Assembly (NCBI GenBank): GCA_026397315.1
Contig: JAPLVC010000007.1
Coordinates: forward strand, 32,001-96,000
DNA from: Candidatus Aenigmatarchaeota archaeon
Lineage (GTDB): Archaea; Aenigmatarchaeota; Aenigmatarchaeia; QMZP01; QMZT01
Length of the DNA: 64,000 bases
Direction of reading: 5' to 3'
The notes under the pieces are model-generated. The model saw nothing but the letters and a program-made list of their open reading frames with translations. It had not been told where the DNA came from and ran no database searches. Positions 1-64,000 of the stretch are shown here, in pieces. Within the stretch, counting starts at the first letter, position 1, and the number at the start of each line of letters is the position of its first letter. The position numbers were made by a program, and so were the translations under genes.

Positions 1-360
1 TATAATGATTCTGATAAAGCGATTGCGAATCTTGTTGAGTGGATTGGGAAGAATTTGGGGACCATCGTCCCTCTGCATTTCTCGGCGTTTTACCCGCAGT
101 ATAAACTGACGAACGCGCCGGCCACGCCTGCAGCGACGCTCGAAAGAGCGGTGGCTATCGCTAGAAAAAAGGGCATGAAGTGGGTCTACGCCGGCAACGT
201 TTACGGCAACCGCCACGAATCGACGTGGTGCTGGAAGTGCGATACTCTGGTTATTAAACGCGCCGGCTTCGACGTGCTTTCGCTAGATTTCAAATGCCCG
301 AAGTGCGGGGAGCGGGTCGAGCTGAAGGGCATGAAGTGGACAAGGAGTGGCGGCGCATGA
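1..360 (+). CDS. AmmeMemoRadiSam-type radical SAM protein, C-terminal part (5' truncated by window)
   Basis: Frame open from base 1; PLHFSAFYPQYKL, YAGNV, ESTWCWKC...CPKCG C-terminal motifs typical of this family. Confidence 0.8.
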   Translation, partial: YNDSDKAIANLVEWIGKNLGTIVPLHFSAFYPQYKLTNAPATPAATLERAVAIARKKGMKWVYAGNVYGNRHESTWCWKCDTLVIKRAGFDVLSLDFKCPKCGERVELKGMKWTRSGGA

Positions 361-1139
361 AAATGTACAGGGACTGGGCCGGCATTTACGACGCGCTTTA
401 CACCGCGCAGGGCCAGAGTAAAGACTTACCTTTACTGACGAGGCTCGTGAGGGAATACGGCGGGCCGGTGCTCGAATGCGCCTGCGGGACGGGAAGGGTC
501 ATGATTCCGCTGGCTAAAGCGGGATTCAAGGTCCACGGCATAGACACGAGCAAAGAGATGCTGGCCGTGCTCGAAAAAAAACTGCGCAAGCTGCCAGGGA
601 ACGTCAGTAAACGCATAACTTTCGAACGCAAGGATATTAGAAACTTCGCCATGCAGAAGAAGTTCAGGACCTGCATAATCGCCTTCAATTCGCTTTACCA
701 CCTGCAGAACGACGCCGACATAATGAAGTTTTTCAGGCATGTCAACATGCACCTGGAAAGGAACGGCGTCTTCATAATAGACATATTCGATGCCGACCCG
801 AATTACGTGCAGGGAAGGTTCGTGCTGCAGGCCGAGGCCGTCGACGCTAAAGGCAGGGTCATGAGGAAATACGGCAAGACCGTCTTCGGCAATAACCAGG
901 TGAACGACGGCTGGTTCAGGATTGTCATAGAAGGCCGCGGCAAAAGGCGCATGATAAACAAGAAGTTCAAGCTGCGCTATCTCACGCACGACCAGGCCTG
1001 GAAGATGCTGGACGCAGCGGGATTCAAAGTGATGAAGGTATACGCGAACTACGAGTCCGAGCCCTACGACATGGGCAGGCAGAACGAGAAGATGATATTC
1101 GTGGCGAGGAAGACTGGCAAAGCCGCCAGAAAAGCTTAA
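357..1139 (+). CDS. Class I SAM-dependent methyltransferase
   Basis: VLECACGTGR motif I, GIDTSKEML; ATG at 357 overlaps upstream stop (ATGA). Confidence 0.9.
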   Translation: MKMYRDWAGIYDALYTAQGQSKDLPLLTRLVREYGGPVLECACGTGRVMIPLAKAGFKVHGIDTSKEMLAVLEKKLRKLPGNVSKRITFERKDIRNFAMQKKFRTCIIAFNSLYHLQNDADIMKFFRHVNMHLERNGVFIIDIFDADPNYVQGRFVLQAEAVDAKGRVMRKYGKTVFGNNQVNDGWFRIVIEGRGKRRMINKKFKLRYLTHDQAWKMLDAAGFKVMKVYANYESEPYDMGRQNEKMIFVARKTGKAARKA

Positions 1140-1163
1140 ATTGAACAAGCGGGATGAATTAAT

Positions 1164-1601
1164 ATGGACCCGAAAAAACGCGAAGAGGCAGTAAAGAAGC
1201 GCCTGAAGGACGGATGGATAAAGGTCGGCTTCATGATAGAAGCGATGGCCATATCGAAAGAAACGACTGAGTCCGCCCTGAAGAAGCACGTCGAGAAGAT
1301 GGAAAAAGAGAAAGACGTGATCATAAGCAGGAAGGAATTCAAGCCGACCGAAGAGATCAAAAAACCGCTGCCCAACATCGAGAAGGGATATTCGCAGGTA
1401 GTCGACGTGGAGCTTGTGGCCAAGAGCTTCGACAAGCTCATTTACATGTCCATGAACTACGGGCCTTCGGCGATAGAGATACTCGAGCCGAACAAGATAA
1501 CCATGGACTTCGGCGAGGCGCAGGGAATCCTTAACTCGATAGCGTCAGTAATGCACACCTTTGCCGCCATGAGAGGCGGGGGCCTGCTGGTCTCGACCTG
1601 A
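1164..1601 (+). CDS. Conserved archaeal hypothetical protein
   Basis: 145-aa ORF with host-like codon usage; YGPSAIEILEP motif. Confidence 0.75.
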   Translation: MDPKKREEAVKKRLKDGWIKVGFMIEAMAISKETTESALKKHVEKMEKEKDVIISRKEFKPTEEIKKPLPNIEKGYSQVVDVELVAKSFDKLIYMSMNYGPSAIEILEPNKITMDFGEAQGILNSIASVMHTFAAMRGGGLLVST

Positions 1602-1669
1602 GGCTTCTTTTAATTCTTTAGATTTATTCTTTCAGCTAACCTTGTTAAAATAAAAAAGGTGTGAAAAGC

Positions 1670-2170
1670 TTACTCTTTCTTTTTTTTGGAAGCGCGTGGC
1701 TTCTTGGCTTTCGCTTCGGCGTGTTCAGGTTTGTGCTCTTTCGCTTCCGTGTGCTCGGCCTTGTGTTCATGCTTCGCTTCCTTGTGTTCCGTTTTGTGCG
1801 CCTCGTGCTCGTGATCGGTTTTTTGCTCGTGGTGGACGTGCACCAGCTTCGCTTCCTTGTGCTTCGCCGCGCGCTCTGCCGAGAGCCTGAGCTGCTCTTC
1901 CGTGAACGGCACAATCTTCAGCCTGGCAAAAATGTCGTCTTTCTCGTAGGCTTTCATTATCTCCTCGTCGGTCGCGTTCTCGGCTATCTCGATCTTGTAG
2001 GGCGTCGCCTCGAGGTGATGGCAGTTGCACTTCCTGCGCCTGACGTGCGTCGCTGCTTTCGGGCCGGTTATAAGAAGGAATTCCTTGTCCTTCTCTTTCG
2101 CGACGACCACGCAATACTTGCCGGCTTCACGGCCGGCGACTTTCATGCATATCCTTCCTATCTCGAACAT
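1670..2170 (-). CDS. rpl14e: 50S ribosomal protein L14e with His/Glu/Lys-rich C-terminal extension
   Basis: EIGRICMKVAGREAGKYCVVV...ITGPK...VRRRKCN.HLE signature; downstream of L34e. Confidence 0.95.
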   Translation of the reverse strand: MFEIGRICMKVAGREAGKYCVVVAKEKDKEFLLITGPKAATHVRRRKCNCHHLEATPYKIEIAENATDEEIMKAYEKDDIFARLKIVPFTEEQLRLSAERAAKHKEAKLVHVHHEQKTDHEHEAHKTEHKEAKHEHKAEHTEAKEHKPEHAEAKAKKPRASKKKKE

Positions 2171-2193
2171 ATCAAAAACCTCCTAATAGTCGC

Positions 2194-2469
2194 CTATTGG
2201 ACAGACTCGTAGAGCCTTTTCCTTATTTCCCTTCTGGAGCATGACGAGCAAAGGTTGCCGCCGAACTTCCTTTCAGGGCGCTTTTCGCTTCTGGAAAGCT
2301 TCGCTGTTCCCGCATCCGTCTTCCTGGTCATGCCTGTGAGCGGATGCTTGCAGACCGCGCATTTCGCGAAGGCGTTTTTCCTGCCTTCGTGACGCAAAAC
2401 AGTCTTGCCGCCGGGTACCCTTACCTTTAGCTTTCTAAGAGACCTTGAACGCAGACTTCTTTTCACCAT
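2194..2469 (-). CDS. rpl34e: 50S ribosomal protein L34e
   Basis: RSRSLRKLKVRVPGG, CAVC, KRPERKFGGNLCSSC. Confidence 0.95.
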   Translation of the reverse strand: MVKRSLRSRSLRKLKVRVPGGKTVLRHEGRKNAFAKCAVCKHPLTGMTRKTDAGTAKLSRSEKRPERKFGGNLCSSCSRREIRKRLYESVQ

Positions 2470-2568
2470 TTTCATCAACTCCTGTAAACATCAGTCACTA
2501 GCGTATCTATTATATCATATGTATATATTTAAAAAGTTTCAGGCGCTCGCTAGGGAAACAGAAAAAGC

Positions 2569-5181
2569 TCATCCCACGTATTCCTTGCCGTTGAACTTGA
2601 CCGCGAAACCTTTGCTGGCGGTCTTCGTGTCGTACTCGATTATCACTTCTTCCATAGGCGCGAGCTCGAGGATTTCCCATGTTAGCGTTTCTGTCGACTC
2701 GTCGAACGGCTCTATCTTGGGTTTGACGTTGCAGCGTATGAAAGCGCCACGAGGGACGGAATCGCGCACGATTATGTCTTCAAGCGTCTTATTCGTTTTG
2801 TTGCGGACCTTCAGCATCACGCGCGGGCCGCTCACTGTTTTCTCGAGCTTCAGCGGGCCGCCGCCAAGCGACAGCGAGAACCGCTTTTCGCCGCCGGACT
2901 TCATCGTCACCCCGCCCGGCGAAGCGGCTGCTTTCCTGCTTTTCATTATCCTGAGAGCGGCGAAAGCTATGCCGCCGCAAGAGGCTATAAGGACTATTAT
3001 TTCCAGCAAAAGGATGAAGTCGAAAGGCTCGGGAACATTTACAGAGGAGATGTCCAGGAAATAGCCGCCCTTCCTCGCTGTGAAGTCGACGCGCCCGGCG
3101 TGCTTTATCTCTATCGCGGCCGTGCCGCTGCTGTCGGTCTCGTAATCGTCCTCTACCAGCGGGTCCGTGTCGAGGTATTTGACGAGTATCCTGACCCCGT
3201 CGACGGGCTCATAGTTCTGGTCCACGACCTTCAGGGCGAATTTCTGCCCCACCTCGAAGCTGCTTGGCAGCGCCATGGAAAGCATCCTCTCGACACATTC
3301 GTTCGCGGAAGAACAGGTCTCGTTCTCGTCGCACTGCAGGTCGCTGCAGCAGTAGCCTATGTCCATGTCGCATTTGTGGCTGCTTATCTTCTCCGGGCAT
3401 GCGCAGCTGACGGCCTTGCAAGCGTGAGTCGCTAGGTCACAGACCTGCGTGCCTGAGCAGACGCTGTCTGAGCAGCAGTCGTAATAGACGCACTGGTGGT
3501 CGGAAGCGTAGCCGCAGTTGCACTCAAGATCCTGGCACTCCCACGCAAGGCACGTCTGCTCGTCGTTGCAGTCGGCGGGCCAAACGCATTCGTAAGCGGG
3601 ATATACCGTGAAAGAAACGCTGGTCGTGTTGGTCACATTCGCAGATGACACGCAGATGAACACTACTTCCTCGCCGCCCTCCATGTCGGAAACGTTAATG
3701 TACATGGTGAACATGGTGGAGCCAACCGCCTGCATCTGGCCGGACATGCTGCCTATAGTGTAGTTGCAAGAGTTCATGTCGCTGTCGCTGTAGACGGACA
3801 ACGCTAGCGTCAGGTTGACGGTCAGGTTGTATTTCATGTAAGTCTCGTTCTTGGGGGATGCTATTGAAATGATGAACGCACTGGCGTTCGATTCGTTAGT
3901 TGGTATGGGGGTTAGCGCTAGCGCCAGCGACGAATCGCTGGTCAGGTTGAACGCCGTGTAATTCGATGCGTATCCCGTTTTGCTCACGTTGACGAAATAA
4001 GGATTGAACAGGAAAGTGCCGCTCGCGTTCTCGATTTTTTCATTGAGCACTTGAGACGTTATGTAGCCCTGTGCGTTTGTGTTGCCTGAAAACACGATTC
4101 CGGACAGGTTGCTCATGACCACGACCTGCGCGGCGTTTATGAAACTGCTCGCGTTGTCGATCGCCCGTACGCTAAGCTGCCACTTGCGGATGCCATAAGT
4201 ATATGTGGTGTTGGTTATGGTAGTGGAAACGGCGGATCTCATCCACAGGTCGTATATGCCGCTCGCGTTTACCAGATTGTTTGCGAGAAGCGTGTTCGAA
4301 GTGGTATCGATGTAAAGGCCGTAACCCGTATTGCCAAGTATCACGTTGCCGGTGACGATGCTGTTGGCGGAGTTGGCCAGCTCGAGGCCGTAGGAACCCT
4401 TGTTCGCCTCTATCCTGTTGCCTGTCAAGTTGTTGCCCACGCCGGCGATGCCGAAGCCGCCCCCGCTGTTGTTGAAGAATATGTTCGAGCTTATCACAGA
4501 ATTGTTTATGAGGAACGCCGGGAACGCAGTGGAGCTGCTGTTGGCTATGACGTTCGAGGAGAGCGTTATGCCGCTGCCGGTCATGCCGGCGATGTTGCCG
4601 CCGCTGTTCGAGACGAGCGTGTTGCCCGTTATGATGTCGTTCGAGCCCGAGACTTCGATGCCCACGTAATTGGAGGCGAACGTGCTGGCGCTCACGTTGC
4701 TGCCTGAAGCGTAAAGCAGAAGGGCGTAATAGTTGTTCGCGAATGTAACGTTGGAAATGACGGTGCCGGACGACTTGACATAGACGCCTCTCATCTTGTT
4801 GTCGCCGGAAATGAAGCCGCAGCCGCTCACGGACGAGTCGCGGATTGAGAGGGTCGCGCCCGTGTTAGATACGAACGTGTATGCATACGACGATTCGCTG
4901 CGTATGGTCGAGCCGGCTATGGAAAGCGTGCCGTTGACATCTATGCCGAACTGGCCGTTATAGTTCGAGTTAAAACTGAGAATTGAGTTTTCCAGCGTTA
5001 GGTTGCTCACACCGTTAATCAGCAGGCTGCCGTTGAGGACTATGGTCTGGGACGAGCAGACGATGTTCTCCGTAATCAGCCAATCTCCAGTCGCGGGCGG
5101 CTCGCATCCCTGGGCGGCTGCATATCCAGGCTGCGCAGCGAAAGCTATTGCAAACGCTATCGCTAAAATCCAACTCCTCAT
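2569..5181 (-). CDS. Large surface protein: signal peptide, parallel beta-helix (NosD/PbH1-like) repeats, Cys-rich repeats, TM anchor, C-terminal Ig/DUF11-like domain
   Basis: Signal peptide; Asn/Gly-rich beta-helix repeats; many NxS/T sequons; CC-x3-C repeats; TM ILLLEIIVLIASCGGIAFAAL. Confidence 0.8.
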   Translation of the reverse strand: MRSWILAIAFAIAFAAQPGYAAAQGCEPPATGDWLITENIVCSSQTIVLNGSLLINGVSNLTLENSILSFNSNYNGQFGIDVNGTLSIAGSTIRSESSYAYTFVSNTGATLSIRDSSVSGCGFISGDNKMRGVYVKSSGTVISNVTFANNYYALLLYASGSNVSASTFASNYVGIEVSGSNDIITGNTLVSNSGGNIAGMTGSGITLSSNVIANSSSTAFPAFLINNSVISSNIFFNNSGGGFGIAGVGNNLTGNRIEANKGSYGLELANSANSIVTGNVILGNTGYGLYIDTTSNTLLANNLVNASGIYDLWMRSAVSTTITNTTYTYGIRKWQLSVRAIDNASSFINAAQVVVMSNLSGIVFSGNTNAQGYITSQVLNEKIENASGTFLFNPYFVNVSKTGYASNYTAFNLTSDSSLALALTPIPTNESNASAFIISIASPKNETYMKYNLTVNLTLALSVYSDSDMNSCNYTIGSMSGQMQAVGSTMFTMYINVSDMEGGEEVVFICVSSANVTNTTSVSFTVYPAYECVWPADCNDEQTCLAWECQDLECNCGYASDHQCVYYDCCSDSVCSGTQVCDLATHACKAVSCACPEKISSHKCDMDIGYCCSDLQCDENETCSSANECVERMLSMALPSSFEVGQKFALKVVDQNYEPVDGVRILVKYLDTDPLVEDDYETDSSGTAAIEIKHAGRVDFTARKGGYFLDISSVNVPEPFDFILLLEIIVLIASCGGIAFAALRIMKSRKAAASPGGVTMKSGGEKRFSLSLGGGPLKLEKTVSGPRVMLKVRNKTNKTLEDIIVRDSVPRGAFIRCNVKPKIEPFDESTETLTWEILELAPMEEVIIEYDTKTASKGFAVKFNGKEYVG

Positions 5182-5213
5182 AAGTTAATCTTGGCCGAGC
5201 CCTCTTATATTGG

Positions 5214-6329
5214 TTAAATGAGTTCGTATAAAATCCTCGGCGCGCTCTTCAGAATGACTTTCCACACAGTCCTGTAGTCCTGCTCGCTGTCGACCAGGCC
5301 GCACATGACGTTGCCGAAAGTCCTGCTTCTCGCGGAGAGGCGTATGAATATTTCCAGTATAGTCTTGTGCGAAAGCAGGTTTCGCATCTTAATGCCCTCG
5401 CGTATGTAATGCCCGTATTCCTCGCGCCACATGCGCTCGTAGCTTGCGATATCGCCTGAAGCGATCGCTTTCGCAGCGAGCTCGGCTCCCCACATCGCAT
5501 AAGTTATGCCCGCGCCCATCATGGGGTCGACGTGCCCCGCGGCATCGCCAATCAGGAGCCAGTCCTCGCCCGATGTAGGCAACTGCAAAAATCCCTCGTC
5601 TTTCGGCATGGGCAGCATAGCCGCCCAAGTGGAAAGCACTTTCGTGTGGCTGGCGTATTTTTTCATGAATTTATCCAGCTCCGCCTTCAGGTGTTTTCCG
5701 TTTTCCAGAACGGTCCCGACACCGATGCTTATGTCCTCTTCGCGCGGGAAGAACCACGCGTAGCCTTCCATGCCTTTAAGGAACTGTATGGTCGTCATTT
5801 CTTCAGCGTGCCTCGGGCTCTTCGCGAAGACGCCAAGGCAGACGCCGAGGTGCTCTTTAGGTATCGGGCCGATGAGCTTTCGCCTCACCAAACTGTTCAC
5901 CCCGTCCGCTCCTACAAGCACTTCGGCTTCGTACGTTTTTTTGTTTGTCTTTATTTTCCAGGAATCTCCGCTCCTTTCGAAATCGACTACCCTCTCCTCA
6001 ACAAGATTCGAACCAGCGTCAATCGCTTTGTGCAGAATGAACATGTCCATGCGCTTTCTCGAAAAAGCAGACGTTTCCTCGTCTCCCGTGACCAGCGCCT
6101 CTTTTCCACCAGGAGATACTAGCTTCAACCAGTCGTCGTTGTCATCGTAATGCAGCCCGTGCAGCAAAGTAAATTTCTTCAAAGCCAGCGCCGATATCCC
6201 GCCGCCGCACGGCTTCTCGCGCGGGTGCGAGTCGTCAAAAATAGTCGCCTTTATGCCTTCGCTAGCGAGACAGTAGCCGAGATGCGCTCCCGCCGGCCCT
6301 CCGCCGACGATGGCGATGGGAATTTTCAT
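5214..6329 (-). CDS. Geranylgeranyl reductase family FAD-dependent oxidoreductase
   Basis: IVGGGPAG, KPCGGG, GADG, GYAWFFP, LIGDAAGHVDP. Confidence 0.9.
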   Translation of the reverse strand: MKIPIAIVGGGPAGAHLGYCLASEGIKATIFDDSHPREKPCGGGISALALKKFTLLHGLHYDDNDDWLKLVSPGGKEALVTGDEETSAFSRKRMDMFILHKAIDAGSNLVEERVVDFERSGDSWKIKTNKKTYEAEVLVGADGVNSLVRRKLIGPIPKEHLGVCLGVFAKSPRHAEEMTTIQFLKGMEGYAWFFPREEDISIGVGTVLENGKHLKAELDKFMKKYASHTKVLSTWAAMLPMPKDEGFLQLPTSGEDWLLIGDAAGHVDPMMGAGITYAMWGAELAAKAIASGDIASYERMWREEYGHYIREGIKMRNLLSHKTILEIFIRLSARSRTFGNVMCGLVDSEQDYRTVWKVILKSAPRILYELI

Positions 6330-6377
6330 GAAACATAATTCGATACAAAACAATAAAAGCAGTTTCTTTCCTTTCGT

Positions 6378-7148
6378 CTATTCTGCGACTGGTCTGTTAG
6401 TCCCTATCTTGCCTGCAGGCGTCGCTTTCTTCGATCGTCTTGACACGACTTTCTCCTCAGGCACTTTGCCAGCGATGTCGGGCTTCGCAACAGCAGGTTT
6501 CGTTTCTACATACTGGAAGTTCGTCGGGGGCGTCACTGGCGAAGCGTTGGATTCGACTGGCCGCTTCTCTGTCGCGAACGACGTGAGGTTCGCCGGCTTC
6601 GCTTCAGGCTTCGTCATTCTGGCGAGCGACGCTTGCTCGTTGGACTGGTCCTTCGCCTTCGCAGCCTGCAGGCCGTTGTGGAGCATCTCCTTTATCTTCT
6701 GCCTGTCGAGGCCGAAATAACGTTCGAATTCCTTGGTGACTGAAAGCTTGACCGTGCGCCCCTCTTTCTCGGCTTTCAGCAGGCCCTTCTTCCTCAGCTT
6801 CTTGATGTAAGCGTAAGCTTTGTTACCCTGTATCTCCACGACGTGGCTCTGCTTGACCGGTTCTTTATACACGACTAACGCGAGCGTTCGTTTATGGCCG
6901 TCCCTAAGGTCGGAATAAGGCGTCAGGTGGGCGACCTTCGGGAGGACTTCAGGCTTGACGCGCATCTCCCAGCCCTCCGGGTTGCGGATGACCTCGACTC
7001 CCTTGCCCTCGCTGGCGTATTCCTTGACTATCGCGTCCAGCGTCTTCTCGACGTTCCTAGGGGTGACGCCGGTCACTTTCGCTATCTCGTCGGCGCTCAT
7101 CGTCCTGGACGACATGAACAGCGCGGCCTCAATCAGCTTCCTAGACAT
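6378..7148 (-). CDS. scpB: SMC-Scp complex subunit ScpB with low-complexity C-terminal tail
   Basis: LIEAALF, TLALVVYKEPV, VTKEFERYFGL. Confidence 0.9.
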   Translation of the reverse strand: MSRKLIEAALFMSSRTMSADEIAKVTGVTPRNVEKTLDAIVKEYASEGKGVEVIRNPEGWEMRVKPEVLPKVAHLTPYSDLRDGHKRTLALVVYKEPVKQSHVVEIQGNKAYAYIKKLRKKGLLKAEKEGRTVKLSVTKEFERYFGLDRQKIKEMLHNGLQAAKAKDQSNEQASLARMTKPEAKPANLTSFATEKRPVESNASPVTPPTNFQYVETKPAVAKPDIAGKVPEEKVVSRRSKKATPAGKIGTNRPVAE

Positions 7149-7265
7149 CGCAACACCTCAAAACGCATTAATAATATCTATGGCGGCCAAATTTTAAATG
7201 CTCTGCCGTCACTTTCTCCACGCTCGACTTTGCGTAATAAATAGAAGCTCGGACAATATTCATAC

Positions 7266-7439
7266 ATGGAAACAGCCATCAAATACGTCATGATAATATT
7301 CATTCTCATCGTGGTCACTATTATCATAATAGGGCTCCTGTCCGTGTGGACGGGCCAGTCGAGCGACATGGCATCGGGCATAGTCAACTTCTTCAGCGGC
7401 GTTGGACCCGACAACCTCAAGGACGTCCTCAAGAAATAG
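7266..7439 (+). CDS. Small pilin-like membrane protein (57 aa; not in ORF track)
   Basis: METAIKYVMIIFILIVVTIIIIGLLSVWTGQSSDMASGIVNFFSG...; hydrophobic helix then amphipathic helix, host-like codons. Confidence 0.65.
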   Translation: METAIKYVMIIFILIVVTIIIIGLLSVWTGQSSDMASGIVNFFSGVGPDNLKDVLKK

Positions 7440-7621
7440 CACGCTGGATTGGATGCTGTAGTTTTTTCACAAAAGTCCCAAAACCAACCTTTATAAGCCG
7501 GCCGCCCAAAAATTCAAATATAACGGGGTTATATCTGGGATTGTGAACGTGTATTTCACTTATAAGTAGTGAAAAACGAAAGGTTTATAAACCCAAAATC
7601 CAAGTATATTCAGGTGTTTGT

Positions 7622-8275
7622 ATGACGAATGGGCACGCAACAATATTGCATCCAGGACAGGTTCGAAACCTGCCTGACCAGAAGCAGTTATTTGAAGAGC
7701 CTGTAAGTTTTATGAAAAAGCACTGGAAAGGCTTTGCAACTGGCGGGATACTGGCAGCCGGCGGCACGGTGCTTCTCTTGTCAGGCGCGCTCAAAAATGA
7801 CGATCACAAGCCCGGTTATGTGCCGGTAGGCGACACGACAAGCCACAACCAAGTCATGGACAATCCCAATCAATACAGGGACGAGGCGCTTGCGAAAACC
7901 GGTCTAGGGAAGAATGCTGTTTACCTGGGAAATAAACAGAATAATAGTTATGGAGCAAATGATTTTGACCAATGGATTAACCCGAACGACTACAAGGGAA
8001 GCGATAAACTTGTGAACAGGGTTGTAGATGACATAAATGAGACAAACAAACTATATGCCGAAAAATCTCACGGGAAATGGATAGACGAGCCTTTCATGGT
8101 GTCTGAAAAGAAAAAACTTACAGATGAAGAAATATCAGCAACCCATATTCGTGGTATGAGACAAGTCCCAGGGTTTAAAAACATGTATAAAGTTATCATT
8201 GCCAACGCTAAAGGTCGTACTTATGAATGGTTAATAACTGAATTCGAAAATGGTAAATTAATGTCCCGCTACTGA
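7622..8275 (+). CDS. Hypothetical membrane-anchored protein
   Basis: 217-aa ORF, SD-like AGGTG, one hydrophobic segment (GFATGGILAAGGTVLLL). Confidence 0.7.
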   Translation: MTNGHATILHPGQVRNLPDQKQLFEEPVSFMKKHWKGFATGGILAAGGTVLLLSGALKNDDHKPGYVPVGDTTSHNQVMDNPNQYRDEALAKTGLGKNAVYLGNKQNNSYGANDFDQWINPNDYKGSDKLVNRVVDDINETNKLYAEKSHGKWIDEPFMVSEKKKLTDEEISATHIRGMRQVPGFKNMYKVIIANAKGRTYEWLITEFENGKLMSRY

Positions 8276-8278
8276 TTT

Positions 8279-11110
8279 TTAATTGCCCGGCCAATCAGTC
8301 GTATGTTTTGCATAAACTTGCGCGGTGCCGCCCATGGCGTTTATCACTACTGATGAAAATAGCCTTGCTCCGGGTTTTTTAACTACGATTTGAAGCACAA
8401 TATCCGCTATCATAGTACCTGCAAATATCGCAGTTGCTGCTCCAGAAGGTTTAGTATAGCAGTAATTGTGCTTTTCACTTGAGTATGGGCTCTGGTCGGC
8501 ATATATCAATAATGCGTCATTGACAATGCAATTGGTTCCCAATTTGGCATATTTTGTAAATGTCCTAGTTTCAGCCTCTTTGCAATCTTTATTAAAGAAA
8601 ATTGGTTGTTCGACATTCGCAGCGTCACTTCTTAATTGGCAATTGACTAATTTTTTATGAACAATGCCTTCCAAGTTTCCATCTTCATCACCCCACGAAA
8701 CAATGCTTAGTTTGTGAGCAATAGTCAGAATGTCAGGTGTGGTTATACTTTGGAATTCGACTGAATTCACTTTCTGTTCTGATTTTGTTATATTAATTAC
8801 TATATACGTTGTTTCTCCATAATCCGGAATTTCTATAACGCTTTTCAAATCTTTCAATCTGTAAGTAAATAAGATAAAATCGCTTTTATCAACAAATCCC
8901 ATATTATTGCCTGAGCCGAGATTTCCAAGTTCGAAAATGTCGTATTTAGATAAATCGGTTATATCAAACGGTGGTTTATCAATTGCATGTACTTCATTAT
9001 TTTTGCCAACATATTCTATCGCATTCGTCTTTGGATTGTAATAGAAATCTAAATCTGTCACTGGTTCTTTTATATGAATATATTTATCCGGTAAGGTATA
9101 ACTAGGAACTGCAATATCATTTTGTAAAATAGGTATTTTATTGCCGGCAGTGATGTCCGTTATCAAAGTTGTTTCCTTGGAAGCAATTTCAGCTTTCAGA
9201 TTCTTATCTTTCTCCATATTATCTTTATTGATACTGATTAAACCGGTACTGTCAGTAGATGTATATTTATTCATCTCTACATGTGAAAATGGCAAATTTT
9301 CACAAACATCAAATGGTCCTTCTTCAATCCTCTCGCTATAACCTTGGGAGTCTCTTGGCAAGCACTCGATACTTTTTGATTCTATGTCATATTTGTATGA
9401 TCCGCAAGGAACTGGTTTTGGACTTTTAATTATCTGAAGATCGGCCTTGCATGGGGATGCCAGATAAAAAGGCACGTACGCGGGTGCTATTTCTTTTTGC
9501 AGGAAGCTGTAATCCTTTAAAAGTATGATTGGCACGTTGAATCTTGAAACTTTAAATTCTTCTGCCTCATTGGTGAAAAGAGTTCTTTTTTGTAATACGA
9601 GGGAGCCTGGCTTTTCGTAAAATTTGTCATTTATTGCATCCAATTTATATCCAAGAAAATCAATACCCGCCGCTAAGCCTGTAACCTTTAGCGCTCTTGC
9701 ATAATCTTCCCAAGCTGGTGTAAATGCTTTTGTTCCCATGAATTTGTTTAAAATGCCAGTTTTTTTCACGACATCCAGTTTTTCAAAATCTTTTTTAACA
9801 AGCTCTGAAACTTTCGCTATTGCAGTACTTTCGCCTTTATCGAGGGCTTCCTTAACCGCTTTTTCCAATACAGAGTTTCCAATTTCTTTTGAAAGGTAAT
9901 AGGTCGCTAAGCCATCTGCACCTTCAGAAATAACTTTGGTGCCTATTATTTTTCCGGCCAGCTTTTTTTTACCATAAGCTACTATTATCTGTTCTTCTGC
10001 TTCTTGTGTGCTTTTGCCAATAAGTTTAGAAACTAGTTTAGAAACCATATTCTTACTTTTACTTGCGAGGTCCTTCACCTTACCCACAACAAACCTTTTT
10101 CCGGCACCGAAAATTTCGGAGACAGGCAAAGCGTACATGAAAACTGTTTCTGCATTTTCCATCCATGTGGATAATTTCGTCCATCCAACATCCTCGCCTT
10201 CTGGGAATCTTTGCCAGTAAAGTATAAACTGCGGGTCGCCCAATCCTTCAAATAAAACCTTATGTACGTTACTTTCATCGGTAATTATCTGCGGAAGTTG
10301 AAAATTTTTAATTGTGCATTTAGCGTCTTTTTCAAGGCCTACTTTTTCGAGGTTGTTAATGTTATCGATTGTCAAAGTTTCTGATTTTTCATTTTTGTGA
10401 TGAATTATAATTTCATCATCTCCTCCCCTCACGACTGCCTGCTCTAGTATTTTAATGCCAGCACTGTATCTGCTTTTCTCTGGCTGATTTTTGTCTATTG
10501 CGCCGATTTCATTGCCAATCCACAGGTGTATTTCATCAACACCAGAAAACATTGAATTCATACTCGAAACGGTTTTGTATTCATAAAATTTCTCGCCGCA
10601 ATCGGGACATTTAGATTTCCATTCACCGCTATCGAATACGTACCAAACATTCTCGTGATCACATGCGGGGTTTAAAGTTCCGCAGTCTTCATCATATTCT
10701 AACTCAGGGTAACCGCTTTTCAAGTCACAATAAAGGGATGCATCACTTGGTGCTGATTGTGTCTGAGTTTGGGAGTTTTGCGTGGCGGTAGCATCCGCGG
10801 CAGCATTGCCTGTCACAGTCGCACCGTTAGGTGAGTTTTTAATAATACCTGCACATTGTTCATCGCCAGTAAAAACAGTGTCTATCGCACACTTCAACAT
10901 CTGTGTAGACTGCTTGGCGCTTTCGTAATCCACTGTCGAAACTTTACCTGTGCACAGGGCGGGTATTTTGTCACAGATACCGTCGAGTATGGAGTTGATG
11001 CCGCCCGACTGGGCGATGATGAAGCCTATGACAAGAAACGTGAAAACCAGGGCGATTAGGATTTCAAAAGGCGGCTGGGCGATGAAACTGTCTCCCTTCC
11101 TCTTACCCAT
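8279..11110 (-). CDS. Large (943 aa) protein with class III (pilin-like) signal peptide
   Basis: ATG at 11110 gives MGKRKG|DSFIAQPPFEILIALVFTFLVIGFII; Cys-rich extracellular parts; AT-rich body. Confidence 0.8.
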   Translation of the reverse strand: MGKRKGDSFIAQPPFEILIALVFTFLVIGFIIAQSGGINSILDGICDKIPALCTGKVSTVDYESAKQSTQMLKCAIDTVFTGDEQCAGIIKNSPNGATVTGNAAADATATQNSQTQTQSAPSDASLYCDLKSGYPELEYDEDCGTLNPACDHENVWYVFDSGEWKSKCPDCGEKFYEYKTVSSMNSMFSGVDEIHLWIGNEIGAIDKNQPEKSRYSAGIKILEQAVVRGGDDEIIIHHKNEKSETLTIDNINNLEKVGLEKDAKCTIKNFQLPQIITDESNVHKVLFEGLGDPQFILYWQRFPEGEDVGWTKLSTWMENAETVFMYALPVSEIFGAGKRFVVGKVKDLASKSKNMVSKLVSKLIGKSTQEAEEQIIVAYGKKKLAGKIIGTKVISEGADGLATYYLSKEIGNSVLEKAVKEALDKGESTAIAKVSELVKKDFEKLDVVKKTGILNKFMGTKAFTPAWEDYARALKVTGLAAGIDFLGYKLDAINDKFYEKPGSLVLQKRTLFTNEAEEFKVSRFNVPIILLKDYSFLQKEIAPAYVPFYLASPCKADLQIIKSPKPVPCGSYKYDIESKSIECLPRDSQGYSERIEEGPFDVCENLPFSHVEMNKYTSTDSTGLISINKDNMEKDKNLKAEIASKETTLITDITAGNKIPILQNDIAVPSYTLPDKYIHIKEPVTDLDFYYNPKTNAIEYVGKNNEVHAIDKPPFDITDLSKYDIFELGNLGSGNNMGFVDKSDFILFTYRLKDLKSVIEIPDYGETTYIVINITKSEQKVNSVEFQSITTPDILTIAHKLSIVSWGDEDGNLEGIVHKKLVNCQLRSDAANVEQPIFFNKDCKEAETRTFTKYAKLGTNCIVNDALLIYADQSPYSSEKHNYCYTKPSGAATAIFAGTMIADIVLQIVVKKPGARLFSSVVINAMGGTAQVYAKHTTDWPGN

Positions 11111-11233
11111 GAATATGTATGTGCAGCCTTTCTTTATATTGGTTTGATACGGGCGCATCCGAACTGCCAAAAGCCCCGCCAGCGCCGCAACAATAACCAA
11201 AGTTTAAATAGAGCCTAGCCCCAAATATTCATT

Positions 11234-11509
11234 ATGAACACATCATTGGAAATCGTGGTCGTGGCAATCATCCTTCTGGTCGTGGCGCTGGTTCTTCTGA
11301 CGATATTCGGAACTGGCATGACACCATTCGGTGCTTTCACAAGCAACAAAAATGTATGCATACAACAATACGACTCTTCGTGCAAAGCTACTGGTAATGA
11401 TCCTGTGGATTGGGGAGTCGCTAAATACAAGGACTCTAAAGGGGTTTTGCAAGCGTGCTCGACTCTTGCCAAGTGTTCATGCATCAATAACGTCGCCTCG
11501 TGCACCTAA
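11234..11509 (+). CDS. Pilin-like protein lacking a basic leader
   Basis: MNTSLEIVVVAIILLVVALVLL; Cys-rich C-terminus; TATA TTTAAATA ~24 nt upstream. Confidence 0.8.
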   Translation: MNTSLEIVVVAIILLVVALVLLTIFGTGMTPFGAFTSNKNVCIQQYDSSCKATGNDPVDWGVAKYKDSKGVLQACSTLAKCSCINNVASCT

Positions 11510-11559
11510 ACTTCAAACTCCTTTCTTTTATTTATACCAATTTATTACAAGTATTACTT

Positions 11560-11991
11560 ATGAGAATGGCCCTTGAGATTGTGGTCGTGACTATCATACT
11601 TCTTGTCGTGGCGATTGTGGTACTCATGTTTTTCGCCAACGGCATGCGTGCCGGCGTCGACATGACGGACGCGAGGAACCAGTGCATTACCATGGCCTCG
11701 GCCTCGTGCAAGTCGCTGAAGGTCTTGCCTCCGACATGGTTTGTGCCGACGGTCACCGTTGAAGGGAAGACCGCACCGGAAAGCTGCGACGATATAACAG
11801 AGGGAGCCTACAAAGATTGCAGTAAATTTGGCGTGACCGGAGGCGGCGCGACGACAGGCGGAACGACGACGATAACCACGAACACACAGTGCACGACAGC
11901 ATTATACACTTGCGAGGCCTCGTGCACTGCACCCAAGACGCAAAAAGGGACATGCGATGCCGACCCCGCCAAGAAAGCGTGCTGCGGCTGA
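11560..11991 (+). CDS. Pilin-like protein, paralog of 11234 gene, with Thr/Gly linker and Cys-rich tail
   Basis: MRMALEIVVVTIILLVVAIVVL; shared C-x7-C-x9-W pattern. Confidence 0.8.
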   Translation: MRMALEIVVVTIILLVVAIVVLMFFANGMRAGVDMTDARNQCITMASASCKSLKVLPPTWFVPTVTVEGKTAPESCDDITEGAYKDCSKFGVTGGGATTGGTTTITTNTQCTTALYTCEASCTAPKTQKGTCDADPAKKACCG

Positions 11992-12006
11992 TAGCGGGAA
12001 TGTGAG

Positions 12007-12126
12007 ATGATGCAAATGATGAAAGGGCAAAGTGATATCGTGGCCTCAGGCCTGCCCATATTCGCGATGGTCGTGCTGATAGTCCTTATCATACTGGTGG
12101 CCGTGAGGATTTTCGGCGGCGGATGA
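12007..12126 (+). CDS. Micro-pilin-like protein with class III signal (39 aa; not in ORF track)
   Basis: MMQMMKG|QSDIVASGLPIFAMVVLIVLIILVAVRIFGGG; stop abuts next ATG. Confidence 0.65.
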   Translation: MMQMMKGQSDIVASGLPIFAMVVLIVLIILVAVRIFGGG

Positions 12127-12127
12127 A

Positions 12128-12313
12128 ATGGTGAAAAACTTGGAAAGGGAAACCGGCAAAACGGGGAAAAAGAAGGGCTTCATAATATTCATGGGTCTCA
12201 ACATGTGGGTCGAAATCCTGCTCATGATAGTCCTGACGTTCATACTCATAGCGGTCATAGACGCTCTTTCTGGCTACAGGATTGGCTTCCTGAGCATACT
12301 GGGAATAAAATAG
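12128..12313 (+). CDS. Small class III signal peptide protein
   Basis: KKKG|FIIFMGLNMWVEILLMIVLTFILIAVI. Confidence 0.7.
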   Translation: MVKNLERETGKTGKKKGFIIFMGLNMWVEILLMIVLTFILIAVIDALSGYRIGFLSILGIK

Positions 12314-12360
12314 AATCAGTCAAATACGGATATAATTATAATTGCATACAATTATTAACT

Positions 12361-12942
12361 ATGAAAAAAGCCTCTTCGTCATCCATCATGACATTCAGGC
12401 TGGTTATATCCCTCATCCTCGGAATTTTTGTGATTGTTCTTCTCATCAGAGGCATAAACGAGCAGGTATACGGTGCCTGCTGGAGCCAGGCGAAATACGC
12501 CTTCGAGGAGCTGAAGGATGGGGAAAACGACATCGTGCTGGGCGATTGCATAGTCAATGCCTACTTGGTCCCCAAAGACGGACTTGACGCCCTAAGGGCT
12601 CAGGACGTGAACATATTCAGCTGCGCCAAGAGGAACGACCCGGAATATTTCTCTTTTGCCATAATCAGGCCTAACAGCGACGTGAAGGTGACTGAAATAA
12701 TCGAGAGCGGCGGCAAGAAAATAACCCAGACCATGCTTGAAACGTATTGCGTCGGATACAGATACAAGCTGAACACCATGAGCCTGAATATTTTTGAAGG
12801 CAAGAAGAGCTATTGCATAAAGCTCGATCGGGTAAGCGGCAGCACCGACTCGAACGACAAGTATGTAAGCATAAGGGAAGGCGCATGCTCTGCATCATTT
12901 TCAGGAGGAGCATCGGGCGGAGCCGGAGCAAGCAAATCTTAA
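12361..12942 (+). CDS. Pilin-like protein with class III-like signal
   Basis: MKKA|SSSSIMTFRLVISLILGIFVIVLLI; paired Cys. Confidence 0.75.
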   Translation: MKKASSSSIMTFRLVISLILGIFVIVLLIRGINEQVYGACWSQAKYAFEELKDGENDIVLGDCIVNAYLVPKDGLDALRAQDVNIFSCAKRNDPEYFSFAIIRPNSDVKVTEIIESGGKKITQTMLETYCVGYRYKLNTMSLNIFEGKKSYCIKLDRVSGSTDSNDKYVSIREGACSASFSGGASGGAGASKS

Positions 12943-12969
12943 TAATTATAACGGAAGGCGGGTGTTAGA

Positions 12970-13977
12970 TTGGGAGAAACTGAAGAGGATGTTCTCGAAG
13001 CCCTCGCGATGGTCATAATAGTTGTCCTGGGCCTGATAGTGCTGATCGTATCGATAATGCCCAGTAGTTTTACCGGCACCAGCGCCGGGGCGTTTGCTGT
13101 GGCGACTGGCATATCATATTCTATAAGCGGGCTGTCGCTAGCGGACGAAGGCTCGATGACAAGATATCTCAACGGCAGCTACGACATCGAGATAGGCCTG
13201 GAAGAGGATTCTGACGGTCCCCTGAAGAATTATTACATAAGGGCGACGGCTTACGGAAAAGGAAACCCGCTCAGCCCTATAGACAAGATAATTTTCATAG
13301 GCGACATGCAGCTGGACAAAGACCCGACAAAACTGGTAAACGTCACGTACATCAGCCTCACGAAAAGCTACGGCAAGCCTGTCAGGATAGTCAAGACCAC
13401 GGAAACTCGCTTCTCGGACGCCCTTTGCAAAGAGCCGACGCCTGAGAAAATAAAGGATTACATCCAGACATACTCGCCGGACAAGGAAGAACAGAAATGG
13501 ATAAAGGCGATAATAATGACTGAAAGCGGTTATGTCCATTGCAGCGGTTCGACCGTGGGGGCGTTCGGCTTCATGCAGCTCATGGAAATCGCCGCGAGGG
13601 ACGTGGGCATAAGCGACAGGTTCGACCCTGAGCAGAACATCGATGGCGGCGTGAGATACTACAGGAAGCTCGTGCAAAAATACGAATCCTACGACGACAA
13701 ATACGTGCTGGCTGTCGCCAGTTACAACTGCGGCAAGATAGGCACTCTCGTGTCGCAGAACTGCGACGCGCAGAACATATACATCGGCTGCTGGGAAAAG
13801 GCCGTCAGGGAGTTCACGCGTGAGAAGGAGTGCCAGGGCAGCGGCGGCAAGGAAACTTACAACTACGTGGACAGGGTAAAGACATGCGTGAAATATTACG
13901 AGCAAAACCCGGAATGCTACAACAGTCCGGGCACGGGCAGCTCGTGCCCTAAAAGCAGTGACTGCGGAAACTGGTGA
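12970..13977 (+). CDS. Pilin-like membrane-anchored lytic transglycosylase (SLT/GH23 domain)
   Basis: N-terminal TM; AIIMTES (catalytic E185), GAFGFMQLM, FDPEQNIDGGVRY, LAVASYNCG, ETYNYVDRV. Confidence 0.92.
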   Translation: MGETEEDVLEALAMVIIVVLGLIVLIVSIMPSSFTGTSAGAFAVATGISYSISGLSLADEGSMTRYLNGSYDIEIGLEEDSDGPLKNYYIRATAYGKGNPLSPIDKIIFIGDMQLDKDPTKLVNVTYISLTKSYGKPVRIVKTTETRFSDALCKEPTPEKIKDYIQTYSPDKEEQKWIKAIIMTESGYVHCSGSTVGAFGFMQLMEIAARDVGISDRFDPEQNIDGGVRYYRKLVQKYESYDDKYVLAVASYNCGKIGTLVSQNCDAQNIYIGCWEKAVREFTREKECQGSGGKETYNYVDRVKTCVKYYEQNPECYNSPGTGSSCPKSSDCGNW

Positions 13978-13980
13978 AAT

Positions 13981-14763
13981 ATGCTTAAAAAAATGAAAGG
14001 CGGCATAAGTGAATCGCCATGGACAATCTGGGCAGTCATAATATTCGCGGCCGTCATCGTCGCTGGTTCATTTTTCCTCAATTCGTATTATATCGATTAC
14101 GCGGCATTTCTGAAAACTCCGCCGGAAAGGCTCAAAGCGCTTGAAGCAACCAACGCCGTGCGCGGGTGCCTGCTTAACGGGAAGCCTTACGTGACGAAGG
14201 ACTTTCTCGACGAGAACAGCGGCGAGGACATAGACGACCTGTGCGGCTTCGAGGACCCGGGTACAGAAGCCGACGTCCTTGACACGCAAACCGGCCAGAA
14301 GTGGGGTCTGAGCTCGAGTCTGAGCAAAGCGGACCACTCGGTCTGGATTCCGATTGCTTACACAGGTTTTCAGGAAATAACCGATGTCAATTACGCTTTA
14401 AGCGGAGAATATGTCATACATGCGAAGTGGCTAGGCGTCGGGGTGCTTAACATAAAAGCCAACGACGTCATTTTGGAATTATATCCTTCGGCGCTTTACC
14501 CGGGCGGATCAAGCAAGCTTGAAAGCGTCACCTCTTCCAAAGTCAGGGAATGGATAGAAAAGCTGGTTGATGCTGACAACCCCGAAGGCACGCAGAAGGC
14601 GGACCTGACAGGCATGAACATAATGGCGATAATCCCGTCAGAATACAGTCTCAAAGAATGCAGTTCGGTTGGCGACCTGCTTTCCCACGAGGCCTGCGTG
14701 AAAATGTTTACGGGGGTAAAAGAAATTCATTTAGGGAGACTGAACGTCGATGTTACGCTCTAA
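13981..14763 (+). CDS. Class III signal peptide (minor pilin-like) protein
   Basis: MLKKMKG|GISESPWTIWAVIIFAAVIVAG. Confidence 0.75.
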   Translation: MLKKMKGGISESPWTIWAVIIFAAVIVAGSFFLNSYYIDYAAFLKTPPERLKALEATNAVRGCLLNGKPYVTKDFLDENSGEDIDDLCGFEDPGTEADVLDTQTGQKWGLSSSLSKADHSVWIPIAYTGFQEITDVNYALSGEYVIHAKWLGVGVLNIKANDVILELYPSALYPGGSSKLESVTSSKVREWIEKLVDADNPEGTQKADLTGMNIMAIIPSEYSLKECSSVGDLLSHEACVKMFTGVKEIHLGRLNVDVTL

Positions 14764-15781
14764 AAATAAAAAGGGGATAGCGGACTTTGCGTTGTTCGTC
14801 GTGATAGCGATAGCGGTCGTATCGCTCATACTCGTTGCCAGCTGGCTGGGAAAGGTGCTTGGCCAGGGTAGGCAGCTAGTCAAAGTCAAGGGAGTGGTGG
14901 ACGTTTACGTCAACCTTGACGACAAAGGCAGCGAGTTCAGCTTTCTGGAAGCCAAAAATGGCGATTATGATTTCATGGAAATTCTCGGCGTCGTGGGATC
15001 CGGAGCCAAGATAGGAGGCGACCTTAAAGCCCAGATGGAAAATGTGGAAAAAAGCATCGAAAGGATAAAGAATTCCGACAAGAAAAATTTCTACATATCC
15101 GTCATAAGCCCGGAGGGTAAAGTGGTGTATGAGAAGAAAAGCGGCAATCCGCCGCTCGTCGTGGGAACGGGCGGAGAGGACATACTGCTAAAATGGCCGC
15201 TGGACGCCAGCAACTATGAGATAATATCGGGTTTCGGGTGGAGAAAAGACCCATTCTCAGGCAAGGACTCGTTCCACGGCGGTATAGACATACCGGGAAA
15301 TCTGGGAGACCCCGTTTACAGCGCAACGGACGGAACCGTATACAGGACGGTAAACAATGATGCGGATTTGGGCAATTTTGTCGTTATAAAATACACATCA
15401 CAAAGGACGAACACGCCGTATTACGTTTATTACGGACACATGCAGGGCTTTTCCGTAAGAACTGGTGACAGTGTGAAGATCGGAGAGGAGATAGGGAAAG
15501 TTGGCTCCACCGGCAAATCACAGGGCCCGCACCTGCATTTCGAGATAAGAAAAGACAAAAACGGCGACGGCAATTTAGCGCCAGACGCAGAGTCGGTAAA
15601 CCTCTGCCCGTATCTCACAGGCGCGTCAGGCGGCATTGTCGACTCAAAAACTTGCATGAAAAAATGCCCGGTATACGAGAATCCGGACTCATGCGATTCT
15701 GATATGACGGTCGTCACGAACAGGTTTGACATACCTGTTCCGGGCGGAAAGAAAGGCTACGTGGAGCTGATGCTATGGTAA
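14750..15781 (+). CDS. Class III signal peptide protein with M23 (LytM/lysostaphin-type) peptidase domain
   Basis: KNKKG|IADFALFVVI; ISGFGWRKDP, HGGID (H176-x3-D180), YGHM, GSTGKSQGPHLHFEIR (H261-x-H263). Confidence 0.93.
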   Translation: MLRSKNKKGIADFALFVVIAIAVVSLILVASWLGKVLGQGRQLVKVKGVVDVYVNLDDKGSEFSFLEAKNGDYDFMEILGVVGSGAKIGGDLKAQMENVEKSIERIKNSDKKNFYISVISPEGKVVYEKKSGNPPLVVGTGGEDILLKWPLDASNYEIISGFGWRKDPFSGKDSFHGGIDIPGNLGDPVYSATDGTVYRTVNNDADLGNFVVIKYTSQRTNTPYYVYYGHMQGFSVRTGDSVKIGEEIGKVGSTGKSQGPHLHFEIRKDKNGDGNLAPDAESVNLCPYLTGASGGIVDSKTCMKKCPVYENPDSCDSDMTVVTNRFDIPVPGGKKGYVELMLW

Positions 15782-16941
15782 AATTCAAGGGCATGACGAT
15801 AAACATCCTCAGCGTAGGCCTGATAATACTCGTTTCCGTGATTCTTTATGCGTTCCTCAACCCGCTATCGCAGCCGCATTCGTCTGAATACGCGAAAACG
15901 GATATCTATGTCATGAAAAACGCCCTAGATTCGTCCAAAGTCTATTTGAGGGCGTCTTTCGATTATGCTGTTTACCAGGCGCTTTACGACGTTTCGAGAA
16001 AGGGAGGGTTTAGCGACGCCCAAAGCCAGTCCGCATACGCTAACGCTCTGGCGCCTGTCATATCATGCCAGAAAACCGACAAAAGAATCGGTGAGCCGGA
16101 AAAGATAATCGGCTGCGTTCCCGGCGAATACGGATGCCCAGACAGCGACGGCAAAGATGCTTACATAAACGAAGGTTACCAGGTAGGCCTCTTGCAATTC
16201 CTGCTAAAAGACCTTAAATACGAACTTACCGTTGACTGCAAGTTTGGCAAGGGCAGCCTGGAAAAACTCAAGGAATTCCAGAAAGACAAAGGCCTTACTG
16301 AAAGCGGTTTCCTTGACGACGCCACGACGGAGAAGCTGAAAGAATCCTTTGCTTACGATAACTGCGGGGATTATTTTTACGGATGCACGAACAGTTTTTC
16401 TGCCGTATGGAGCACGGAACTCGCAGAAGACCAGTTCAAAAGTAACATCAAGAATGAGATCGTAAAAAACATGAACTCATACACGTCAAAAGGATACGTC
16501 TTCCTCGACCTTCCAATAACAGGTCTTCCGCAATACAAAACCGACAAGATTACGATTTCCGAATCCGGGACTGGATTGAAAGTCTCGCTCAGCGGGGATA
16601 ACATAAAAATATCAAAGAAAGATGAATATGAAGTCATTGACATAGCGTCATCGTCCGACATGGAAAAAATATACGATATAGATGCCTTCGGCATTTACAG
16701 GAAAGCAAAAAGCGTATACAACGACATTAAAAGCAAAGGATGCGATGCCGCAAAAGACGAAACGAAAACTGAAGGCGGATTTAAAACTGAAGTGAAGATC
16801 GTGAGCAAGACGACGAACCCTGAATGCTCCGCTAAAGTCAGGGTCTCGGTGGTGGAAGAAAATCCTAAAAAAGTTCCTGTCTTCAACGGACGTTCCGTAT
16901 CTTTCGAGCCGGTTAACATGATTTTAATGTTGAATTTGTAA
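15775..16941 (+). CDS. Class III signal peptide protein with peptidoglycan-binding (PG_binding_1-like) domain
   Basis: MVKFKG|MTINILSVGLIIL; VGLLQFLLKDLKY...VDCKFGKGSLEKLKEFQKDKGLTESGFLDDATTEKL. Confidence 0.8.
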   Translation: MVKFKGMTINILSVGLIILVSVILYAFLNPLSQPHSSEYAKTDIYVMKNALDSSKVYLRASFDYAVYQALYDVSRKGGFSDAQSQSAYANALAPVISCQKTDKRIGEPEKIIGCVPGEYGCPDSDGKDAYINEGYQVGLLQFLLKDLKYELTVDCKFGKGSLEKLKEFQKDKGLTESGFLDDATTEKLKESFAYDNCGDYFYGCTNSFSAVWSTELAEDQFKSNIKNEIVKNMNSYTSKGYVFLDLPITGLPQYKTDKITISESGTGLKVSLSGDNIKISKKDEYEVIDIASSSDMEKIYDIDAFGIYRKAKSVYNDIKSKGCDAAKDETKTEGGFKTEVKIVSKTTNPECSAKVRVSVVEENPKKVPVFNGRSVSFEPVNMILMLNL

Positions 16942-17104
16942 TGCAGCCAGCGCTGGGAACGTCCCGCGCATAGATTTGTTTTTCAACCACGTTTCAAACC
17001 TTTTAAAAGCGCCGAATTAATGATAAAATAGCCAGGCCAACTGGCGGAAACAGGCAACGCATCATGGCAAAAAAGCGACGCGCATGACTTGGGAGGTGCT
17101 TAGC

Positions 17105-17431
17105 ATGGCAGAGGAAAACGCTGAGACAAGAAGCGAAGCGAAAGAGAGCAAATACAGGTTCAGAGAGAACGACAACGTGATATTCGTCGGGAGTAAGCCG
17201 ACAATGTCATACGTGCTTGCAGTGATGACCCAGTTCTCCGGTGGGACGAATGAAGTGCACATCAAGGCAAGGGGGCGTTCTATCTCGAGAGCGGTGGACG
17301 TCGTCGAAGTTGTGAAGAACAGGTTCGTCAACACGGCGAAGCACACGATAGAGATAGGCACCGAGAAGATGCACGCGGAGAACAACATGGATATCAACGT
17401 GTCGACCATCGACATAAAGCTCGTGAAGTAA
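17105..17431 (+). CDS. albA: DNA/RNA-binding protein Alba
   Basis: VIFVGSKPTMSYVLAV, IKARGRSISRAVDV; SD GGAGGTG. Confidence 0.95.
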   Translation: MAEENAETRSEAKESKYRFRENDNVIFVGSKPTMSYVLAVMTQFSGGTNEVHIKARGRSISRAVDVVEVVKNRFVNTAKHTIEIGTEKMHAENNMDINVSTIDIKLVK

Positions 17432-17444
17432 ACCAGCGACTGCT

Positions 17445-17500
17445 TTTTCTTTTATTTTATCGCCTTGAGCGAAAGCTTTGTCGATGCGAAAATAAAGAAA
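17445..17500. terminator. T-rich / A-rich imperfect inverted repeat between convergent alba and tRNA-Leu
   Basis: TTTTTCTTTTATTTT ... AAAATAAAGAAA gives oligo-U tracts on both strands. Confidence 0.4.
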
Positions 17501-17501
17501 G

Positions 17502-17690
17502 TGCGGGGGCGGAGAGTCGAACTCCGGAAGGCACTAAGCCACAGGATGGCTTATGAGGCTTTTTGTTCACAGACACCAGGTCTCGCAACTTAAAGTCCTA
17601 CCTTAAGTTTGGCAAAGACAGTTCGACAATGATTTTGTTCATTATCTTTCGCTGTCTTTCCTGCCCCTTTGACCACTCGGGAACCCCCGC
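17502..17690 (-). tRNA. tRNA-Leu(UAA) with two introns (30/31: 17609-17659; 37/38: 17548-17601)
   Basis: Spliced: GCGGGGGTTCCCGAGTGGTCAAAGGGG CAGGA CT TAA GA TCCTG, long variable arm, GTTCGAC T-loop; both introns form BHB-like motifs. Confidence 0.88.
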
Positions 17691-17738
17691 AATTAGAATT
17701 AATTAATCCGGATTAATAAAAAGCAGTTTCGCCAGCGC

Positions 17739-18860
17739 TCACTTTAAGAACTTGTCTACCTGTTTCCTCGCGTGCTCCCTCTTCCTTGCGTGCTCGCGCA
17801 GAAACGCTTCCATCTTTTCCACGAGAATCTGCTTCAGTTCGCCTGAAAGCAGCTTGCCGGACTTGTAGTCGTCGTAAATCTGCTGCATCTTCTTGTCGTC
17901 GGGCTCGAATTGCGAGTAGAGATACTGGTAGGCGACGTCGATTTCCGGCACGCCTCCTTTCTTGCGATGCTCCTCCAGCGTGTCTCGCCCTCCGGAGAAG
18001 GCGTATTTCATTATCTTGCTTTTTGCAGTGGCCGGGTCGTCCGTGAGGGCGATGTAGGAATACGGGTCCGAAGAGCTCATCTTCCCACCCTTGAGGCCCT
18101 TGATGAAAACATGATACGTCGACGATGGAAGCACGAAATTGTGCTCCTTCTCGAAGCGCGCCGCGATGTCCCTGCTTAGGCGTATGTGCGGGTCCTGGTC
18201 CGCGCCGACGGGCACGACGACGTGCCTGTAGCCGCCGAATTCAGGCAGCATGGGATGGAGGATGTCCGCGACCTGCGTCATGACCGACATTACTTTTCCC
18301 GGCGTGATTTCGCCGTAAACGGCCTTCATCTCGTTGAACGTGACCTTCTTAGCGGCCATGCCGGACAGGCGGTAGAACGCGTTGGCTTTGTCCGGGTCTT
18401 TCGAGCGCGCGCTCTGGAAGTAGAAGTCGCAGTTCTTCGGGTCGAGCCCGAGAGCTATGTAATTGACCAGGTATTCGTTTATCGCGATTTCGCGCAGCTT
18501 ATCCATGTCGTCTATGCGCATGTTGTATGCCTCGATGTCGGCGACGCAGATGAACACCTTCGCTCCGAGCACTTTCTGATGGTAGATTATCTGCTCTGCC
18601 AGGATCTTGTGACCGAGATGGAACTTGCCCGAAGGCATAAGCCCCGTGAGCATGGCGTAACTCTCTTTTCTCGCGAGCGCGTCGAGAATCTTGTCGAAGT
18701 CGCGATGGCCGAACACGATGCCTCTTCTCATGAGTAAGTGAGGCTCCTTCATCCGCTTTAGTAACGGCTCGAACGGCTGGATGCCGAACTCGTCGCGCAG
18801 CTTGGCGTAATCCTTCACTTCCATTGATCCCCATGGATTTATTTCAGTTTTCATTTTCAT
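17739..18860 (-). CDS. trpS: Tryptophan--tRNA ligase
   Basis: TGLMPSGKFHLGH, VPVGADQDPH, KMSSS, AFSGGR. Confidence 0.95.
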   Translation of the reverse strand: MKMKTEINPWGSMEVKDYAKLRDEFGIQPFEPLLKRMKEPHLLMRRGIVFGHRDFDKILDALARKESYAMLTGLMPSGKFHLGHKILAEQIIYHQKVLGAKVFICVADIEAYNMRIDDMDKLREIAINEYLVNYIALGLDPKNCDFYFQSARSKDPDKANAFYRLSGMAAKKVTFNEMKAVYGEITPGKVMSVMTQVADILHPMLPEFGGYRHVVVPVGADQDPHIRLSRDIAARFEKEHNFVLPSSTYHVFIKGLKGGKMSSSDPYSYIALTDDPATAKSKIMKYAFSGGRDTLEEHRKKGGVPEIDVAYQYLYSQFEPDDKKMQQIYDDYKSGKLLSGELKQILVEKMEAFLREHARKREHARKQVDKFLK

Positions 18861-18940
18861 CACTTGCCGTCATCACAGATAATCTATATTTTGATTCGTT
18901 TGTATATATTCTCTCACGGTCCGTTTCAATAACTGCCCGT

Positions 18941-19144
18941 TCAATCCAGGAATATGCCATAGCCGCCAAAGCTGGAGATGTCAATTCCTCTTCTGCCAAG
19001 TTCGCCTTCGATAACTTTCAACTCCGCAAGGTAATTTTCCAGTTTCCGTCCGGTCGGCCCTTCCACTATAAACCTTCCCTGGATATAACCGCGCCTTTCA
19101 AGCATCTGCAAAGTTTCGTTATTGCTGTTATTATCACCTAACAT
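18941..19144 (-). CDS. Small hypothetical protein
   Basis: 67 aa with strong SD AAGGAGGTG; lies between trpB2 and trpS. Confidence 0.6.
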   Translation of the reverse strand: MLGDNNSNNETLQMLERRGYIQGRFIVEGPTGRKLENYLAELKVIEGELGRRGIDISSFGGYGIFLD

Positions 19145-19177
19145 GTTTACACCTCCTTAAGTTTTCTTTGACGCAAC

Positions 19178-20482
19178 TCATAGGCCGAGCATCTCATGGT
19201 ATCCCGGAAGGTCGAGCAGACCGTGGCCGCTCAGGTTGAATAATATCGTTTTCCCCTCTTTCGTCTGCTTCGCCGCGAGCGCCTGGTCAATCGCCGCTTT
19301 CACCGCGAAGTTCGACTCTGGCGCCGGTATTATGCCTTCGCTCCTCGCGAATAAGCGGCCGGCTTCGAACGTCTCCTTCTGGTCGTATGCCATTGCCCTG
19401 ACTATTTTCTTGTTCACCAGCAAGCTAAGCGTCGGGGCGCATCCGTGGTAGCGCAGCCCTCCGGCATGTATCGCAGGCGGGATAAACTCGCATCCCAGCG
19501 TGCACATCTTCAGCAACGGCGTGAGCTTGCCCGTGTCGCCGAAGTCGTATTTGTAATCGCCCCTGGTCATGCTCGGCACGACGTCCGGCTCGACTGCGAT
19601 GAATTCGCAATCACTTTTCCCCGCCAGTTTCTTAGCAATGAACGGGTAGGCGAGGCCGGCGAAATTCGACCCGCCTCCCACGCAGCCGATTATCACGTCG
19701 GGTTTCTCATCGATTTTGTGCAGCTGTTTTTGCGTCTCGAGCCCTATCATCGTCTGATGCATGAGCACGTGGTTCAGCACGCTACCCAGCGAATAGTTCG
19801 TCTTCGCGTCCTTCGCCGCGACCTCTACCGCTTCCGAAATCGCGATTCCCAGCGAGCCTGGGGTGTCAGGGAAACGCTCGCGGATTTTCTTCCCGATTTC
19901 TGTCGTGTCGCTTGGCGACGCGACCACGTCTGCACCGAACATGCGCATGAGCATCCTGCGGTATGGCTTCTGTTCATAGCTCACGCGCACCATGTATACT
20001 TTGCATTTCATGCCGGTGAAAGCGCAGGCCATCGCTAGCGCCGAGCCCCACTGGCCTGCGCCAGTTTCCGTCGTGAGCGTTTCCACCCCCGCCTTCGTCG
20101 CATAATACGCCTGAGCAAGAGCGGTGTTCGGCTTGTGCGAGCCAACAGGCGACAAATCCTCGCGCTTGTAGAATATGCGCACGTCCTCAGGCAGCTTCAA
20201 TGCGCGCTCAAGCCTCGTCGCCCTGCACAGCGGTCGCGGCCTTCCTATCTTAAGAAACAGCTCCCTGAGCTCACGGGGAATTTTGACAAAGCGCTCTTCA
20301 GCGAATTCCTGCCTTATCAGCTCCTTGCAGAACAAAGGCTCCAGCATTTCCGGCTTGATTGGCTCGCCGTTGGCCGGGTTCAGCGGCATCGGCAGCGGCT
20401 CGGGCAGATCGGGCAGGATGTTATAGAAGTATCTGGGCAATTCTTCCTCACACAGGTCGACCCTGTAGCCAGAGTCGGCCAC
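19178..20482 (-). CDS. trpB2: Tryptophan synthase beta chain type 2 (TrpB2)
   Basis: GSHKPNTA (PLP Lys), [33 protein letters not shown]. Confidence 0.95.
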
Positions 20483-20533
20483 CCTTCATATTTTTTTCGT
20501 TGATAGCGTTTTCTCTCATACTCACACCTCCTC

Positions 20534-20743
20534 TTAAATGTCTCTACTATTGCTCATGAAGTGAAAGAACAGTTTCCCGTTTTCCTTCACGGTTTTGCCG
20601 CTATACCTGCCGTTGTCGAAGTCTATACCCTGTATGTAGGTCCTGCCATCTGCTCCGGTAAACATGAACCTTGTGTCCGACCCGTACATGCCGAAATCGA
20701 TATGCTTCGACGTGGCTATCTCGACTTTCCTGCTATCCAGCAT
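20534..20743 (-). CDS. Small hypothetical protein
   Basis: 69 aa, SD GGAGGT, tight operon spacing. Confidence 0.6.
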   Translation of the reverse strand: MLDSRKVEIATSKHIDFGMYGSDTRFMFTGADGRTYIQGIDFDNGRYSGKTVKENGKLFFHFMSNSRDI

Positions 20744-20755
20744 ACGCTGACCTCC

Positions 20756-20950
20756 CTAGTTTTCCTTCATCTTCGCCGACAGCAGCTTGTATGTAAGCGA
20801 ACCAGCGAAAACTGCGGCCGAAGAGAGCAATATCACGTTCGGTTCGAGCCCCACAACCACCCCGGCTGCAGATAGCTCTATCGCTTTCATTACCCCGTCT
20901 TCCAGGGCTTTCAACAGAAGCCCCTTCTCCCGAATGTTTTTTTGCACCAT
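20756..20950 (-). CDS. Small hypothetical membrane protein
   Basis: 64 aa, hydrophobic C-terminal half, operon spacing. Confidence 0.55.
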   Translation of the reverse strand: MVQKNIREKGLLLKALEDGVMKAIELSAAGVVVGLEPNVILLSSAAVFAGSLTYKLLSAKMKEN

Positions 20951-20980
20951 ACTTCCCGAAACCCATGTGTTTTTTGCGTC

Positions 20981-21313
20981 TCATGCTTTCTCCTTCGCTA
21001 TCGTGGTAAGCACAATCCTGCCGACGGCCGTGACCTTCGCAGGTTTGCCGTAGCCGTTGGTTATCATGCCCACTTCCTTGAGCGAGTTGATGTTCATCCA
21101 TACAGTCGATTTGGGACAACACAGCTGCTGCGATATTGCATCTACTGCGGAAGTAATCGTTCTGGAGCCGTGCTGTGCGTCCAGCGCCTTCAGTATCTCG
21201 ACTTTCTTCGAGTTGAGTATTTTGCTCGAAAGCTTGACCACAGCGTCGAGAACCTCGTTCACGCTTATGTCGCCACAATCCTCTTTCAGCCCGGAAGTGT
21301 AATTAAAAATCAT
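20981..21313 (-). CDS. Winged-HTH transcriptional regulator
   Basis: ISQQLCCPKSTVWMNINSLKEVGMI...VTAVG; SD GAAGGTG before ATG 21313. Confidence 0.8.
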   Translation of the reverse strand: MIFNYTSGLKEDCGDISVNEVLDAVVKLSSKILNSKKVEILKALDAQHGSRTITSAVDAISQQLCCPKSTVWMNINSLKEVGMITNGYGKPAKVTAVGRIVLTTIAKEKA

Positions 21314-21363
21314 CCCAAACACCTTCTTTTTGAAGGAATTCGATTTAGAAATGGGATGAAGTT

Positions 21364-21468
21364 TTAGCGCTTAATCCAAAACTTCATCAAATGCGAATAC
21401 CTGAAATCGGCCATACTCTGGGCTGAAAGAATCAAAAATTCATTTCCGAGTACGGTCGATGTTTGCAT
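21364..21468 (-). promoter_or_regulatory. Candidate leader peptide (34 aa, ends FWIKR) overlapping 13-bp hairpin 21355-21388
   Basis: TTTATAAA at 21491-21498 positions a leaderless start at ATG 21468; hairpin GATGAAGTTTTGG/CTAAAACTTCATC. Confidence 0.45.
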
Positions 21469-21579
21469 AATATTTTATTGCGGGCCATGTTTTATAAACG
21501 CAGCGTGCAGCATTTTCTGGAGTAAACCATTCGCTAGGCTCCGCGCAACATATTTAACGGAAACCTCGAAATATTAAGC

Positions 21580-22293
21580 ATGAAAAAACCCGCCGGGAAA
21601 AAACGGCCTAAGCGAACGAAACAAAACGAACTTGTAAAACCGGACAAGCGGCCGGAGTTCAGGGACGTGTTCATCGAGAGCCGCGCTTTCAAGACGCTCA
21701 TCACTTCTGCGATAGAGGTCTACAACCGCGAGACCAATGGCGTCATACTAGGCAGTAACACCGTCAAGGCGATAAAGGACGAGCGAAAGAAAGTGATCAC
21801 GATAAAGGAAGTATATCCGTTCCAGACGGAAGAGCGCAAACCATCCGAGGTTGTGCATGGCAATGTCGCCGCCTTCAAGCGCGTGCTGAGAACGATTGAC
21901 TCGTTCGACGCTGAAATCATAGGCGGCTATCACTCTCACCCGTTCCCGTATTTCAAGGTCAGGCTATCGAAGGGCGATTTTGCGTCGATAAAAGAGGACA
22001 TAGAGGCCATGATGAAAGTCGGCCACAAGCGCGTCGCCAACGAATGGCTGGAAATCCTTCTCTCGATAAAAAGGAAAGAATACGCCAAGCCCAGCGGCAG
22101 AGAATGGTATATCTGCGACTACATCAAGAAGCTGCGCTGCTACGTGAGGACGCAGAAGAAAGTCGGCTGGGACATACTGGTATCGGCTTACTGGATATAT
22201 CCCAAAAAGCAGGATCCTCAGAAGGCGAAACCGCTCAAGTGGGAGATGGGCGCGAAAGAAGCCGCGGTCTTCGTGCCGTGGAACCTCGATTAG
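21580..22293 (+). CDS. JAB/MPN (JAMM) domain metalloprotease-like protein
   Basis: RETNGVILG and YHSHP-x7-SKGD motif. Confidence 0.8.
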   Translation: MKKPAGKKRPKRTKQNELVKPDKRPEFRDVFIESRAFKTLITSAIEVYNRETNGVILGSNTVKAIKDERKKVITIKEVYPFQTEERKPSEVVHGNVAAFKRVLRTIDSFDAEIIGGYHSHPFPYFKVRLSKGDFASIKEDIEAMMKVGHKRVANEWLEILLSIKRKEYAKPSGREWYICDYIKKLRCYVRTQKKVGWDILVSAYWIYPKKQDPQKAKPLKWEMGAKEAAVFVPWNLD

Positions 22294-22305
22294 TATGGTG
22301 GTGTT

Positions 22306-23022
22306 ATGGAATATGTTATTGAAGCATCTGGTTTGACGAAGAAATTTGGCGCGCTGAAGGCCGTCGATGGTTTGTCACTTTCAATCAAAAAAGGCGAACT
22401 GTTCGGCCTACTCGGACCAAATGGCTCAGGCAAAACGACAACTATAAAGCTGCTGACCGGCCAGCTGAAACCACTGGATGGCCGTGCAAGAGTGATGAAT
22501 GTAGACGTCCTGAAAAACCCCATAAGGGTAAAGGAGCTTGTAGGTATAATCCCGGAGCAGGAGACGCCACCCAGTTTTCTGACTGCGGAAGAGTATCTTA
22601 ATTTCGTGTGCAAAATAAGGAAAATCGAAAACGCGGAAAATAGATGCAAAAAATGGCTGAAATTCCTGGAATTCGAGGACCAGAAAGACGTCCTGTGCAA
22701 AGACCTGTCCAGGGGAACGAGGCAGAAGCTCATGTTCGCCCAAGCTTTCATCCACGAGCCGAAGCTCGCCTTCATCGACGAGCCGCTCATAAACCTTGAC
22801 CCGGTAATACAGAGAAAAGTGAAGGATTTCCTGCAGGGTTTCGTGAAAAGGGGCGGGACGATATTCTTCTCCACGCACGTGCTTGAGATAGCCGAGGAGA
22901 TATGCACCAGGATAGCCATAATAGACAAGGGCAGGATCATTTACGAAGGCCGGATAAAAGACCTGAAAAGGAAAAAACAGCATCTCGAAGGATTGTTTTT
23001 GAAAATGGTGAAAGAGGCCTGA
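22306..23022 (+). CDS. ABC transporter ATP-binding protein
   Basis: GPNGSGKTT, LSRG, FIDEP, STH. Confidence 0.95.
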   Translation: MEYVIEASGLTKKFGALKAVDGLSLSIKKGELFGLLGPNGSGKTTTIKLLTGQLKPLDGRARVMNVDVLKNPIRVKELVGIIPEQETPPSFLTAEEYLNFVCKIRKIENAENRCKKWLKFLEFEDQKDVLCKDLSRGTRQKLMFAQAFIHEPKLAFIDEPLINLDPVIQRKVKDFLQGFVKRGGTIFFSTHVLEIAEEICTRIAIIDKGRIIYEGRIKDLKRKKQHLEGLFLKMVKEA

Positions 23023-24426
23023 ATGTTCGAACTATTAAAGAGCATGATGAAGGAGGAGTGGCGCTCGCATTCGACGATGTTCGGGAGCATGATGTTTGCC
23101 CTTTTCCCCGTAATGATTGCCATTTTCTCATTTGCCGGCTCTTTATTCCTGCCGCTTTTCACGACTATACTGGCGGCTGACAAAATCGCCCTGCTGGCTC
23201 ATTATACTTTTGTCATCTTCGGTCTGAGCGTCGGAGCTTTCGGCTTGTCCGGAAGGGAAATCATCAACAGGCGTTTCGGCCAGGCCAGCCTGATAGCGTA
23301 CTCTTCAAAAAGCCTGCCTGTATCCGAAAGAAAAATATTCATGAACTTCTGCGTAAAAGATGTCATCTATTATTTCACATTCTGGATATTGCCATTCATG
23401 GCCGGCCTCGCTTTCGCGCTGCCTTTCATGACCGTCAGCCTAGATTACCTGCTCGTTTTTTCTACTCTTTCGCTCTCGTTTTTCATCGGTCTCTCCGCCA
23501 TGTTTCTGCTCTCAACGCTTTATGCGCACTCAAGCCGGATTCTATTCGGCTTGCTGGCCATAATCGGGGTTCCGTTAATTTTTCTGGGTTTATATTTCGG
23601 TGTTGACCTGCCAAGCTCGCTGCCTTCATTCTCATTTTTCGTATCGCGCTCATGGGAAGATCTTGCCTTTGCATTGTTTCTGATAGTCGTCCCTTCAGCC
23701 GTATCCCTGGCTTTCCCGAAAATGGACTACCCGGAAAAGAAGAGAATGTACAGAAACTCGCTAGCAGGACTTTCAAAAAAACTTGACTTGTTGGGGAACT
23801 CTCACTTCATCTCCAAAGACATCATTGACATGCAGAGAAGCGAGGGTGGCCTTGGAAAAATATTATTTGCTTTCATATTTCCAGTAGCATTTATCTGGGT
23901 GCTTCTGTTTGTTTTCCTGAAGTTCGTGCCTATCGCCGATTTCCTGCTGGTGTTCTCCATTCTATTGGGTGTGCTGGCCTCTTCCATTTACGAATGGCTC
24001 ACGGAATTTGACATTTTCACCTCATATGTTTTCCTTCCGGTGAAAGTTTCGACTCTAATGAAAAGTAAAATAAAGGGCTACGCCATCATCAACATCGTCC
24101 CGCTTTCAATCCTGTTTTTAACGGCGATATGGCTTAATCAGCTTCAGGACCTGGTCATCGCCATGGCGGCATTCCTGTCTGTTTCCTCGTTCACGCTGTC
24201 CATCAAAATATACCTGACAGGCCTATATCCTAATATTCTCCTGTACAGCGCGAAGATATTCGTCATGTTTTTGTTCGCCGCCTCACCGGTGCTGCTGCCC
24301 ATGATAATTCTTTCCATAATCAATCCCCTATACCTGCTCGCCAGCCCTGTTTTGATGCTGCTGTCGTTCTACATCATAAAGAAAGGTTTTGCAAAATGGG
24401 ACAAGACCGAGAGCGTTTACTTCTAG
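23023..24426 (+). CDS. ABC-2-type exporter permease-like membrane protein
   Basis: About 12 TM segments in two halves; translationally coupled to the ATPase. Confidence 0.75.
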   Translation: MFELLKSMMKEEWRSHSTMFGSMMFALFPVMIAIFSFAGSLFLPLFTTILAADKIALLAHYTFVIFGLSVGAFGLSGREIINRRFGQASLIAYSSKSLPVSERKIFMNFCVKDVIYYFTFWILPFMAGLAFALPFMTVSLDYLLVFSTLSLSFFIGLSAMFLLSTLYAHSSRILFGLLAIIGVPLIFLGLYFGVDLPSSLPSFSFFVSRSWEDLAFALFLIVVPSAVSLAFPKMDYPEKKRMYRNSLAGLSKKLDLLGNSHFISKDIIDMQRSEGGLGKILFAFIFPVAFIWVLLFVFLKFVPIADFLLVFSILLGVLASSIYEWLTEFDIFTSYVFLPVKVSTLMKSKIKGYAIINIVPLSILFLTAIWLNQLQDLVIAMAAFLSVSSFTLSIKIYLTGLYPNILLYSAKIFVMFLFAASPVLLPMIILSIINPLYLLASPVLMLLSFYIIKKGFAKWDKTESVYF

Positions 24427-24490
24427 GAATTATCCTTGTTCATGCAAAATTAAAAACAGAATAAGTTTTTTAACATAAATATGTTGTGAG

Positions 24491-25780
24491 CTAGCGCGTC
24501 ACTTCTAGCTTGTTGACCGCTTCCAAAAGATCTTTGGCCTTCGCGTTCTTCTCGAAGTGCTGCCTGACCGGTTCTAGCAACTCGTTCAGGCGCAACGCCA
24601 CTCCCGATTTCAGATCCATGGGGTGAATTTTGCCCTCGGCATATGCTTTCTCCAGTCCCGCGTAGCTTTCGAAAGACACGTCGCCTCCGAACTTCTCATG
24701 CCTTTTGATGTCAAAAGTCTTGAACTTCTCGAAGATTATGAACTTGCAGTATTCGAGGATCGGGTTTTCTGCAATCTGTTTCTCCGGGCAGTAAGCCTTG
24801 GAAATCTTGCGCTTCACTTCCTCCGGCGAATCGGTCATGAATATCGCGGAATCGGGCTTCGATTTGCTCATCTTCATGTCGATAGCACGTTCAGTCGCAC
24901 TAATCACATGCTCAATTTTTATAGATCCGGGGAATAATTTATCATATAATATTTTGATTTTTGAGCCATCTGGATAATTATACTCACTAATATTTTTTTT
25001 AATGAAGAATTTTTGTTTATCTACAACATCTTCCAAAAAGAACTCATCTGCTTCTCTATAATATTTAAACCTAGATGCTTTGTTGTAAATATCTAAATCT
25101 AGACTATATCTTAAACTAACTACAGGTTCTACTAATCCCATCATCATATGGTGAGAGACGATGACCGGCTTCCAGTAGCCGAGCTTCGGGCCGATTTCGC
25201 GCGCGAGCACGTTGACCTTGCGCTGGTCCAGGCCGAGCTGGCATATGTCCGCCTTCAGATGAAAAATGTCCGCGGCCTGCATGCACGGGTAGAGAATCTG
25301 CGACGCCTGCTGCACGTCCGCGTCTTTCCGTCCCATTATCTGGCCGCAGCGGACGATTCTGTTGACAGTCGTGTTGCGCGCCACCTGCATGACCTTCTTC
25401 CAGTAGTCGTCGTCTTTCACGTGCCCTGAGGCCCAAACGAATTCTACGTTATCGGCGTCGAGGCCACACGACTTCCAGACCTCTATGAGGTATTTGCCTA
25501 CCGTCTGTATGTTCTCGAGATTACCGCCCATCTTGTTGTTCGCCCAGCCGTGCCAGTCGGCAACCAGCATCTTGAACTTGCAGCCGGCGGAAGTCATTTT
25601 GTTTATGTTTATCGCCCGCAGTAGGCCCTGCGCTATGTGGACGTGCCCGCTCGGCTCGAAGCCATCATACGCTATCGGATGCTTTTTCTCCGCGAGCAGC
25701 GCCTTCAGCTCCTCAGGAGTGACTATCTCCCCGCCTTCGCCTACCTGCGAAACCAGCTCGAAGCGCTTTTCGACATCCAT
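24491..25780 (-). CDS. tyrS: Tyrosine--tRNA ligase with ~70-aa insertion before KMSKS
   Basis: YDGFEPSGHVHIAQ, YPCMQAADI, GLDQRKVN, KMSKS. Confidence 0.95.
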   Translation of the reverse strand: MDVEKRFELVSQVGEGGEIVTPEELKALLAEKKHPIAYDGFEPSGHVHIAQGLLRAININKMTSAGCKFKMLVADWHGWANNKMGGNLENIQTVGKYLIEVWKSCGLDADNVEFVWASGHVKDDDYWKKVMQVARNTTVNRIVRCGQIMGRKDADVQQASQILYPCMQAADIFHLKADICQLGLDQRKVNVLAREIGPKLGYWKPVIVSHHMMMGLVEPVVSLRYSLDLDIYNKASRFKYYREADEFFLEDVVDKQKFFIKKNISEYNYPDGSKIKILYDKLFPGSIKIEHVISATERAIDMKMSKSKPDSAIFMTDSPEEVKRKISKAYCPEKQIAENPILEYCKFIIFEKFKTFDIKRHEKFGGDVSFESYAGLEKAYAEGKIHPMDLKSGVALRLNELLEPVRQHFEKNAKAKDLLEAVNKLEVTR

Positions 25781-26045
25781 ATGCAGTCACTTAATAGTTT
25801 GTTTGATTAGTTAATATTTTTGGACTGAACTTGAAATTGTATATGAGTGTTTTGCCGGCCAATAATCAGGCCTAAATAAAATACGAATAGAAGTCTTCGC
25901 TGCTATCGCTGACAGGGAATGCTATTTTTTTAGCCAGCGAATTTTTGCTCATGAAACAACCATGCATCGCAGCTATTTAAGCGCGCCGCGCAGGGAAAGC
26001 CGGAGCAAAACCGGTTTATTAAAATCGCCCGTGCAATAATTTATC

Positions 26046-26390
26046 ATGGGCCCATGGGAGACTGCAATAGACTTTTTGTATAAGGCCGGGTTTTTCGCAC
26101 TACTGACCGCGCTGCTGGTTTTCACGCTGCTTTATTTCCTGCTGTTCAACTGGCTGAGGAAAGCGAAGAAGCGCGAGCCCAAGAAATACGAGAAGGCGCT
26201 GTTCGTGATTGTCTCGATATTGGCGGCGTCGCTGATATTCATATTCTCCGTGGGCGAAGCCGCGGCTATCGTGACGACGTATGTCATGGCTGCGATATTC
26301 CTTGTCGTGATGTTCTTCTTCATCATGATACTGGCGCTCTCGTTCTTCGGCAAACCGACATGGAAATTCTGGAAAGTCGCTCCGGGATGA
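26046..26390 (+). CDS. Hypothetical membrane protein
   Basis: Three hydrophobic segments. Confidence 0.65.
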   Translation: MGPWETAIDFLYKAGFFALLTALLVFTLLYFLLFNWLRKAKKREPKKYEKALFVIVSILAASLIFIFSVGEAAAIVTTYVMAAIFLVVMFFFIMILALSFFGKPTWKFWKVAPG

Positions 26391-26423
26391 AGATTTTATA
26401 AACCGCATGGGTAATTGTGTTGT

Positions 26424-27335
26424 ATGGACAGCGTAAAGGATTATAATATCGAAGGCGCGGATTTCGGCAAGCTCGTGAAGCAGATGCGTTTCGCTGGTTT
26501 CCAGGCGACGCATCTCGCCGAAGGAGTCGAAATAATCAGGCTCATGCGCAAGGATAAGGCGACGATATTCCTGACGTTTACGGCAAACATGGTCGCCAGC
26601 GGGCTTCGCAGTCTGTTCGCGCGACTCTGCGAGAAGAAAATGGTCGACGTCATAATAACGACGGGCGGCGCGATAGAGCACGATTTCATCCGTTCGTTCA
26701 GGCCTTACCTGCTCGGCGACTTCAACATGGACGACGTGCAGCTGCATAAAAAGGGAATGAACAGGATAGGCAACATCATCGTCCCGACGGAGCGCTACGT
26801 CTTCCTCGAGAAGAAGCTCCAGCCGCTTTTCGCGAAAATGTACAAGCACAAGAAATCAACCAGCCCGAGCGAGATAGCAAGGCGTTTGGGAACAATGACC
26901 AAAGACAAGAACTCGTTCCTTTACTGGGCTGCTAAAAACAGCATCCCGATTTTCTCGCCAGGCATCACGGATTCTGCAATCGGACTCCAGACGTTCTTCT
27001 TCAAGCAGGACCATCCGGACTTCGCCATCGACGTCACGGGCGACATGAAAGCGCTAGCGGACATAACGCTCAACGCGAAGAAGACGGGCGGCATAATCCT
27101 TGGCGGAGGCATATCGAAGCACCACGCTCTCGGCGCGAACCTGATGCGCGGCGGCCTCGACTACGCCGTTTACGTAACGACTTCATCGCCCTGGGACGGC
27201 TCGCTTTCCGGCGCGCGGACTAACGAAGCTGTCTCATGGGGCAAGATAAAGAGCGGCAAAGCCGCCAGGAATCACGTGACCATCGATGGCGACGCGACGA
27301 TAATTTTCCCTCTGCTGATTCACGAGTTGATTTGA
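26424..27335 (+). CDS. dys: Deoxyhypusine synthase
   Basis: GFQA, TANMVASGLR, NRIGN, GGGISKHH, DGSLSGA, EAVSWGK. Confidence 0.95.
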   Translation: MDSVKDYNIEGADFGKLVKQMRFAGFQATHLAEGVEIIRLMRKDKATIFLTFTANMVASGLRSLFARLCEKKMVDVIITTGGAIEHDFIRSFRPYLLGDFNMDDVQLHKKGMNRIGNIIVPTERYVFLEKKLQPLFAKMYKHKKSTSPSEIARRLGTMTKDKNSFLYWAAKNSIPIFSPGITDSAIGLQTFFFKQDHPDFAIDVTGDMKALADITLNAKKTGGIILGGGISKHHALGANLMRGGLDYAVYVTTSSPWDGSLSGARTNEAVSWGKIKSGKAARNHVTIDGDATIIFPLLIHELI

Positions 27336-27354
27336 TCGGACTCTGGTTGTTTGT

Positions 27355-27891
27355 ATGCTGGTTATTCTGCTCGCGGCTCTGGCCGCAGGTTTTCTGACGA
27401 AGTTCACCGACCTGATAGTAGACAAGGACATAAAGGCAGACAAGCGCATCGCTTACGTCACCGGACCGCTTTACGGCCTGGCCATCGCATACGTGATGAC
27501 AACCGAACCATCGCTAGCTCCGCTAGGGGTTGCCCTGACACTCGCAGTAATTATAACGCGCAAGATAGACAGACTTCCTCATACGCTGGGTATAGCCGCG
27601 CTGGCCGCAGGCCTGGTCGCGATGGGCTTCCACGGCGCGGACGTTTTACAAGTAGCGGTATTCCTGCTCGCAGGCATCGGCGATGAAATAGGCAACAGCC
27701 TTGCGGACAAGGGAAAAATCAAAGGCATACCGGCGAAGCTGCTCAAGTCGAGACTCATGTTCATCGAGCCCGTCGCTTTCGCCGTCTCGCTTCTGACAGG
27801 CCAGTGGATAATATTCTCGGGCATCGTATGCTTCGACGCTGCTTACCAGATGACGACAAGGTTCGCCAGAAAGAGCAAGCAGCTTAAATAG
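27355..27891 (+). CDS. Conserved archaeal membrane protein
   Basis: Multi-TM; KID..H and DEIGN motifs. Confidence 0.7.
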   Translation: MLVILLAALAAGFLTKFTDLIVDKDIKADKRIAYVTGPLYGLAIAYVMTTEPSLAPLGVALTLAVIITRKIDRLPHTLGIAALAAGLVAMGFHGADVLQVAVFLLAGIGDEIGNSLADKGKIKGIPAKLLKSRLMFIEPVAFAVSLLTGQWIIFSGIVCFDAAYQMTTRFARKSKQLK

Positions 27892-27957
27892 ACGCGCGCA
27901 CATTTAACTAAATTCAGCCAATTATTAACTGTTCCGATTCGTAATGATGTGTTTTGC

Positions 27958-29208
27958 ATGATTGATATACGTTTCCTCGGTGGTTGCAGGGAAGTAGGCA
28001 GGATGGGCATGCTCGTCGATACGGGAGCCGAAAAATTCCTGTGGGAATACGGCATAAACGTGGAGAACTGGGGCAAGCCCATAAAGCCGGAGATAAACTT
28101 CGACGGAGTTTTCGTCTCGCACGCGCATCTAGACCACTCCGGGCTTCTGCCGCAGATATACAGGGAGGGATACGAGGGCATGCTCTACAGTGACCCTACG
28201 ACCATCGACCTGCTATCGATACTGCTCCGCGACTCGCTGAAGATACAAAAGAGCGAATGCAACGACATCGATTTTTTCATGGAAGACATAAAGCACCTCG
28301 AGCGCAACGCATCGTTCCTGAAGGCAGGCGAGACGCAGGACTTCACGCTTTCCAACGTGAGCTTCCACAACGCCGGCCACATTCCCGGGAGCGTCACAAC
28401 TCTTCTCGAGAGCCGTGGGAAGCGCGTCCTCTTCACGGGCGACATAAAGTTCCAGGGAACCCAGCTCATGAACGGCGCTGACACCAATTTCCAAAACATA
28501 GACGTGCTCATCTCGGAATCGACTTACTCCTACACGAACCATCCCGACAGGACCGTCATAGAGAACGGTCTTAGAAAAACGGTGCAGAGAACCATATACG
28601 GCGGCGGCGTGTGCCTGATACCGGCGTTCGCTGTTGGCAGGACGCAGGAGATACTGCTCAACCTTAGCGACCTCGGCGTCCCAATATATCTGGACGGCAT
28701 GGGTGTGCGCGCGACTGAAGCGATACTGCGCCACGCGAAAAGCATCAAGGATTACAAAAAGCTGAGCAACGCGTTCTCGCGTGCCCACAAGGTGACGAGA
28801 GGCAGCGAACGCGACAGGATAATAGAAAAGCCGTGCGCCATCATCACGACAGCAGGCATGCTCAACGGCGGCCCGATACTGAGCTACCTTTCGAAACTGC
28901 ATGGCAGGGAGGACTGCTCGCTCGTCATGACCGGATACCAGGTGCCCGGCACGGGCGGAAGGAATCTCATGGAAACCGGCAGGTTCGTGAGCGGCGAAAT
29001 CGACGTGAGGCCGAGGATGCGCATAGAGTTCCTTGACTTCTCGGCTCACACGGACCACGACCATCTCATAGAATTTTACAAAAAGGTGAGGCCGAAGAAA
29101 ATCGTCCTCGTGCACGGCGAGAAGACCGAGGAGTTCGCGAAAGAGCTGAACGGCATGGGCTTCAACGCGGTCGCGCCCAAGAACGGCGACACTCTCAGGA
29201 TAGACTGA
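27958..29208 (+). CDS. Metallo-beta-lactamase/beta-CASP RNase (aCPSF-like)
   Basis: SHAHLDHSG, AGHIPG, TGD, ESTY, FAVGRTQE, FSAH, VHGE. Confidence 0.92.
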   Translation: MIDIRFLGGCREVGRMGMLVDTGAEKFLWEYGINVENWGKPIKPEINFDGVFVSHAHLDHSGLLPQIYREGYEGMLYSDPTTIDLLSILLRDSLKIQKSECNDIDFFMEDIKHLERNASFLKAGETQDFTLSNVSFHNAGHIPGSVTTLLESRGKRVLFTGDIKFQGTQLMNGADTNFQNIDVLISESTYSYTNHPDRTVIENGLRKTVQRTIYGGGVCLIPAFAVGRTQEILLNLSDLGVPIYLDGMGVRATEAILRHAKSIKDYKKLSNAFSRAHKVTRGSERDRIIEKPCAIITTAGMLNGGPILSYLSKLHGREDCSLVMTGYQVPGTGGRNLMETGRFVSGEIDVRPRMRIEFLDFSAHTDHDHLIEFYKKVRPKKIVLVHGEKTEEFAKELNGMGFNAVAPKNGDTLRID

Positions 29209-29213
29209 TCACT

Positions 29214-29690
29214 TTACGAAGGATTCGGCACAATAAGTTCTTCAGAGCCGAATTGTTCTTCCCCAACAAGGAAATCGTGTGGGAAGTCTCCGCGTGAAAT
29301 TTTTTTCATCAAATATTCTATGGCGCAGGTTGCATGGGCTTCTGCGAAAGGCGGGGATTGCATGTCCGGATATTTAATGTTTTTTAAAATGTTTTCGGCA
29401 ATTTCCCTTTCGTGTTTTTTCACGAAGGGAATCAGTTTTTCCGCATTTTTCTTGTTGAAACCCAAATCATTTCTTACAGAAAATCCTTGAATCACTTTGA
29501 CCGTGTGCTCCAAGAGTTTTGATATATAAACAGCGTCTGCCTCATTTTTAATCAATGGCAGTTCATTGCCTAGAACGAAAAAACTGTAAAAATCAGCGCA
29601 AGTGGGCGGGCCTGCATATGCCTTGTTCGAACAAAATGCTATCTTATATTTTTCGTTCCATCGGCACAGTTTGCAATAATCTGATAGCAT
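29214..29690 (-). CDS. Hypothetical protein (lower GC)
   Basis: 158-aa ORF with N-terminal CxxC..C..C. Confidence 0.6.
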   Translation of the reverse strand: MLSDYCKLCRWNEKYKIAFCSNKAYAGPPTCADFYSFFVLGNELPLIKNEADAVYISKLLEHTVKVIQGFSVRNDLGFNKKNAEKLIPFVKKHEREIAENILKNIKYPDMQSPPFAEAHATCAIEYLMKKISRGDFPHDFLVGEEQFGSEELIVPNPS

Positions 29691-29790
29691 AATTCATCAC
29701 TTAGTTTACTGTGAAATAGATACGAAATTAACTTTAAATTGACATGGTTTTGCATCGGGCTATTTAATTTCGAGCGGGCCAATATTAAAC

Positions 29791-30834
29791 ATGATTGTAA
29801 TTCCTGGTGAGTATGGCAGCGGGTCGGGAACGATAGTCAGGCTCGCAACCGCATTTTCTGCGCTAACCGGAAAGCCGATAAAAATAACCGACATACGCGC
29901 GAAGCGTCCGAACCCGGGCCTGCGCCACCAGCATATCGAAGCGCTGAGGGCGATAGCGAAACTGAGCGGCGGAAAATTGAAAGGCGATGAAGTCGGCTCA
30001 AAGGAAATAGAGTTCACGCCAAAGAAAGTGAAGGGCGGAACTATTGACGTGGCGATAGAGACTGCCGGCTCCATAGGCCTGCTTGCTTATGCTGTCATGA
30101 TTCCAGCTCTTTGCGCTTCCGGGAAAACGATTCTCAGGATAAAGGGCGGGTCCACCGCTAGTTTATGGGCGCCGCCGGTCTACTACATGGAAAACGTGCT
30201 GTTTCCGACGCTCGCGAAGATGGGAATCGACGCGAAATTCACCATAAACATGCATGGTTTTTTCCCCAAAGGCGGAGCAGACGTCGTGTTCGAGATAAGC
30301 CCCGCGAAGAAAGTCGCTCCCATAGTCATGAAGGAAGCCGGAGACGTCGAAACGATAACAGGCTTATCTATCGCATCGAATGACCTGAAATCCAGGAACG
30401 TAGCCGAACGGCAAATCGCCGGCTACCGCAGGATAATAAGGAAGGAGAAAGGCGTCGACATAAAACCGTTATACGTTAACGCCGCTTCGACCGGCTCGGC
30501 TTTCGTTGTCTGGGCCAAAACGACGACCGGATGCATTCTGTCGGGAGACCACGTGGGCGAAGAGAAGAAGCCTGCCGAAGTCGCCGGAGAAGAAGCGGCA
30601 TTCAAGCTGAAAGAAGAGATGGATTACAAATCGACCGTGGGCTTCCAGCTCGCGGACCAGCTCATTCCCTTCATGGCGCTCGCGTCCGGCAAATCAGAAA
30701 TTCTCGTGCCGGAGCTTACGGATCACGTGAAGACGAACATATGGCTTTGCGAAAAGTTCCTCGGCTCGAAATTCGTCACCAAAGAGAACGGCGAGAATTT
30801 CAGGGTTTCCTGTTCCGGCCGCGCGTCAAAATAA
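29791..30834 (+). CDS. rtcA: RNA 3'-terminal phosphate cyclase
   Basis: IRAKRPNPGLRHQH, TAGSI, GFFPKGG, LADQL, TDHVKTN. Confidence 0.92.
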   Translation: MIVIPGEYGSGSGTIVRLATAFSALTGKPIKITDIRAKRPNPGLRHQHIEALRAIAKLSGGKLKGDEVGSKEIEFTPKKVKGGTIDVAIETAGSIGLLAYAVMIPALCASGKTILRIKGGSTASLWAPPVYYMENVLFPTLAKMGIDAKFTINMHGFFPKGGADVVFEISPAKKVAPIVMKEAGDVETITGLSIASNDLKSRNVAERQIAGYRRIIRKEKGVDIKPLYVNAASTGSAFVVWAKTTTGCILSGDHVGEEKKPAEVAGEEAAFKLKEEMDYKSTVGFQLADQLIPFMALASGKSEILVPELTDHVKTNIWLCEKFLGSKFVTKENGENFRVSCSGRASK

Positions 30835-31408
30835 AAATAACCGCGGCTAGAGCTAGCGTCACGGTAAAGCTTTCTACGGCCAGAATGTTTTTGTATGTGT
30901 CAGGCACCCTGGTCAACGTGCCTAGGAAATAATCGAAAAAATTGTTCACCAGCAATATCGCCATCACAATGAGCGCGTGTTTTATTTTCGGCCTCATTTG
31001 GGGGATGAGCGTCACGCCTTCGACGACCATGCCCAGGTGCAGGAAGACGTTGATTACGCCTATGAACGGGTCGAGCGGGTCCGGCGACGTGACGTAGCTT
31101 TTCCAGTAAAGCGCTATCGCCGCCACGGTCCAGAGGCCGTATTCGATGAGATACGCTCCGGCAAGGCATTTCAGGGATTCCGGCGCTTTACGACGGAAAT
31201 AGAAAAGCGCGCACACTATCGCGATCATCAGCACCGAAAGCGGCGAATCTATGATGATTATCCAGAGCGACGGATTCGAATTCATGAGCTGCGGCCAGTA
31301 AAACCACAGACCGACGAAAAAGCCGAGGACGTTGGCGAACACGAGAAATGCTAGCGCACGCTTGTCACTGAAGACTAACTCTGAAAAACGCGAAAGCTTC
31401 TGCATCAT
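30800..31408 (-). CDS. DUF1405-like membrane protein
   Basis: WFYWPQL, IIDSP, YGLWT, HLGM..E, NNFFDY. Confidence 0.75.
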   Translation of the reverse strand: MMQKLSRFSELVFSDKRALAFLVFANVLGFFVGLWFYWPQLMNSNPSLWIIIIDSPLSVLMIAIVCALFYFRRKAPESLKCLAGAYLIEYGLWTVAAIALYWKSYVTSPDPLDPFIGVINVFLHLGMVVEGVTLIPQMRPKIKHALIVMAILLVNNFFDYFLGTLTRVPDTYKNILAVESFTVTLALAAVIFILTRGRNRKP

Positions 31409-31908
31409 GCCTTACCTATGTCCTTTATAGGGACGCCGCCGACCAGCGCGCCGGGTGGAACGCTCCTGTTGACCAGCGAGTATGCTGCAATCTTCGCATC
31501 GTCGCCTATTTCGACGCCCGCGAGAATCATGGTGAGCGAGCCGACAAGGACGTTGCTGCCTATCTTTACCCGGCCTTTCTTGTACTGATTGTGGTGGAAC
31601 TCGTGAGTGACTATGGTCGTGAAAGAGCCTATGGTGCAGTTGTCGCCTATTTCTATCATCTCCGGGAAGAAAATGTCGAAATTCGTGCCGTATATGCGCA
31701 CGTTCCTGCCTATCTTGATGCCGGCCTTCCTGTAGAGCCTGTTCTTGAGCCTGATGTCGGGCATGTACTTGCACGCGGTTATTATTATGAAGTTGCGGAG
31801 AACACGAACGGGATTGCGTATCTTGCCCCACTCGCTCAGCGACAATCCCTCTTCAGGGAAGCGGAAGCATGAAATCATTCTTTTCTTGTATTTGTCCTCT
31901 TCTGCCAT
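31405..31908 (-). CDS. Hexapeptide-repeat acyltransferase
   Basis: GIKIG, IEIGDNCTIG, VKIGSNVLVG, VGGVP. Confidence 0.88.
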   Translation of the reverse strand: MAEEDKYKKRMISCFRFPEEGLSLSEWGKIRNPVRVLRNFIIITACKYMPDIRLKNRLYRKAGIKIGRNVRIYGTNFDIFFPEMIEIGDNCTIGSFTTIVTHEFHHNQYKKGRVKIGSNVLVGSLTMILAGVEIGDDAKIAAYSLVNRSVPPGALVGGVPIKDIGKA

Positions 31909-32126
31909 AGTACTTTACCTTCCATGCGCACTTCAACAATCCTGTGGTTCGGTATGTGAGTCTCGCGGCCGTTATCTTTATAGTGGAAGTGCGACCTTTT
32001 TAATTCCGTCACGTTCGCGCCGGATACCGTCTTCACGTCGCCGGGCGCGCCCCTATGGACGAACGTTATTTCCGCCTTCGCGAGCGCGCCTGTCCACTTG
32101 AGCCTGTTGAGCGTCTCGAAGGCCAT
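31875..32126 (-). CDS. DUF504 / RNA-repair domain protein
   Basis: LNRLKW, FVHRGAP, IPNHRI. Confidence 0.85.
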   Translation of the reverse strand: MAFETLNRLKWTGALAKAEITFVHRGAPGDVKTVSGANVTELKRSHFHYKDNGRETHIPNHRIVEVRMEGKVLWQKRTNTRKE

Positions 32127-32164
32127 GTTTATTTTTGTCCCGGGGAATTAAATCCTTGGGAGCG

Positions 32165-32290
32165 TCAGAACTCGAAATAAACGCTGAGAGCGTCGCTCTT
32201 GCCGCATCTCGGGCATGCGCTGGCGGGCTTGAAAACTATGCCGCACTTGTTGCACATCCTCTTCTCGACCAACGCTTTTTCCCGGCTCAT
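32165..32290 (-). CDS. Small zinc-ribbon (CPxCG-type) protein, 41 aa (not in ORF track)
   Basis: MSREKALVEKRMCNKCGIVFKPASACPRCGKSDALSVYFEF. Confidence 0.65.
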   Translation of the reverse strand: MSREKALVEKRMCNKCGIVFKPASACPRCGKSDALSVYFEF

Positions 32291-32330
32291 GAAAACAATC
32301 CTTTATTTCTTTGCGCGCCGGCTTAAAAAA

Positions 32331-33044
32331 TCATTCCTCGTCTTTGATGACTTTTATTGCGAGCGTGCCGAGGTCTATGGAAATTATTTTCGCGTTCCCC
32401 GGGTTGACGCACAGCGTGCGCCCTATCTTCTGCTTCATGCTTTTCGAAACTCCCGGCGACTCGTGGATGTGGCCGTGCAGCGTCAGCATCGGCTGCGCGT
32501 CCTCGATGAACCTGCGTATAGCTTCGCTGCCTTTATGCTCGCCGTTGTGGAGCATGTCCAGCTTCGTCCCCAGCGGCGGCGCGTGGAAGACGAATATCAT
32601 CTTTTCCATATCGAGCCTGGATGACATCGCCTTCAGCTCCGTGTATATTTCCTCTTCGGTTTTCTCCCAGTCTTTCAGCAGGAACGGCGTGGGATTTATG
32701 TAAGGATATCCTGCGATGGTCCATTCTTTATGTCTGTAAGACTTCCTGTGAAGCAGCATCGCCGTCCTGAGCTTGCCTGCCTTTTTCAATATTTTGAAAT
32801 TCGCCTCGAAATCGTCGTTGCCCATCATGATGAAGACGGGCTTCTTGGCCTGCTTCTTGAATTCTTTCAGGCGCGGGGTCAGGTAGAACTGGAGGAAAAA
32901 TGCCTGGCCGCTCGGGTTCACGCCGGAAGTGATGTCGCCGCCGAATACGATGGCGTCTATATCGCTAGCTCTCGCAAGCTCGAACACGCGCTCGTATACC
33001 TTGACGATACCATGGACGTCCGTCACGTAGAGAATTTTCGTCAT
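32331..33044 (-). CDS. Calcineurin-like metallophosphoesterase
   Basis: DVHG, GGD, GNDD, HAPP, HGHIHE, NPG. Confidence 0.9.
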   Translation of the reverse strand: MTKILYVTDVHGIVKVYERVFELARASDIDAIVFGGDITSGVNPSGQAFFLQFYLTPRLKEFKKQAKKPVFIMMGNDDFEANFKILKKAGKLRTAMLLHRKSYRHKEWTIAGYPYINPTPFLLKDWEKTEEEIYTELKAMSSRLDMEKMIFVFHAPPLGTKLDMLHNGEHKGSEAIRRFIEDAQPMLTLHGHIHESPGVSKSMKQKIGRTLCVNPGNAKIISIDLGTLAIKVIKDEE

Positions 33045-33066
33045 AGAATCACAACTGAGATATTAG

Positions 33067-33177
33067 TGGACTCGTCGGGATTTGAACCCGAGGCCTCTTG
33101 GATGCGAACCAAGCGCTCTCTAGCGACTGAAGCAGGCGAACCTGCTTCCATCGAAATTACCACTGAGCTACGAGCCC
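33067..33177 (-). tRNA. tRNA-Ala(CGC) with ~38-nt D-loop intron
   Basis: Acceptor GGGCTCG/CGAGTCC with G3:U70; CTTGG-TTCGCAT-CCAAG; hairpin insert in D-loop at about 33119-33156. Confidence 0.9.
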
Positions 33178-33220
33178 GTGTCAAACATTATCTTATTATT
33201 CAGTATATATAACTTAAATT

Positions 33221-33586
33221 ATGCCCGTTTTCGTAGTCCACGAGCATAACGCTTCGCGCCTCCACTGGGACCTCCGCCTGGAGATGGACGGCGTGCTGAA
33301 ATCGTGGGCCGTTCCGAAGGAGCCGCCGTTGGAAGCGAATGTCAAACGCCTCGCGATACAGGTGGATGACCACGCTCTTTCTTATGGGAAATTCGAAGGT
33401 GTCATTAAAGAAGGGTATGGTGCCGGCACCGTGAAAATCTGGGATAATGGAACGTATGAAATCGTGGACAAGAAACCTGATAAAATCGTTTTCAAGATTA
33501 GCGGCAGGAAGATGCGCGGGGAATACGTCCTGCTGAAATTCAAAAAAGCCGACGAAAAGGAATGGCTGCTTTTCAGGAAAGAATGA
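33221..33586 (+). CDS. Stand-alone LigD-type 3'-phosphoesterase
   Basis: FVVHEH.A.RLHWDLRLE, LKSWAVPK, RLAIQVDDH, YGAGTVKIWD.G.Y. Confidence 0.92.
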   Translation: MPVFVVHEHNASRLHWDLRLEMDGVLKSWAVPKEPPLEANVKRLAIQVDDHALSYGKFEGVIKEGYGAGTVKIWDNGTYEIVDKKPDKIVFKISGRKMRGEYVLLKFKKADEKEWLLFRKE

Positions 33587-33689
33587 CAAAGTTGGTAAAT
33601 ACTTTTTCTAAAAATATCTGTTTTTAAAAAAATTGATTGACTACATGTTTAAACATAGGTTATTATTACTACAATTCCAGAAATCATTA

Positions 33690-34097
33690 ATGACCAAGAT
33701 AATTTATCTCGACACCAACATCTATCTAGATTATTATTTTGATAGACATGGATCTAAAAGAGCATTTGATATAATATTTTTTCGAGCACCAAATTGTGAA
33801 TTCAAAATAGTTGTTTCAGATTGGGTTCTGCGAGAACTTGAACTTAATGGAATTGGTTCAAAAGAAATGAAAACACTTTTCAGTAGAATTTCTGAAAATA
33901 AAAAATTGGTTACAATTTTTACAGAAAAACCAAAGGACATAGACGATGCGAAAAAAATATCATCGGATCATTTTCAAGATCCATTACATGTGATTCTCGC
34001 TAAGAAGGGTGGCGCTGAAATATTAATAACAAGAAATGTACAAGATTTCAACTGTTGTAGGCATCTTTTAGATATCAAGTTTCCTGAAGATATTTGA
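33690..34097 (+). CDS. PIN-domain (VapC-like) nuclease
   Basis: IYLDTNIY, LRE, DPLH, LITRNVQDF. Confidence 0.88.
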   Translation: MTKIIYLDTNIYLDYYFDRHGSKRAFDIIFFRAPNCEFKIVVSDWVLRELELNGIGSKEMKTLFSRISENKKLVTIFTEKPKDIDDAKKISSDHFQDPLHVILAKKGGAEILITRNVQDFNCCRHLLDIKFPEDI

Positions 34098-35240
34098 TGT
34101 ATCTTCCTTCGCAAATTCTTCAGCTATTTTTCTTCTTTCATCTTTCGTAGTCTTCTTCTCTTCAATTATTTTCATCAAAGTCCTGTATTTTTCAAATTCT
34201 TTAAACTCAGTTTCTTTCAATTCATCAACTTTGCACAGATCTCTCAAATAAGAAACGTATTCAATCGCTAACCTTTCATTTATTATGAAATAAATATCAA
34301 GATATGATTTGAGCGTGTTTTTGTCATAACCAATTTTTAAAAGACTTTCAAAAAGATTATATGTGGTTATCATATCCCACACAATTCGCATAGTGTCTAG
34401 TATTTCTGTCCTCAATTCGTTTATTTCATCAGATTTCATAGTTTTTAGCATGTAAATTGTAGTTGAAATAAAATCATTCAATATCTTTGCAGCATTTTCA
34501 GTTTCCTCATTTAATTTAAAATTAAATCCAATCTCCATTAGAATATCTCTTATTTTCAATTTGTTTTCATCATTTAATTCAATAATACCAAAATTTTTCT
34601 CAAATTCAAACTGTCTGAGATAGAGTAAATTTTTAGATTTTATATATTGTCCCTTTCTCATATACACCGAATTGTGATCTTTTTCTTTCTCAACTATTCT
34701 ATTTATGCATTCGTTTATCTCACTCTCATTTTTAACGGACGTGTAACTATAATCCTTTGTTGGGTCATATAATTTTAAGCAAAGTTCACCGAACCTGTAC
34801 CAAACTAATGGTACATCTAGATTACATTCCTGTACTATATCTACAAGTAATTTTTGAACTTGTGTTTTGTTAGGATAATAAGTCGTCTTCTCTTTCCAAG
34901 TTTCTCTAATTTTCATAAAAAGGAAATTTACTAAATTATCTTGTTCCGACTTAATCGGTATTCCGAAAAGCGTTCCTGAATTTTTTTCGGGAGAACTTGT
35001 GCAAGATTTCAAAGTGAAAACTCTTTTGTTTCCTTCTGCTCTCTCAACAGCGATTCCGGATTCTTCTAGCATCTCCAAATATTTGCGCACACTATCCCAT
35101 GTCGTTCCGGTTTCGCCGGCAACTTCATAAATAGATTTGGGGCCTTTTTTCAGGGATTCGATGACAGATTGAACAACTTCGCGGCTGGTCTTCTTGGCAC
35201 TACCCCTGCCAGTTGTCATGTTAATAATATTGGTAACCAT
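34068..35240 (-). CDS. Winged-HTH protein with possible SocA/Panacea(DUF4065)-like central domain
   Basis: SIYEVAGETGTTWDSVRKYLEML HTH; KTQVQKLL...WYRFG; very AT-rich. Confidence 0.65.
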   Translation of the reverse strand: MVTNIINMTTGRGSAKKTSREVVQSVIESLKKGPKSIYEVAGETGTTWDSVRKYLEMLEESGIAVERAEGNKRVFTLKSCTSSPEKNSGTLFGIPIKSEQDNLVNFLFMKIRETWKEKTTYYPNKTQVQKLLVDIVQECNLDVPLVWYRFGELCLKLYDPTKDYSYTSVKNESEINECINRIVEKEKDHNSVYMRKGQYIKSKNLLYLRQFEFEKNFGIIELNDENKLKIRDILMEIGFNFKLNEETENAAKILNDFISTTIYMLKTMKSDEINELRTEILDTMRIVWDMITTYNLFESLLKIGYDKNTLKSYLDIYFIINERLAIEYVSYLRDLCKVDELKETEFKEFEKYRTLMKIIEEKKTTKDERRKIAEEFAKEDTSNIFRKLDI

Positions 35241-35356
35241 ATTTAAATATCACCATATCAGCATAGACTAATTTTAAATAAGTAGAATGAATAAAAGCTT
35301 TATATACTTAATTGCAAATACTATATAGTTATTTGAGTATAGTAATGGAGGTAAAA

Positions 35357-35629
35357 ATGAGAAGAATCGTTAAAAGAGTAGTGGATGGCGATACTTTGGA
35401 AGTTAATCGTAATATAAATGGGACTAGATTTGTAAGACTCGCCAATGTAAACGCACCCGAAAGGCATCAATTTGGTGGAAGAACAGCGACAAAAACATTA
35501 ACCGGCCTTGTAGGCGGTAGATCGATAACACTAACTCCTGTAGCAAGGGACGTTTATGGAAGAGTAGTCGCCGAAGTCAGATGTGGAAGACAAAGTATCA
35601 ATCGTAAAATGAAGAAAAGAGGATATTAA
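35357..35629 (+). CDS. Thermonuclease (SNase-like) protein
   Basis: VKRVVDGDT, VRLANVNAPE, DVYGRVVA; SD GGAGGT. Confidence 0.88.
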   Translation: MRRIVKRVVDGDTLEVNRNINGTRFVRLANVNAPERHQFGGRTATKTLTGLVGGRSITLTPVARDVYGRVVAEVRCGRQSINRKMKKRGY

Positions 35630-35651
35630 AAATATATCAAGGGAGGAAATC

Positions 35652-35804
35652 ATGATAAAAATAATCGCTATAGCAACAGGACTCGCAGCTGTACTTGGAC
35701 TTGGTAGCATTCTTCTTTCAAGTCTAGGCAATAATACTTGGCCTGTATTTTTGTTTGCAGCAATATTTGTTTTTTTAATCGGTATACTCGTTAAAAAAAT
35801 ATAA
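35652..35804 (+). CDS. Small two-TM membrane protein (50 aa; not in ORF track)
   Basis: SD GGAGG; MIKIIAIATGLAAVLGLGSILL...LFAAIFVFLIGILVKKI. Confidence 0.55.
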   Translation: MIKIIAIATGLAAVLGLGSILLSSLGNNTWPVFLFAAIFVFLIGILVKKI

Positions 35805-35889
35805 TAAGATAAAAAACACCCATTGAAAAACATTTTGTTAGATTTGATAATTAAATCGTATTTTAACCAGAACGACAAAATATTTTCTT

Positions 35890-36426
35890 ATGATTGACAT
35901 TTACACGCTCGTCGAGGCCGTGTGGATTCTGTGGCCGGCGTACGGGGCGAACGGCCTGTGCATGCTCGCGCATGGGAAGCGGGTCATCGATGGCGGACGC
36001 ATGTGGCGCGGCAAACAGATTTTTGGCCCGGGCAAGACATGGGAAGGTCTGCTGTTCGGCGTGTTCGTTGGCGCGCTCGTCGGGACGATTCAGATGCTCG
36101 CTTACCCGTTCCTGCCATGGGAGCTTTCCCCGGTCGCGCTTTCGCTGGTCCCCATGACGCCGCTCACGGGCGCGCTCATAGGCCTGGGCGCGCTGCTCGG
36201 CGACATAGGCGGCTCGTTCATAAAGCGACGCCTGGGCATCGCGCGAGGCAAACCAGCGCCAATCCTGGACCAGCTCGATTTCATAGCGGGAATGCTGATT
36301 GTGCTGGCGTTCGTGTATCCGCTGAAATGGGAATGGGTCGTGATATTGGCGATAATGACGCCGGTCTTCCACCTGCTGGCGAACAGGATAGCCTACATAC
36401 TGAAGCTCAAGAACGTGCCTTATTAG
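35890..36426 (+). CDS. carS: CDP-archaeol synthase
   Basis: PAYGAN, FGPGKTWEG, GDIGGSFIKRRLG, LDQLDF, LKNVPY. Confidence 0.93.
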   Translation: MIDIYTLVEAVWILWPAYGANGLCMLAHGKRVIDGGRMWRGKQIFGPGKTWEGLLFGVFVGALVGTIQMLAYPFLPWELSPVALSLVPMTPLTGALIGLGALLGDIGGSFIKRRLGIARGKPAPILDQLDFIAGMLIVLAFVYPLKWEWVVILAIMTPVFHLLANRIAYILKLKNVPY

Positions 36427-36447
36427 AAAGATAAAAAATTACTCAAT

Positions 36448-36612
36448 TTACTTCTTTTTTGCGAGCCTGATTAATTTTTTGACCTTGGAAGCCTTGCTCT
36501 TGTTGCTGGGGCCCCTGCCTTTGTTCTTCACGTGCTTTAATTTTTTATGCGTCTTGTGCACCTTTTTCTTCAGCGGTTTCCTGGAAACTTTTTTTCTTTT
36601 GACCATCTGCAT
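36448..36612 (-). CDS. Very basic small protein (54 aa, 25 K/R, no acidic residues)
   Basis: MQMVKRKKVSRKPLKKKVHK...RLAKKK directly downstream of the structured RNA. Confidence 0.6.
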   Translation of the reverse strand: MQMVKRKKVSRKPLKKKVHKTHKKLKHVKNKGRGPSNKSKASKVKKLIRLAKKK

Positions 36613-36628
36613 CCCTGATAAACAAATA

Positions 36629-36851
36629 GCTGACAACTGGACTCGGTGAAAGAGTTCCTCAAACAACCATCGATTGCATTCTTAACCTACCGACGTGCTT
36701 TAGAGGTGATCTCATTCGCGCCATACAGAAGCTTAACAAGCGCAGGTTTCGTGCGGTGAGTTATAGTCCAGACACCACATTAATGGCTGAGCGCCTGACA
36801 GAGGCCTATATGGACACATCCTTTTCAGGACAACCGAAATGTCCTGTCAGC
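36629..36851 (-). ncRNA. Candidate structured RNA / long structured 5' leader of unknown family
   Basis: Closing helix GCTGACA/TGTCAGC; GGACA/TGTCC with TCCT-GAAA-AGGA; CTGGACT/AGTCCAG; CCTC/GAGG; G-U pairs favour minus strand; AT-rich TATA-like element upstream. Confidence 0.55.
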
Positions 36852-37100
36852 AGAGATAATTATATGATGTGATATATATATTTATCTGACTACTTATTGG
36901 TCAATAAAACACAACGCATTTAAAGTAAAAAACGATATGCATCGACCAATAAATTCCGGCTAATAGCGATTTTTTATTTTTCCAAAATATATAATCCAAA
37001 AGTTAAATTCGTTATAAACACATAATAGCGCTTCCTGTTTAAATATTTATGCGTTATTCAATTTGTTTTTTAACCACGATTGTAAAATATTATTGTCTTT

Positions 37101-37697
37101 ATGCAGGGGAAGTTCATCGTCTTTGAGGGAATCGATAAGTCGGGCAAGCACACGCAATCGCGCATGCTCTTCGAATACCTGCGCAGACGCGGAGAGCGGG
37201 TGATGTATACTGAAGAGCCGACTGCGGACAACCCCGCCGGGCGCGCTATAAAGGATTGGTTGGCAGGAAAGTTCGAGCTGAAGAGCGGCGAGGCGATAAC
37301 GCTTTTGTATACTGCTGACAGATACGAACATCTTAAACAAACGATACTGCCGTCGCTGGAAAAAGGCATGACGGTGATTTCGGACCGATACTTCTATTCG
37401 ACAATCGCCTACGAGTCGGCGATATTCAACGTCGACCCGAAATGGATACGCGAGCTGCACGAGAAGGCACGCAGGCCGGACGTCGTGATATTCATCGACA
37501 TCGCGCCGGAGATATCGCTCAAGCGGCGACGCGCCCGCCCGGACGACAGGCTGGAGAAGGTCGAACTTCTTACTAAGGTCAGGGAAGCATACAAGAAGAT
37601 GATGGATGAAGAGCGTTTCTTCACCGTCGACGGGAACCGGACGAAAGAGGACGTCTTTGCCGACGTGAAAAAAATCATCGACAGAATTTTGGCCTGA
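37101..37697 (+). CDS. tmk: Thymidylate kinase
   Basis: FIVFEGIDKSGK.TQ, EP, ADR, SDRY..S.AY. Confidence 0.93.
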   Translation: MQGKFIVFEGIDKSGKHTQSRMLFEYLRRRGERVMYTEEPTADNPAGRAIKDWLAGKFELKSGEAITLLYTADRYEHLKQTILPSLEKGMTVISDRYFYSTIAYESAIFNVDPKWIRELHEKARRPDVVIFIDIAPEISLKRRRARPDDRLEKVELLTKVREAYKKMMDEERFFTVDGNRTKEDVFADVKKIIDRILA

Positions 37698-37783
37698 AAC
37701 GTCTCCTGCCCAACAGGCCGGATTGAAAGTGACGTAAAAACCAATAAATACAAAGACTGGTAAAATTAGGTTATCTGAGGCGT

Positions 37784-38536
37784 ATGTTCTCAAAGGTTTT
37801 CATCGCATGGAAGAGGGATTACGGCGAGCAGATTGTTCTGAGGGTATGCTCCATACTGCGCGAAGCGGGCGTACCATACGCGTTTCACGAGCCGGAAGAC
37901 TGCGATTTCGCGATAACGGTCGGCGGCGACGGCACGGTTCTCATGTTCCAGTCATCGCTGGAATGTCCCATTCTCGGCATAAACCCGGGCAAGTCTGTAG
38001 GCTTTTACACGACAGCGAATGCCAGGGACTTCGAGGCTAAACTGAAAAGGCTGCTTAACGGGAAAGAGGGCAAGGACTATTTCATCAGGGAGTTCACCAG
38101 GATAGAGGCAATGCTGAACAGGAAGCTTCTGCCTTTCAGAGCGCTCAACGAAATCCTCGTTTCACCCATATTCGTCAGGAGAATGCTGAACTCCAGCCTG
38201 GAAACAGGTGGCAGGAAATCGTTCGAAAGAAACTCGGGCATACTGGTTTACACGCCGAGCGGCTCAAACGCCTTCGCCAAATCAACCGGTGCGAAGCCAC
38301 TGGGCACGAACGGCCATTTCGGCGTGGCTGCAATCGCTCCGTACGCCGGAAGACTGAAGAAAAACATCGTCCTGGACAAGGGTCATGTCATGATAACATG
38401 TCTCAACGACGAAGGCGAAGTCTGCTTCGACGGCCAGGAAGACCAGGTCTCCCGCATAAAAGAGAATGACGTCATCTTCGCGAGGAAGAGCGACAAGCCT
38501 GCCAAAATCGTCTGCTTCTCAAAAAAGAAAGCGTGA
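37784..38536 (+). CDS. NAD kinase family protein
   Basis: VGGDGT, GINPG.VGF, ALNE, TPSGSNAF..S.G. Confidence 0.88.
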   Translation: MFSKVFIAWKRDYGEQIVLRVCSILREAGVPYAFHEPEDCDFAITVGGDGTVLMFQSSLECPILGINPGKSVGFYTTANARDFEAKLKRLLNGKEGKDYFIREFTRIEAMLNRKLLPFRALNEILVSPIFVRRMLNSSLETGGRKSFERNSGILVYTPSGSNAFAKSTGAKPLGTNGHFGVAAIAPYAGRLKKNIVLDKGHVMITCLNDEGEVCFDGQEDQVSRIKENDVIFARKSDKPAKIVCFSKKKA

Positions 38537-38572
38537 AGCGCCGGAAAACAATGGCGCGTTCTGTAAATCAAA

Positions 38573-39862
38573 TCAGTATCTTCTGCCGCGACTTTCGCTT
38601 CTGCTGTGGCCTGACGGGCTGCGGTAGCCGCCATGGCTTCCGCCGCGATGGCCTTCGTGGCCTCCGCGACCGTATCCGCTGCTGCGTTGGCCGTAGCGCT
38701 GGCCCTGGTGACCTTCCCTGCGCTCGCGGCCTGCGTGCGGGTTGAACGGAATCCTTCTGAAGTCGGGTCGCTCGCCAGCAACTATGTTCATCTCCGGGTT
38801 TTCGCGCAATATGCGGCGGAAATTATCGTAGTCGCCGTCGGACAGTATCGTTATCGCGAGACCTGATTTGCCTGCGCGCGCGGTCCTGCCAACCCTGTGG
38901 ATGTAGTCATCGCGTTTCTCCGGAACGTCGTAGTTGAACACGTGCGTTATGCCCTTTATATCAAGGCCGCGGGAGGCGACATCAGTAGCGATGAGCACTT
39001 GCACTTGGCCTGCGTGCGTCTCGCCTATTATGCGCTCTCGCTTGTTCTGCTCGAGGCCGCCGTGTATCACTTTGGCGTCGATTCCCTGTATCTGCAGGTT
39101 CTTCGCCACAGCATCCGCTGTGTGTCGCCTTCCGCAGAATACGAGAGCGAGCTTCGGCTTCTCATGCTGCAAAAGGTGCACGAATAACGAGAACTTCTCG
39201 TTCTCCTGCACATCGTAATATATTTGGTGTAGCAGTTCCGGCTTCACGTGACGTTCGGTCTCTATGCTGACCGGTTTCTCCATGTAACGCTGGCTTATGC
39301 GGAAGACCGGACCGGGCATCGTGGCGCTGAAAAGCATCGTCTGTCGTTGTCGCGACGTGTGGCGGATTATGCGCTCGACGTCGTCGATGAAACCCATGTC
39401 CAGCATGCGATCCGCTTCGTCGAGGACGAGATATTTCACGTGCGACAGGTTTATAGTCCTGCGTTCGAGGTGGTCCAGTAACCTGCCAGGCGTTCCTACC
39501 ACAATGCTCGCTGTTTTAAGCGCCTGTATCTGCGACTCGATGGGCACGCCTCCGTAGACGCTCGCGACCTCGGCCATCCTGTAGTCCGTCAGCTTGACGA
39601 ACTCCTTCATTATCTGGTTTGCCAGCTCCCTCGTCGGCGTTACTACCAGCGCCTGGACACCCTTGCCATGCTCCACCTTTTCTATGATGGGTATCGCAAA
39701 AGCAAGCGTTTTCCCGGAGCCGGTTTCCGACTGGGCTATGACATCCTTCCCCTCTTTTATGAGGGGTATGCACTCCTTCTGTATAAGCGTCGGCTTCTCG
39801 AAGCCCGCCTTCTTGAGAATATCAAGTATTCTCGGTTCTATTCCTAATTTTTCAAATGACAT
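38573..39862 (-). CDS. DEAD-box RNA helicase with Gly/Arg-rich tail
   Basis: ETGSGKT, PTRELA, DEAD, SAT, HRVGRTAR. Confidence 0.95.
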   Translation of the reverse strand: MSFEKLGIEPRILDILKKAGFEKPTLIQKECIPLIKEGKDVIAQSETGSGKTLAFAIPIIEKVEHGKGVQALVVTPTRELANQIMKEFVKLTDYRMAEVASVYGGVPIESQIQALKTASIVVGTPGRLLDHLERRTINLSHVKYLVLDEADRMLDMGFIDDVERIIRHTSRQRQTMLFSATMPGPVFRISQRYMEKPVSIETERHVKPELLHQIYYDVQENEKFSLFVHLLQHEKPKLALVFCGRRHTADAVAKNLQIQGIDAKVIHGGLEQNKRERIIGETHAGQVQVLIATDVASRGLDIKGITHVFNYDVPEKRDDYIHRVGRTARAGKSGLAITILSDGDYDNFRRILRENPEMNIVAGERPDFRRIPFNPHAGRERREGHQGQRYGQRSSGYGRGGHEGHRGGSHGGYRSPSGHSRSESRGRRY

Positions 39863-40135
39863 CTATATCACTCCTTTTAAGCATGTAAACTTTTTGCAGT
39901 AAACGTTGTTTACTTGGGTTTACAGTTGTCAAAGACGAAAACAGAATTAGTATTCATCGCCAAGAGGCGGATGATCCCAACGCCGTTTTTCGCATTGTGC
40001 TTTGTTAATTAATATAGTGCATATTTATAAAGGTTAAAGCCTGCCTATCCCGCCTGGTCCGGCCATGGCGACGAACGCGACTACTGACGGGCTGGACTCA
40101 GTTTTTATATCAGAATAGACTATTTGTATATTATT

Positions 40136-40972
40136 ATGAACAAGGTTCTGAATTTTCTCATCCACAGCAACATATATCTTGGCCTGAGCGCGAGCGCGGT
40201 CGCGTATCTCTGCATGGTCCTGCTCGGCATGCCCATATACTGGCAGCCCATGGTCATCGCGTTCTGTGTCACGTTCTTCCTCTACAGCCTTAACAGATAT
40301 ACCGACATGGAGGAAGACAGGATAAACTACCCCGACAGGGTCAAGTTCATCAAGAGCAGCGGCAAACCAGTCTTTTACTTTTCAGCCGCCCTTTACGCGT
40401 TCTCGCTCTACCTGGCGTTCACCAACAGCATAGCCAGCTTCATGATAGCGCTCGCGCCGTTCATACTGGTCTTCTCCTACAGCGTCATCCGCCTGAAGAA
40501 GCTGCTGATATTCAAGAACCTTATAGTCGCCTTCGGCTGGGCCATGGTCGCTTTTCTCGCGCTTTCCTACACGCACCCTGTGAGCTATTTCGAGCCGCTG
40601 AGCATGTCGGTGTTCATGTTCTTCTTCATACGCGTGCTCATAGACACCGTCGCTTTCGACGCCCAGGACGTGGAGGGCGACAAGGTCAGTCGAGTAAGAA
40701 CGATAGCCAACACCTTCGGCATCACCAAGGTCAAGACCATATGCCACGCGCTCAACATCTTCATGATAGTGTTCTTCCTGCTCGCGTGGAATTTTGACAT
40801 CAGCAACATGCCCATCACGGCGAACCTGATAATCATCTGGTCGTTCCTTTACATGTTCATGATAAACCGCTTCGGCGTCAAAGGGGTAACGGACGTGATA
40901 TCGGAAGGCGAGCTCATTCTCCTGGGGATTGTCGTCTTCGCCATCCAGAACGCCCAAGCGCTTCTGCTGTAA
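40136..40972 (+). CDS. UbiA prenyltransferase family protein
   Basis: NRYTDMEEDRIN and FDAQDVEGD Asp-rich motifs; multi-TM. Confidence 0.88.
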   Translation: MNKVLNFLIHSNIYLGLSASAVAYLCMVLLGMPIYWQPMVIAFCVTFFLYSLNRYTDMEEDRINYPDRVKFIKSSGKPVFYFSAALYAFSLYLAFTNSIASFMIALAPFILVFSYSVIRLKKLLIFKNLIVAFGWAMVAFLALSYTHPVSYFEPLSMSVFMFFFIRVLIDTVAFDAQDVEGDKVSRVRTIANTFGITKVKTICHALNIFMIVFFLLAWNFDISNMPITANLIIIWSFLYMFMINRFGVKGVTDVISEGELILLGIVVFAIQNAQALLL

Positions 40973-40991
40973 AAACGGTTAAAAAAACTGT

Positions 40992-41903
40992 TCAACATAA
41001 CGTGCTCAGCGGACATGCCAGACATTTGTCCTTTGCCGTTTCCATTCTAGTCAAAAGCTCTTTCATACTCGTGCGCGGGTCGCCGATTTTTACAATGCCT
41101 TCACAACAGCTGAAAACGCCGTAAGGGTTCAGTGAGATGTAAGTCTTTATGTCGCCGGGGCCGAATGGCACCAGCTTCTTCTCGTCTCTGAACCTTTTGC
41201 CGTATTTTGCCGCGACTATCCTCTTCATTTCTTCGCTGGGCAGCATCAGCGAGTCGTCTATCGTCCTGCGCGATATGGTCTTTGAAAGCGTCATGGCGCC
41301 TTTCATCTCCCTGTTTGAATACGGGAAGGTCAGATTTAGCCTTATCCTGCGGTCCACGTCTCTTTTCAGCTCGTCCTCGAAGTCAGCCAGCCTGTTCGCA
41401 TTGCCTTTGGTCACTATCGTTCTGACCTTCACCCCTTCGCATCCGAGCTCGTATGCCCGCCTGCAGAACCCGACTGCTTTCTCATACGTACCTTTGCCCC
41501 TGTTCCATTCGTGGTGGTCTTTGGGGCCGTCTATGGAAACGTGGAACGTCACGTTGTTCAGCCTTTCGAACTCGTCCAGCCTGTCTATGGTCCCGTTGGT
41601 GACGATGAAGTGCTTCACTCCCCGGCCAACGACTCCCTTCATGAACCAAGCGCTCAGGCTGTTGATGACTTCCGGGAATTTGGCGTGCAGGAAGATCTCC
41701 CCGGTCCCGCACCAGAAAACGCCGAAACCGAGCCTTCTTTCCCTGCCGAATCTCCCGACAAAATCGACAAGCGCATCTTTCGATATTTCCTTCCGCCCCT
41801 TGCCGTTAATGACGTTGGAATAGCACATCCTGCATTTCAGATTGCAGGCGGATATGGGCTCTACGTAGAGGCCGCGTCTCTCAATGACGACCCTTTTCTC
41901 CAT
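40992..41903 (-). CDS. Radical SAM protein
   Basis: CNLKCRMC, TNG, VSIDG, C-terminal CC and CxxC. Confidence 0.88.
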   Translation of the reverse strand: MEKRVVIERRGLYVEPISACNLKCRMCYSNVINGKGRKEISKDALVDFVGRFGRERRLGFGVFWCGTGEIFLHAKFPEVINSLSAWFMKGVVGRGVKHFIVTNGTIDRLDEFERLNNVTFHVSIDGPKDHHEWNRGKGTYEKAVGFCRRAYELGCEGVKVRTIVTKGNANRLADFEDELKRDVDRRIRLNLTFPYSNREMKGAMTLSKTISRRTIDDSLMLPSEEMKRIVAAKYGKRFRDEKKLVPFGPGDIKTYISLNPYGVFSCCEGIVKIGDPRTSMKELLTRMETAKDKCLACPLSTLC

Positions 41904-41987
41904 GACATTAGTTGCCGTTCTGATTTTATAAAAATCCCCTTCCAGAAAGATATATATAGGCCCGGGCAATTATATAACAGGATTTCT

Positions 41988-42314
41988 ATGAACAAGGAAA
42001 CAATCGGTAGATATGCATTTATCATTGGATTAGTGATATCAGTGATAGCCGGTTTCGTAAGCCTTGGGACAACGGGCCTTGCAGCTCTTGTCGTTCTGGG
42101 ACTCATAGTCGGGTTCCTTAACGTGACGGGCGAAGAGGTTCAGAAGTTCCTTTTAGGCACGGTTGCGCTTATGCTTGTGGGCCAGGGTCTTCATTCCGTG
42201 ATGGCCACGGTTCCGCTGGTGCCGGATATACTTGCGGCATTCGTCTCATTCGTGGCAGGCGCAGCACTGATAGTGGCACTCAAGGAAGTCTACACGATAA
42301 CCAAATCCAAGTAA
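41988..42314 (+). CDS. Conserved archaeal small membrane protein
   Basis: IGRYAFIIG, LGLIVGFLNV..EE..KFL; TATA upstream. Confidence 0.75.
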   Translation: MNKETIGRYAFIIGLVISVIAGFVSLGTTGLAALVVLGLIVGFLNVTGEEVQKFLLGTVALMLVGQGLHSVMATVPLVPDILAAFVSFVAGAALIVALKEVYTITKSK

Positions 42315-42403
42315 ATGCACAAGGGGAAAAACAAAACAATCAAACCCTTTCTTTTTTCTTTTATTTTATACCATCCAGGCGTCAGTTTGCCGTTTCTGTC
42401 CGT

Positions 42404-43834
42404 TTATCCGAAAAGGAAGAACTCGATTGCTAGCGTAACGCATGCAACGAGCAGGACTAGCGGCGTGACTATGAGGCCCAGTTTCGCGAAGCTGCGGTAG
42501 TTGATGTGCTGGTCCTTGTCCCTCAGTATCTTAATCCACATTATGCCTGCCAGGGCGCCGATGAGCGTGATGTTCGCGCCCAGATTGCTGCCGATTATGA
42601 GAGAGAATATCGAGGCGAGCTTCGTGCTGGCAGGCAGGGCGAACTGCGAACTCTCGGTTATCTTGGTGAAAAGCACGGTCATGGGCTGGTTGTTGACAAG
42701 GTTCGCGGTGAACGCTGAAAGGAAGCCCATGGAGATGGTCGCGGCGAATACGTTGAAAGAAAGCGCGGTTATGAGCGTTGCGGCCGCGTCGGTCACGCCG
42801 GCGACCACGAGCGCCTCGACCATGATAAATGAGCAGAAGAGGAATGGGATGATTTTCCACGGTATGTGGTCCGCTATGAAGTGCAGGCGGAACTCGTATA
42901 TCTTCGTCGCCTGGCGGTGGACGTAATGCTTGAACACGCGGAAATACGTCAGGTGCTCCTTGGAATATTCATCGAAAGCTATGGCCGCGTCATAAGTGAA
43001 CAGAGCGAGCGCGAAGAACAAAGCGACGACCCACATCTCCAGCCCGAGTAACGGCGACACGAAAAGCGTTGCTAGCGTAAGACAGAACGTGCCGAAAGTG
43101 ACGTAGGCGCATCTCCTGTCCTTCAGGAAATGTTTCGGGTCTATGTCCTTCGGGATGACGAACCTTATGCTGACGCTTTTGCTGAAGACCAGGTACAGGA
43201 GAGCCAGGCACGTAAGGCCGGCAGCTATGGTTGGAAACAGCATCCATGCAGAGTATTCGATGATGCCGATGCCGCTCGCCGAGGCGGCTATGATGTTCGT
43301 GGGATTGCCCACGTAAAGGCACATGCTCCATATGTTCGCGGCGAAGAACTCCGCCACGAGGTAAGGAAGCACCCGTATCTTCGCATGCTTTCCGAAGTAG
43401 AAGATTATCGGCGTGAGCGTGAGGATGACTATGTCATTTGATGTGAAAAGCGTGATGAAGCCGCTGAGGAAGTAAAAGTAAAAGAACAGCTTACGTCCGT
43501 CGCCTCCCGAGCGCAGCACTATCCTGAGCGCCAGGTATTCGAAGAAACCGGTGCTGTCGAGCGATATCGCTATGTAGGCGACTGCCATGAAGAGGACGAT
43601 TATCGTGAACGGGCTGAAGCCCGGGCGGCCGACCAGCGACGAGAAAGCCTGGCCCGGCGTCAATACGCCTGCGATCAGTATTATGAGCACGCCGAGCACG
43701 CTGCCAAAAACGTAATCCAGCGTTATTTCTCTTCCGCCGAGAAACGGCAGGCCGGGAGGCAGACGGAATGATACTGGCCTGGCTATGAAGAAAATCGCGA
43801 TGGCAAAAGCCAGCAGCACGAAAAGTAGGCTCAT
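42404..43834 (-). CDS. ArsB/NhaD (ion transporter superfamily) permease
   Basis: TSNDIVILTLTP, VGNPTN, NNQPM, GSNLGANITLIGALAG. Confidence 0.88.
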   Translation of the reverse strand: MSLLFVLLAFAIAIFFIARPVSFRLPPGLPFLGGREITLDYVFGSVLGVLIILIAGVLTPGQAFSSLVGRPGFSPFTIIVLFMAVAYIAISLDSTGFFEYLALRIVLRSGGDGRKLFFYFYFLSGFITLFTSNDIVILTLTPIIFYFGKHAKIRVLPYLVAEFFAANIWSMCLYVGNPTNIIAASASGIGIIEYSAWMLFPTIAAGLTCLALLYLVFSKSVSIRFVIPKDIDPKHFLKDRRCAYVTFGTFCLTLATLFVSPLLGLEMWVVALFFALALFTYDAAIAFDEYSKEHLTYFRVFKHYVHRQATKIYEFRLHFIADHIPWKIIPFLFCSFIMVEALVVAGVTDAAATLITALSFNVFAATISMGFLSAFTANLVNNQPMTVLFTKITESSQFALPASTKLASIFSLIIGSNLGANITLIGALAGIMWIKILRDKDQHINYRSFAKLGLIVTPLVLLVACVTLAIEFFLFG

Positions 43835-43971
43835 GTATTAATTTTGCCGCCGGCCGATAAAAAGCCCGCCGCATATGACGCATCGAAAACTTTAAATTGC
43901 CCGGCCCGATAATTCTCTCAAGCAAATTAGACTTGAGACGATAGAATAAGTTTTATGCTTGGGGTAAACGC

Positions 43972-45420
43972 ATGGACAGGCTGAAAAAGAAAGTGGCGCT
44001 CACATTCGACGACGTCCTTTTAGTGCCCAGAAGGTCGGCTGTGCTACCTAAAGACGTGGACACTCGTACGAGACTCACGAAGCGCATAGGCCTGAACATA
44101 CCCATCATGAGCGCCGCGATGGACACGGTGACGGAATCCCAGATGGCCATCATGCTTGCCAAAGAGGGCGGCATGGGCATCATACATAAGAACATGTCTG
44201 TTGAGGAGCAGGCGTCCGAGGTCGAGCATGTCAAGAAGTTCGAGTCCGGCGTCATACGCAACCCCATCACGCTCAGACCCGAAGACACGATGGGCAAGGT
44301 CAGAGAGATGATAAACAAGACCGGCATCGGCAGCTTCGTCGTAGTGGAGAAGAACAAAGTGGTCGGCATCCTCACCAGCAGGGACATGTGGTTCAGGAAC
44401 GACCCGAACGAGAAGGTGCGCGACGTAATGACGAAGAAGCCGATAACCATACAAAAGCCGGATACGGATTACGCCATCATGATAATGAACCAGCACAAGA
44501 TAGAGAAGCTTCCCATCGTTGATGCTGCCGGGCGGCTGAAAGGCCTGATAACCATAGCCGACCTCAAGAAACGCGAGGAGTTTCCGCACTCTGCGAAAGA
44601 TCGCGAGGGACGATTGATTGTGGGCGGCGCGATAGGACCTTTCGACATGAAGCGCGCGGAAGCGCTGGTGAACGCAGGCGTAGACTTGATAGCCGTCGAT
44701 ACGGCGCACGGCCACACGGAGAACGTCATAAAGACTGTCAGACAGCTGAAAAAGGCATATGATATTGACATTATAGCGGGCAACGTCGCCACAAGGGAAG
44801 GGACGCTTGACCTGATATCAGCCGGAGCCGACGCCATCAAGGTCGGCATGGGACCCGGTTCGATATGCACGACCAGGATAATCGCGGGCATAGGCGTTCC
44901 GCAGATAACCGCGGTGCAGGAATGCGCCAAGGCTGCGGAAAGACACAAGATTGCAGTCATAGCGGACGGCGGCATAAAGAACTCGGGCGATATTGCGAAA
45001 GCGATTGCAGCAGGCGCGCGCGTCATCATGATAGGCTCGCTTTTCGCCGGCACCGAGGAAGCGCCTGGCGAAGTCGTCTACCGCGGCGGCAGGAAATACA
45101 AGAAATACAGGGGCATGGGCTCCATCAATGCGATGAAGCTCGGCTCGAAAGACCGTTACGCGCAAGCCGACGCTAGCAAATTCGTGCCAGAAGGCGTGGA
45201 AGGCATGGTGCCTTACAGGGGGACTGTTTCTGAAATCGTCTTCCAGATGGTCGGTGGCCTGCGCTCTTCGATGGGCTACTGCGGATGCGCGAACATAGAC
45301 GAGATGCGCAGGAAAGCGAGGTTCATAAGGATAACCAAAGAGGGCATCAAGGAGTCGCACCCGCACGACGTCATAATCACGGACGAGGCGCCGAACTACT
45401 GGAGCGGCCCCGAGGTCTGA
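43972..45420 (+). CDS. guaB: IMP dehydrogenase
   Basis: LTFDDVLL, CBS pair, GPGSICTTR, YRGMGS. Confidence 0.97.
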   Translation: MDRLKKKVALTFDDVLLVPRRSAVLPKDVDTRTRLTKRIGLNIPIMSAAMDTVTESQMAIMLAKEGGMGIIHKNMSVEEQASEVEHVKKFESGVIRNPITLRPEDTMGKVREMINKTGIGSFVVVEKNKVVGILTSRDMWFRNDPNEKVRDVMTKKPITIQKPDTDYAIMIMNQHKIEKLPIVDAAGRLKGLITIADLKKREEFPHSAKDREGRLIVGGAIGPFDMKRAEALVNAGVDLIAVDTAHGHTENVIKTVRQLKKAYDIDIIAGNVATREGTLDLISAGADAIKVGMGPGSICTTRIIAGIGVPQITAVQECAKAAERHKIAVIADGGIKNSGDIAKAIAAGARVIMIGSLFAGTEEAPGEVVYRGGRKYKKYRGMGSINAMKLGSKDRYAQADASKFVPEGVEGMVPYRGTVSEIVFQMVGGLRSSMGYCGCANIDEMRRKARFIRITKEGIKESHPHDVIITDEAPNYWSGPEV

Positions 45421-45452
45421 TTGCTTTTATTGCCGGAAGGAAATGTATTAAT

Positions 45453-46265
45453 ATGACATCACCAAAGGAAACCTTTCTCGACGAGAAGATTCTGAAAATG
45501 CTCGCAGGCAGCGGCAGGCCAATGAAGGCCGCGCAGCTCATGCTCAAAGACGGCGAAATAGACTGCATGCAGGACTACGCGAACACCGTCTCGATAAAGC
45601 GGCTTGGATACAACGACCACGGCCCGGTCCACATGAGAAAGGTCGTCATAAACGCGCTGGCCATGCTGGACCTGCTCAACAAGGCGGGCATAAAGCTGAA
45701 CAGCGAGAAGGAAGGCTCTGGCTCGTTCGAAGACAGCAAAATCGCAGTTATGCTGGCATCGTTCCTGCACGACATAGGCATGTGCGTCGGGCGAGAAAAG
45801 CATGAAAACGTTTCCGCCATGTTCGCCCTTCCTGTCATTGACAAGCTTCTTTCGCAGGTATACAAGGATGACGTCGAGAAGCGCATCGCCGTCCGTTCGA
45901 TGGTCATCGAGGGGATTCTCGGCCACATGGGCGGCCAGAGAATAGAGTCGCTCGAGGCTGGGGTGATTCTTATAGCGGATGGCTGCGACATGGAAAAGGG
46001 CCGCGCGCGCATCCCCATGAAAATCGGAGAGTCGAAAGAGGGCAAGATGGGCGACATCCACAAGTATTCTTCGTCATCGATAGAGAAAGTCACGATAGAC
46101 AGGGGCGATAAACGCGCGATAAGGATAACGATCGAGATGGACTCGCCCGTTGGTTTCTTCCAAGTGGAAGAAGTTTTGCTGAAAAAGATAAACTCAAGTC
46201 CCGTGAAGCCGTACATCGAACTTTTTGCCGGCGTCACGGGCCAGAAGATGAAGTGCTATCTCTAG
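45453..46265 (+). CDS. HD-domain phosphohydrolase
   Basis: YNDHGPVH, LHDIG, ADGCDM.KGRAR. Confidence 0.88.
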   Translation: MTSPKETFLDEKILKMLAGSGRPMKAAQLMLKDGEIDCMQDYANTVSIKRLGYNDHGPVHMRKVVINALAMLDLLNKAGIKLNSEKEGSGSFEDSKIAVMLASFLHDIGMCVGREKHENVSAMFALPVIDKLLSQVYKDDVEKRIAVRSMVIEGILGHMGGQRIESLEAGVILIADGCDMEKGRARIPMKIGESKEGKMGDIHKYSSSSIEKVTIDRGDKRAIRITIEMDSPVGFFQVEEVLLKKINSSPVKPYIELFAGVTGQKMKCYL

Positions 46266-46319
46266 CGATTGGCAGTTTAAACGGCTCTTTCAAGGTTATT
46301 AAACCTGTTTACAAACTAA

Positions 46320-47624
<1,305 letters not shown>

Positions 47625-47737
47625 AAAGTAGTTTTTGTTCTTTTCATTTCATTAAATCACGATACTATCGCAATATTATCCGGTGTATCCCGAATAAAAT
47701 CTGAGTGTATTAAATAGGATGCTGACAATATTTAATC

Positions 47738-48043
47738 ATGAAAATGTTCGTTTCGATATTTTTTGCTATTTTTGTCATTTTGGTGGTGTCATCATCAGGA
47801 TGCATTAATTCTGCGTATGAAGGTACATTACTGTATCAGAAAGCGGACGCCAACAAATGTGAAGCGTATTACATAGTAATCAAAGAAAAGCCATATGAGA
47901 TAAACACAACTTTGGTTGGTGATTTGGATGATTATGTCAACAAGAGTGTTAGGATCAGGGGTGAATTGATTACTCGCACAGCGCTGAAAAAATGCTTATT
48001 TGAAACCACGATTAACGCAGCTGATATTCAGCTTATTGATTAA
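47738..48043 (+). CDS. Putative lipoprotein (low GC)
   Basis: Signal peptide ending SSSGC lipobox. Confidence 0.6.
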   Translation: MKMFVSIFFAIFVILVVSSSGCINSAYEGTLLYQKADANKCEAYYIVIKEKPYEINTTLVGDLDDYVNKSVRIRGELITRTALKKCLFETTINAADIQLID

Positions 48044-48118
48044 ACAGATTCTGGTTCATACTTATATTTCATCGGATATCAGGACTTCCTGCAAGGCAAT
48101 GTTAAGTTCTGTTAAAAA

Positions 48119-50044
48119 TCATTTACTTTCTTTATGCTTGTTTATTGCTATGCGCAACTCGCTCATTACGACCGTGGTGTCTATCTTGCCGCGGACCTGC
48201 TGCATGACCAGGCCGAGAAGAATCTTTTCCCCGCGCTCGTCGCCGATCAGCTCGCTGTTTTTGTCAAGCGTCTTGATGATAATGAGTTTCAGATCTTCGA
48301 TAGTCAGTTCGATTATCTTCGTCTTGCGGATCGCCTGCTCTGCCGATAATTCCGGCTCTTTCGCAATCGCTTTCAGCACGTCTGGAATCGCTTCCTTCGC
48401 CAGTTTGCCATCCTTCAACTTATTTAATATTTCCGAGAAATGGTGCTCTTCGAGCTTCTCGACAGCGACACCGCTTCTTTTTAGATACGGTAGTGTAGAA
48501 ATCAAAATTGTAGAAACTATTTTTGGGTCATAACCATCATCTATAAGTTTCTCGAAAAGTTTATGCTTACCAGATTTTATAATTTGTTTTAATATCTCGT
48601 CGCTTATCTTTAGTTTTTTGACTGATGCACCATCTTTAATCTGTAGTTTTTCTGTTAGATTCAACGTTATCCTTTTGCCTTTATCCTCTAAAAGTTCCGG
48701 TAGATTTTTTCTTATCGCGGCCAGCCTGGCGTGCGTTATCCTTATGGGCGGCACGTCGGTTTCCGGGTAAAGTCTCGCCGCTCCGGGCAGCGGGCGCATG
48801 TATTCCGTCTCGCCTGTGTCGAGCGCTTTCCTCACTTCCGTCGGAACGCCGACAACGAGCTGGTTTATGCGCTCTGCGACAATAGCCATTGTCTTCTCGA
48901 CTGCTTTTTCCTCACCAACCGCTATTATCAGAGTGTCTCCATGGCCGGCTTTCATTTCATGCCTCAGCTTCTCGAAATCCTTCGTTAGTTTATACTTCTC
49001 CAGCTCTTCGTCGCTGTGGATTATGCCTTTCATTTCCGATTTCGCCCTCACGTAATTGGCTACTTCATTGCCCAGCGTGCGTGTAGGCGTAATCTGCCTT
49101 TTCAAATAACCAGCGAAATCAGGGACGAGTATCGCGTACGTGGTCTTGTCTTTCGTTATCTTGGACTCTGAATCCTTGAAAATATGGGATACATGAACGA
49201 CTTTCGGCTTGACTGGTTTGAAGCCTGCCTTATGCAGATCCTTCTTTATCTCAATCAGACTCGCCTGCCTGAGCGCCTCGTTCTCAACGAATTTAGGAAT
49301 CATGCGCAGCTCCTGCGCGCCCTTTATCTCCACTCGCGCGCCGCCCTCTATCGATACGTTTACGTCTTGGCGGATCGTGCCGAGGCCGCGCTTCACCTTT
49401 TCAGTCGAGCGGACTATCATGCCCAGCATCTCAGCGACCTCGCGCGCTTGTTCCGGCGTGCGTATGTCGGGCGACGTCCCAATCTCGACGAGCGGGATGC
49501 CAAGCCTGTCGAGGCCGTAGAACACGCGATTTCCATCGCGCCCCATTATCTGGCAGCTTTCCTCCTCAAGGCAGATGTTCTCGATGCCCACTTCACCGAA
49601 GCTCGTCTTCATCTTGCCGCGGAGTCCGGCGACCGACGTCCGCTGGAAGCCGGAAGTGTTCGAACCGTCGAGGACCGTTTTTCTCATCACGTGTATTTCC
49701 TCAGGCACTTCGCATTTCAGCATCTCGGCCACGGTAAGGACGATATCTAACGCTTCCGAATTCATGTTGCCCGGAGGCTCCTCGTCCAGCTCGATAAGGC
49801 AGGACTCTTCGGGATAAACCCGGTAGACGAATTCGACCCCTTTCGCGACCTCTCCCAGCGCGGCGATGTCTATCTCGCCCGTTTCACCGGCGACGACGCG
49901 CAGCTTGCGCGCTACCTCCAGCGACGGCTTCGCTTCGGAGAAGCGCGACCTGCACATGCAGAACAGCTTGTGTTGAGTCTCGAGCTGTTGGTGAATCTCG
50001 ATGCCGCATTTCAGCCCGAGCTTTGAATAATCGAGTTCACTCAT
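48119..50044 (-). CDS. gatE: Glu-tRNA(Gln) amidotransferase subunit E
   Basis: GIEIHQQL, DGSNTSGFQRT, RGLGTIRQDVNVS, RLYPETD. Confidence 0.96.
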   Translation of the reverse strand: MSELDYSKLGLKCGIEIHQQLETQHKLFCMCRSRFSEAKPSLEVARKLRVVAGETGEIDIAALGEVAKGVEFVYRVYPEESCLIELDEEPPGNMNSEALDIVLTVAEMLKCEVPEEIHVMRKTVLDGSNTSGFQRTSVAGLRGKMKTSFGEVGIENICLEEESCQIMGRDGNRVFYGLDRLGIPLVEIGTSPDIRTPEQAREVAEMLGMIVRSTEKVKRGLGTIRQDVNVSIEGGARVEIKGAQELRMIPKFVENEALRQASLIEIKKDLHKAGFKPVKPKVVHVSHIFKDSESKITKDKTTYAILVPDFAGYLKRQITPTRTLGNEVANYVRAKSEMKGIIHSDEELEKYKLTKDFEKLRHEMKAGHGDTLIIAVGEEKAVEKTMAIVAERINQLVVGVPTEVRKALDTGETEYMRPLPGAARLYPETDVPPIRITHARLAAIRKNLPELLEDKGKRITLNLTEKLQIKDGASVKKLKISDEILKQIIKSGKHKLFEKLIDDGYDPKIVSTILISTLPYLKRSGVAVEKLEEHHFSEILNKLKDGKLAKEAIPDVLKAIAKEPELSAEQAIRKTKIIELTIEDLKLIIIKTLDKNSELIGDERGEKILLGLVMQQVRGKIDTTVVMSELRIAINKHKESK

Positions 50045-51413
50045 TCAATCCCTCTGCAGAAAAAGCATCCGCCTGCGTGCGCGGTGTGATTTCACCCGCG
50101 TAGCTGGTAAGCATCATTTCCCTGATTTTCTCCATGCTCTTTGTTTTTCCCAGAACCCACATAAGCTTGACGTACGCCGTCTCGCTGGTCATGTCTTCAC
50201 CGGGAATGGCTTTCGCTTCTGTGAACAATTTGCGCAGGTTCGTGTAAACATAAGGATTGACGCGACCGAATATCGTCTGGGACGTGATGACAAAAGGGAT
50301 AGTCTCGGCATGCTTTCCTATGGCGAGCGTCCACGGCTTCTTAGCCACGTCCGTCGGCACGTGGCCCATGCCCGTCCCTTCGATCACGAAGCCCTTGACG
50401 CCGTTCTTGACGTGGAAATCGATTACTTTCGGGTCCGCGCCTGGATAGACTTTCAGCAGCGCTACCTCGGGTTCGATCTTCGCATCCACTTCCACGTGTT
50501 TTTTGTCATCCCTCTTCCTGTAATTTTTGTTTAGTATCTCAACCCTGCCGCTGTGATAAATTTTAGCCAGCGCCGGCTCGTTTATGGGTCGGAAAGCGTC
50601 TCGCCTGGTCGTGTGCATCTTGCGCACCTTCGTGCCGCGGATGAAATGGCAGTAGTCGTCGCTCGTGCTGCCGTGCATGCAAGTCCCGACCTCGGCGATG
50701 TCCGACACGGCAACGTGGGCTGCGCAAATGAGATTCATGCCCGCGTCGCTGGAACCGCGGTCGCTTGACCTCTGCGCCCCGACGAGCACGACTGGTTTGT
50801 GCAGGTTCTGCAGGAAGAATGAAAGCGCGGCCGCAGTGTAGTGAAGCGTGTCGGTGCCGTGCGTGATTATCACGCCTTTTTTGCCCGCGTTCAGCTCTTT
50901 CGCCACTTCTCTCGCCAGGTGCTGCCAGTCCTCCGGGTCGAGGTCTTCGCTCATCTTCTTCATGGGCGAGAACATTTCGAGATTGACAATATGGGAAAGC
51001 TCCGGAATGTTGTGCAGCAGCTCCTTCGGGTTCTCGACGGCGTATACGCCGCCAGTCCTGTAGTCGACGCGCGAGGCAATCGTCCCTCCCGTCGAAATGA
51101 GAGCGACGTGCGGCTTGTTTGCATCGAAAGCGATCTCAAGCAGCTCTTTGCTAGTCCTGCCAAATTCGTACTTCGCTTCATCAGCGACGTCTTTTGGCTC
51201 CCTGATATGAGACCTGGATATATTTGCATCCGTTATGTCGATGCCTATGTTGTAGCCGCTGTCCAGTTTTACCAGAACCGTTTTCTCGTCGCCGTGAGAC
51301 GTTTTCGGCATGAGCAGGCCCTCGTAGCTCTTGCTTCCCTTTTCCACGAGAATCCTGTCGCCGACGCTTATTTTGCCGTGGTCCAGAATTTTCTGTATTT
51401 CATGGGAATACAT
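50037..51413 (-). CDS. gatD: Glu-tRNA(Gln) amidotransferase subunit D
   Basis: KLDSGYNIG, TGGTIAS, HGTDT, GAQRSSDR. Confidence 0.96.
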   Translation of the reverse strand: MYSHEIQKILDHGKISVGDRILVEKGSKSYEGLLMPKTSHGDEKTVLVKLDSGYNIGIDITDANISRSHIREPKDVADEAKYEFGRTSKELLEIAFDANKPHVALISTGGTIASRVDYRTGGVYAVENPKELLHNIPELSHIVNLEMFSPMKKMSEDLDPEDWQHLAREVAKELNAGKKGVIITHGTDTLHYTAAALSFFLQNLHKPVVLVGAQRSSDRGSSDAGMNLICAAHVAVSDIAEVGTCMHGSTSDDYCHFIRGTKVRKMHTTRRDAFRPINEPALAKIYHSGRVEILNKNYRKRDDKKHVEVDAKIEPEVALLKVYPGADPKVIDFHVKNGVKGFVIEGTGMGHVPTDVAKKPWTLAIGKHAETIPFVITSQTIFGRVNPYVYTNLRKLFTEAKAIPGEDMTSETAYVKLMWVLGKTKSMEKIREMMLTSYAGEITPRTQADAFSAEGLNE

Positions 51414-51459
51414 AATTAGATATTGCGCGCGCCGGATTAAAATATTATTTTATTTAAAA

Positions 51460-52335
51460 TCACAGAGGACGCGCCGCTTTTAGATCTCTATAATGGTTTA
51501 CATAGCCTTCTCTGCCGCCTAAAGTGGAACGTTCTGCCGCTTGAATTGCCTCCCTGTATTTTCCCATATCAGATAGACAAAGTGAAAGACGATAAAACGC
51601 TGGCATGTTCAAATCATCCAATTCCGTTGCTTTTTTGAAAAACCTGGCGGCCGTTTTATAATTTTTTTTATTGTCCCAATAAACGCCTACTTTAAAATAG
51701 ATGTTTGCCAGAAGCTGGTCGTTGCTCAGCGGCAAGTCAAAAATTCCATTCGAAAGTTCTTTTTGCGTATATTCATTTACGTCTTTAGTTGGCGCACCAA
51801 AAAATCCGCCGTTTGATTGAAAATTAAATTGATTTCCGTCTTTGTCAATATATCTCACGTAAAAATGTGATTCACTTTTACCTCTACATCTGACACCATA
51901 CAACCACATGCCTTCAATGTCGGCAAGATCGAGATAAAGATACGAAGATGTATCGCAATCGAGAGCGTTTTTTTTAAACCCTTCGGAAAGCATAAGGATA
52001 TCCGCATCATCCGGGTTGAAAACGAAATTGAATGGTTTATCTTTCAGTATGTTGTATATGACGGGTAGGTTTTCTGGCCCTATATCCGGCTTGTATTTCT
52101 CATGAAAAACTTTTCTGAGCCTGTGCAGCTTTTCAACCGCTCCATGATAGTCAAAGTCATAATCTGTGCATGTTCGCTCAATGTAAAGCGTTTTCTCGCC
52201 AAAACCGTTTAAATTATTCAAGAAGGAGTCATTCATGACCGATGCCCTATCGCCGCGTGTGCTGAGCATGTCAAATCCCAAAGCAGCTCCGCCCGCCAGC
52301 TTCAATGCGGTCCCTATGAAATTTCTCCTTTTCAT
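51460..52335 (-). CDS. Tat-like signal, transglutaminase-like (SirB1/Transglut_core2-like) and TPR protein, copy 2
   Basis: MKRRNFIG; LDCDTSSYLY; HFYVRY; C-terminal TPRs. Confidence 0.7.
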   Translation of the reverse strand: MKRRNFIGTALKLAGGAALGFDMLSTRGDRASVMNDSFLNNLNGFGEKTLYIERTCTDYDFDYHGAVEKLHRLRKVFHEKYKPDIGPENLPVIYNILKDKPFNFVFNPDDADILMLSEGFKKNALDCDTSSYLYLDLADIEGMWLYGVRCRGKSESHFYVRYIDKDGNQFNFQSNGGFFGAPTKDVNEYTQKELSNGIFDLPLSNDQLLANIYFKVGVYWDNKKNYKTAARFFKKATELDDLNMPAFYRLSLCLSDMGKYREAIQAAERSTLGGREGYVNHYRDLKAARPL

Positions 52336-53330
52336 CGAGAATACGATTGCGGCAAGTCTTTTAACCGGTGATTGTACTGTAAAAATTGCCTTATCTGGGG
52401 CCGTAAGCCATATTAGCGATGCGATACAGTCGGATGTAATTTTTGACAAATTCTGGTCTGCGTCCAAGCGTGGATTTGGCCGCGGCTTCAAGGGCTTCAC
52501 CATATTCCTCTGCATTTTCCAAAGACACGGAAAGCATGAAATGCGCGTTCACGTTTCTTCTATCCAATTCTGCCGCTTTTTTGAAAAACCCGGCGGCCTT
52601 CCTGTAGCATTCCGTGTTGCCAAAGCCCGCCCAGTTCAAACCTATGTTATAGTAAATCTCAGAAACGCATTCCCGCCTGCTCAGCGTTCTTCGATAAACG
52701 CCGCATTTCACTTCTTTTTTCGCGGGCGAATTCATTTCCGCTTTTGTCGGCGAACCGGGCGGTCCCGCCCATCCAAAATATCCCCGATTGGATTGATAGT
52801 CTTCATATCCGCCGCCGTAATTAATCCATCTTATGTGAAAATGCTGCCCTTTGGTGCCTCTCGTTTTCACGCCAAAAACGGGCATGTGTTCGATATCGGC
52901 GACGTCAAGGTACAAAAAGCTGCTGGTATCGCAATCGAGCATCCCTTTTTCAAAACCTTCGCTCAGAAGAAGCACTCCATCTTCACTACCGTTGAAAACA
53001 AAGCTGAAAGGCTTTTCCCGGAGGGTCCTGTAAATCGTGTGGAGGTTTTTCGAACCGATGTGCGGGTCATACCTCTTGTGTATGACGTCTCTGAATCTTG
53101 ACAGTTTATCCATTGCAGCATCGAAAACGAACTCACGCGGCGTGTTTCGTTTTTCAAGGGCAATTGCGTTCTCCGCGAACCCTTTCGCGCCGCTCTCATA
53201 AATGCCGGTTTCTGCATCGCGGCCGTAGCTTCCTATGGAAGGGAGCGCTAAAGACGCGGCGGCTAAAGCCACATCTTTTATGAAATTTCTCCTATTCATC
53301 GAAAATACGGTTGCGGCAAGTTTTTTAACG
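52315..53330. repeat. Imperfect ~50-bp direct repeat (52315-52366 and 53279-53330) covering promoter and start of the two paralogs
   Basis: TATGAAATTTCTCCT(T/A)TTCATCGA(G/A)AATACG(A/G)TTGCGGCAAGT(C/T)TTTTAAC. Confidence 0.8.
52391..53299 (-). CDS. Tat-like signal, transglutaminase-like and TPR protein, copy 1
   Basis: MNRRNFIK; LDCDTSSFLY; HFHIRW; TPRs; clear paralog of neighbour. Confidence 0.7.
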   Translation of the reverse strand: MNRRNFIKDVALAAASLALPSIGSYGRDAETGIYESGAKGFAENAIALEKRNTPREFVFDAAMDKLSRFRDVIHKRYDPHIGSKNLHTIYRTLREKPFSFVFNGSEDGVLLLSEGFEKGMLDCDTSSFLYLDVADIEHMPVFGVKTRGTKGQHFHIRWINYGGGYEDYQSNRGYFGWAGPPGSPTKAEMNSPAKKEVKCGVYRRTLSRRECVSEIYYNIGLNWAGFGNTECYRKAAGFFKKAAELDRRNVNAHFMLSVSLENAEEYGEALEAAAKSTLGRRPEFVKNYIRLYRIANMAYGPR

Positions 53331-53351
53331 GATGTTTGTGCTAGAAACCGG

Positions 53352-54902
53352 CTAGAAGTCCATTATTTTCAGCTGGCCGCGCTTCGGCTTTCTCGCACCA
53401 GAAGACTCTTCCTTCATCTCGTGCAGAGTGCGCTTCATTACGCCCTCTTTCTTCTGCGCGGTCCAGTAATACGCCTCGTCGCGCGTGCGCCTGGCGATGA
53501 GTATGACTATCCTGCCGACCTTCGTTCGTCCCACTCGTCCGCGCCGCTGTATCGAACGTATCTCGGAAGGCACGGGCTCGTAGAAAATAGCCAGTTCCAT
53601 TTCCGGGATATCGATACCTTCTTCTCCGATCGAGGTCGTGACCAGCACGTTGTATGTGCCTTCCTTGAAGTCCTGTATGCGCTGCTTCTGCTCGAGCTGG
53701 GACATTCCCTCCTTCTGCCCCATGAACTCGCCCGGCACCGCGCCTTCGACTGAAGCGAGCGACTTCACGATCTCCCTGACCATTTCCCTGTAATTCGCGA
53801 ATATGATGATTTTGGAATCGGGCTTGCCGCGCAGCTGGCTGCTGACGAGCTCGCTGAGCTTGCCGATTTTGGGGTGCTTCCTTCCATCGGCCTCGAGCGC
53901 CTGGGCGAGCTCCATCGCTTTCTCGACCTTCTTGTCGCGCAATACGCTTTTCGACGACCTGGCCTTGTCCGACGACAGCTTCCTGAAGTAATTCCATAGC
54001 GACGTTATGCCCTGCGTTTCCAGAAGGCCCAGCGCGTGCTCGATTTTTATGGCCTGCGCTACCAGCGAGACGCCCCAGAACTTCGTGTAGTCATGCGTCG
54101 GGCTCTGCATCAATTTTTGTTGTAACATTAGCAGGTCGCGCTTGCTTATGATGCCGACGGGCTTCCTGAAGCCGACCTTGTGCAGTTTTTCGAGCCTTTC
54201 CATGTACGCGCGCTTGAGCGAATCGCGCAATCCCAAAAAATCGTCGGGCAGATCGACGTATACCCATTCCATCTTTTTCTCCTGAACCCACGACTCGACG
54301 TCATCGTCGCTCTCGGTGCGTATCTCCACGTCGCGTATGCCGAGGTTGTCCATTATCTCCTTTATCTTTGCTTTCGTCCCGCCAGGCGATGCCGTCAGTC
54401 CGAGTATCCTCTTGTTCTTAGCCTGTTCCGCATACGCCTTGGCTATGAACGGATAAGCGTAGTCGCCAATCGAATGGTGCGCTTCATCGAAGACGAGGAG
54501 CGAAAAATCGGCGAGGTTTATGCGCCCCTCGGTCAGGTCGTTCTCTATCGTCTGAGGCGTGGCGAATATGATGCTTGCGCTTTTGTAAACCTCCTGCCTG
54601 CTCTCGGGCTTCATCTTGCCCGTGACCAGCACGAACGCTTCATCGGGCAGATCTATCACGCGCCTGAAAGAATGCAGATGCTGCTCGGTCAGCGGCCTTG
54701 TCGGAGCCATGACCAGAACTTTCGAGCCGGGGAACTTCTGCAGCCGGAATACCGCCAGCACTATCGCTATGGGAGTCTTGCCCAATCCCGTTGGCAATAC
54801 GCAGAGCAGGTCGCTAGCGACTGCGCGGCCGAGTATCGCTTCCTGATACAGGCGCGACTCAAGCGTGTCCTTCTTTATCATCACATGCTCGATGAAAGCC
54901 AT
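53352..54902 (-). CDS. Hef/FANCM(Mph1)-like SF2 helicase without ERCC4 nuclease domain
   Basis: SRLYQ, LPTGLGKT, DEAH, TASPG, IQRRGRVGR. Confidence 0.9.
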   Translation of the reverse strand: MAFIEHVMIKKDTLESRLYQEAILGRAVASDLLCVLPTGLGKTPIAIVLAVFRLQKFPGSKVLVMAPTRPLTEQHLHSFRRVIDLPDEAFVLVTGKMKPESRQEVYKSASIIFATPQTIENDLTEGRINLADFSLLVFDEAHHSIGDYAYPFIAKAYAEQAKNKRILGLTASPGGTKAKIKEIMDNLGIRDVEIRTESDDDVESWVQEKKMEWVYVDLPDDFLGLRDSLKRAYMERLEKLHKVGFRKPVGIISKRDLLMLQQKLMQSPTHDYTKFWGVSLVAQAIKIEHALGLLETQGITSLWNYFRKLSSDKARSSKSVLRDKKVEKAMELAQALEADGRKHPKIGKLSELVSSQLRGKPDSKIIIFANYREMVREIVKSLASVEGAVPGEFMGQKEGMSQLEQKQRIQDFKEGTYNVLVTTSIGEEGIDIPEMELAIFYEPVPSEIRSIQRRGRVGRTKVGRIVILIARRTRDEAYYWTAQKKEGVMKRTLHEMKEESSGARKPKRGQLKIMDF

Positions 54903-54947
54903 AGTAATAGATTCACCAGAGGCTTATTATTTTAACGAGAATAAAAA

Positions 54948-55859
54948 TCAGCGGCTGAGCCACGGATACGCCTTCTTCACTCTGCGTATGAATTCGCCAT
55001 GCTTGTGCGCGCCGAGTTCCGATATGACGCCGCTAATCATGTCAGGCCGTATGAGCTCGAAACACGGATTCGCTACTTTAACGCCGCGCGGCGCGGCGGG
55101 CCATACTTCCTTCGGACTGCGGCACTCGACTCCTTCCCCTTTTCCGCGCAGGTTGTCTGCATCGTATTTCCACGCGTCGCCGCAAACGTAAAGAGGCAGT
55201 TTGTGTTCGCTAGCGACGGACGCGAACATGCCGGAGCCGATCTTGTTGTATACGCCGTCGCTGGTGAGCGCGTCGAAACCGATGAAAGCAACGTCACATT
55301 TTGCCAGCGCGACGCTCGCAGCAGAATCGACGAAATGCGTGACCTTTATGCCGGCTTTGGACAGCTCTTGTGCCATCTTCCTGCCCTGAAACAACGGCCG
55401 CGCTTCCGTGTTGTAAACCTCGAAGCGCTTGCCCTGCTGCTTCGCTTTTTTGAGTATGCGCATGACCGTCGACGAATGGCAATGGGTGAAAATGATCATG
55501 CCGCTTTTGATTTTTTTAGCGGCTTCTTCAGCTATCGCCTCCTGCGCTTTTTCCATATGGGCCAGCGCCTCTGCGCGGGCACGGCTGAAATCTTTCCTGA
55601 GTTTTACGACGTCTTTGCTGCCAGCCACCAGAGAACTGGTGATGTAATTGAGGGCGTTCCTCATGAGCGGTTCTGTCGGACGGGTGGCGAAAAGCTCGCG
55701 CTTCGAGTTGTCGAGTTCGCACAAAAGTATTCTGCACGATTTGGCTTTCGAATTCGAAAATCTGCATGCCAGCGCCCTGACAGACGCTATAGCAACGCTC
55801 TCCGCGCCCTGGATATTTATGGCCTTTATGTCGCGGACTATCCTCTCGAAATCGTCCAT
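54948..55859 (-). CDS. Ribose-1,5-bisphosphate isomerase / eIF-2B family protein
   Basis: IQGA, TRPTEP, THCHSSTV, EARP..QG, NKIG. Confidence 0.85.
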   Translation of the reverse strand: MDDFERIVRDIKAINIQGAESVAIASVRALACRFSNSKAKSCRILLCELDNSKRELFATRPTEPLMRNALNYITSSLVAGSKDVVKLRKDFSRARAEALAHMEKAQEAIAEEAAKKIKSGMIIFTHCHSSTVMRILKKAKQQGKRFEVYNTEARPLFQGRKMAQELSKAGIKVTHFVDSAASVALAKCDVAFIGFDALTSDGVYNKIGSGMFASVASEHKLPLYVCGDAWKYDADNLRGKGEGVECRSPKEVWPAAPRGVKVANPCFELIRPDMISGVISELGAHKHGEFIRRVKKAYPWLSR

Positions 55860-55891
55860 ATTAAGAAATTGCCGAGCCGGCTTATTACCTT

Positions 55892-56482
55892 TCAATCTTT
55901 GATCTTTGGTTTATCATCTTTCGCCGGCTTGACCTTGAGCCCGATGCTTTGGAGCCGTTTCCTGAAGTTGTTAAGCGCAGTGTTGATGTCCTCGAGGCTG
56001 CGGCCGCCCGTGCAGATTATCTTGCCGGAACCGAACAGCAGGAACGCCGTTCTCGGACTCTTCATCCTGTAAACGAGGCCGGGGAACTGCTCTGGCTCGT
56101 ACTCCACTTCCTCGAGAGACATGGCTATTTCCTCGAGCATGAGCCTCGGCTTGACATCGATTTTCGTCGACGCGACGATGTTCTCGATGGTTATGTTGAA
56201 CTTGGTCGGCATGGCCGTTCCCGTCTTCTTTATGTCCAGAACGATTTTCCTCATGGCTTCTTTCGACATGGCTATGCTTTTCGCTCCGGTGCACACGATT
56301 TTACCGGAAGAGAATATCAGCGCCGCTGCGCGCGGGTCCTTTATCCTGTACACAAGGCCCGGGAACTGCTCTGGCTCGTACTCGGTATTCTCCATCTTTT
56401 CGACGAGCTTGTTGAGCACTATTCTTTTGCCCAAAACGGCAAACGCCACGACGTTTTCGACTTTAATATGAAATTCTACCAT
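55892..56482 (-). CDS. tbp: TATA-box-binding protein
   Basis: Two ENxVA...EYEPEQFPGLVYR...SGKI.CTG repeats. Confidence 0.97.
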   Translation of the reverse strand: MVEFHIKVENVVAFAVLGKRIVLNKLVEKMENTEYEPEQFPGLVYRIKDPRAAALIFSSGKIVCTGAKSIAMSKEAMRKIVLDIKKTGTAMPTKFNITIENIVASTKIDVKPRLMLEEIAMSLEEVEYEPEQFPGLVYRMKSPRTAFLLFGSGKIICTGGRSLEDINTALNNFRKRLQSIGLKVKPAKDDKPKIKD

Positions 56483-56545
56483 AGAAATGCACCTTTAATT
56501 AATTATAGAGCATAAGTCACATAAATACTCTTTATAAACCCCTTC

Positions 56546-57823
56546 TCATTTGCCGTGCCTGAAAAGAAGCTGCTGTTTAGCGTTTTTCTGGGCGCCGCTC
56601 TCCTTCTCCCGGAGCCTGGAAACAAGTTCAATAGCTCTATCGGTTTTCCCTTCAACGAGCAACTCGAACACGCCATCGAACGTCTTCGGGTCGAGGCCTG
56701 CCTTGACTAGGTTCTCGGCAAGTATTTTCCTGCCCATCTCCTCGACCGAGAGCTTATGCTCCTCGAGAGTTTTAGTCGGAAGCGACTCGCTATCGACAGT
56801 CGCCTTTCTTATGGAAAGAATCGCCTTGCCTCCGAACTTCATTTCCATGTCAGGCGCTAGCGTATCCCTGACTTTCCCTTTCAAGTCGATTCTTATGAGC
56901 GGCTTCTTGTCGTGCTTTTCCGCGAGTATTCGCTCCAGTTCCTTCTCGACTGCTTCATGCGTCGGATTCTCGAACGTCCGGACATACGTTTTCCTCTGGT
57001 TTTCCAGCTCGACCCAGTATATGCTCATGCCGTTCGCCTCGAACGTTTTTTTCGCTTTCGGCGCGTCGCTGGTTATGTCGCGCACTGAAGTCTCGGCTAT
57101 CCAGAATCCCTTCGGCTTTTCCGATTCTTCCTTCAGCTGCGTGGGGAAAAGCGAGCCTGAAAGGAGGAACGGCTTTCCCGCATAATCGGCCTGCTTCGCC
57201 TCGTGTATGTGGCCGTTGACATACAAATCGAAGCCCTTCGGCAGTTTATGCATGTCCAGCGTGTGCTGCGCGTAAAGGAACTGCGCGATCGACTGGTGGA
57301 GGACGAATATGTTGAAGCAGCCGTGCTCGGGCGCGGCGCTCCAGTTGGACAATACGCTTTCCGCATACTGGTCAGGCACGCCAGAAAGCCCGTGTATCGC
57401 GATGCGTTCGCCGTCCTTCTCGAATATGACGCCGTTGCAGTGGAGGTAAACCACGAAGCCCGCCTTCTCAAGCGCTTCTACGGGATTCAGCAGTCCTTTG
57501 GTCCGCCGCTCGTGCGTGCCGTGTATCGCGACGATAGGGATGCCCATCAGCGCGGTCTCGGGAACCTTGGAAATGTCCTTGCCGATGCCTTGGATGAGCT
57601 TTATGTCGTTCTGGCGCAGAAGAAGGGGTATCATCAGCTCCATCGCTTTTGTGAGCGTCTCGGCATCCGGGTCGCGCGTGTCGAAGAGGTCGCCCGCGAA
57701 TATCGCCAGGTCGCAGTCCTTCGCTTTATCGACCGCCTCGTGGAAGGCGTCGTACGGGTCATTCGCCCGTTCTCCGCCCGCTCCGTAGCCGAAATGGAAA
57801 TCCGACATTATCGCGATTCTCAT
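56546..57823 (-). CDS. mre11: DNA repair nuclease Mre11
   Basis: SDFHFG, GDLFD, HGTHE, HQ, GHIH, GS. Confidence 0.85.
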   Translation of the reverse strand: MRIAIMSDFHFGYGAGGERANDPYDAFHEAVDKAKDCDLAIFAGDLFDTRDPDAETLTKAMELMIPLLLRQNDIKLIQGIGKDISKVPETALMGIPIVAIHGTHERRTKGLLNPVEALEKAGFVVYLHCNGVIFEKDGERIAIHGLSGVPDQYAESVLSNWSAAPEHGCFNIFVLHQSIAQFLYAQHTLDMHKLPKGFDLYVNGHIHEAKQADYAGKPFLLSGSLFPTQLKEESEKPKGFWIAETSVRDITSDAPKAKKTFEANGMSIYWVELENQRKTYVRTFENPTHEAVEKELERILAEKHDKKPLIRIDLKGKVRDTLAPDMEMKFGGKAILSIRKATVDSESLPTKTLEEHKLSVEEMGRKILAENLVKAGLDPKTFDGVFELLVEGKTDRAIELVSRLREKESGAQKNAKQQLLFRHGK

Positions 57824-57940
57824 GGAATGTATTTGACTCTGTTAATTAAATTTCTGATTTGATAATTGCGGGAAGAAATGCTGGGAAAAGCTGCTTATTT
57901 AAAATTTAACCACAAGAATGAAGAAAGCGGAGGTGTGCTG

Positions 57941-58288
57941 ATGCCTGTAAAATTAGTTACGGATGACAATACCAACGGAGTCGTACCGATTCTTATAGAA
58001 TTGTATAAAGGCGCTGGTAAAAACCCTCAATATATTTACACTGGCGTGGACGGAATCGTCCCTAAAAATTACGATGAAGGGCAAATAATGGACTGGAAGA
58101 CGGGAGAAACGCTCGCGACAATAGGCCTTCCCGGAAATTTACCGCCCGAGCTCAAAAGGAATTATCTGCCATCCAATTCAAGAATTGTAGAAATTAACCC
58201 GGAAATCGACAAGGAAGGCGACGTTTTTCAGGGATTGGTAAAAAGGCTGTTGGGCAGGAATGTATTCGTGGATGCCGCGATGTGCTAA
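57941..58288 (+). CDS. Hypothetical protein
   Basis: SD GGAGGTG; 115 aa ending in Cys. Confidence 0.6.
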   Translation: MPVKLVTDDNTNGVVPILIELYKGAGKNPQYIYTGVDGIVPKNYDEGQIMDWKTGETLATIGLPGNLPPELKRNYLPSNSRIVEINPEIDKEGDVFQGLVKRLLGRNVFVDAAMC

Positions 58289-58357
58289 TTTCACGGATAG
58301 TTAACAATATAAATCTTTCACTATTAGTAAATAATAACACAATCGAGGAGGATGCTT

Positions 58358-58558
58358 ATGCCAGTAAAAAAATATCAGGGTCAGGATGTTGCAAAACCCG
58401 TGGAAATGAATCCTTACCTTTCGCCTGCACCTGGTTGCATGACACAAATATCCAATTACTTAGCGGAAAATATTTCTGGCGGATGGCCGCCAAAGACGAA
58501 AATACAAACAAATATGCAAGAAATTCAGACAGAAACAGTAGAAACAATTGCGCCGTGA
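58358..58558 (+). CDS. Small hypothetical protein
   Basis: SD GAGGAGG; 66 aa. Confidence 0.5.
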   Translation: MPVKKYQGQDVAKPVEMNPYLSPAPGCMTQISNYLAENISGGWPPKTKIQTNMQEIQTETVETIAP

Positions 58559-58592
58559 CGTAATTAGGATCTAAAAAAGAGGTGGATGTAAT

Positions 58593-58838
58593 ATGAGTAA
58601 TGAGAAAGTCACTGTTCAAAAAATATTAAATTATCTTAAAATGAAAGGTTATAACCCAGAAAAGTGTTACATGGGAGTTCATCCCCAAATTGGTGGAGTT
58701 GTTTGTGAGGCAGACGCTACAATAATAGCAACTCTAAGTGAAATAGAAGCATCGCCTGAAAAAACATTTAAATCCAAAGGCCTCTCCGCATCAGGACAAC
58801 TGGAAGGCGGACAACCACACGATGTCATAGGCTGTTAA
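58593..58838 (+). CDS. Small hypothetical protein
   Basis: SD GAGGTGG; 81 aa ending in Cys. Confidence 0.55.
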   Translation: MSNEKVTVQKILNYLKMKGYNPEKCYMGVHPQIGGVVCEADATIIATLSEIEASPEKTFKSKGLSASGQLEGGQPHDVIGC

Positions 58839-59821
58839 TTTTTAAGCCAAGATATCTCCACGTCGTCCGTGCGCCAGCGCGGGTCTATGCCGGCATCTTC
58901 CGGCTTTATTTTTTGTCCCGGTTTATTAGCGAGTATCCCAGTCCAGCTAATCATGGCGCCGTTGTCGCCAGCGAACTCGCGGGGCACGACCTTAAATCGC
59001 GCGTTACGCTCCTCGCACATTTTATTTAGCATTTCCTGAAGGCGCATGTTCGCCGCGACGCCGCCCGTCAGAAGGACCTGGTCCTTGCCGAGATGCGCCA
59101 GTGCGCGCTCGGTGACTTCCGTCAGCATGGAAAAGAAGACTTCCTGCATCGAATAACATATGTCTTCCAGTGGCTCGCCTTTCTGGTGTTTTCTTATGCA
59201 TTCGGTAACGATGCCGGAGAAGGAAAGGTCCATTCCCTTGACGACGTACGGGAGCTCCGTCCATTTGCCGTTCTTGGCGAGTTGCTCTATCTTCGGCGCC
59301 TGCGGGAAGTCGAGGCCGACCTCGCGGCCGAACTTGTCCAGCGCGTTTCCGACGCCGATGTCCATGCATTCGCCAAAGACTCTGTACTTGCCTTCCGCGA
59401 AAGAGATTATCTGAGTGTTGCCACCGGAAACGTAAACGACGACCGGGTTCTCGAAGCCGCACGTGAGCCTTCCGATTTCAATATGCGCTATGCAATGGTT
59501 GACAGGCACTAGCGGCACCGAATGCTTTTCTGCCAATTCCTTTGCTAGTTCGGCTCCCTTGTGCAGGCACGGCGGCAGGCCGGGCCCGCGCGAATACGCG
59601 ATCAGCCCGATGTCTTCGATTTTCAGGTTCGCTTTCTCCAGCGCCGCGCTGAGGACGGAATGCTTCGCTTCTTCGTGATGCTTGCCCGCGTCCATGGGTA
59701 TTATGCCCCAGCCAGCTTTTGGTTTGTAAATCGAGCGCTCGTTAGCTAGCACTTTCCCTTTATCATCGCATATGCCGATGCCGAACGTGTGCGCGGTCGC
59801 CTCGATGCCCAAGCAAATCAT
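58835..59821 (-). CDS. kae1: tRNA N6-threonylcarbamoyltransferase Kae1
   Basis: LGIEATAHT, GPGL, NHCIAHIE, VSGGNTQ, GDNGAMI. Confidence 0.96.
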   Translation of the reverse strand: MICLGIEATAHTFGIGICDDKGKVLANERSIYKPKAGWGIIPMDAGKHHEEAKHSVLSAALEKANLKIEDIGLIAYSRGPGLPPCLHKGAELAKELAEKHSVPLVPVNHCIAHIEIGRLTCGFENPVVVYVSGGNTQIISFAEGKYRVFGECMDIGVGNALDKFGREVGLDFPQAPKIEQLAKNGKWTELPYVVKGMDLSFSGIVTECIRKHQKGEPLEDICYSMQEVFFSMLTEVTERALAHLGKDQVLLTGGVAANMRLQEMLNKMCEERNARFKVVPREFAGDNGAMISWTGILANKPGQKIKPEDAGIDPRWRTDDVEISWLKN

Positions 59822-59874
59822 GAATCTCAATTGTCTTCCGTGCTTATAAAAAAGGGCGCGGCCAAAAGGATAAT

Positions 59875-60138
59875 ATGACGCCGCTTGAAATCGAAATCCT
59901 GGGCTACATCGCGGGCGGTATAATAGCCGTCGCTCTGATTCCCCAGGTCATAAAATCGTGGCGCACCAAATGCACCAAAGACATCTCTGTCGCGTGGACT
60001 TTGTTCTATCTGGCGGGGCTCGTGTTTTTCGAGATATACGCTATAGGCATAACCAGCATACCGTTGATGATAACCAATGTAATAGAAATAGCGCTCACCG
60101 GTTCACTGCTTTACATGGAGTTCAGGTACGGCAGGTGA
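59875..60138 (+). CDS. SemiSWEET / PQ-loop transporter
   Basis: LIPQVIKSWRTKCTKDIS; three TM. Confidence 0.85.
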   Translation: MTPLEIEILGYIAGGIIAVALIPQVIKSWRTKCTKDISVAWTLFYLAGLVFFEIYAIGITSIPLMITNVIEIALTGSLLYMEFRYGR

Positions 60139-60190
60139 ACTGGAAACAAGTTATAAACAGTATAGTACATACATTAAAGAGCGATAGCTT

Positions 60191-61900
60191 ATGATTTCAA
60201 ATGAACCATTACCTGAAGGGCAGCAATACGACGTCATAATCGTGACCGGCGATGCGTACGCAGACCACCCGCTATGCGGCGCGGCCGTGATTGCGCGCGT
60301 CCTTGAAGACAAAGGTTATACCGTCGGCATAATAGAGACGCCCGACTGGCTCAGGGACAGCGAGTTCACCAAGCTCGGCGAGCCGCGCCTTTTCTTCGGC
60401 ATAACAGCCGGCGCGATGGACAGCATGATTGACAACTACACGCCGCTGATAAAGGAGCGCGAGGACGACGAGCACAGGCGCTACATCCCGCGCAAGCCCG
60501 ACCGCGCGATAATAGTCTACGCGAACATGATACGGCGCAACTACAAGAAAACGCCGCTCGTTCTCGGAGGCGTCGAGTCGTCGCTTCGCCGCTTCGCGCA
60601 TTTCGATTACTGGAGCAACAAACTCAGGCGTTCGCTTCTGCCCGAGTCGCGCGCGGACATACTGGCTTACGGGAACGCCGAGCATGCAGTCGTCGAGATA
60701 GCGAGACGCATCGAAAGCGGTAAGCCGCTCGACGGCATCGAAGGGACGTGCGTCGCCAGAAACGTCGCGCCTCACGGTTTCAAGACCATGCCCAGTTTCG
60801 ACGAAGTCTCAGCAGACAAGAAAAAATTCTGCAGGATGCAAATCATGATAAACAATGACGACTATCTTGCGCAGAAAACCGGGGACAAGTTCATCCTGCA
60901 ATACAAGAGCCATCGTTATACGACGGAGGAACTGGACCATGTTTACGAACTGCCATATTCGCGCGACATTCCCGAAAATGCAGATTATCTGAGGGGCATG
61001 CAGTTCAGCGTCGTGACGCACAGGGGTTGCATAGGCAACTGCAGCTTCTGTTCGATAGCGCTGCATCAGGGCACGCGCATCGTCTCGCGCTCGGAGGCTT
61101 CGATACTGCGCGAGATTGCTTTGCTGACACAACACAAGGATTTCAAGGGATATATCGACGACCTCGGCGGACCGTCGGCGAACATGTACGGCATGGACTG
61201 CCGCGCATGCAGACGCAATTGCATGGTATGCGACCACCTTGACCGCAGCCATGCGAAGCTTATCATGCTCATGGAGAAAGCGAGACAGATACCCGGCGTG
61301 AAAAAGATATTCGTGCGCTCGGGCATACGCTACGACCTTGCCCTCGAATCGAGGCAATACATAAAAGAGATATCGAAGTATCACGTATCAGGCTATCTTA
61401 AAATCGCTCCGGAGCACTGCAGCCCGCACGTTTTGAAGCTCATGAACAAGCATCTTCCTGGAGCGCTCGACAAATTCGTCTCCATTTTCAAAGAGATAAA
61501 CAATTCCACAGGTCAGACGCTGAAATACTACGTCATAGCCGCCCATCCGGGCAGCACGCAGAAGGAAAACGAGGAGCTCAGGAAATTCATAGAGAAGGTC
61601 GGCAGAGACGCTATAGTACAGACTTTCACTCCCACGCCGATGAGCCTGAGCACCTGCATGTATTATACTGGCATGGACCCGAAGACGTTGCAGCCGGTAT
61701 ACGTGCCGCGCGGCTTCAGGGACAAGAAGGAACAAAAGACGGAACTGCTGGACGCGATGCGCGGCTTCACGAAACGCAGGCAGGACCACAAGTCTGGGCA
61801 CGGCTTTCGCCAAGGCCCGCAGAGAGGCGGCGGCCAGAAGTTTCAGGTGCGCCGCAAAGGACGCGGCCGCCATGGCGGCAGGACCAATAAAATGTTTTAA
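60191..61900 (+). CDS. YgiQ (UPF0313) family radical SAM protein
   Basis: VTGDAYADHP, HRGCIGNCSFC, DLGGPSANMY, FTPTPM. Confidence 0.92.
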   Translation: MISNEPLPEGQQYDVIIVTGDAYADHPLCGAAVIARVLEDKGYTVGIIETPDWLRDSEFTKLGEPRLFFGITAGAMDSMIDNYTPLIKEREDDEHRRYIPRKPDRAIIVYANMIRRNYKKTPLVLGGVESSLRRFAHFDYWSNKLRRSLLPESRADILAYGNAEHAVVEIARRIESGKPLDGIEGTCVARNVAPHGFKTMPSFDEVSADKKKFCRMQIMINNDDYLAQKTGDKFILQYKSHRYTTEELDHVYELPYSRDIPENADYLRGMQFSVVTHRGCIGNCSFCSIALHQGTRIVSRSEASILREIALLTQHKDFKGYIDDLGGPSANMYGMDCRACRRNCMVCDHLDRSHAKLIMLMEKARQIPGVKKIFVRSGIRYDLALESRQYIKEISKYHVSGYLKIAPEHCSPHVLKLMNKHLPGALDKFVSIFKEINNSTGQTLKYYVIAAHPGSTQKENEELRKFIEKVGRDAIVQTFTPTPMSLSTCMYYTGMDPKTLQPVYVPRGFRDKKEQKTELLDAMRGFTKRRQDHKSGHGFRQGPQRGGGQKFQVRRKGRGRHGGRTNKMF

Positions 61901-61948
61901 AACCGCGAACCGAATTAGGAATATCAAAACCCTTTTGTATGGTGTTTT

Positions 61949-63262
61949 ATGATAAAGGTCCTGCTTATCGGCAACGGTGCGAGGGAACACGCGATTGCGG
62001 AGGCTATACGCCGTTCTCCGCAGCCGCATAAACTTTATTCTTTCATGAAATCCAACAACCCAGGGATTCGCACGCTCTCTGAGAAATGCGAGCTGGGCGA
62101 TTACAATGATATGGAAAAGCTTTCCTCGTTCGCGAAAAACGTCGGAGCGGACGTCTGCGTTGTCGGCCCCGAGGCGCCGCTGGATTACGGGGCGGTAGAC
62201 GCGCTCGCGAAGATTGGCGTGCCGTCCGTGGGACCTGTCAAAGAGCTGGCGAAACTCGAGACGTCGAAAGCGTTCACCCGCAATCTGGCCAGAAAATACA
62301 GAATACCCGGTTCGCCTGCATTCGAAATTTTCAGGGACATGGACGGTGTAAAGGAATTTCTGCAATCGCTGGATTCTTTCGTCGTCAAGCCTGACGGCCT
62401 GACTGGCGGCAAGGGCGTCATGGTCCACGGAGAGCATCTGAAAGACGTTAGCGACGCGCTGCGCTACTGCGAAAGCGTCCTACGTTCTCACGCGTCTGTC
62501 ATAATTGAAGAGAAACTCGAAGGCGAAGAATTCTCGTTGCAGAGCTTCACCGACGGGCGTTTTGTTCTCGATTGCCCGCCCGCGCAGGATCACAAAAGAG
62601 CATATGCGAACGACGAAGGCCCTAACACGGGCGGCATGGGCTCATATTCATGCGCCGACCATCTGCTGCCGTTCATCAGGAAAAGCGACCTTGAGGAGGC
62701 GCATCGCATAACCGAGCTTTTCGCGAGGGCCATCGAAAAGGAGCACGGCAAGCTTTACGTGGGTGTGATGTATGGCGGCTTCATGGTAACGCGCGACGGC
62801 GTAAAGCTGTTGGAATACAACGCGCGCCTCGGAGACCCGGAGACGATGAACGTGCTGCCGATACTCAGCAGTGATTTCATAGATTTATGTTTCGGTATCA
62901 CGAACGGTGCACTAGCGAAAACGAAGGCCGAGTTCGATAAGAAGGCGACCGTATGCAAATACGTGGTGCCTCAGGGTTATCCTGACAATCCGGTGAAAGG
63001 GGAGAAAATCGAGCTCGGCGCAGCAGCGGGAGCGAAAGTGTATTACGCATCGGTGGACCAGAAGCCGGACGGCCTTTACATGAGCGGTTCGAGAGCGGTT
63101 GCATTCGTAGGCATATCGCACGACTTCGCGGAAGCCGAGAGGCTCGCTGAAGAAGCGGTGAAGTCAGTGAAAGGGAAAGTGTTCCACAGGCCGGACATAG
63201 GCACCCAGGCGCTTCTGGACAAGCGCGTGCGCCACATGGAAATGATAAGAGGTAAAAAATGA
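61949..63262 (+). CDS. purD: Phosphoribosylamine--glycine ligase
   Basis: GNGAREHA, GPEAPL, GGKGV, QDHKR, GPNTGGMG, EYNARLGDPE. Confidence 0.96.
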   Translation: MIKVLLIGNGAREHAIAEAIRRSPQPHKLYSFMKSNNPGIRTLSEKCELGDYNDMEKLSSFAKNVGADVCVVGPEAPLDYGAVDALAKIGVPSVGPVKELAKLETSKAFTRNLARKYRIPGSPAFEIFRDMDGVKEFLQSLDSFVVKPDGLTGGKGVMVHGEHLKDVSDALRYCESVLRSHASVIIEEKLEGEEFSLQSFTDGRFVLDCPPAQDHKRAYANDEGPNTGGMGSYSCADHLLPFIRKSDLEEAHRITELFARAIEKEHGKLYVGVMYGGFMVTRDGVKLLEYNARLGDPETMNVLPILSSDFIDLCFGITNGALAKTKAEFDKKATVCKYVVPQGYPDNPVKGEKIELGAAAGAKVYYASVDQKPDGLYMSGSRAVAFVGISHDFAEAERLAEEAVKSVKGKVFHRPDIGTQALLDKRVRHMEMIRGKK

Positions 63263-64000
63263 CAGCCAGGATAATGGACGGCAGGAGGCTTTCGACCAGG
63301 ATAATTTCAGATCTCAAGAAGAAGGTCGGGATTTTGTCGAAGAAAGGCATCGTCCCGAGGCTGGATATCATTCTTGTCGGAGAGGACAACGCCTCGAAAA
63401 TCTACGTGAGTAACAAGATACGCACATCAGAGCAAATCGGGATAAAAGGCGAACTGCACAAGTTCCCAGAGAAAACCAGCAAGGAGAAAATAATCAGGGA
63501 GATAAAGAAGCTCAATGCGAACGAGAAAGTCCACGGCATACTGGTCCAGCTGCCGCTGCCGCAGCATCTTGACGAGCAGGAAATAGTGGATAAGATAGAG
63601 CCTTCCAAAGACGTCGACGGCCTCACGACATACAGCATAGGCAGGCTCACAACTGGAAACGCCAACTTCGAGTCGTGCACGCCGAAAGGCATAATCAGGC
63701 TCATTGAAAACGAAAAGATAAAGATCGAGGGAAGAAACGCTGTCGTGATCGGCAGGAGCAATATAGTGGGCAAGCCCATTTCGCTCATGCTGCTCAGGCG
63801 AAACGCGACAGTCACGATATGCCACTCGAAAACAAAGCAGCTTCAGGAGCACACGAAAAACGCCGACATAATAATCGCGGCCGTGGGCAGGGCCAATTTC
63901 CTGAAGGAAGCGATGGTCAAGAAAGGAGCTATCGTGATTGACGTGGGTATGAACCGCGACGGAGGCAAAATAGCAGGCGACGTGGATTTCGATAAAGTAA
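63259..64000 (+). CDS. folD: Methylene-THF dehydrogenase/cyclohydrolase (3' truncated by window)
   Basis: YVSNK, GILVQLPLP, KDVDG, CTPKG, GRSNIVGKP, IDVGMN. Confidence 0.95.
   Translation, partial: MTARIMDGRRLSTRIISDLKKKVGILSKKGIVPRLDIILVGEDNASKIYVSNKIRTSEQIGIKGELHKFPEKTSKEKIIREIKKLNANEKVHGILVQLPLPQHLDEQEIVDKIEPSKDVDGLTTYSIGRLTTGNANFESCTPKGIIRLIENEKIKIEGRNAVVIGRSNIVGKPISLMLLRRNATVTICHSKTKQLQEHTKNADIIIAAVGRANFLKEAMVKKGAIVIDVGMNRDGGKIAGDVDFDKV

Follow-up and report, generated by a model that had tools for sequence, protein, structure and literature searches.

A pilin-like gene cassette carrying bacterial-type wall-cutting domains in Aenigmatarchaeota: a candidate armed type IV filament tip

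What use would a DPANN archaeon that appears not to make a murein wall have for enzymes that cut one, and why should such enzymes be built into pilin-like proteins? The question is raised by a locus in the 1.05-Mb MAG of an Aenigmatarchaeota archaeon (91% complete), analysed within a window of 64,000 nucleotides to which all positions refer unless a contig is named. A preliminary description of the window had listed nine consecutive + strand genes (11234–16941) and a divergent 943-aa gene, all of which are present and each of which begins with a hydrophobic helix, and had assigned SLT, M23 and PG-binding domains to three of them, which was confirmed by Pfam. Our best reading is that the locus encodes the tip of a type IV filament, equipped to attack the walls of bacteria on contact, with the filament, the activity, the host and expression all being inferred.

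A search for relatives using the M23 gene returned bacterial M23 domains only. The best matches of the enzyme domains are bacterial (~40–47% identity), a pattern that could point to an assembly or binning error involving bacterial DNA, or to a recent passenger transfer. However, archaeal genes adjoin the cassette (Alba), the gene order of the locus is repeated identically in dozens of Aenigmatarchaeota genomes, and positions 4500–17688 are spanned by one unbroken contig of the likely source run with zero differences and even depth (not independent data). A tree of M23 domains, based on few columns and a biased bacterial sample, placed 30 of 31 archaeal domains in a single supported branch (99/92) that includes one bacterial row. 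Mis-assembly, by which the preliminary description could have been refuted, is ruled out by the recurring synteny together with the continuous contig, and an origin as mis-binned or recently transferred bacterial DNA is scarcely credible.

The divergent gene (8279..11110, − strand) encodes a protein with a class III leader, conserved cysteines, an amphipathic middle, an invariant WP and a Gly/Ala-rich hydrophobic stretch in its C-terminal part. It was found in 51 of the 53 genomes of the order, had no match in Pfam, NCBIfam or the PDB, and yielded a poor Atlas model; feature matches to SseC and PT-TG stayed below a score of 0.8 and serve merely as leads. The protein is inferred to be a candidate large tip or contact subunit. 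On the + strand, a TATA-like box (11203..11210) lies ~24 nt upstream of the ATG start codon of the small pilin that comes first, supporting a leaderless start for this 91-aa, Cys-rich pilin-like protein (11234..11509, +), the initiator Met of which aligns to the mature +1 residue of homologues bearing a KG/KA leader; it is inferred to be a candidate shaft pilin. A leaderless 143-aa paralogue with its own TATA-like box follows (11560..11991, +), then two class III peptides of 39 aa (12007..12126, +; KG-QS before the helix, approximately the size of a Flp pilin) and 61 aa (12128..12313, +; KG-FI before the helix). A further leaderless pilin-like gene of 57 aa (7266..7439, +), overlooked in the preliminary description, has a TATA-like box upstream and belongs to a family that recurs beside the cassette, with homologues in most loci. 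A sigma-70 promoter scan is inapplicable to archaea.

The five larger genes, g5–g9, constitute a cassette conserved throughout the order. The first, g5 (12361..12942, +), is a 193-aa pilin-like subunit for which none of the homologues scanned carries enzyme cargo, while g6 (12970..13977, +) joins a pilin-like scaffold (~residues 1–145) to a C-terminal SLT/GH23 domain (13486..13737, +; residues 173–256, E 1.3e-15). The 260-aa pilin-like subunit g7 (13981..14763, +) has an unannotated ~110-aa insert, and its homologues possess an SLT in two relatives. In g8 (14750..15781, +), an M23 endopeptidase (15272..15559, +; residues 175–270, E 5.5e-27) is inserted into the scaffold, which is closed after the insert by a conserved IPxPGG strand. 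The largest scaffold, g9 (15775..16941, +), holds PG_binding_1 as an internal insert (16174..16338, +; residues 134–188, E 7.9e-8) and occurs in 51/53 genomes of the order, nearly always as one copy.

All ten genes had been described as starting with a class III-like leader or a bare helix, a wording that fits: seven have a K-G/A leader, matching the strict FlaFind motif in five (8279, 12007, 12128, 14750 and 15775) and a relaxed form in two (12361 and 13981), and three have none (the small pilins at 11234 and 11560, and g6). The SLT gene has a TTG start and an acidic N-terminus, but a leader is present in 26 of its 42 homologues. Across the homologues of the six larger genes, K/R-G/A preceded the helix in 50/53, 42/47, 38/49, 40/47, 26/42 and 20/26 (62–94% per slot), compared to 70/258 (27%) of the ORFs with an N-terminal helix in the genome as background. 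Judged from these sequence motifs, leader enrichment in the locus exceeds chance. That some pilins have lost the leader exactly at +1 lends indirect support to cleavage at this site.

The modelled scaffold heads look pilin-like. The g6 scaffold (pLDDT 92) was predicted as a ~60-residue helix plus a sheet, and its fold matches were rich in bacterial type IV pilins and pseudopilins (8 among the best 9, 18 among the best 50, including 7b7p, 5bw0, 2ret and 3ci0), with Z of only 2.5–3.5 and rmsd mostly 3–5 Å across 52–94 residues, so that every match taken singly falls below the noise level stated by the tool (Z < 8). A Foldseek search with the same scaffold returned nothing at E ≤ 0.001, in the comparison with the full-length g8 model the M23 domain outweighed everything else, and profile comparison of the scaffolds gave a weak match between g8 and g7 (probability 60%) and none between g6 and g8, which does not establish paralogy among the slots. 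Four homologues of the cassette scaffolds from a same-genus genome (locus L112), modelled with alignments built for this analysis, were predicted to form a complex with a score of 0.78, against 0.01 for the best of three controls, with at least 52% of contacts agreeing between runs and partner pLDDT of at least 73; among 80 solved complexes 58 attained this mark, and among 110 mismatched pairs 2 did, and the complex may pass through likeness to solved pilin complexes. The preliminary description had taken class III signals as marks of type IV pilin or archaellin subunits; of the two, the heads resemble bacterial alpha/beta pilin heads rather than those of archaellin type. The conserved class III motif, the pilin-like head and the predicted four-subunit complex also speak against plain transmembrane anchors.

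Both enzymes are intact at their catalytic residues, while murein-cutting activity is inferred. The SLT/GH23 signature (Glu in an ES motif, GxMQ, AxYNxG) is present in g6, where the catalytic E185, G200-x-MQ and Y252-N are retained, and all 17 aligned sequences share E185. The g8 M23 domain retains H176-x3-D180, H230 and H261-x-H263, and its model matched LytM domains with Z of 17–19 (to 2b0p: Z 17.5, rmsd 2.1 Å, 129 residues). Amongst the 31 archaeal M23 domains, HxxxD and HLH were kept in 26, HLD was found in three more, and two copies look degenerate. Searches of the 91%-complete genome turned up no genes for making murein; a PBP transpeptidase was likewise not found, and the sole Mur-ligase-fold gene looks like FolC. 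Remodelling of an own wall was ruled out on this basis.

In relatives, the slots are loaded with SLT, M23, GH73, M15, Amidase_2, Amidase_3 or YkuD, or are empty. The g8 slot carries M23, GH73, M15_4, GDSL+M23 or nothing, and the g9 slot PG_binding_1, SLT, GDSL+Amidase_3, YkuD+Amidase_3, Amidase_2, SLT+Amidase_2, M15_4 or GDSL; Pfam scans of >150 cassette proteins did not find catalytic families besides this wall-cutting set and the GDSL esterase. Near-sister loci with GH73 (L121) and M23 (L128) represent a direct swap, and the g9 tree has seven cargo changes, at least three of them forced by strong branches. Separate M23 origins for internal (f1, f5) and C-terminal (f6) placement were expected and were not borne out by the M23 tree, the grouping of which leaves room for a single ancient gain followed by rearrangement and loss. 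Per genome, SLT was found in 32/61, M23 in 37/61 and PG-binding in 7/61, tallies preferable to the armed fraction among loci, which is biased because L111–L130 were chosen via SLT matches. The proposed kit of SLT, M23 and PG-binding domains thus holds as to its members' presence, with PG-binding an optional extra rather than a fixed third member. At least 16 sampled loci have a bare cassette, so the role of the scaffold must be a different or a broader one.

The domains could be aimed at something other than murein (pseudomurein, the glycan or S-layer of an archaeal host, or the cell's own envelope) or could merely bind. The cultured DPANN symbionts known to us all live on archaea, M23 enzymes can cut other Gly-rich peptides, GH73 and PG_binding_1 can be promiscuous, and the two degenerate-looking M23 copies would also be accommodated. 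Yet seven unrelated families, with murein as their only common substrate, replace one another, the amidases and M15 require MurNAc-L-Ala or L-Ala-D-Glu bonds that pseudomurein lacks (established chemistry), and no genes for wall synthesis were found, making a non-murein target very improbable. Ether lipids need not come from an archaeal host, as GGGP synthase and CarS are present in the genome, and a comparison of ether-lipid genes between armed and bare genomes gave no separation. The frequent gain, loss and swapping of cargo would also fit an arms race in which the locus serves contact-dependent antagonism or defence, killing or repelling bacteria or freeing DNA and nucleotides without a stable host, and halophilic archaea kill bacteria using such hydrolases (PMC12352652). 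Against this, the small genome and a scaffold that is near-universal in single copy point to an organelle central to the lifestyle, and antagonism as the function is quite unlikely, though genomic data cannot separate it from predation.

No assembly machinery had been seen in the window, and in searches of the whole genome all matches to ATPase, TadC and prepilin peptidase fell on other contigs. The genome has four ATPases and a single A24 prepilin peptidase (C7:110622-111464), and orthologues of its ATPase (C3:28114-30369) and TadC-type platform (C3:36346-38460) share the cassette locus in relatives. The platform orthologue lies within 14 kb of the cassette in 16 of 40 wider loci, on the same strand in 15 of these 16 (7 of those armed), and the ATPase orthologue is also beside the cassette in 8 of the 40 (47–64% identity); linkage of the cassette to either is absent in the window genome and in most of its family. 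The C3 platform only just clears the T2SSF cut-off (25.8 bits) and did not appear in one further search. Mounting of the enzymes on a type IV filament complex is probable, no filament having been observed. A short or membrane-bound surface complex resembling the bindosome, which digests dead bacterial walls or biofilm as food without a live host, would equally employ class III leaders, which also occur on non-filament binding proteins (PMC13705601), and would suit a sediment habitat rich in dead cells; for Pacearchaeota, a reading in terms of necromass has been put forward (PMC11537232). Such feeding is nonetheless unlikely: no anhydro-MurNAc kinase, for the products of lytic transglycosylases, was found in the 91%-complete genome, the enzymes are built into core subunits of a cassette linked to ATPase and TadC and do not sit next to ABC transporters, and one tethered copy per enzyme would suit local drilling over bulk digestion.

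Class III leaders, an array of small and minor pilins, a VirB11-type ATPase, a TadC platform and an A24 peptidase are shared with archaeal type IV filaments such as the system 1/Epd pilus and the euryarchaeal clade 2 loci, and the scattered pilus parts of the window genome are common in Nanobdellati (PMC4858521; PMC13705601). The locus differs from these filaments in its leaderless small pilins and enzyme cargo, and from Epd/system 1, with two platform genes, in a linked platform of one gene of ~700 aa. No match to PF04021 (the QxSxE class III pilin) was found in the genome, nor to the archaellin PF01917 in what is 91% of it; the g6 head resembles DUF7289 models, at TM 0.45. Peptidoglycan and transglycosylase go unmentioned in PMC4858521 and PMC13705601. 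The long N-terminal helix, beta-sheet head and head-to-head complex, all of them predicted, recall bacterial minor-pilin and pseudopilin tips (GspI-J-K, XcpV-W), and the grafting of effector modules onto a pilin recalls modular pilins such as Streptococcus sanguinis PilB, but sequence similarity is absent, Z is low, and the cargo here is wall hydrolases in an organism without murein; to our knowledge, modules grafted on pilins are otherwise adhesins or lectins. VirB1, EtgA and FlgJ are lytic transglycosylases dedicated to secretion systems or flagella in bacteria, likewise coupled to a surface machine, but are separate, non-pilin proteins that open the wall of the cell producing them, a wall that this archaeon appears not to make. 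Published archaeal peptidoglycan hydrolases also contain SLT, M23 and amidase domains of bacterial type; they are DPANN-enriched, include the halophile enzymes that kill bacteria (PMC12352652) and, in Woese- and Pacearchaeota, large GH23 proteins (PMC8204110, PMC9723730), and have been read as signs of antagonism or of bacterial hosts; those are described as secreted or large extracellular proteins, whereas here the domains lie within 300–400-aa pilin-like subunits and are exchanged slot by slot. The Sulfolobus bindosome also displays functional domains by class III leaders with help from type IV machinery, but its cargo is substrate-binding, often encoded near ABC transporters (PMC13705601), as opposed to hydrolases within a pilin array. 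DPANN wall hydrolases are thus already published, while their mounting on pilins was not found in the literature searched, the word ‘pili’ being absent from PMC12352652, PMC8204110 and PMC9723730.

Under the reading of an armed filament tip, the subunits would enter the membrane, where the single A24 peptidase would remove the KG/KA leaders (the motif is present, cleavage is inferred), the small pilins being made leaderless. g6–g9 are predicted to join through their heads, with the IPxP strand of g8 docking onto g9. The filament, with the complex at its tip, would then be extended by the C3 ATPase and platform, a step inferred from their linkage to the cassette in relatives. At bacterial contact, PG_binding_1 may grip the wall while SLT cuts glycan and M23 cuts cross-links, opening a local hole if the enzymes are active as inferred; in diderm prey, the outer membrane shields murein and an extra step would be needed. 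By inference, the archaeon would thereby reach the membrane and contents of the bacterium, living as an epibiotic parasite or as a predator, and the membrane-contacting part may be the 943-aa protein. For this whole chain, with live bacteria as the target and cleavage, activity, filament and host inferred, we estimate a probability of roughly 60%. The preliminary interpretation of a wall-attacking pilus or tip complex is to this extent supported, as neither plain anchors, nor a lack of pilus machinery, nor a mis-assembled fragment was found, while murein activity, filament and lifestyle remain inferred.

Type IV pili are used for host attachment by Saccharibacteria and predatory bacteria, and we know of no host for almost all Aenigmatarchaeota. 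It is possible, though we hold it only tentatively and short of even odds, that DPANN which parasitise or prey on bacteria invade their hosts by means of an archaeal type IV filament present across the lineage, the tip of which takes plug-in murein hydrolases, that armed and bare cassettes correspond to bacterial and archaeal hosts, and that the 943-aa protein is membrane-penetrating. A conserved surface machine repeatedly loaded with bacterial-wall enzymes is strong genomic evidence of physical attack by an archaeon on bacteria, and it supplies a mechanism missing from earlier reports of lone hydrolases. The host question becomes testable, since the small single-domain enzymes can be assayed and their wall preference would narrow the prey, and the distinction between armed and bare genomes yields a prediction of host type. 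If true, type IV filaments would gain an enzymatic, offensive role.

All ten genes claimed in the preliminary description are present where it placed them, among them a divergent gene for a 943-aa protein (8279–11110, − strand) and, all on the + strand, two small pilins (11234–11509 and 11560–11991) and the cassette genes g5 (12361–12942), g6 (SLT; 12970–13977), g7 (13981–14763), g8 (M23; 14750–15781), and g9 (PG_binding_1; 15775–16941). An eleventh small pilin-like gene was also identified (7266–7439, + strand). The window covers 32001–96000 of contig C6 in a genome of 1.05 Mb (7 contigs, 91% completeness, 0.4% contamination). An Alba gene immediately 3′ of the cluster has its best matches in Candidatus Aenigmarchaeota/Aenigmatarchaeota, which places the organism in that phylum of DPANN archaea, and the one metagenomic run containing the entire stretch, from freshwater sediment, may be its source. 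That the cluster is an artefact is considered hardly credible.

A K-G or K-A leader introduces seven of the ten proteins; the exceptions are the SLT protein and both small pilins, in line with the preliminary description, which allowed for a leader or a bare helix. Among homologues, 62–94% per slot have a basic residue and G or A before the helix, compared to 27% of the N-terminal-helix ORFs in the genome. In alignments, the initiator Met of the small pilins of this family stands opposite residue +1 of the homologues possessing a KG or KA leader, such that leader loss falls exactly at the predicted cleavage site, indirect support for a site at which cleavage remains inferred. With Met at the mature +1 position and a TATA-like box (~25 nt 5′) for each gene, these leaderless pilins (11234–11991) and their homologues may bypass the prepilin peptidase.

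The SLT, M23, and PG_binding_1 domains all scored above Pfam cut-offs, and NCBIfam returned concordant murein-hydrolase matches under its equivalog cut-offs. Catalytic residues are intact in SLT (E185, G200-F-M-Q, Y252-N) and M23 (H176, D180, H230, H261, H263), and the modelled M23 domain superposes on LytM-family structures (Z, 17–19); activity is inferred. In bacteria, hydrolases paired with a surface machine usually serve to open the cell's own wall. This reason does not apply here, as no PBP transpeptidase was found in the genome and the sole Mur-ligase-fold gene is FolC-like in sequence, within a locus of folate and purine genes. The genome also encodes GGGP synthase and CarS, a finding compatible with a bacterial partner that nonetheless does not separate genomes with armed cassettes (carrying wall-hydrolase cargo) from those with bare ones.

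The strongest evidence in the analysis is the exchange of cargo among relatives. In g8, M23 is inserted within a pilin-like scaffold of ~140 aa, the final strand of which (IPxPGG) follows the insert; the same site holds a GH73 glucosaminidase in two loci (L111 and L121) and is empty in a third (L112). Family f6 places its enzyme, an M23 or M15_4 peptidase, after a complete scaffold. In g9, either PG_binding_1 is inserted internally or the C-terminal cargo is SLT, GDSL + Amidase_3, YkuD + Amidase_3, Amidase_2, SLT + Amidase_2, M15_4, or GDSL. SLT is additionally borne by g7 and by a free-standing pilin-like gene of 190 aa. Wall O-acetyl esterases are among the GDSL esterases. Many loci are bare, and scans of >150 cassette proteins revealed no further catalytic family. 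Seven unrelated folds with murein as their common substrate are thus swapped at fixed slots, the pattern expected from selection for murein cutting at this structure; action on some other substrate is considered improbable. On the g9 tree the armed state requires seven changes, at least three forced by strong branches, though the M23 domains lie mostly in one branch and may be a single old gain. The same tree clusters G001 (genus g1) with genus g9 (support, 100), and the two (L111, L121, L128) have GH73 and PG-binding cargo in common, suggesting from sequence a putative cassette transfer between these genera.

The cassette is a real, ancient, and widespread feature. A single gene order (small pilins, then g5 to g9) was maintained across 60 loci, with the 943-aa gene close by in many. 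SLT (32/61), M23 (37/61), and PG_binding_1 (7/61) recur among relatives, and the g9 profile found a match, almost always a single one, in 51 of the order's 53 other genomes and in 83 of 251 in the class. M23 occurs in 92 of the 251, including families without a g9-profile match (f8, 19/32), so other M23 carriers exist. In L242, a bare cassette has as its tail-to-tail neighbour a 699-aa membrane-anchored M23 protein (2091–4190, + strand). In L114 (G004; 6147–9421), g5, g6, and the large gene are fragmented, by decay or assembly frameshift errors.

The 943-aa gene has matches in 126 of 251 class genomes, and the role of its protein is inferred; its sole distinctive features are an invariant WP, conserved cysteines, and a hydrophobic, Gly/Ala-rich stretch at the terminus. 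Its G+C content is 36.5% (8001–10000 of the window), compared to ~50% for the genome. In a relative's contig in metagenome run X4, 7202 is joined to 11183 and the gene is absent, so it may be movable or exchanged. Tail to tail with it lies a 217-aa ORF (7622–8275, + strand) with no Pfam match and no cassette membership seen in relatives. An unannotated 870-aa secreted protein with beta-helix-like repeats (2569–5181, − strand) possibly belongs to the same surface system, with similar N-termini adjoining the cassette in L114, L118, L121, L125, L243, and L244.

Genome-wide searches for pilus machinery gave matches on other contigs: four clear ATPases of the T2SSE family, a single A24 peptidase, and five matches to TadC. 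Of 40 wider loci, 16 have an orthologue of one TadC-type platform (contig C3, 36346–38460) ≤14 kb from the cassette (same strand in 15; armed in 7 of the 16), and in eight an orthologue of an ATPase (C3, 28114–30369; 47–64% identity) adjoins it. From this linkage the pair is the likely cognate motor; in the studied genome both are unlinked from the cassette, and scattered type IV parts are common in Nanobdellati (PMC13705601). Motor pairing may vary, as in L117 (G007; 15882–19259) the cassette is preceded on its own strand, at a distance of ~4 kb, by two TadC genes and another ATPase, which are orthologous to contig C7 genes. On contig C3, the cognate ATPase and platform genes flank a gene for a Cys-rich secreted protein of 1950 aa (30438–36290), and the contig also bears a second, five-gene pilin-like array (202768–205998).

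The predicted g6 scaffold (pLDDT, 92) is a ~60-residue helix followed by beta strands. When it was compared exhaustively against 48,161 chains, bacterial type IV pilins and pseudopilins held ranks 2–9 and 18 of the top 50, with Z (2.5–3.5) below the tool's noise level, an enrichment rather than proof; Atlas neighbours were DPANN hypothetical proteins and DUF7289. The postulated complex was modelled with homologues from the same-genus locus L112, where four chains (g6 + g7 + g9 + g8) scored 0.78 compared to 0.01 for the best control, on a score whose mark 58 of 80 solved complexes and 2 of 110 mismatched ones attained. Runs shared ≥52% of contacts (partner pLDDT ≥73), with confident contacts outside the membrane helices and the g8 IPxP strand packed on g9. 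The model supports subunit binding without showing it, and could draw on solved pilin complexes.

DPANN murein hydrolases have been published, as has the proposal of bacterial hosts (PMC8204110, PMC9723730, PMC12352652), in texts from which ‘pili’ is absent, and surveys of archaeal type IV systems from 2016 and 2026 (PMC4858521; PMC13705601) leave peptidoglycan unmentioned. No description of pilin-mounted archaeal wall hydrolases was found in the literature searched, with most subscription papers outside its scope. That the prey is alive is inferred. Digestion of necromass is possible but unlikely, and no AnmK was found in the genome, a point slightly in favour of breaching rather than consumption of wall sugars; antagonism is judged somewhat less likely again. 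Most likely, a type IV filament variant, itself inferred and with an apparently undescribed function, bears g5–g9 as a tip complex, on which PG_binding_1 would hold the wall as SLT and M23 locally cut glycan and cross-links, and the cell would then reach the bacterial membrane.

Follow-up and report, generated by a model that had tools for sequence, protein, structure and literature searches.

The locus analyzed here raises the question of why an archaeon should carry a gene for a predicted lytic transglycosylase, on what kind of carrier this enzyme is mounted and which wall it is likely to cut. The gene lies in a window of 64,000 nucleotides (the whole stretch of DNA that was analyzed), corresponding to positions 32,001-96,000 of the forward strand of contig JAPLVC010000007.1 from Candidatus Aenigmatarchaeota archaeon (assembly GCA_026397315.1). 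In window coordinates, the features of the locus are as follows.

8279..11110, minus strand: divergent gene of 943 aa, start MGKRKG/D followed by a hydrophobic helix; AT-rich (GC 0.389), no family match
11234..11509, plus strand: g91, small Cys-rich pilin-like protein (MNTSLEIVVV...), syntenic in relatives
11560..11991, plus strand: g141, second small Cys-rich pilin-like protein (MRMALEIVVV...), syntenic in relatives
12019..12313, plus strand: two tiny putative ORFs with class III-like starts, 12019-12126 (MKGQSD..., 35 aa) and 12128-12313 (61 aa, KKKG/F...)
12361..12942, plus strand: g193, N-anchored protein of no known family (synteny, profile search)
12970..13977, plus strand: SLT gene from the ORF list, 335 aa, bimodular, with a pilin-like N-module and a predicted GH23 lytic transglycosylase (Pfam SLT; 13 full-length orthologues)
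12970..13056, plus strand: residues 1-29, acidic N-terminus (MGETEED) and hydrophobic helix (hydropathy 3.3 over 11-29; helix 2-29 in both models)
13057..13398, plus strand: residues 30-143, carrier module with Pro31 (invariant), an amphipathic helix at 37-57 and an antiparallel sheet of five strands (AF2 pLDDT 82)
13399..13440, plus strand: residues 144-157, low-confidence linker (pLDDT <50 for 144-152) with Cys153, which co-varies with Cys191
13441..13914, plus strand: residues 158-315, predicted GH23/SLT catalytic domain (VIA structure matches, motifs)
13522-13524, plus strand: codon of the predicted catalytic Glu185
13915..13974, plus strand: residues 316-335, Cys-rich C-terminal tail (C316, C326, C332), its Cys invariant in the close clade
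13981..14763, plus strand: g260, N-anchored protein (MLKKMKG/G...) of no known family, beginning 3 nt past the SLT stop
14750..15781, plus strand: M23 metallopeptidase (Pfam 94 bits), start KKG/IADF, with intact HGGID (176) and HLH (261)
15775..16941, plus strand: N-anchored PG_binding_1 protein (KFKG/M...), holding the sole PG_binding_1 domain of the genome

Judged by its sequence and by the structure model, the ORF is a GH23 family-1 lytic transglycosylase with predicted catalytic activity. SLT (PF01464) was the only significant Pfam domain of the protein, found over residues 173-256 with 57.4 bits against a cut-off of 21.3 (E=1.3e-15), which argues against a chance match of the motifs; a sub-threshold Lysozyme_like match overlapped the same residues, and a scan of the genome with the SLT profile gave 59.8 bits for this gene. 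The preliminary description had listed a full set of SLT motifs, and each was found at its position: E185-S186, VHCSG (189-193), GFMQ (200-203), NIDGG (223-227), SYNCG (251-255) and ETYNYV (295-300), including what we take to be motifs II (G-L/F-M-Q), III (A-Y-N-x-G) and IV (the Tyr after E-T). E185-S186 lines up with the ES pair in MltF and in a phage tape-measure lytic transglycosylase and is invariant across the 13 orthologues, down to 50% identity. Within the wider family (n=52), E185 was conserved in 50/52 sequences, S186 in 47/52, N253 in 49/52, G255 in 50/52 and Y299 in 41/52, while G200 and Y252 were present in all 52. In the AF2 model, pLDDT is mostly 87-97 between about residues 220 and 315, and the loop that follows the catalytic Glu (192-198) is poorly modelled. 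VIA searches with the catalytic domain retrieved MltF (5aa1_A, Z 13.2, rmsd 3.1, 152 aligned), MltC (4c5f_A, Z 12.3), MltE (Z 10.6), a GH23 chitinase (3w6b_A, Z 10.3), Slt70 (Z 9.8) and a GH19-type archaeal chitinase (Z 7.0); Foldseek supported a lysozyme-like all-alpha fold (E=1.4e-4), and the best PDB sequence match was the phage tape-measure protein 9b45 (E=2.3e-7). Motifs, HMM score and predicted fold agree, and the initial reading of the domain as an intact lytic transglycosylase was upheld.

The Cys residues of this domain had been described as about ten in number in the C-terminal half, as unusually placed and as suggestive of disulfide stabilization. The count is ten in the whole protein (153, 191, 254, 265, 274, 288, 306, 316, 326 and 332), nine of them within residues 168-335, where they make up 5.4% of that half compared to a genome median of about 1.2%, and the two unusual sites are those of VHCSG and SYNCG. 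All ten are invariant in the 13 orthologues down to 50% identity, and ten is also the modal Cys count in the family. Across the family, their presence and absence co-vary in pairs, with phi values of 0.86 for 153-191, 0.83 for 265-274 and 0.67 for 254-288, as expected of disulfides. By contrast, the median number of Cys per catalytic domain is 8 in the family and 0 in the neighbouring, bacterial SLT domains outside it, 81 of 115 non-family domains have Ala at position 254, as in AYNAG, and most of them lack the Cys-rich C-terminal tail. Invariance, pairwise co-variation and absence from neighbouring domains all support the stapling, and the GH23 domain is probably held rigid by five disulfides. 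One of them, C153-C191, would tie the linker to the loop behind the catalytic Glu; another would join C288 to Cys254, which stands in the place of the usual Ala of AYNAG. C265-C274 would be a third, and C306, C316, C326 and C332 would supply the other two. As a compact and stabilized muralytic enzyme, a GH23 domain stapled in this way might have practical value.

The SLT gene starts with TTG, preceded by the Shine-Dalgarno-like stretch GGCGGGTG. A wrongly assigned start codon was considered and rejected, a stop codon lying seven codons upstream with no alternative start in between. In synonymous codon choice the gene agrees with the genome at the 87th percentile, and its GC3 lies at the 61st percentile, with a GC content of 0.525 compared to a gene mean of 0.503, values which bear out the host-like codon usage noted before. 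Gene order was kept in 10 relatives from two Aenigmatarchaeota families, adjacent genes being separated by 3 nt or overlapping; the genes flanking the operon encode ScpB and a W/Y aminoacyl-tRNA synthetase of class I, and both this order and the ScpB neighbour persist across genera and the two families. Native codon usage, synteny across two archaeal families and core-gene flanks together agree with the earlier view of a domesticated gene and not a recent acquisition. The SLT gene appears to be dispensable in some lineages, since the copy of a genome of the same genus (G004) is broken by a stop codon and no match was found in 3 of 22 family genomes.

SLT, M23 and PG_binding_1 domains occur once each in this genome, all of them within the operon. 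Whether the divergent 943-aa gene belongs to the system is uncertain; it gave a weak syntenic match in a single relative (L018). The two tiny ORFs upstream of g193 each encode one hydrophobic helix, and the g91 orthologues start with MKG/MS, MKA/MS or MRxSLE. Nearly all members of the M23, PG_binding_1 and g260 orthologue sets have [KR]-G/A ahead of the helix, a start seen in 19 of the 101 other N-anchored ORFs of the genome, most of which are evident pilins; in the M23 and PG_binding_1 families the helix follows [KR]G directly, with Asp at +3 or +4. The ectodomains of five operon families showed no homology to each other by hhalign (probabilities ≤1.7%), so that the idea of a single scaffold shared by every operon protein is unsupported.

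The SLT domain had been proposed to be fused to a pilin-like scaffold. The separate module and the pilin-like shape stood: in the AF2 model, helices 2-29 and 37-57, interrupted at the invariant Pro31, form the stem of a lollipop whose head consists of strands 61-79, 86-96, 107-111, 120-132 and 138-143, and a sister cluster (P0084) has this module joined to Amidase_2 in place of SLT (hhalign 99.9%), which makes it a swappable carrier. A significant match, a pilin HMM and a basic-Gly leader, however, were not found. Pilins and pseudopilins made up 8/11 and 13/50 of the top VIA matches of the N-module, all of them weak (Z 3-4.5; 5bw0_B Z 4.5, 2ret_A Z 4.4, 3ci0_I Z 3.8, with PilB, 7b7p_A, second best at Z 4.4), and even the best of these values falls under the VIA noise guide. 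Foldseek returned nothing better than E=0.16 for the module, a profile search of the PDB only an archaeal flagellin (E=1.2) and a protein atlas search nothing usable (scores 0.79), while no pilin or class III signal domain was detected in the N-module or in any operon protein with Pfam (E≤10) or NCBIfam (E≤1). The protein of the window starts with MGETEEDVLEA and lacks the [KR]G leader, as do 9 of 12 close orthologues. This leader is present in 3/13 close and 6/9 distant orthologues (starts MRMKGQ, MLKGQ and MKKGD), yet there 5-10 polar or charged residues precede the helix. In the window copy no basic residue flanks the hydrophobic helix on either side and the N-terminus is acidic, so that its topology departs from the positive-inside rule. 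The N-module is therefore pilin-like in shape and not a demonstrated pilin. According to the models, residues 1-29 are a membrane anchor equivalent to the pilin alpha1-N, with a presumably extracellular protein above it, and the carrier as a whole is a lineage-specific, pilin-shaped module.

The genome, which is 91% complete, shows no sign of bacterial-type cell wall synthesis in its gene content: PBP, FtsW/RodA, AnmK and Amidase_2 were not found in it. One Mur_ligase_M homologue is present, but this family also matched the wall-less controls M. jannaschii and H. volcanii. Scavenging of anhydro-muropeptides was rejected as a function, given that no AnmK was found.

A phylogeny of GH23 domains had been proposed as a check for a clade specific to DPANN archaea. 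In a quick version of this tree (133 columns, 73 of 155 branches unresolved), the gene of the window falls into a clade of 13 members with support of 99; one clade of all SLT proteins with the N-module, on the other hand, was unsupported, at least four changes being forced by well-supported branches, and was not firmly rejected. The only loci retrieved by a search for related ones were three from bacteria (Desulfofustis and a Thermodesulfobacteriota MAG), in which nothing beyond the SLT core is shared, with 38-51% identity. Other members of the phylum Aenigmatarchaeota encode SLT proteins of large size.

In our view, the operon probably encodes a surface-anchored kit that cuts bacterial cell walls, in which the murein substrate, the bacterial target and the extracellular topology are deduced from the genes. 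The hydrophobic helix would hold the SLT protein in the archaeal membrane, with the helix-plus-sheet head above it and the protein facing outside. Glu185, as the only acid/base, would break the MurNAc-beta-1,4-GlcNAc linkage in bacterial murein and leave 1,6-anhydro-MurNAc ends; the presumably co-transcribed M23 endopeptidase may cut the peptide cross-links and the PG_binding_1 protein may hold on to the bacterial wall, both of them bearing similar N-terminal anchors. Acting together, the three proteins could perforate the sacculus locally in a bacterium with which the archaeon is in contact, either host or prey. That the archaeon attacks bacteria is suggested by the presence of a wall-cutter in a conserved operon with the only other wall-targeting domains of a genome devoid of recognizable wall synthesis of its own.

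A more specific proposal is that the SLT protein is a true modular minor pilin, whose N-module is cut by the A24 prepilin peptidase and polymerized by one of the several pilus ATPases, with the SLT, M23 and PG-binding proteins forming the tip complex of a type IV pilus-like filament or of a short pseudopilus that drives them into the wall of a bacterium. The helix-helix-sheet model and the best-ranked fold matches, which include the tip pseudopilins XcpV, EpsI and GspI and the modular pilin PilB, are consistent with it, as are the starts of the distant SLT orthologues, the [KR]G placed directly before the helix in the M23 and PG_binding_1 families, and the small pilin-like genes that head the operon. 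The genome has a single Peptidase_A24 (contig 7, 111102-111431) and five T2SSE matches that pass the family cut-off, on other contigs; one of the relatives has a pilus ATPase some 6 kb away from the operon, and bacterial modular pilins provide a precedent (PMC8179133). Against these points stand the sub-noise structural scores and the empty Foldseek and domain searches, the missing leader of the window copy and of most close orthologues, a polar stretch between KG and helix that is unlike known prepilins, the absence of detectable homology among the ectodomains, and assembly genes that lie apart from the operon in this genome and in nine of the ten relatives. We regard membership of a minor pilin family as possible and somewhat doubtful. 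The same tentative standing is given to a filament-mounted drill, in which minor-pilin-like subunits at a pilus or pseudopilus tip would each carry one murein tool (transglycosylase, M23, PG-binding or, in the sister lineage, amidase) and an Aenigmatarchaeota family would use it to get through bacterial walls. If it held true, these DPANN archaea would have bacterial and not archaeal hosts or prey.

The surface-anchored kit also has to be weighed against other targets and origins. Pseudomurein contains beta-1,3 links to N-acetyltalosaminuronic acid, which are not known to be cut by GH23 enzymes, and this speaks against the pseudomurein of a methanogen host as substrate. GH23 comprises g-type lysozymes and chitinases as well, a point against the murein-cutting reading. 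Chitin or an archaeal surface glycan is brought to mind by the two chitinases among the fold matches, and according to PMC8204110 cultured DPANN archaea have archaeal hosts. However, the ES, GxMQ and YNxG motifs, the best HMM and structure matches (MltF, MltC and Slt70), the murein-directed neighbours (an M23 protein with intact active site and a PG_binding_1 protein) and the murein-specific MurNAc-L-Ala amidase that replaces SLT in the sister protein all point to murein, which renders any of these other substrates improbable. Murein of the archaeon itself, remodelled by an autolysin for the passage of pili or other machines, is very unlikely, although bacterial SLT proteins often serve the assembly of pili, flagella and secretion systems, one NCBIfam match is a flagellar assembly transglycosylase and one Mur_ligase_M homologue exists, since neither PBP transpeptidase nor FtsW/RodA was found in the 91%-complete genome and the ligase family reaches wall-less archaea as well. 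There is hardly any room for a remnant of a virus or mobile element, that is, a chromosomal lysis or tail-tip cassette. The tape-measure protein as best PDB match, the many PHROG lysis and tail families hit by the SLT and M23 domains and the atypical composition of the adjacent 943-aa gene would fit such an origin; nevertheless, phage-family matches are limited to the catalytic domains, with none for other operon genes, no capsid, portal, terminase or integrase was found among the scanned ORFs, which reach about 9 kb upstream and about 5 kb downstream, and codon usage, operon order and the ScpB neighbour are those of a native locus.

With regard to known systems, the catalytic fold, the ES, GxMQ, YNxG and Tyr motifs and the single catalytic Glu are common to the archaeal protein and to bacterial family-1 lytic transglycosylases (MltF/1E, MltC/1B and Slt70/1A). 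MltF and Slt70, however, carry ABC-type or superhelical modules to which the N-module is unrelated, and the archaeal host here yielded no genes for murein synthesis. Among DPANN archaea the enzyme type has been described before: Woesearchaeota and Pacearchaeota have large murein-like lytic transglycosylase proteins of up to 3000 aa (PMC8204110, fam00969; PMC9723730), which likewise combine an SLT domain with an extracellular location in small-genome DPANN and have been read as a tool against bacterial walls. The protein described here differs in its length of 335 aa, its occurrence in Aenigmatarchaeota, its pilin-shaped carrier and its dedicated operon with M23 and PG_binding_1; no description of this carrier module or operon was found in the literature searched. 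A vertically inherited, codon-adapted operon whose only recognizable functions are the cutting and binding of murein provides concrete and testable genomic evidence for a cross-domain interaction, be it parasitism or predation.

Archaeal murein-cleaving domains have also been found together with PG_binding_1 in Woldo and Danwoldo of Halogranum salarium (M23/glucosaminidase), which were shown to kill a bacterium (PMC12352652). These are single, Tat-secreted soluble chains, whereas in the Aenigmatarchaeota operon catalysis and binding reside on separate N-anchored proteins, PG_binding_1 lying two genes downstream of SLT. The architecture filter of that study, which defines its proteins by catalytic and wall-binding Pfam domains in one chain, would therefore miss the operon proteins. 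The N-module suggests a delivery route for archaeal peptidoglycan hydrolases without Sec or Tat signals; in the same 2025 survey, no recognized signal peptide was present in 68% of these enzymes.

The T2SS tip pseudopilins GspI, EpsI and XcpV are the best-ranked structural neighbours of the N-module, and in both systems the operon includes several pilin-like genes; they differ in that there is no significant sequence or structure similarity and that the archaeal operon has no counterparts of GspJ or GspK and no linked secretin or ATPase. PilB of S. sanguinis, a modular type IV pilin, has a canonical class III signal peptide, proven polymerization and adhesive cargo (Raynaud et al., 2021; PMC8179133), in a survey that covered bacteria only. 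It resembles the archaeal protein as its second-best fold match, and reuse of the carrier with different cargo is seen on the archaeal side in the sister cluster; in the archaeal protein, by contrast, the leader either departs from the canonical form or is missing, the fold similarity is weak and the cargo is a predicted wall hydrolase. The idea of the modular pilin might thereby be extended to archaea, as a small helix-plus-sheet carrier with varied cargo, here wall-degrading enzymes.

The SLT gene was examined in its host genome, an assembly of 1.05 Mb in 7 contigs and 91% complete, of which the window represents G000:C6:32001-96000 and which carries GatD/GatE and a geranylgeranyl-reductase-like gene as archaeal markers. 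The gene and its product, the N-terminal part of which (residues 1-143) we call the N-module, have the following layout:

12970-13977, + strand: SLT gene, 335 aa, TTG start after a GGCGGGTG ribosome-binding-like stretch
Residues 1-29: hydrophobic helix of the N-module
Residue Pro31: invariant proline of the N-module
Residues 37-57: amphipathic helix of the N-module
Residues 61-143: five antiparallel strands of the N-module
Residues 144-157: low-confidence linker to the catalytic domain in the protein model

A stop codon lies 7 codons upstream of the TTG, with no other start in between. The details that the preliminary description had read from this ORF (E185-S186, GFMQ200, NIDGG223, SYNCG251, ETYNYV295, VHCSG189 and ten Cys) were all correct, and its reading of the gene was largely right.

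The protein matched the Pfam SLT profile with 57.4 bits (cut-off 21.3), and its top partial matches in NCBIfam were MltF, a flagellar assembly transglycosylase, Slt70 and MltC. PDB sequence matches to a phage tape-measure LT domain and to MltF aligned the ES, GxMQ and NIxGG segments. In an AlphaFold2 model built from 13 orthologues (pLDDT 79), residues 158-315 formed a helical domain that superposed on MltF (Z 13.2, rmsd 3.1, 152 residues), MltC (Z 12.3), the lytic transglycosylase 5o2n_A (Z 11.6) and MltE (Z 10.6). Among 52 family members, G200 and Y252 were present in all, E185 and G255 in 50, N253 in 49 and S186 in 47. Since profiles, PDB matches, superposition and residue conservation agree, the protein is, by all sequence and fold criteria tested, an intact family-1 GH23 lytic transglycosylase, as had been proposed, with predicted chemistry. 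The automatic annotation of NCBI already labels one member of the family as an SLT-domain protein.

The ten Cys were invariant (10/10) across 13 orthologues of 50-82% identity. In the wider family C153 and C191 co-varied (both present in 48 members, both absent in 3, discordant in 1; phi 0.86), as did C265-C274 (phi 0.83) and C254-C288 (phi 0.67), while C306, C316, C326 and C332 had no assigned co-varying partner. The total per member had a mode of 10 and was even in 71%. The aligned region held a median of 8 Cys in the family versus 0 in the nearest SLT domains without the N-module, where position 254 was the canonical Ala in 81/115 and position 191 was Cys in just 10/115. Given this near-absence, the putative staples are a lineage-specific addition; the Cys behave as disulfides would, which agrees with the stapling suggested earlier.

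In the model, the N-module has the "lollipop" architecture of type IV pilins. Modelled by itself (pLDDT 82), it gave no match in Foldseek, and an exhaustive VIA search against 48,161 chains yielded a best Z of 4.5, within noise according to the guide of the tool. Type IV pilins and T2SS minor pseudopilins nonetheless accounted for 8 of the 11 best matches and for 13 of the best 50 (XcpV, PilB of S. sanguinis, EpsI, TTHA1222, PilA4, TT_C0855, PilE, GspI and PilV). As none of the curated pilin or class III profiles in Pfam or NCBIfam matched it and Z did not exceed 4.5, the "pilin-like scaffold" of the preliminary description stands for the modelled architecture and not as an assignment to the pilins. 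That the enzyme is fused to a separate scaffold was borne out by a search of 1.84 billion representatives: among 161 examined sequences (family members and top hits), 46 carried the N-module, and in cluster P0084 (405 aa; profile E=1.7e-25; hhalign 99.9% over 154 columns) it is joined to Amidase_2 (MurNAc-L-Ala amidase) in place of SLT. The N-module is thus genuinely separable.

The leader sequences bear on the question of a true, filament-forming pilin. Distant SLT orthologues start with MRMKGQ, MLKGQ, MKKGD, RLKGD or TVKG, and [KR]-G/A(-Q) immediately precedes the helix in nearly all orthologues of the operon's M23 peptidase, PG-binding protein and g260, with Asp at +3 or +4 in the M23 set. 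As a control, [KR]G occupied the same place in just 19 of the 101 other single-pass N-anchored ORFs of the genome, most of these 19 being evident archaeal pilins (KGISPLIAT..., KGQ...), some adjoining pilus ATPase genes. Two features speak against a pilin in the case of the SLT gene: the window copy and 9/12 close orthologues start with M-G/A/T-E and an acidic stretch with no basic residue and, in SLT orthologues with KG, 5-10 polar residues separate it from the helix, unlike in known prepilins. Overall, we regard a true pilin assembled into a filament as less likely than not.

Upstream of the SLT gene in the operon lie two small Cys-rich pilin-like genes, two tiny KGQ/KKKG ORFs and g193; g260, of no known family, starts 3 nt downstream, the M23 gene (HGGID and HLH intact) overlaps g260 by 14 nt, and the PG_binding_1 protein gene (PGB) overlaps the M23 gene by 7 nt. 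The order small pilin-like genes, g193, SLT, g260, M23, PGB was found in 10/10 relatives' loci examined (spanning eight genera of this family plus two from a second family), often adjoined by ScpB. In the whole genome, SLT, M23 and PG_binding_1 domains each occur exactly once, and all three lie in this operon; phage-family matches were confined to the catalytic domains, and the SLT gene was typical of the genome in both codon usage and GC. Together these features identify the gene as native and vertically inherited, in line with the earlier view that it was domesticated rather than recently acquired. PBP, FtsW/RodA, AnmK and Amidase_2 were not detected in the 91%-complete genome, and the family of its single Mur-ligase-family gene also had matches in M. 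jannaschii and H. volcanii, which served as control archaea. The predicted target is thus a polymer whose synthesis genes were not found in this archaeon.

Other features were observed in the window and elsewhere in the genome. A divergent 943-aa gene (8279-11110, -) begins MGKRKG|D before a hydrophobic helix, encodes 19 Cys, had no Pfam, NCBIfam or PHROG match, has a GC of 0.389 (6th percentile of the genome's genes) and had a weak syntenic match in just one relative, L018. A second low-GC island at 34-36 kb (0.338 over a 2-kb interval) contains a 390-aa ORF (34068-35240, -; GC 0.317, 2nd percentile). Two genes for class I (W/Y) aminoacyl-tRNA synthetases are separated by 6 kb (17739-18863, -, and 24491-25780, -), the former 80% identical to its counterpart beside the operon in relative G013, and an 870-aa beta-helix/NosD protein is encoded about 8 kb upstream of the operon (2569-5181, -). 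Class III-type pilin candidates are numerous in the genome: about 17 ORFs on contigs C2, C3, C4, C5 and C7 start with KGISP..., KGQ... or similar, several of them adjoining T2SSE-type ATPase genes (for example, C2:35209 by C2:37861 and C7:27104 by C7:28543).

With the SLT protein as query, 19/22 genomes of the same family and 3/6 of the second were matched. In a phylum-wide sample of 301 genomes, the SLT profile found matches in 86, mainly in five families (f1 18/22, f5 20/35, f11 12/19, f14 19/34, f18 3/3) and including very large proteins (open frames up to 3646 aa); one giant relative, P0095 (1723 aa), combines NosD/beta-helix, SLT, M23 and PKD in a single chain. In a quick, poorly resolved tree of the catalytic domain, the 13-member clade of the window (support 99) was nested in a 28-row group (support 85) with the N-module in 23 rows, and other N-module SLTs were placed elsewhere. 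Named relatives were all from Candidatus Aenigmatarchaeota MAGs, bar HDL07987.1, a member of the otherwise Aenigmatarchaeota cluster P0023 on a 1.7-kb contig labelled Desulfobacteraceae bacterium; the label probably reflects mis-binning, or could alternatively hint at physical association in the sample. In the same-genus relative G004 (G004:C2:261426-261967) the orthologue appears broken, its matches being spread over several frames (73-110 aa) and interrupted by a TAA stop, which may mean that this species is losing the gene.

We consider it probable that the protein works as a lytic transglycosylase that is anchored at the cell surface, stabilised by disulfides and one of three components in a kit for opening bacterial cell walls. 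The finding is a concrete, testable hint of interaction between this Aenigmatarchaeota family and bacteria.

SLT domains have repeatedly been reported in DPANN archaea, mostly in large Woesearchaeota/Pacearchaeota proteins, and read as anti-bacterial (PMC8204110, PMC9723730, PMC10936187). The literature searched contained no description of the pilin-shaped carrier, of its reuse with an amidase, of the disulfide stapling, or of the conserved SLT-M23-PGB operon of Aenigmatarchaeota. The grafting of functional modules onto small pilins is well documented for the "modular pilins" of bacteria, the survey having been limited to bacteria (PMC8179133). In haloarchaea, secreted M23 and glucosaminidase proteins that bear PG_binding_1 domains have been shown to kill a bacterium (PMC12352652). 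These carry catalytic and binding domains in one chain, which was also the criterion of that survey, whereas the Aenigmatarchaeota operon encodes them as separate proteins and would therefore be missed by it.
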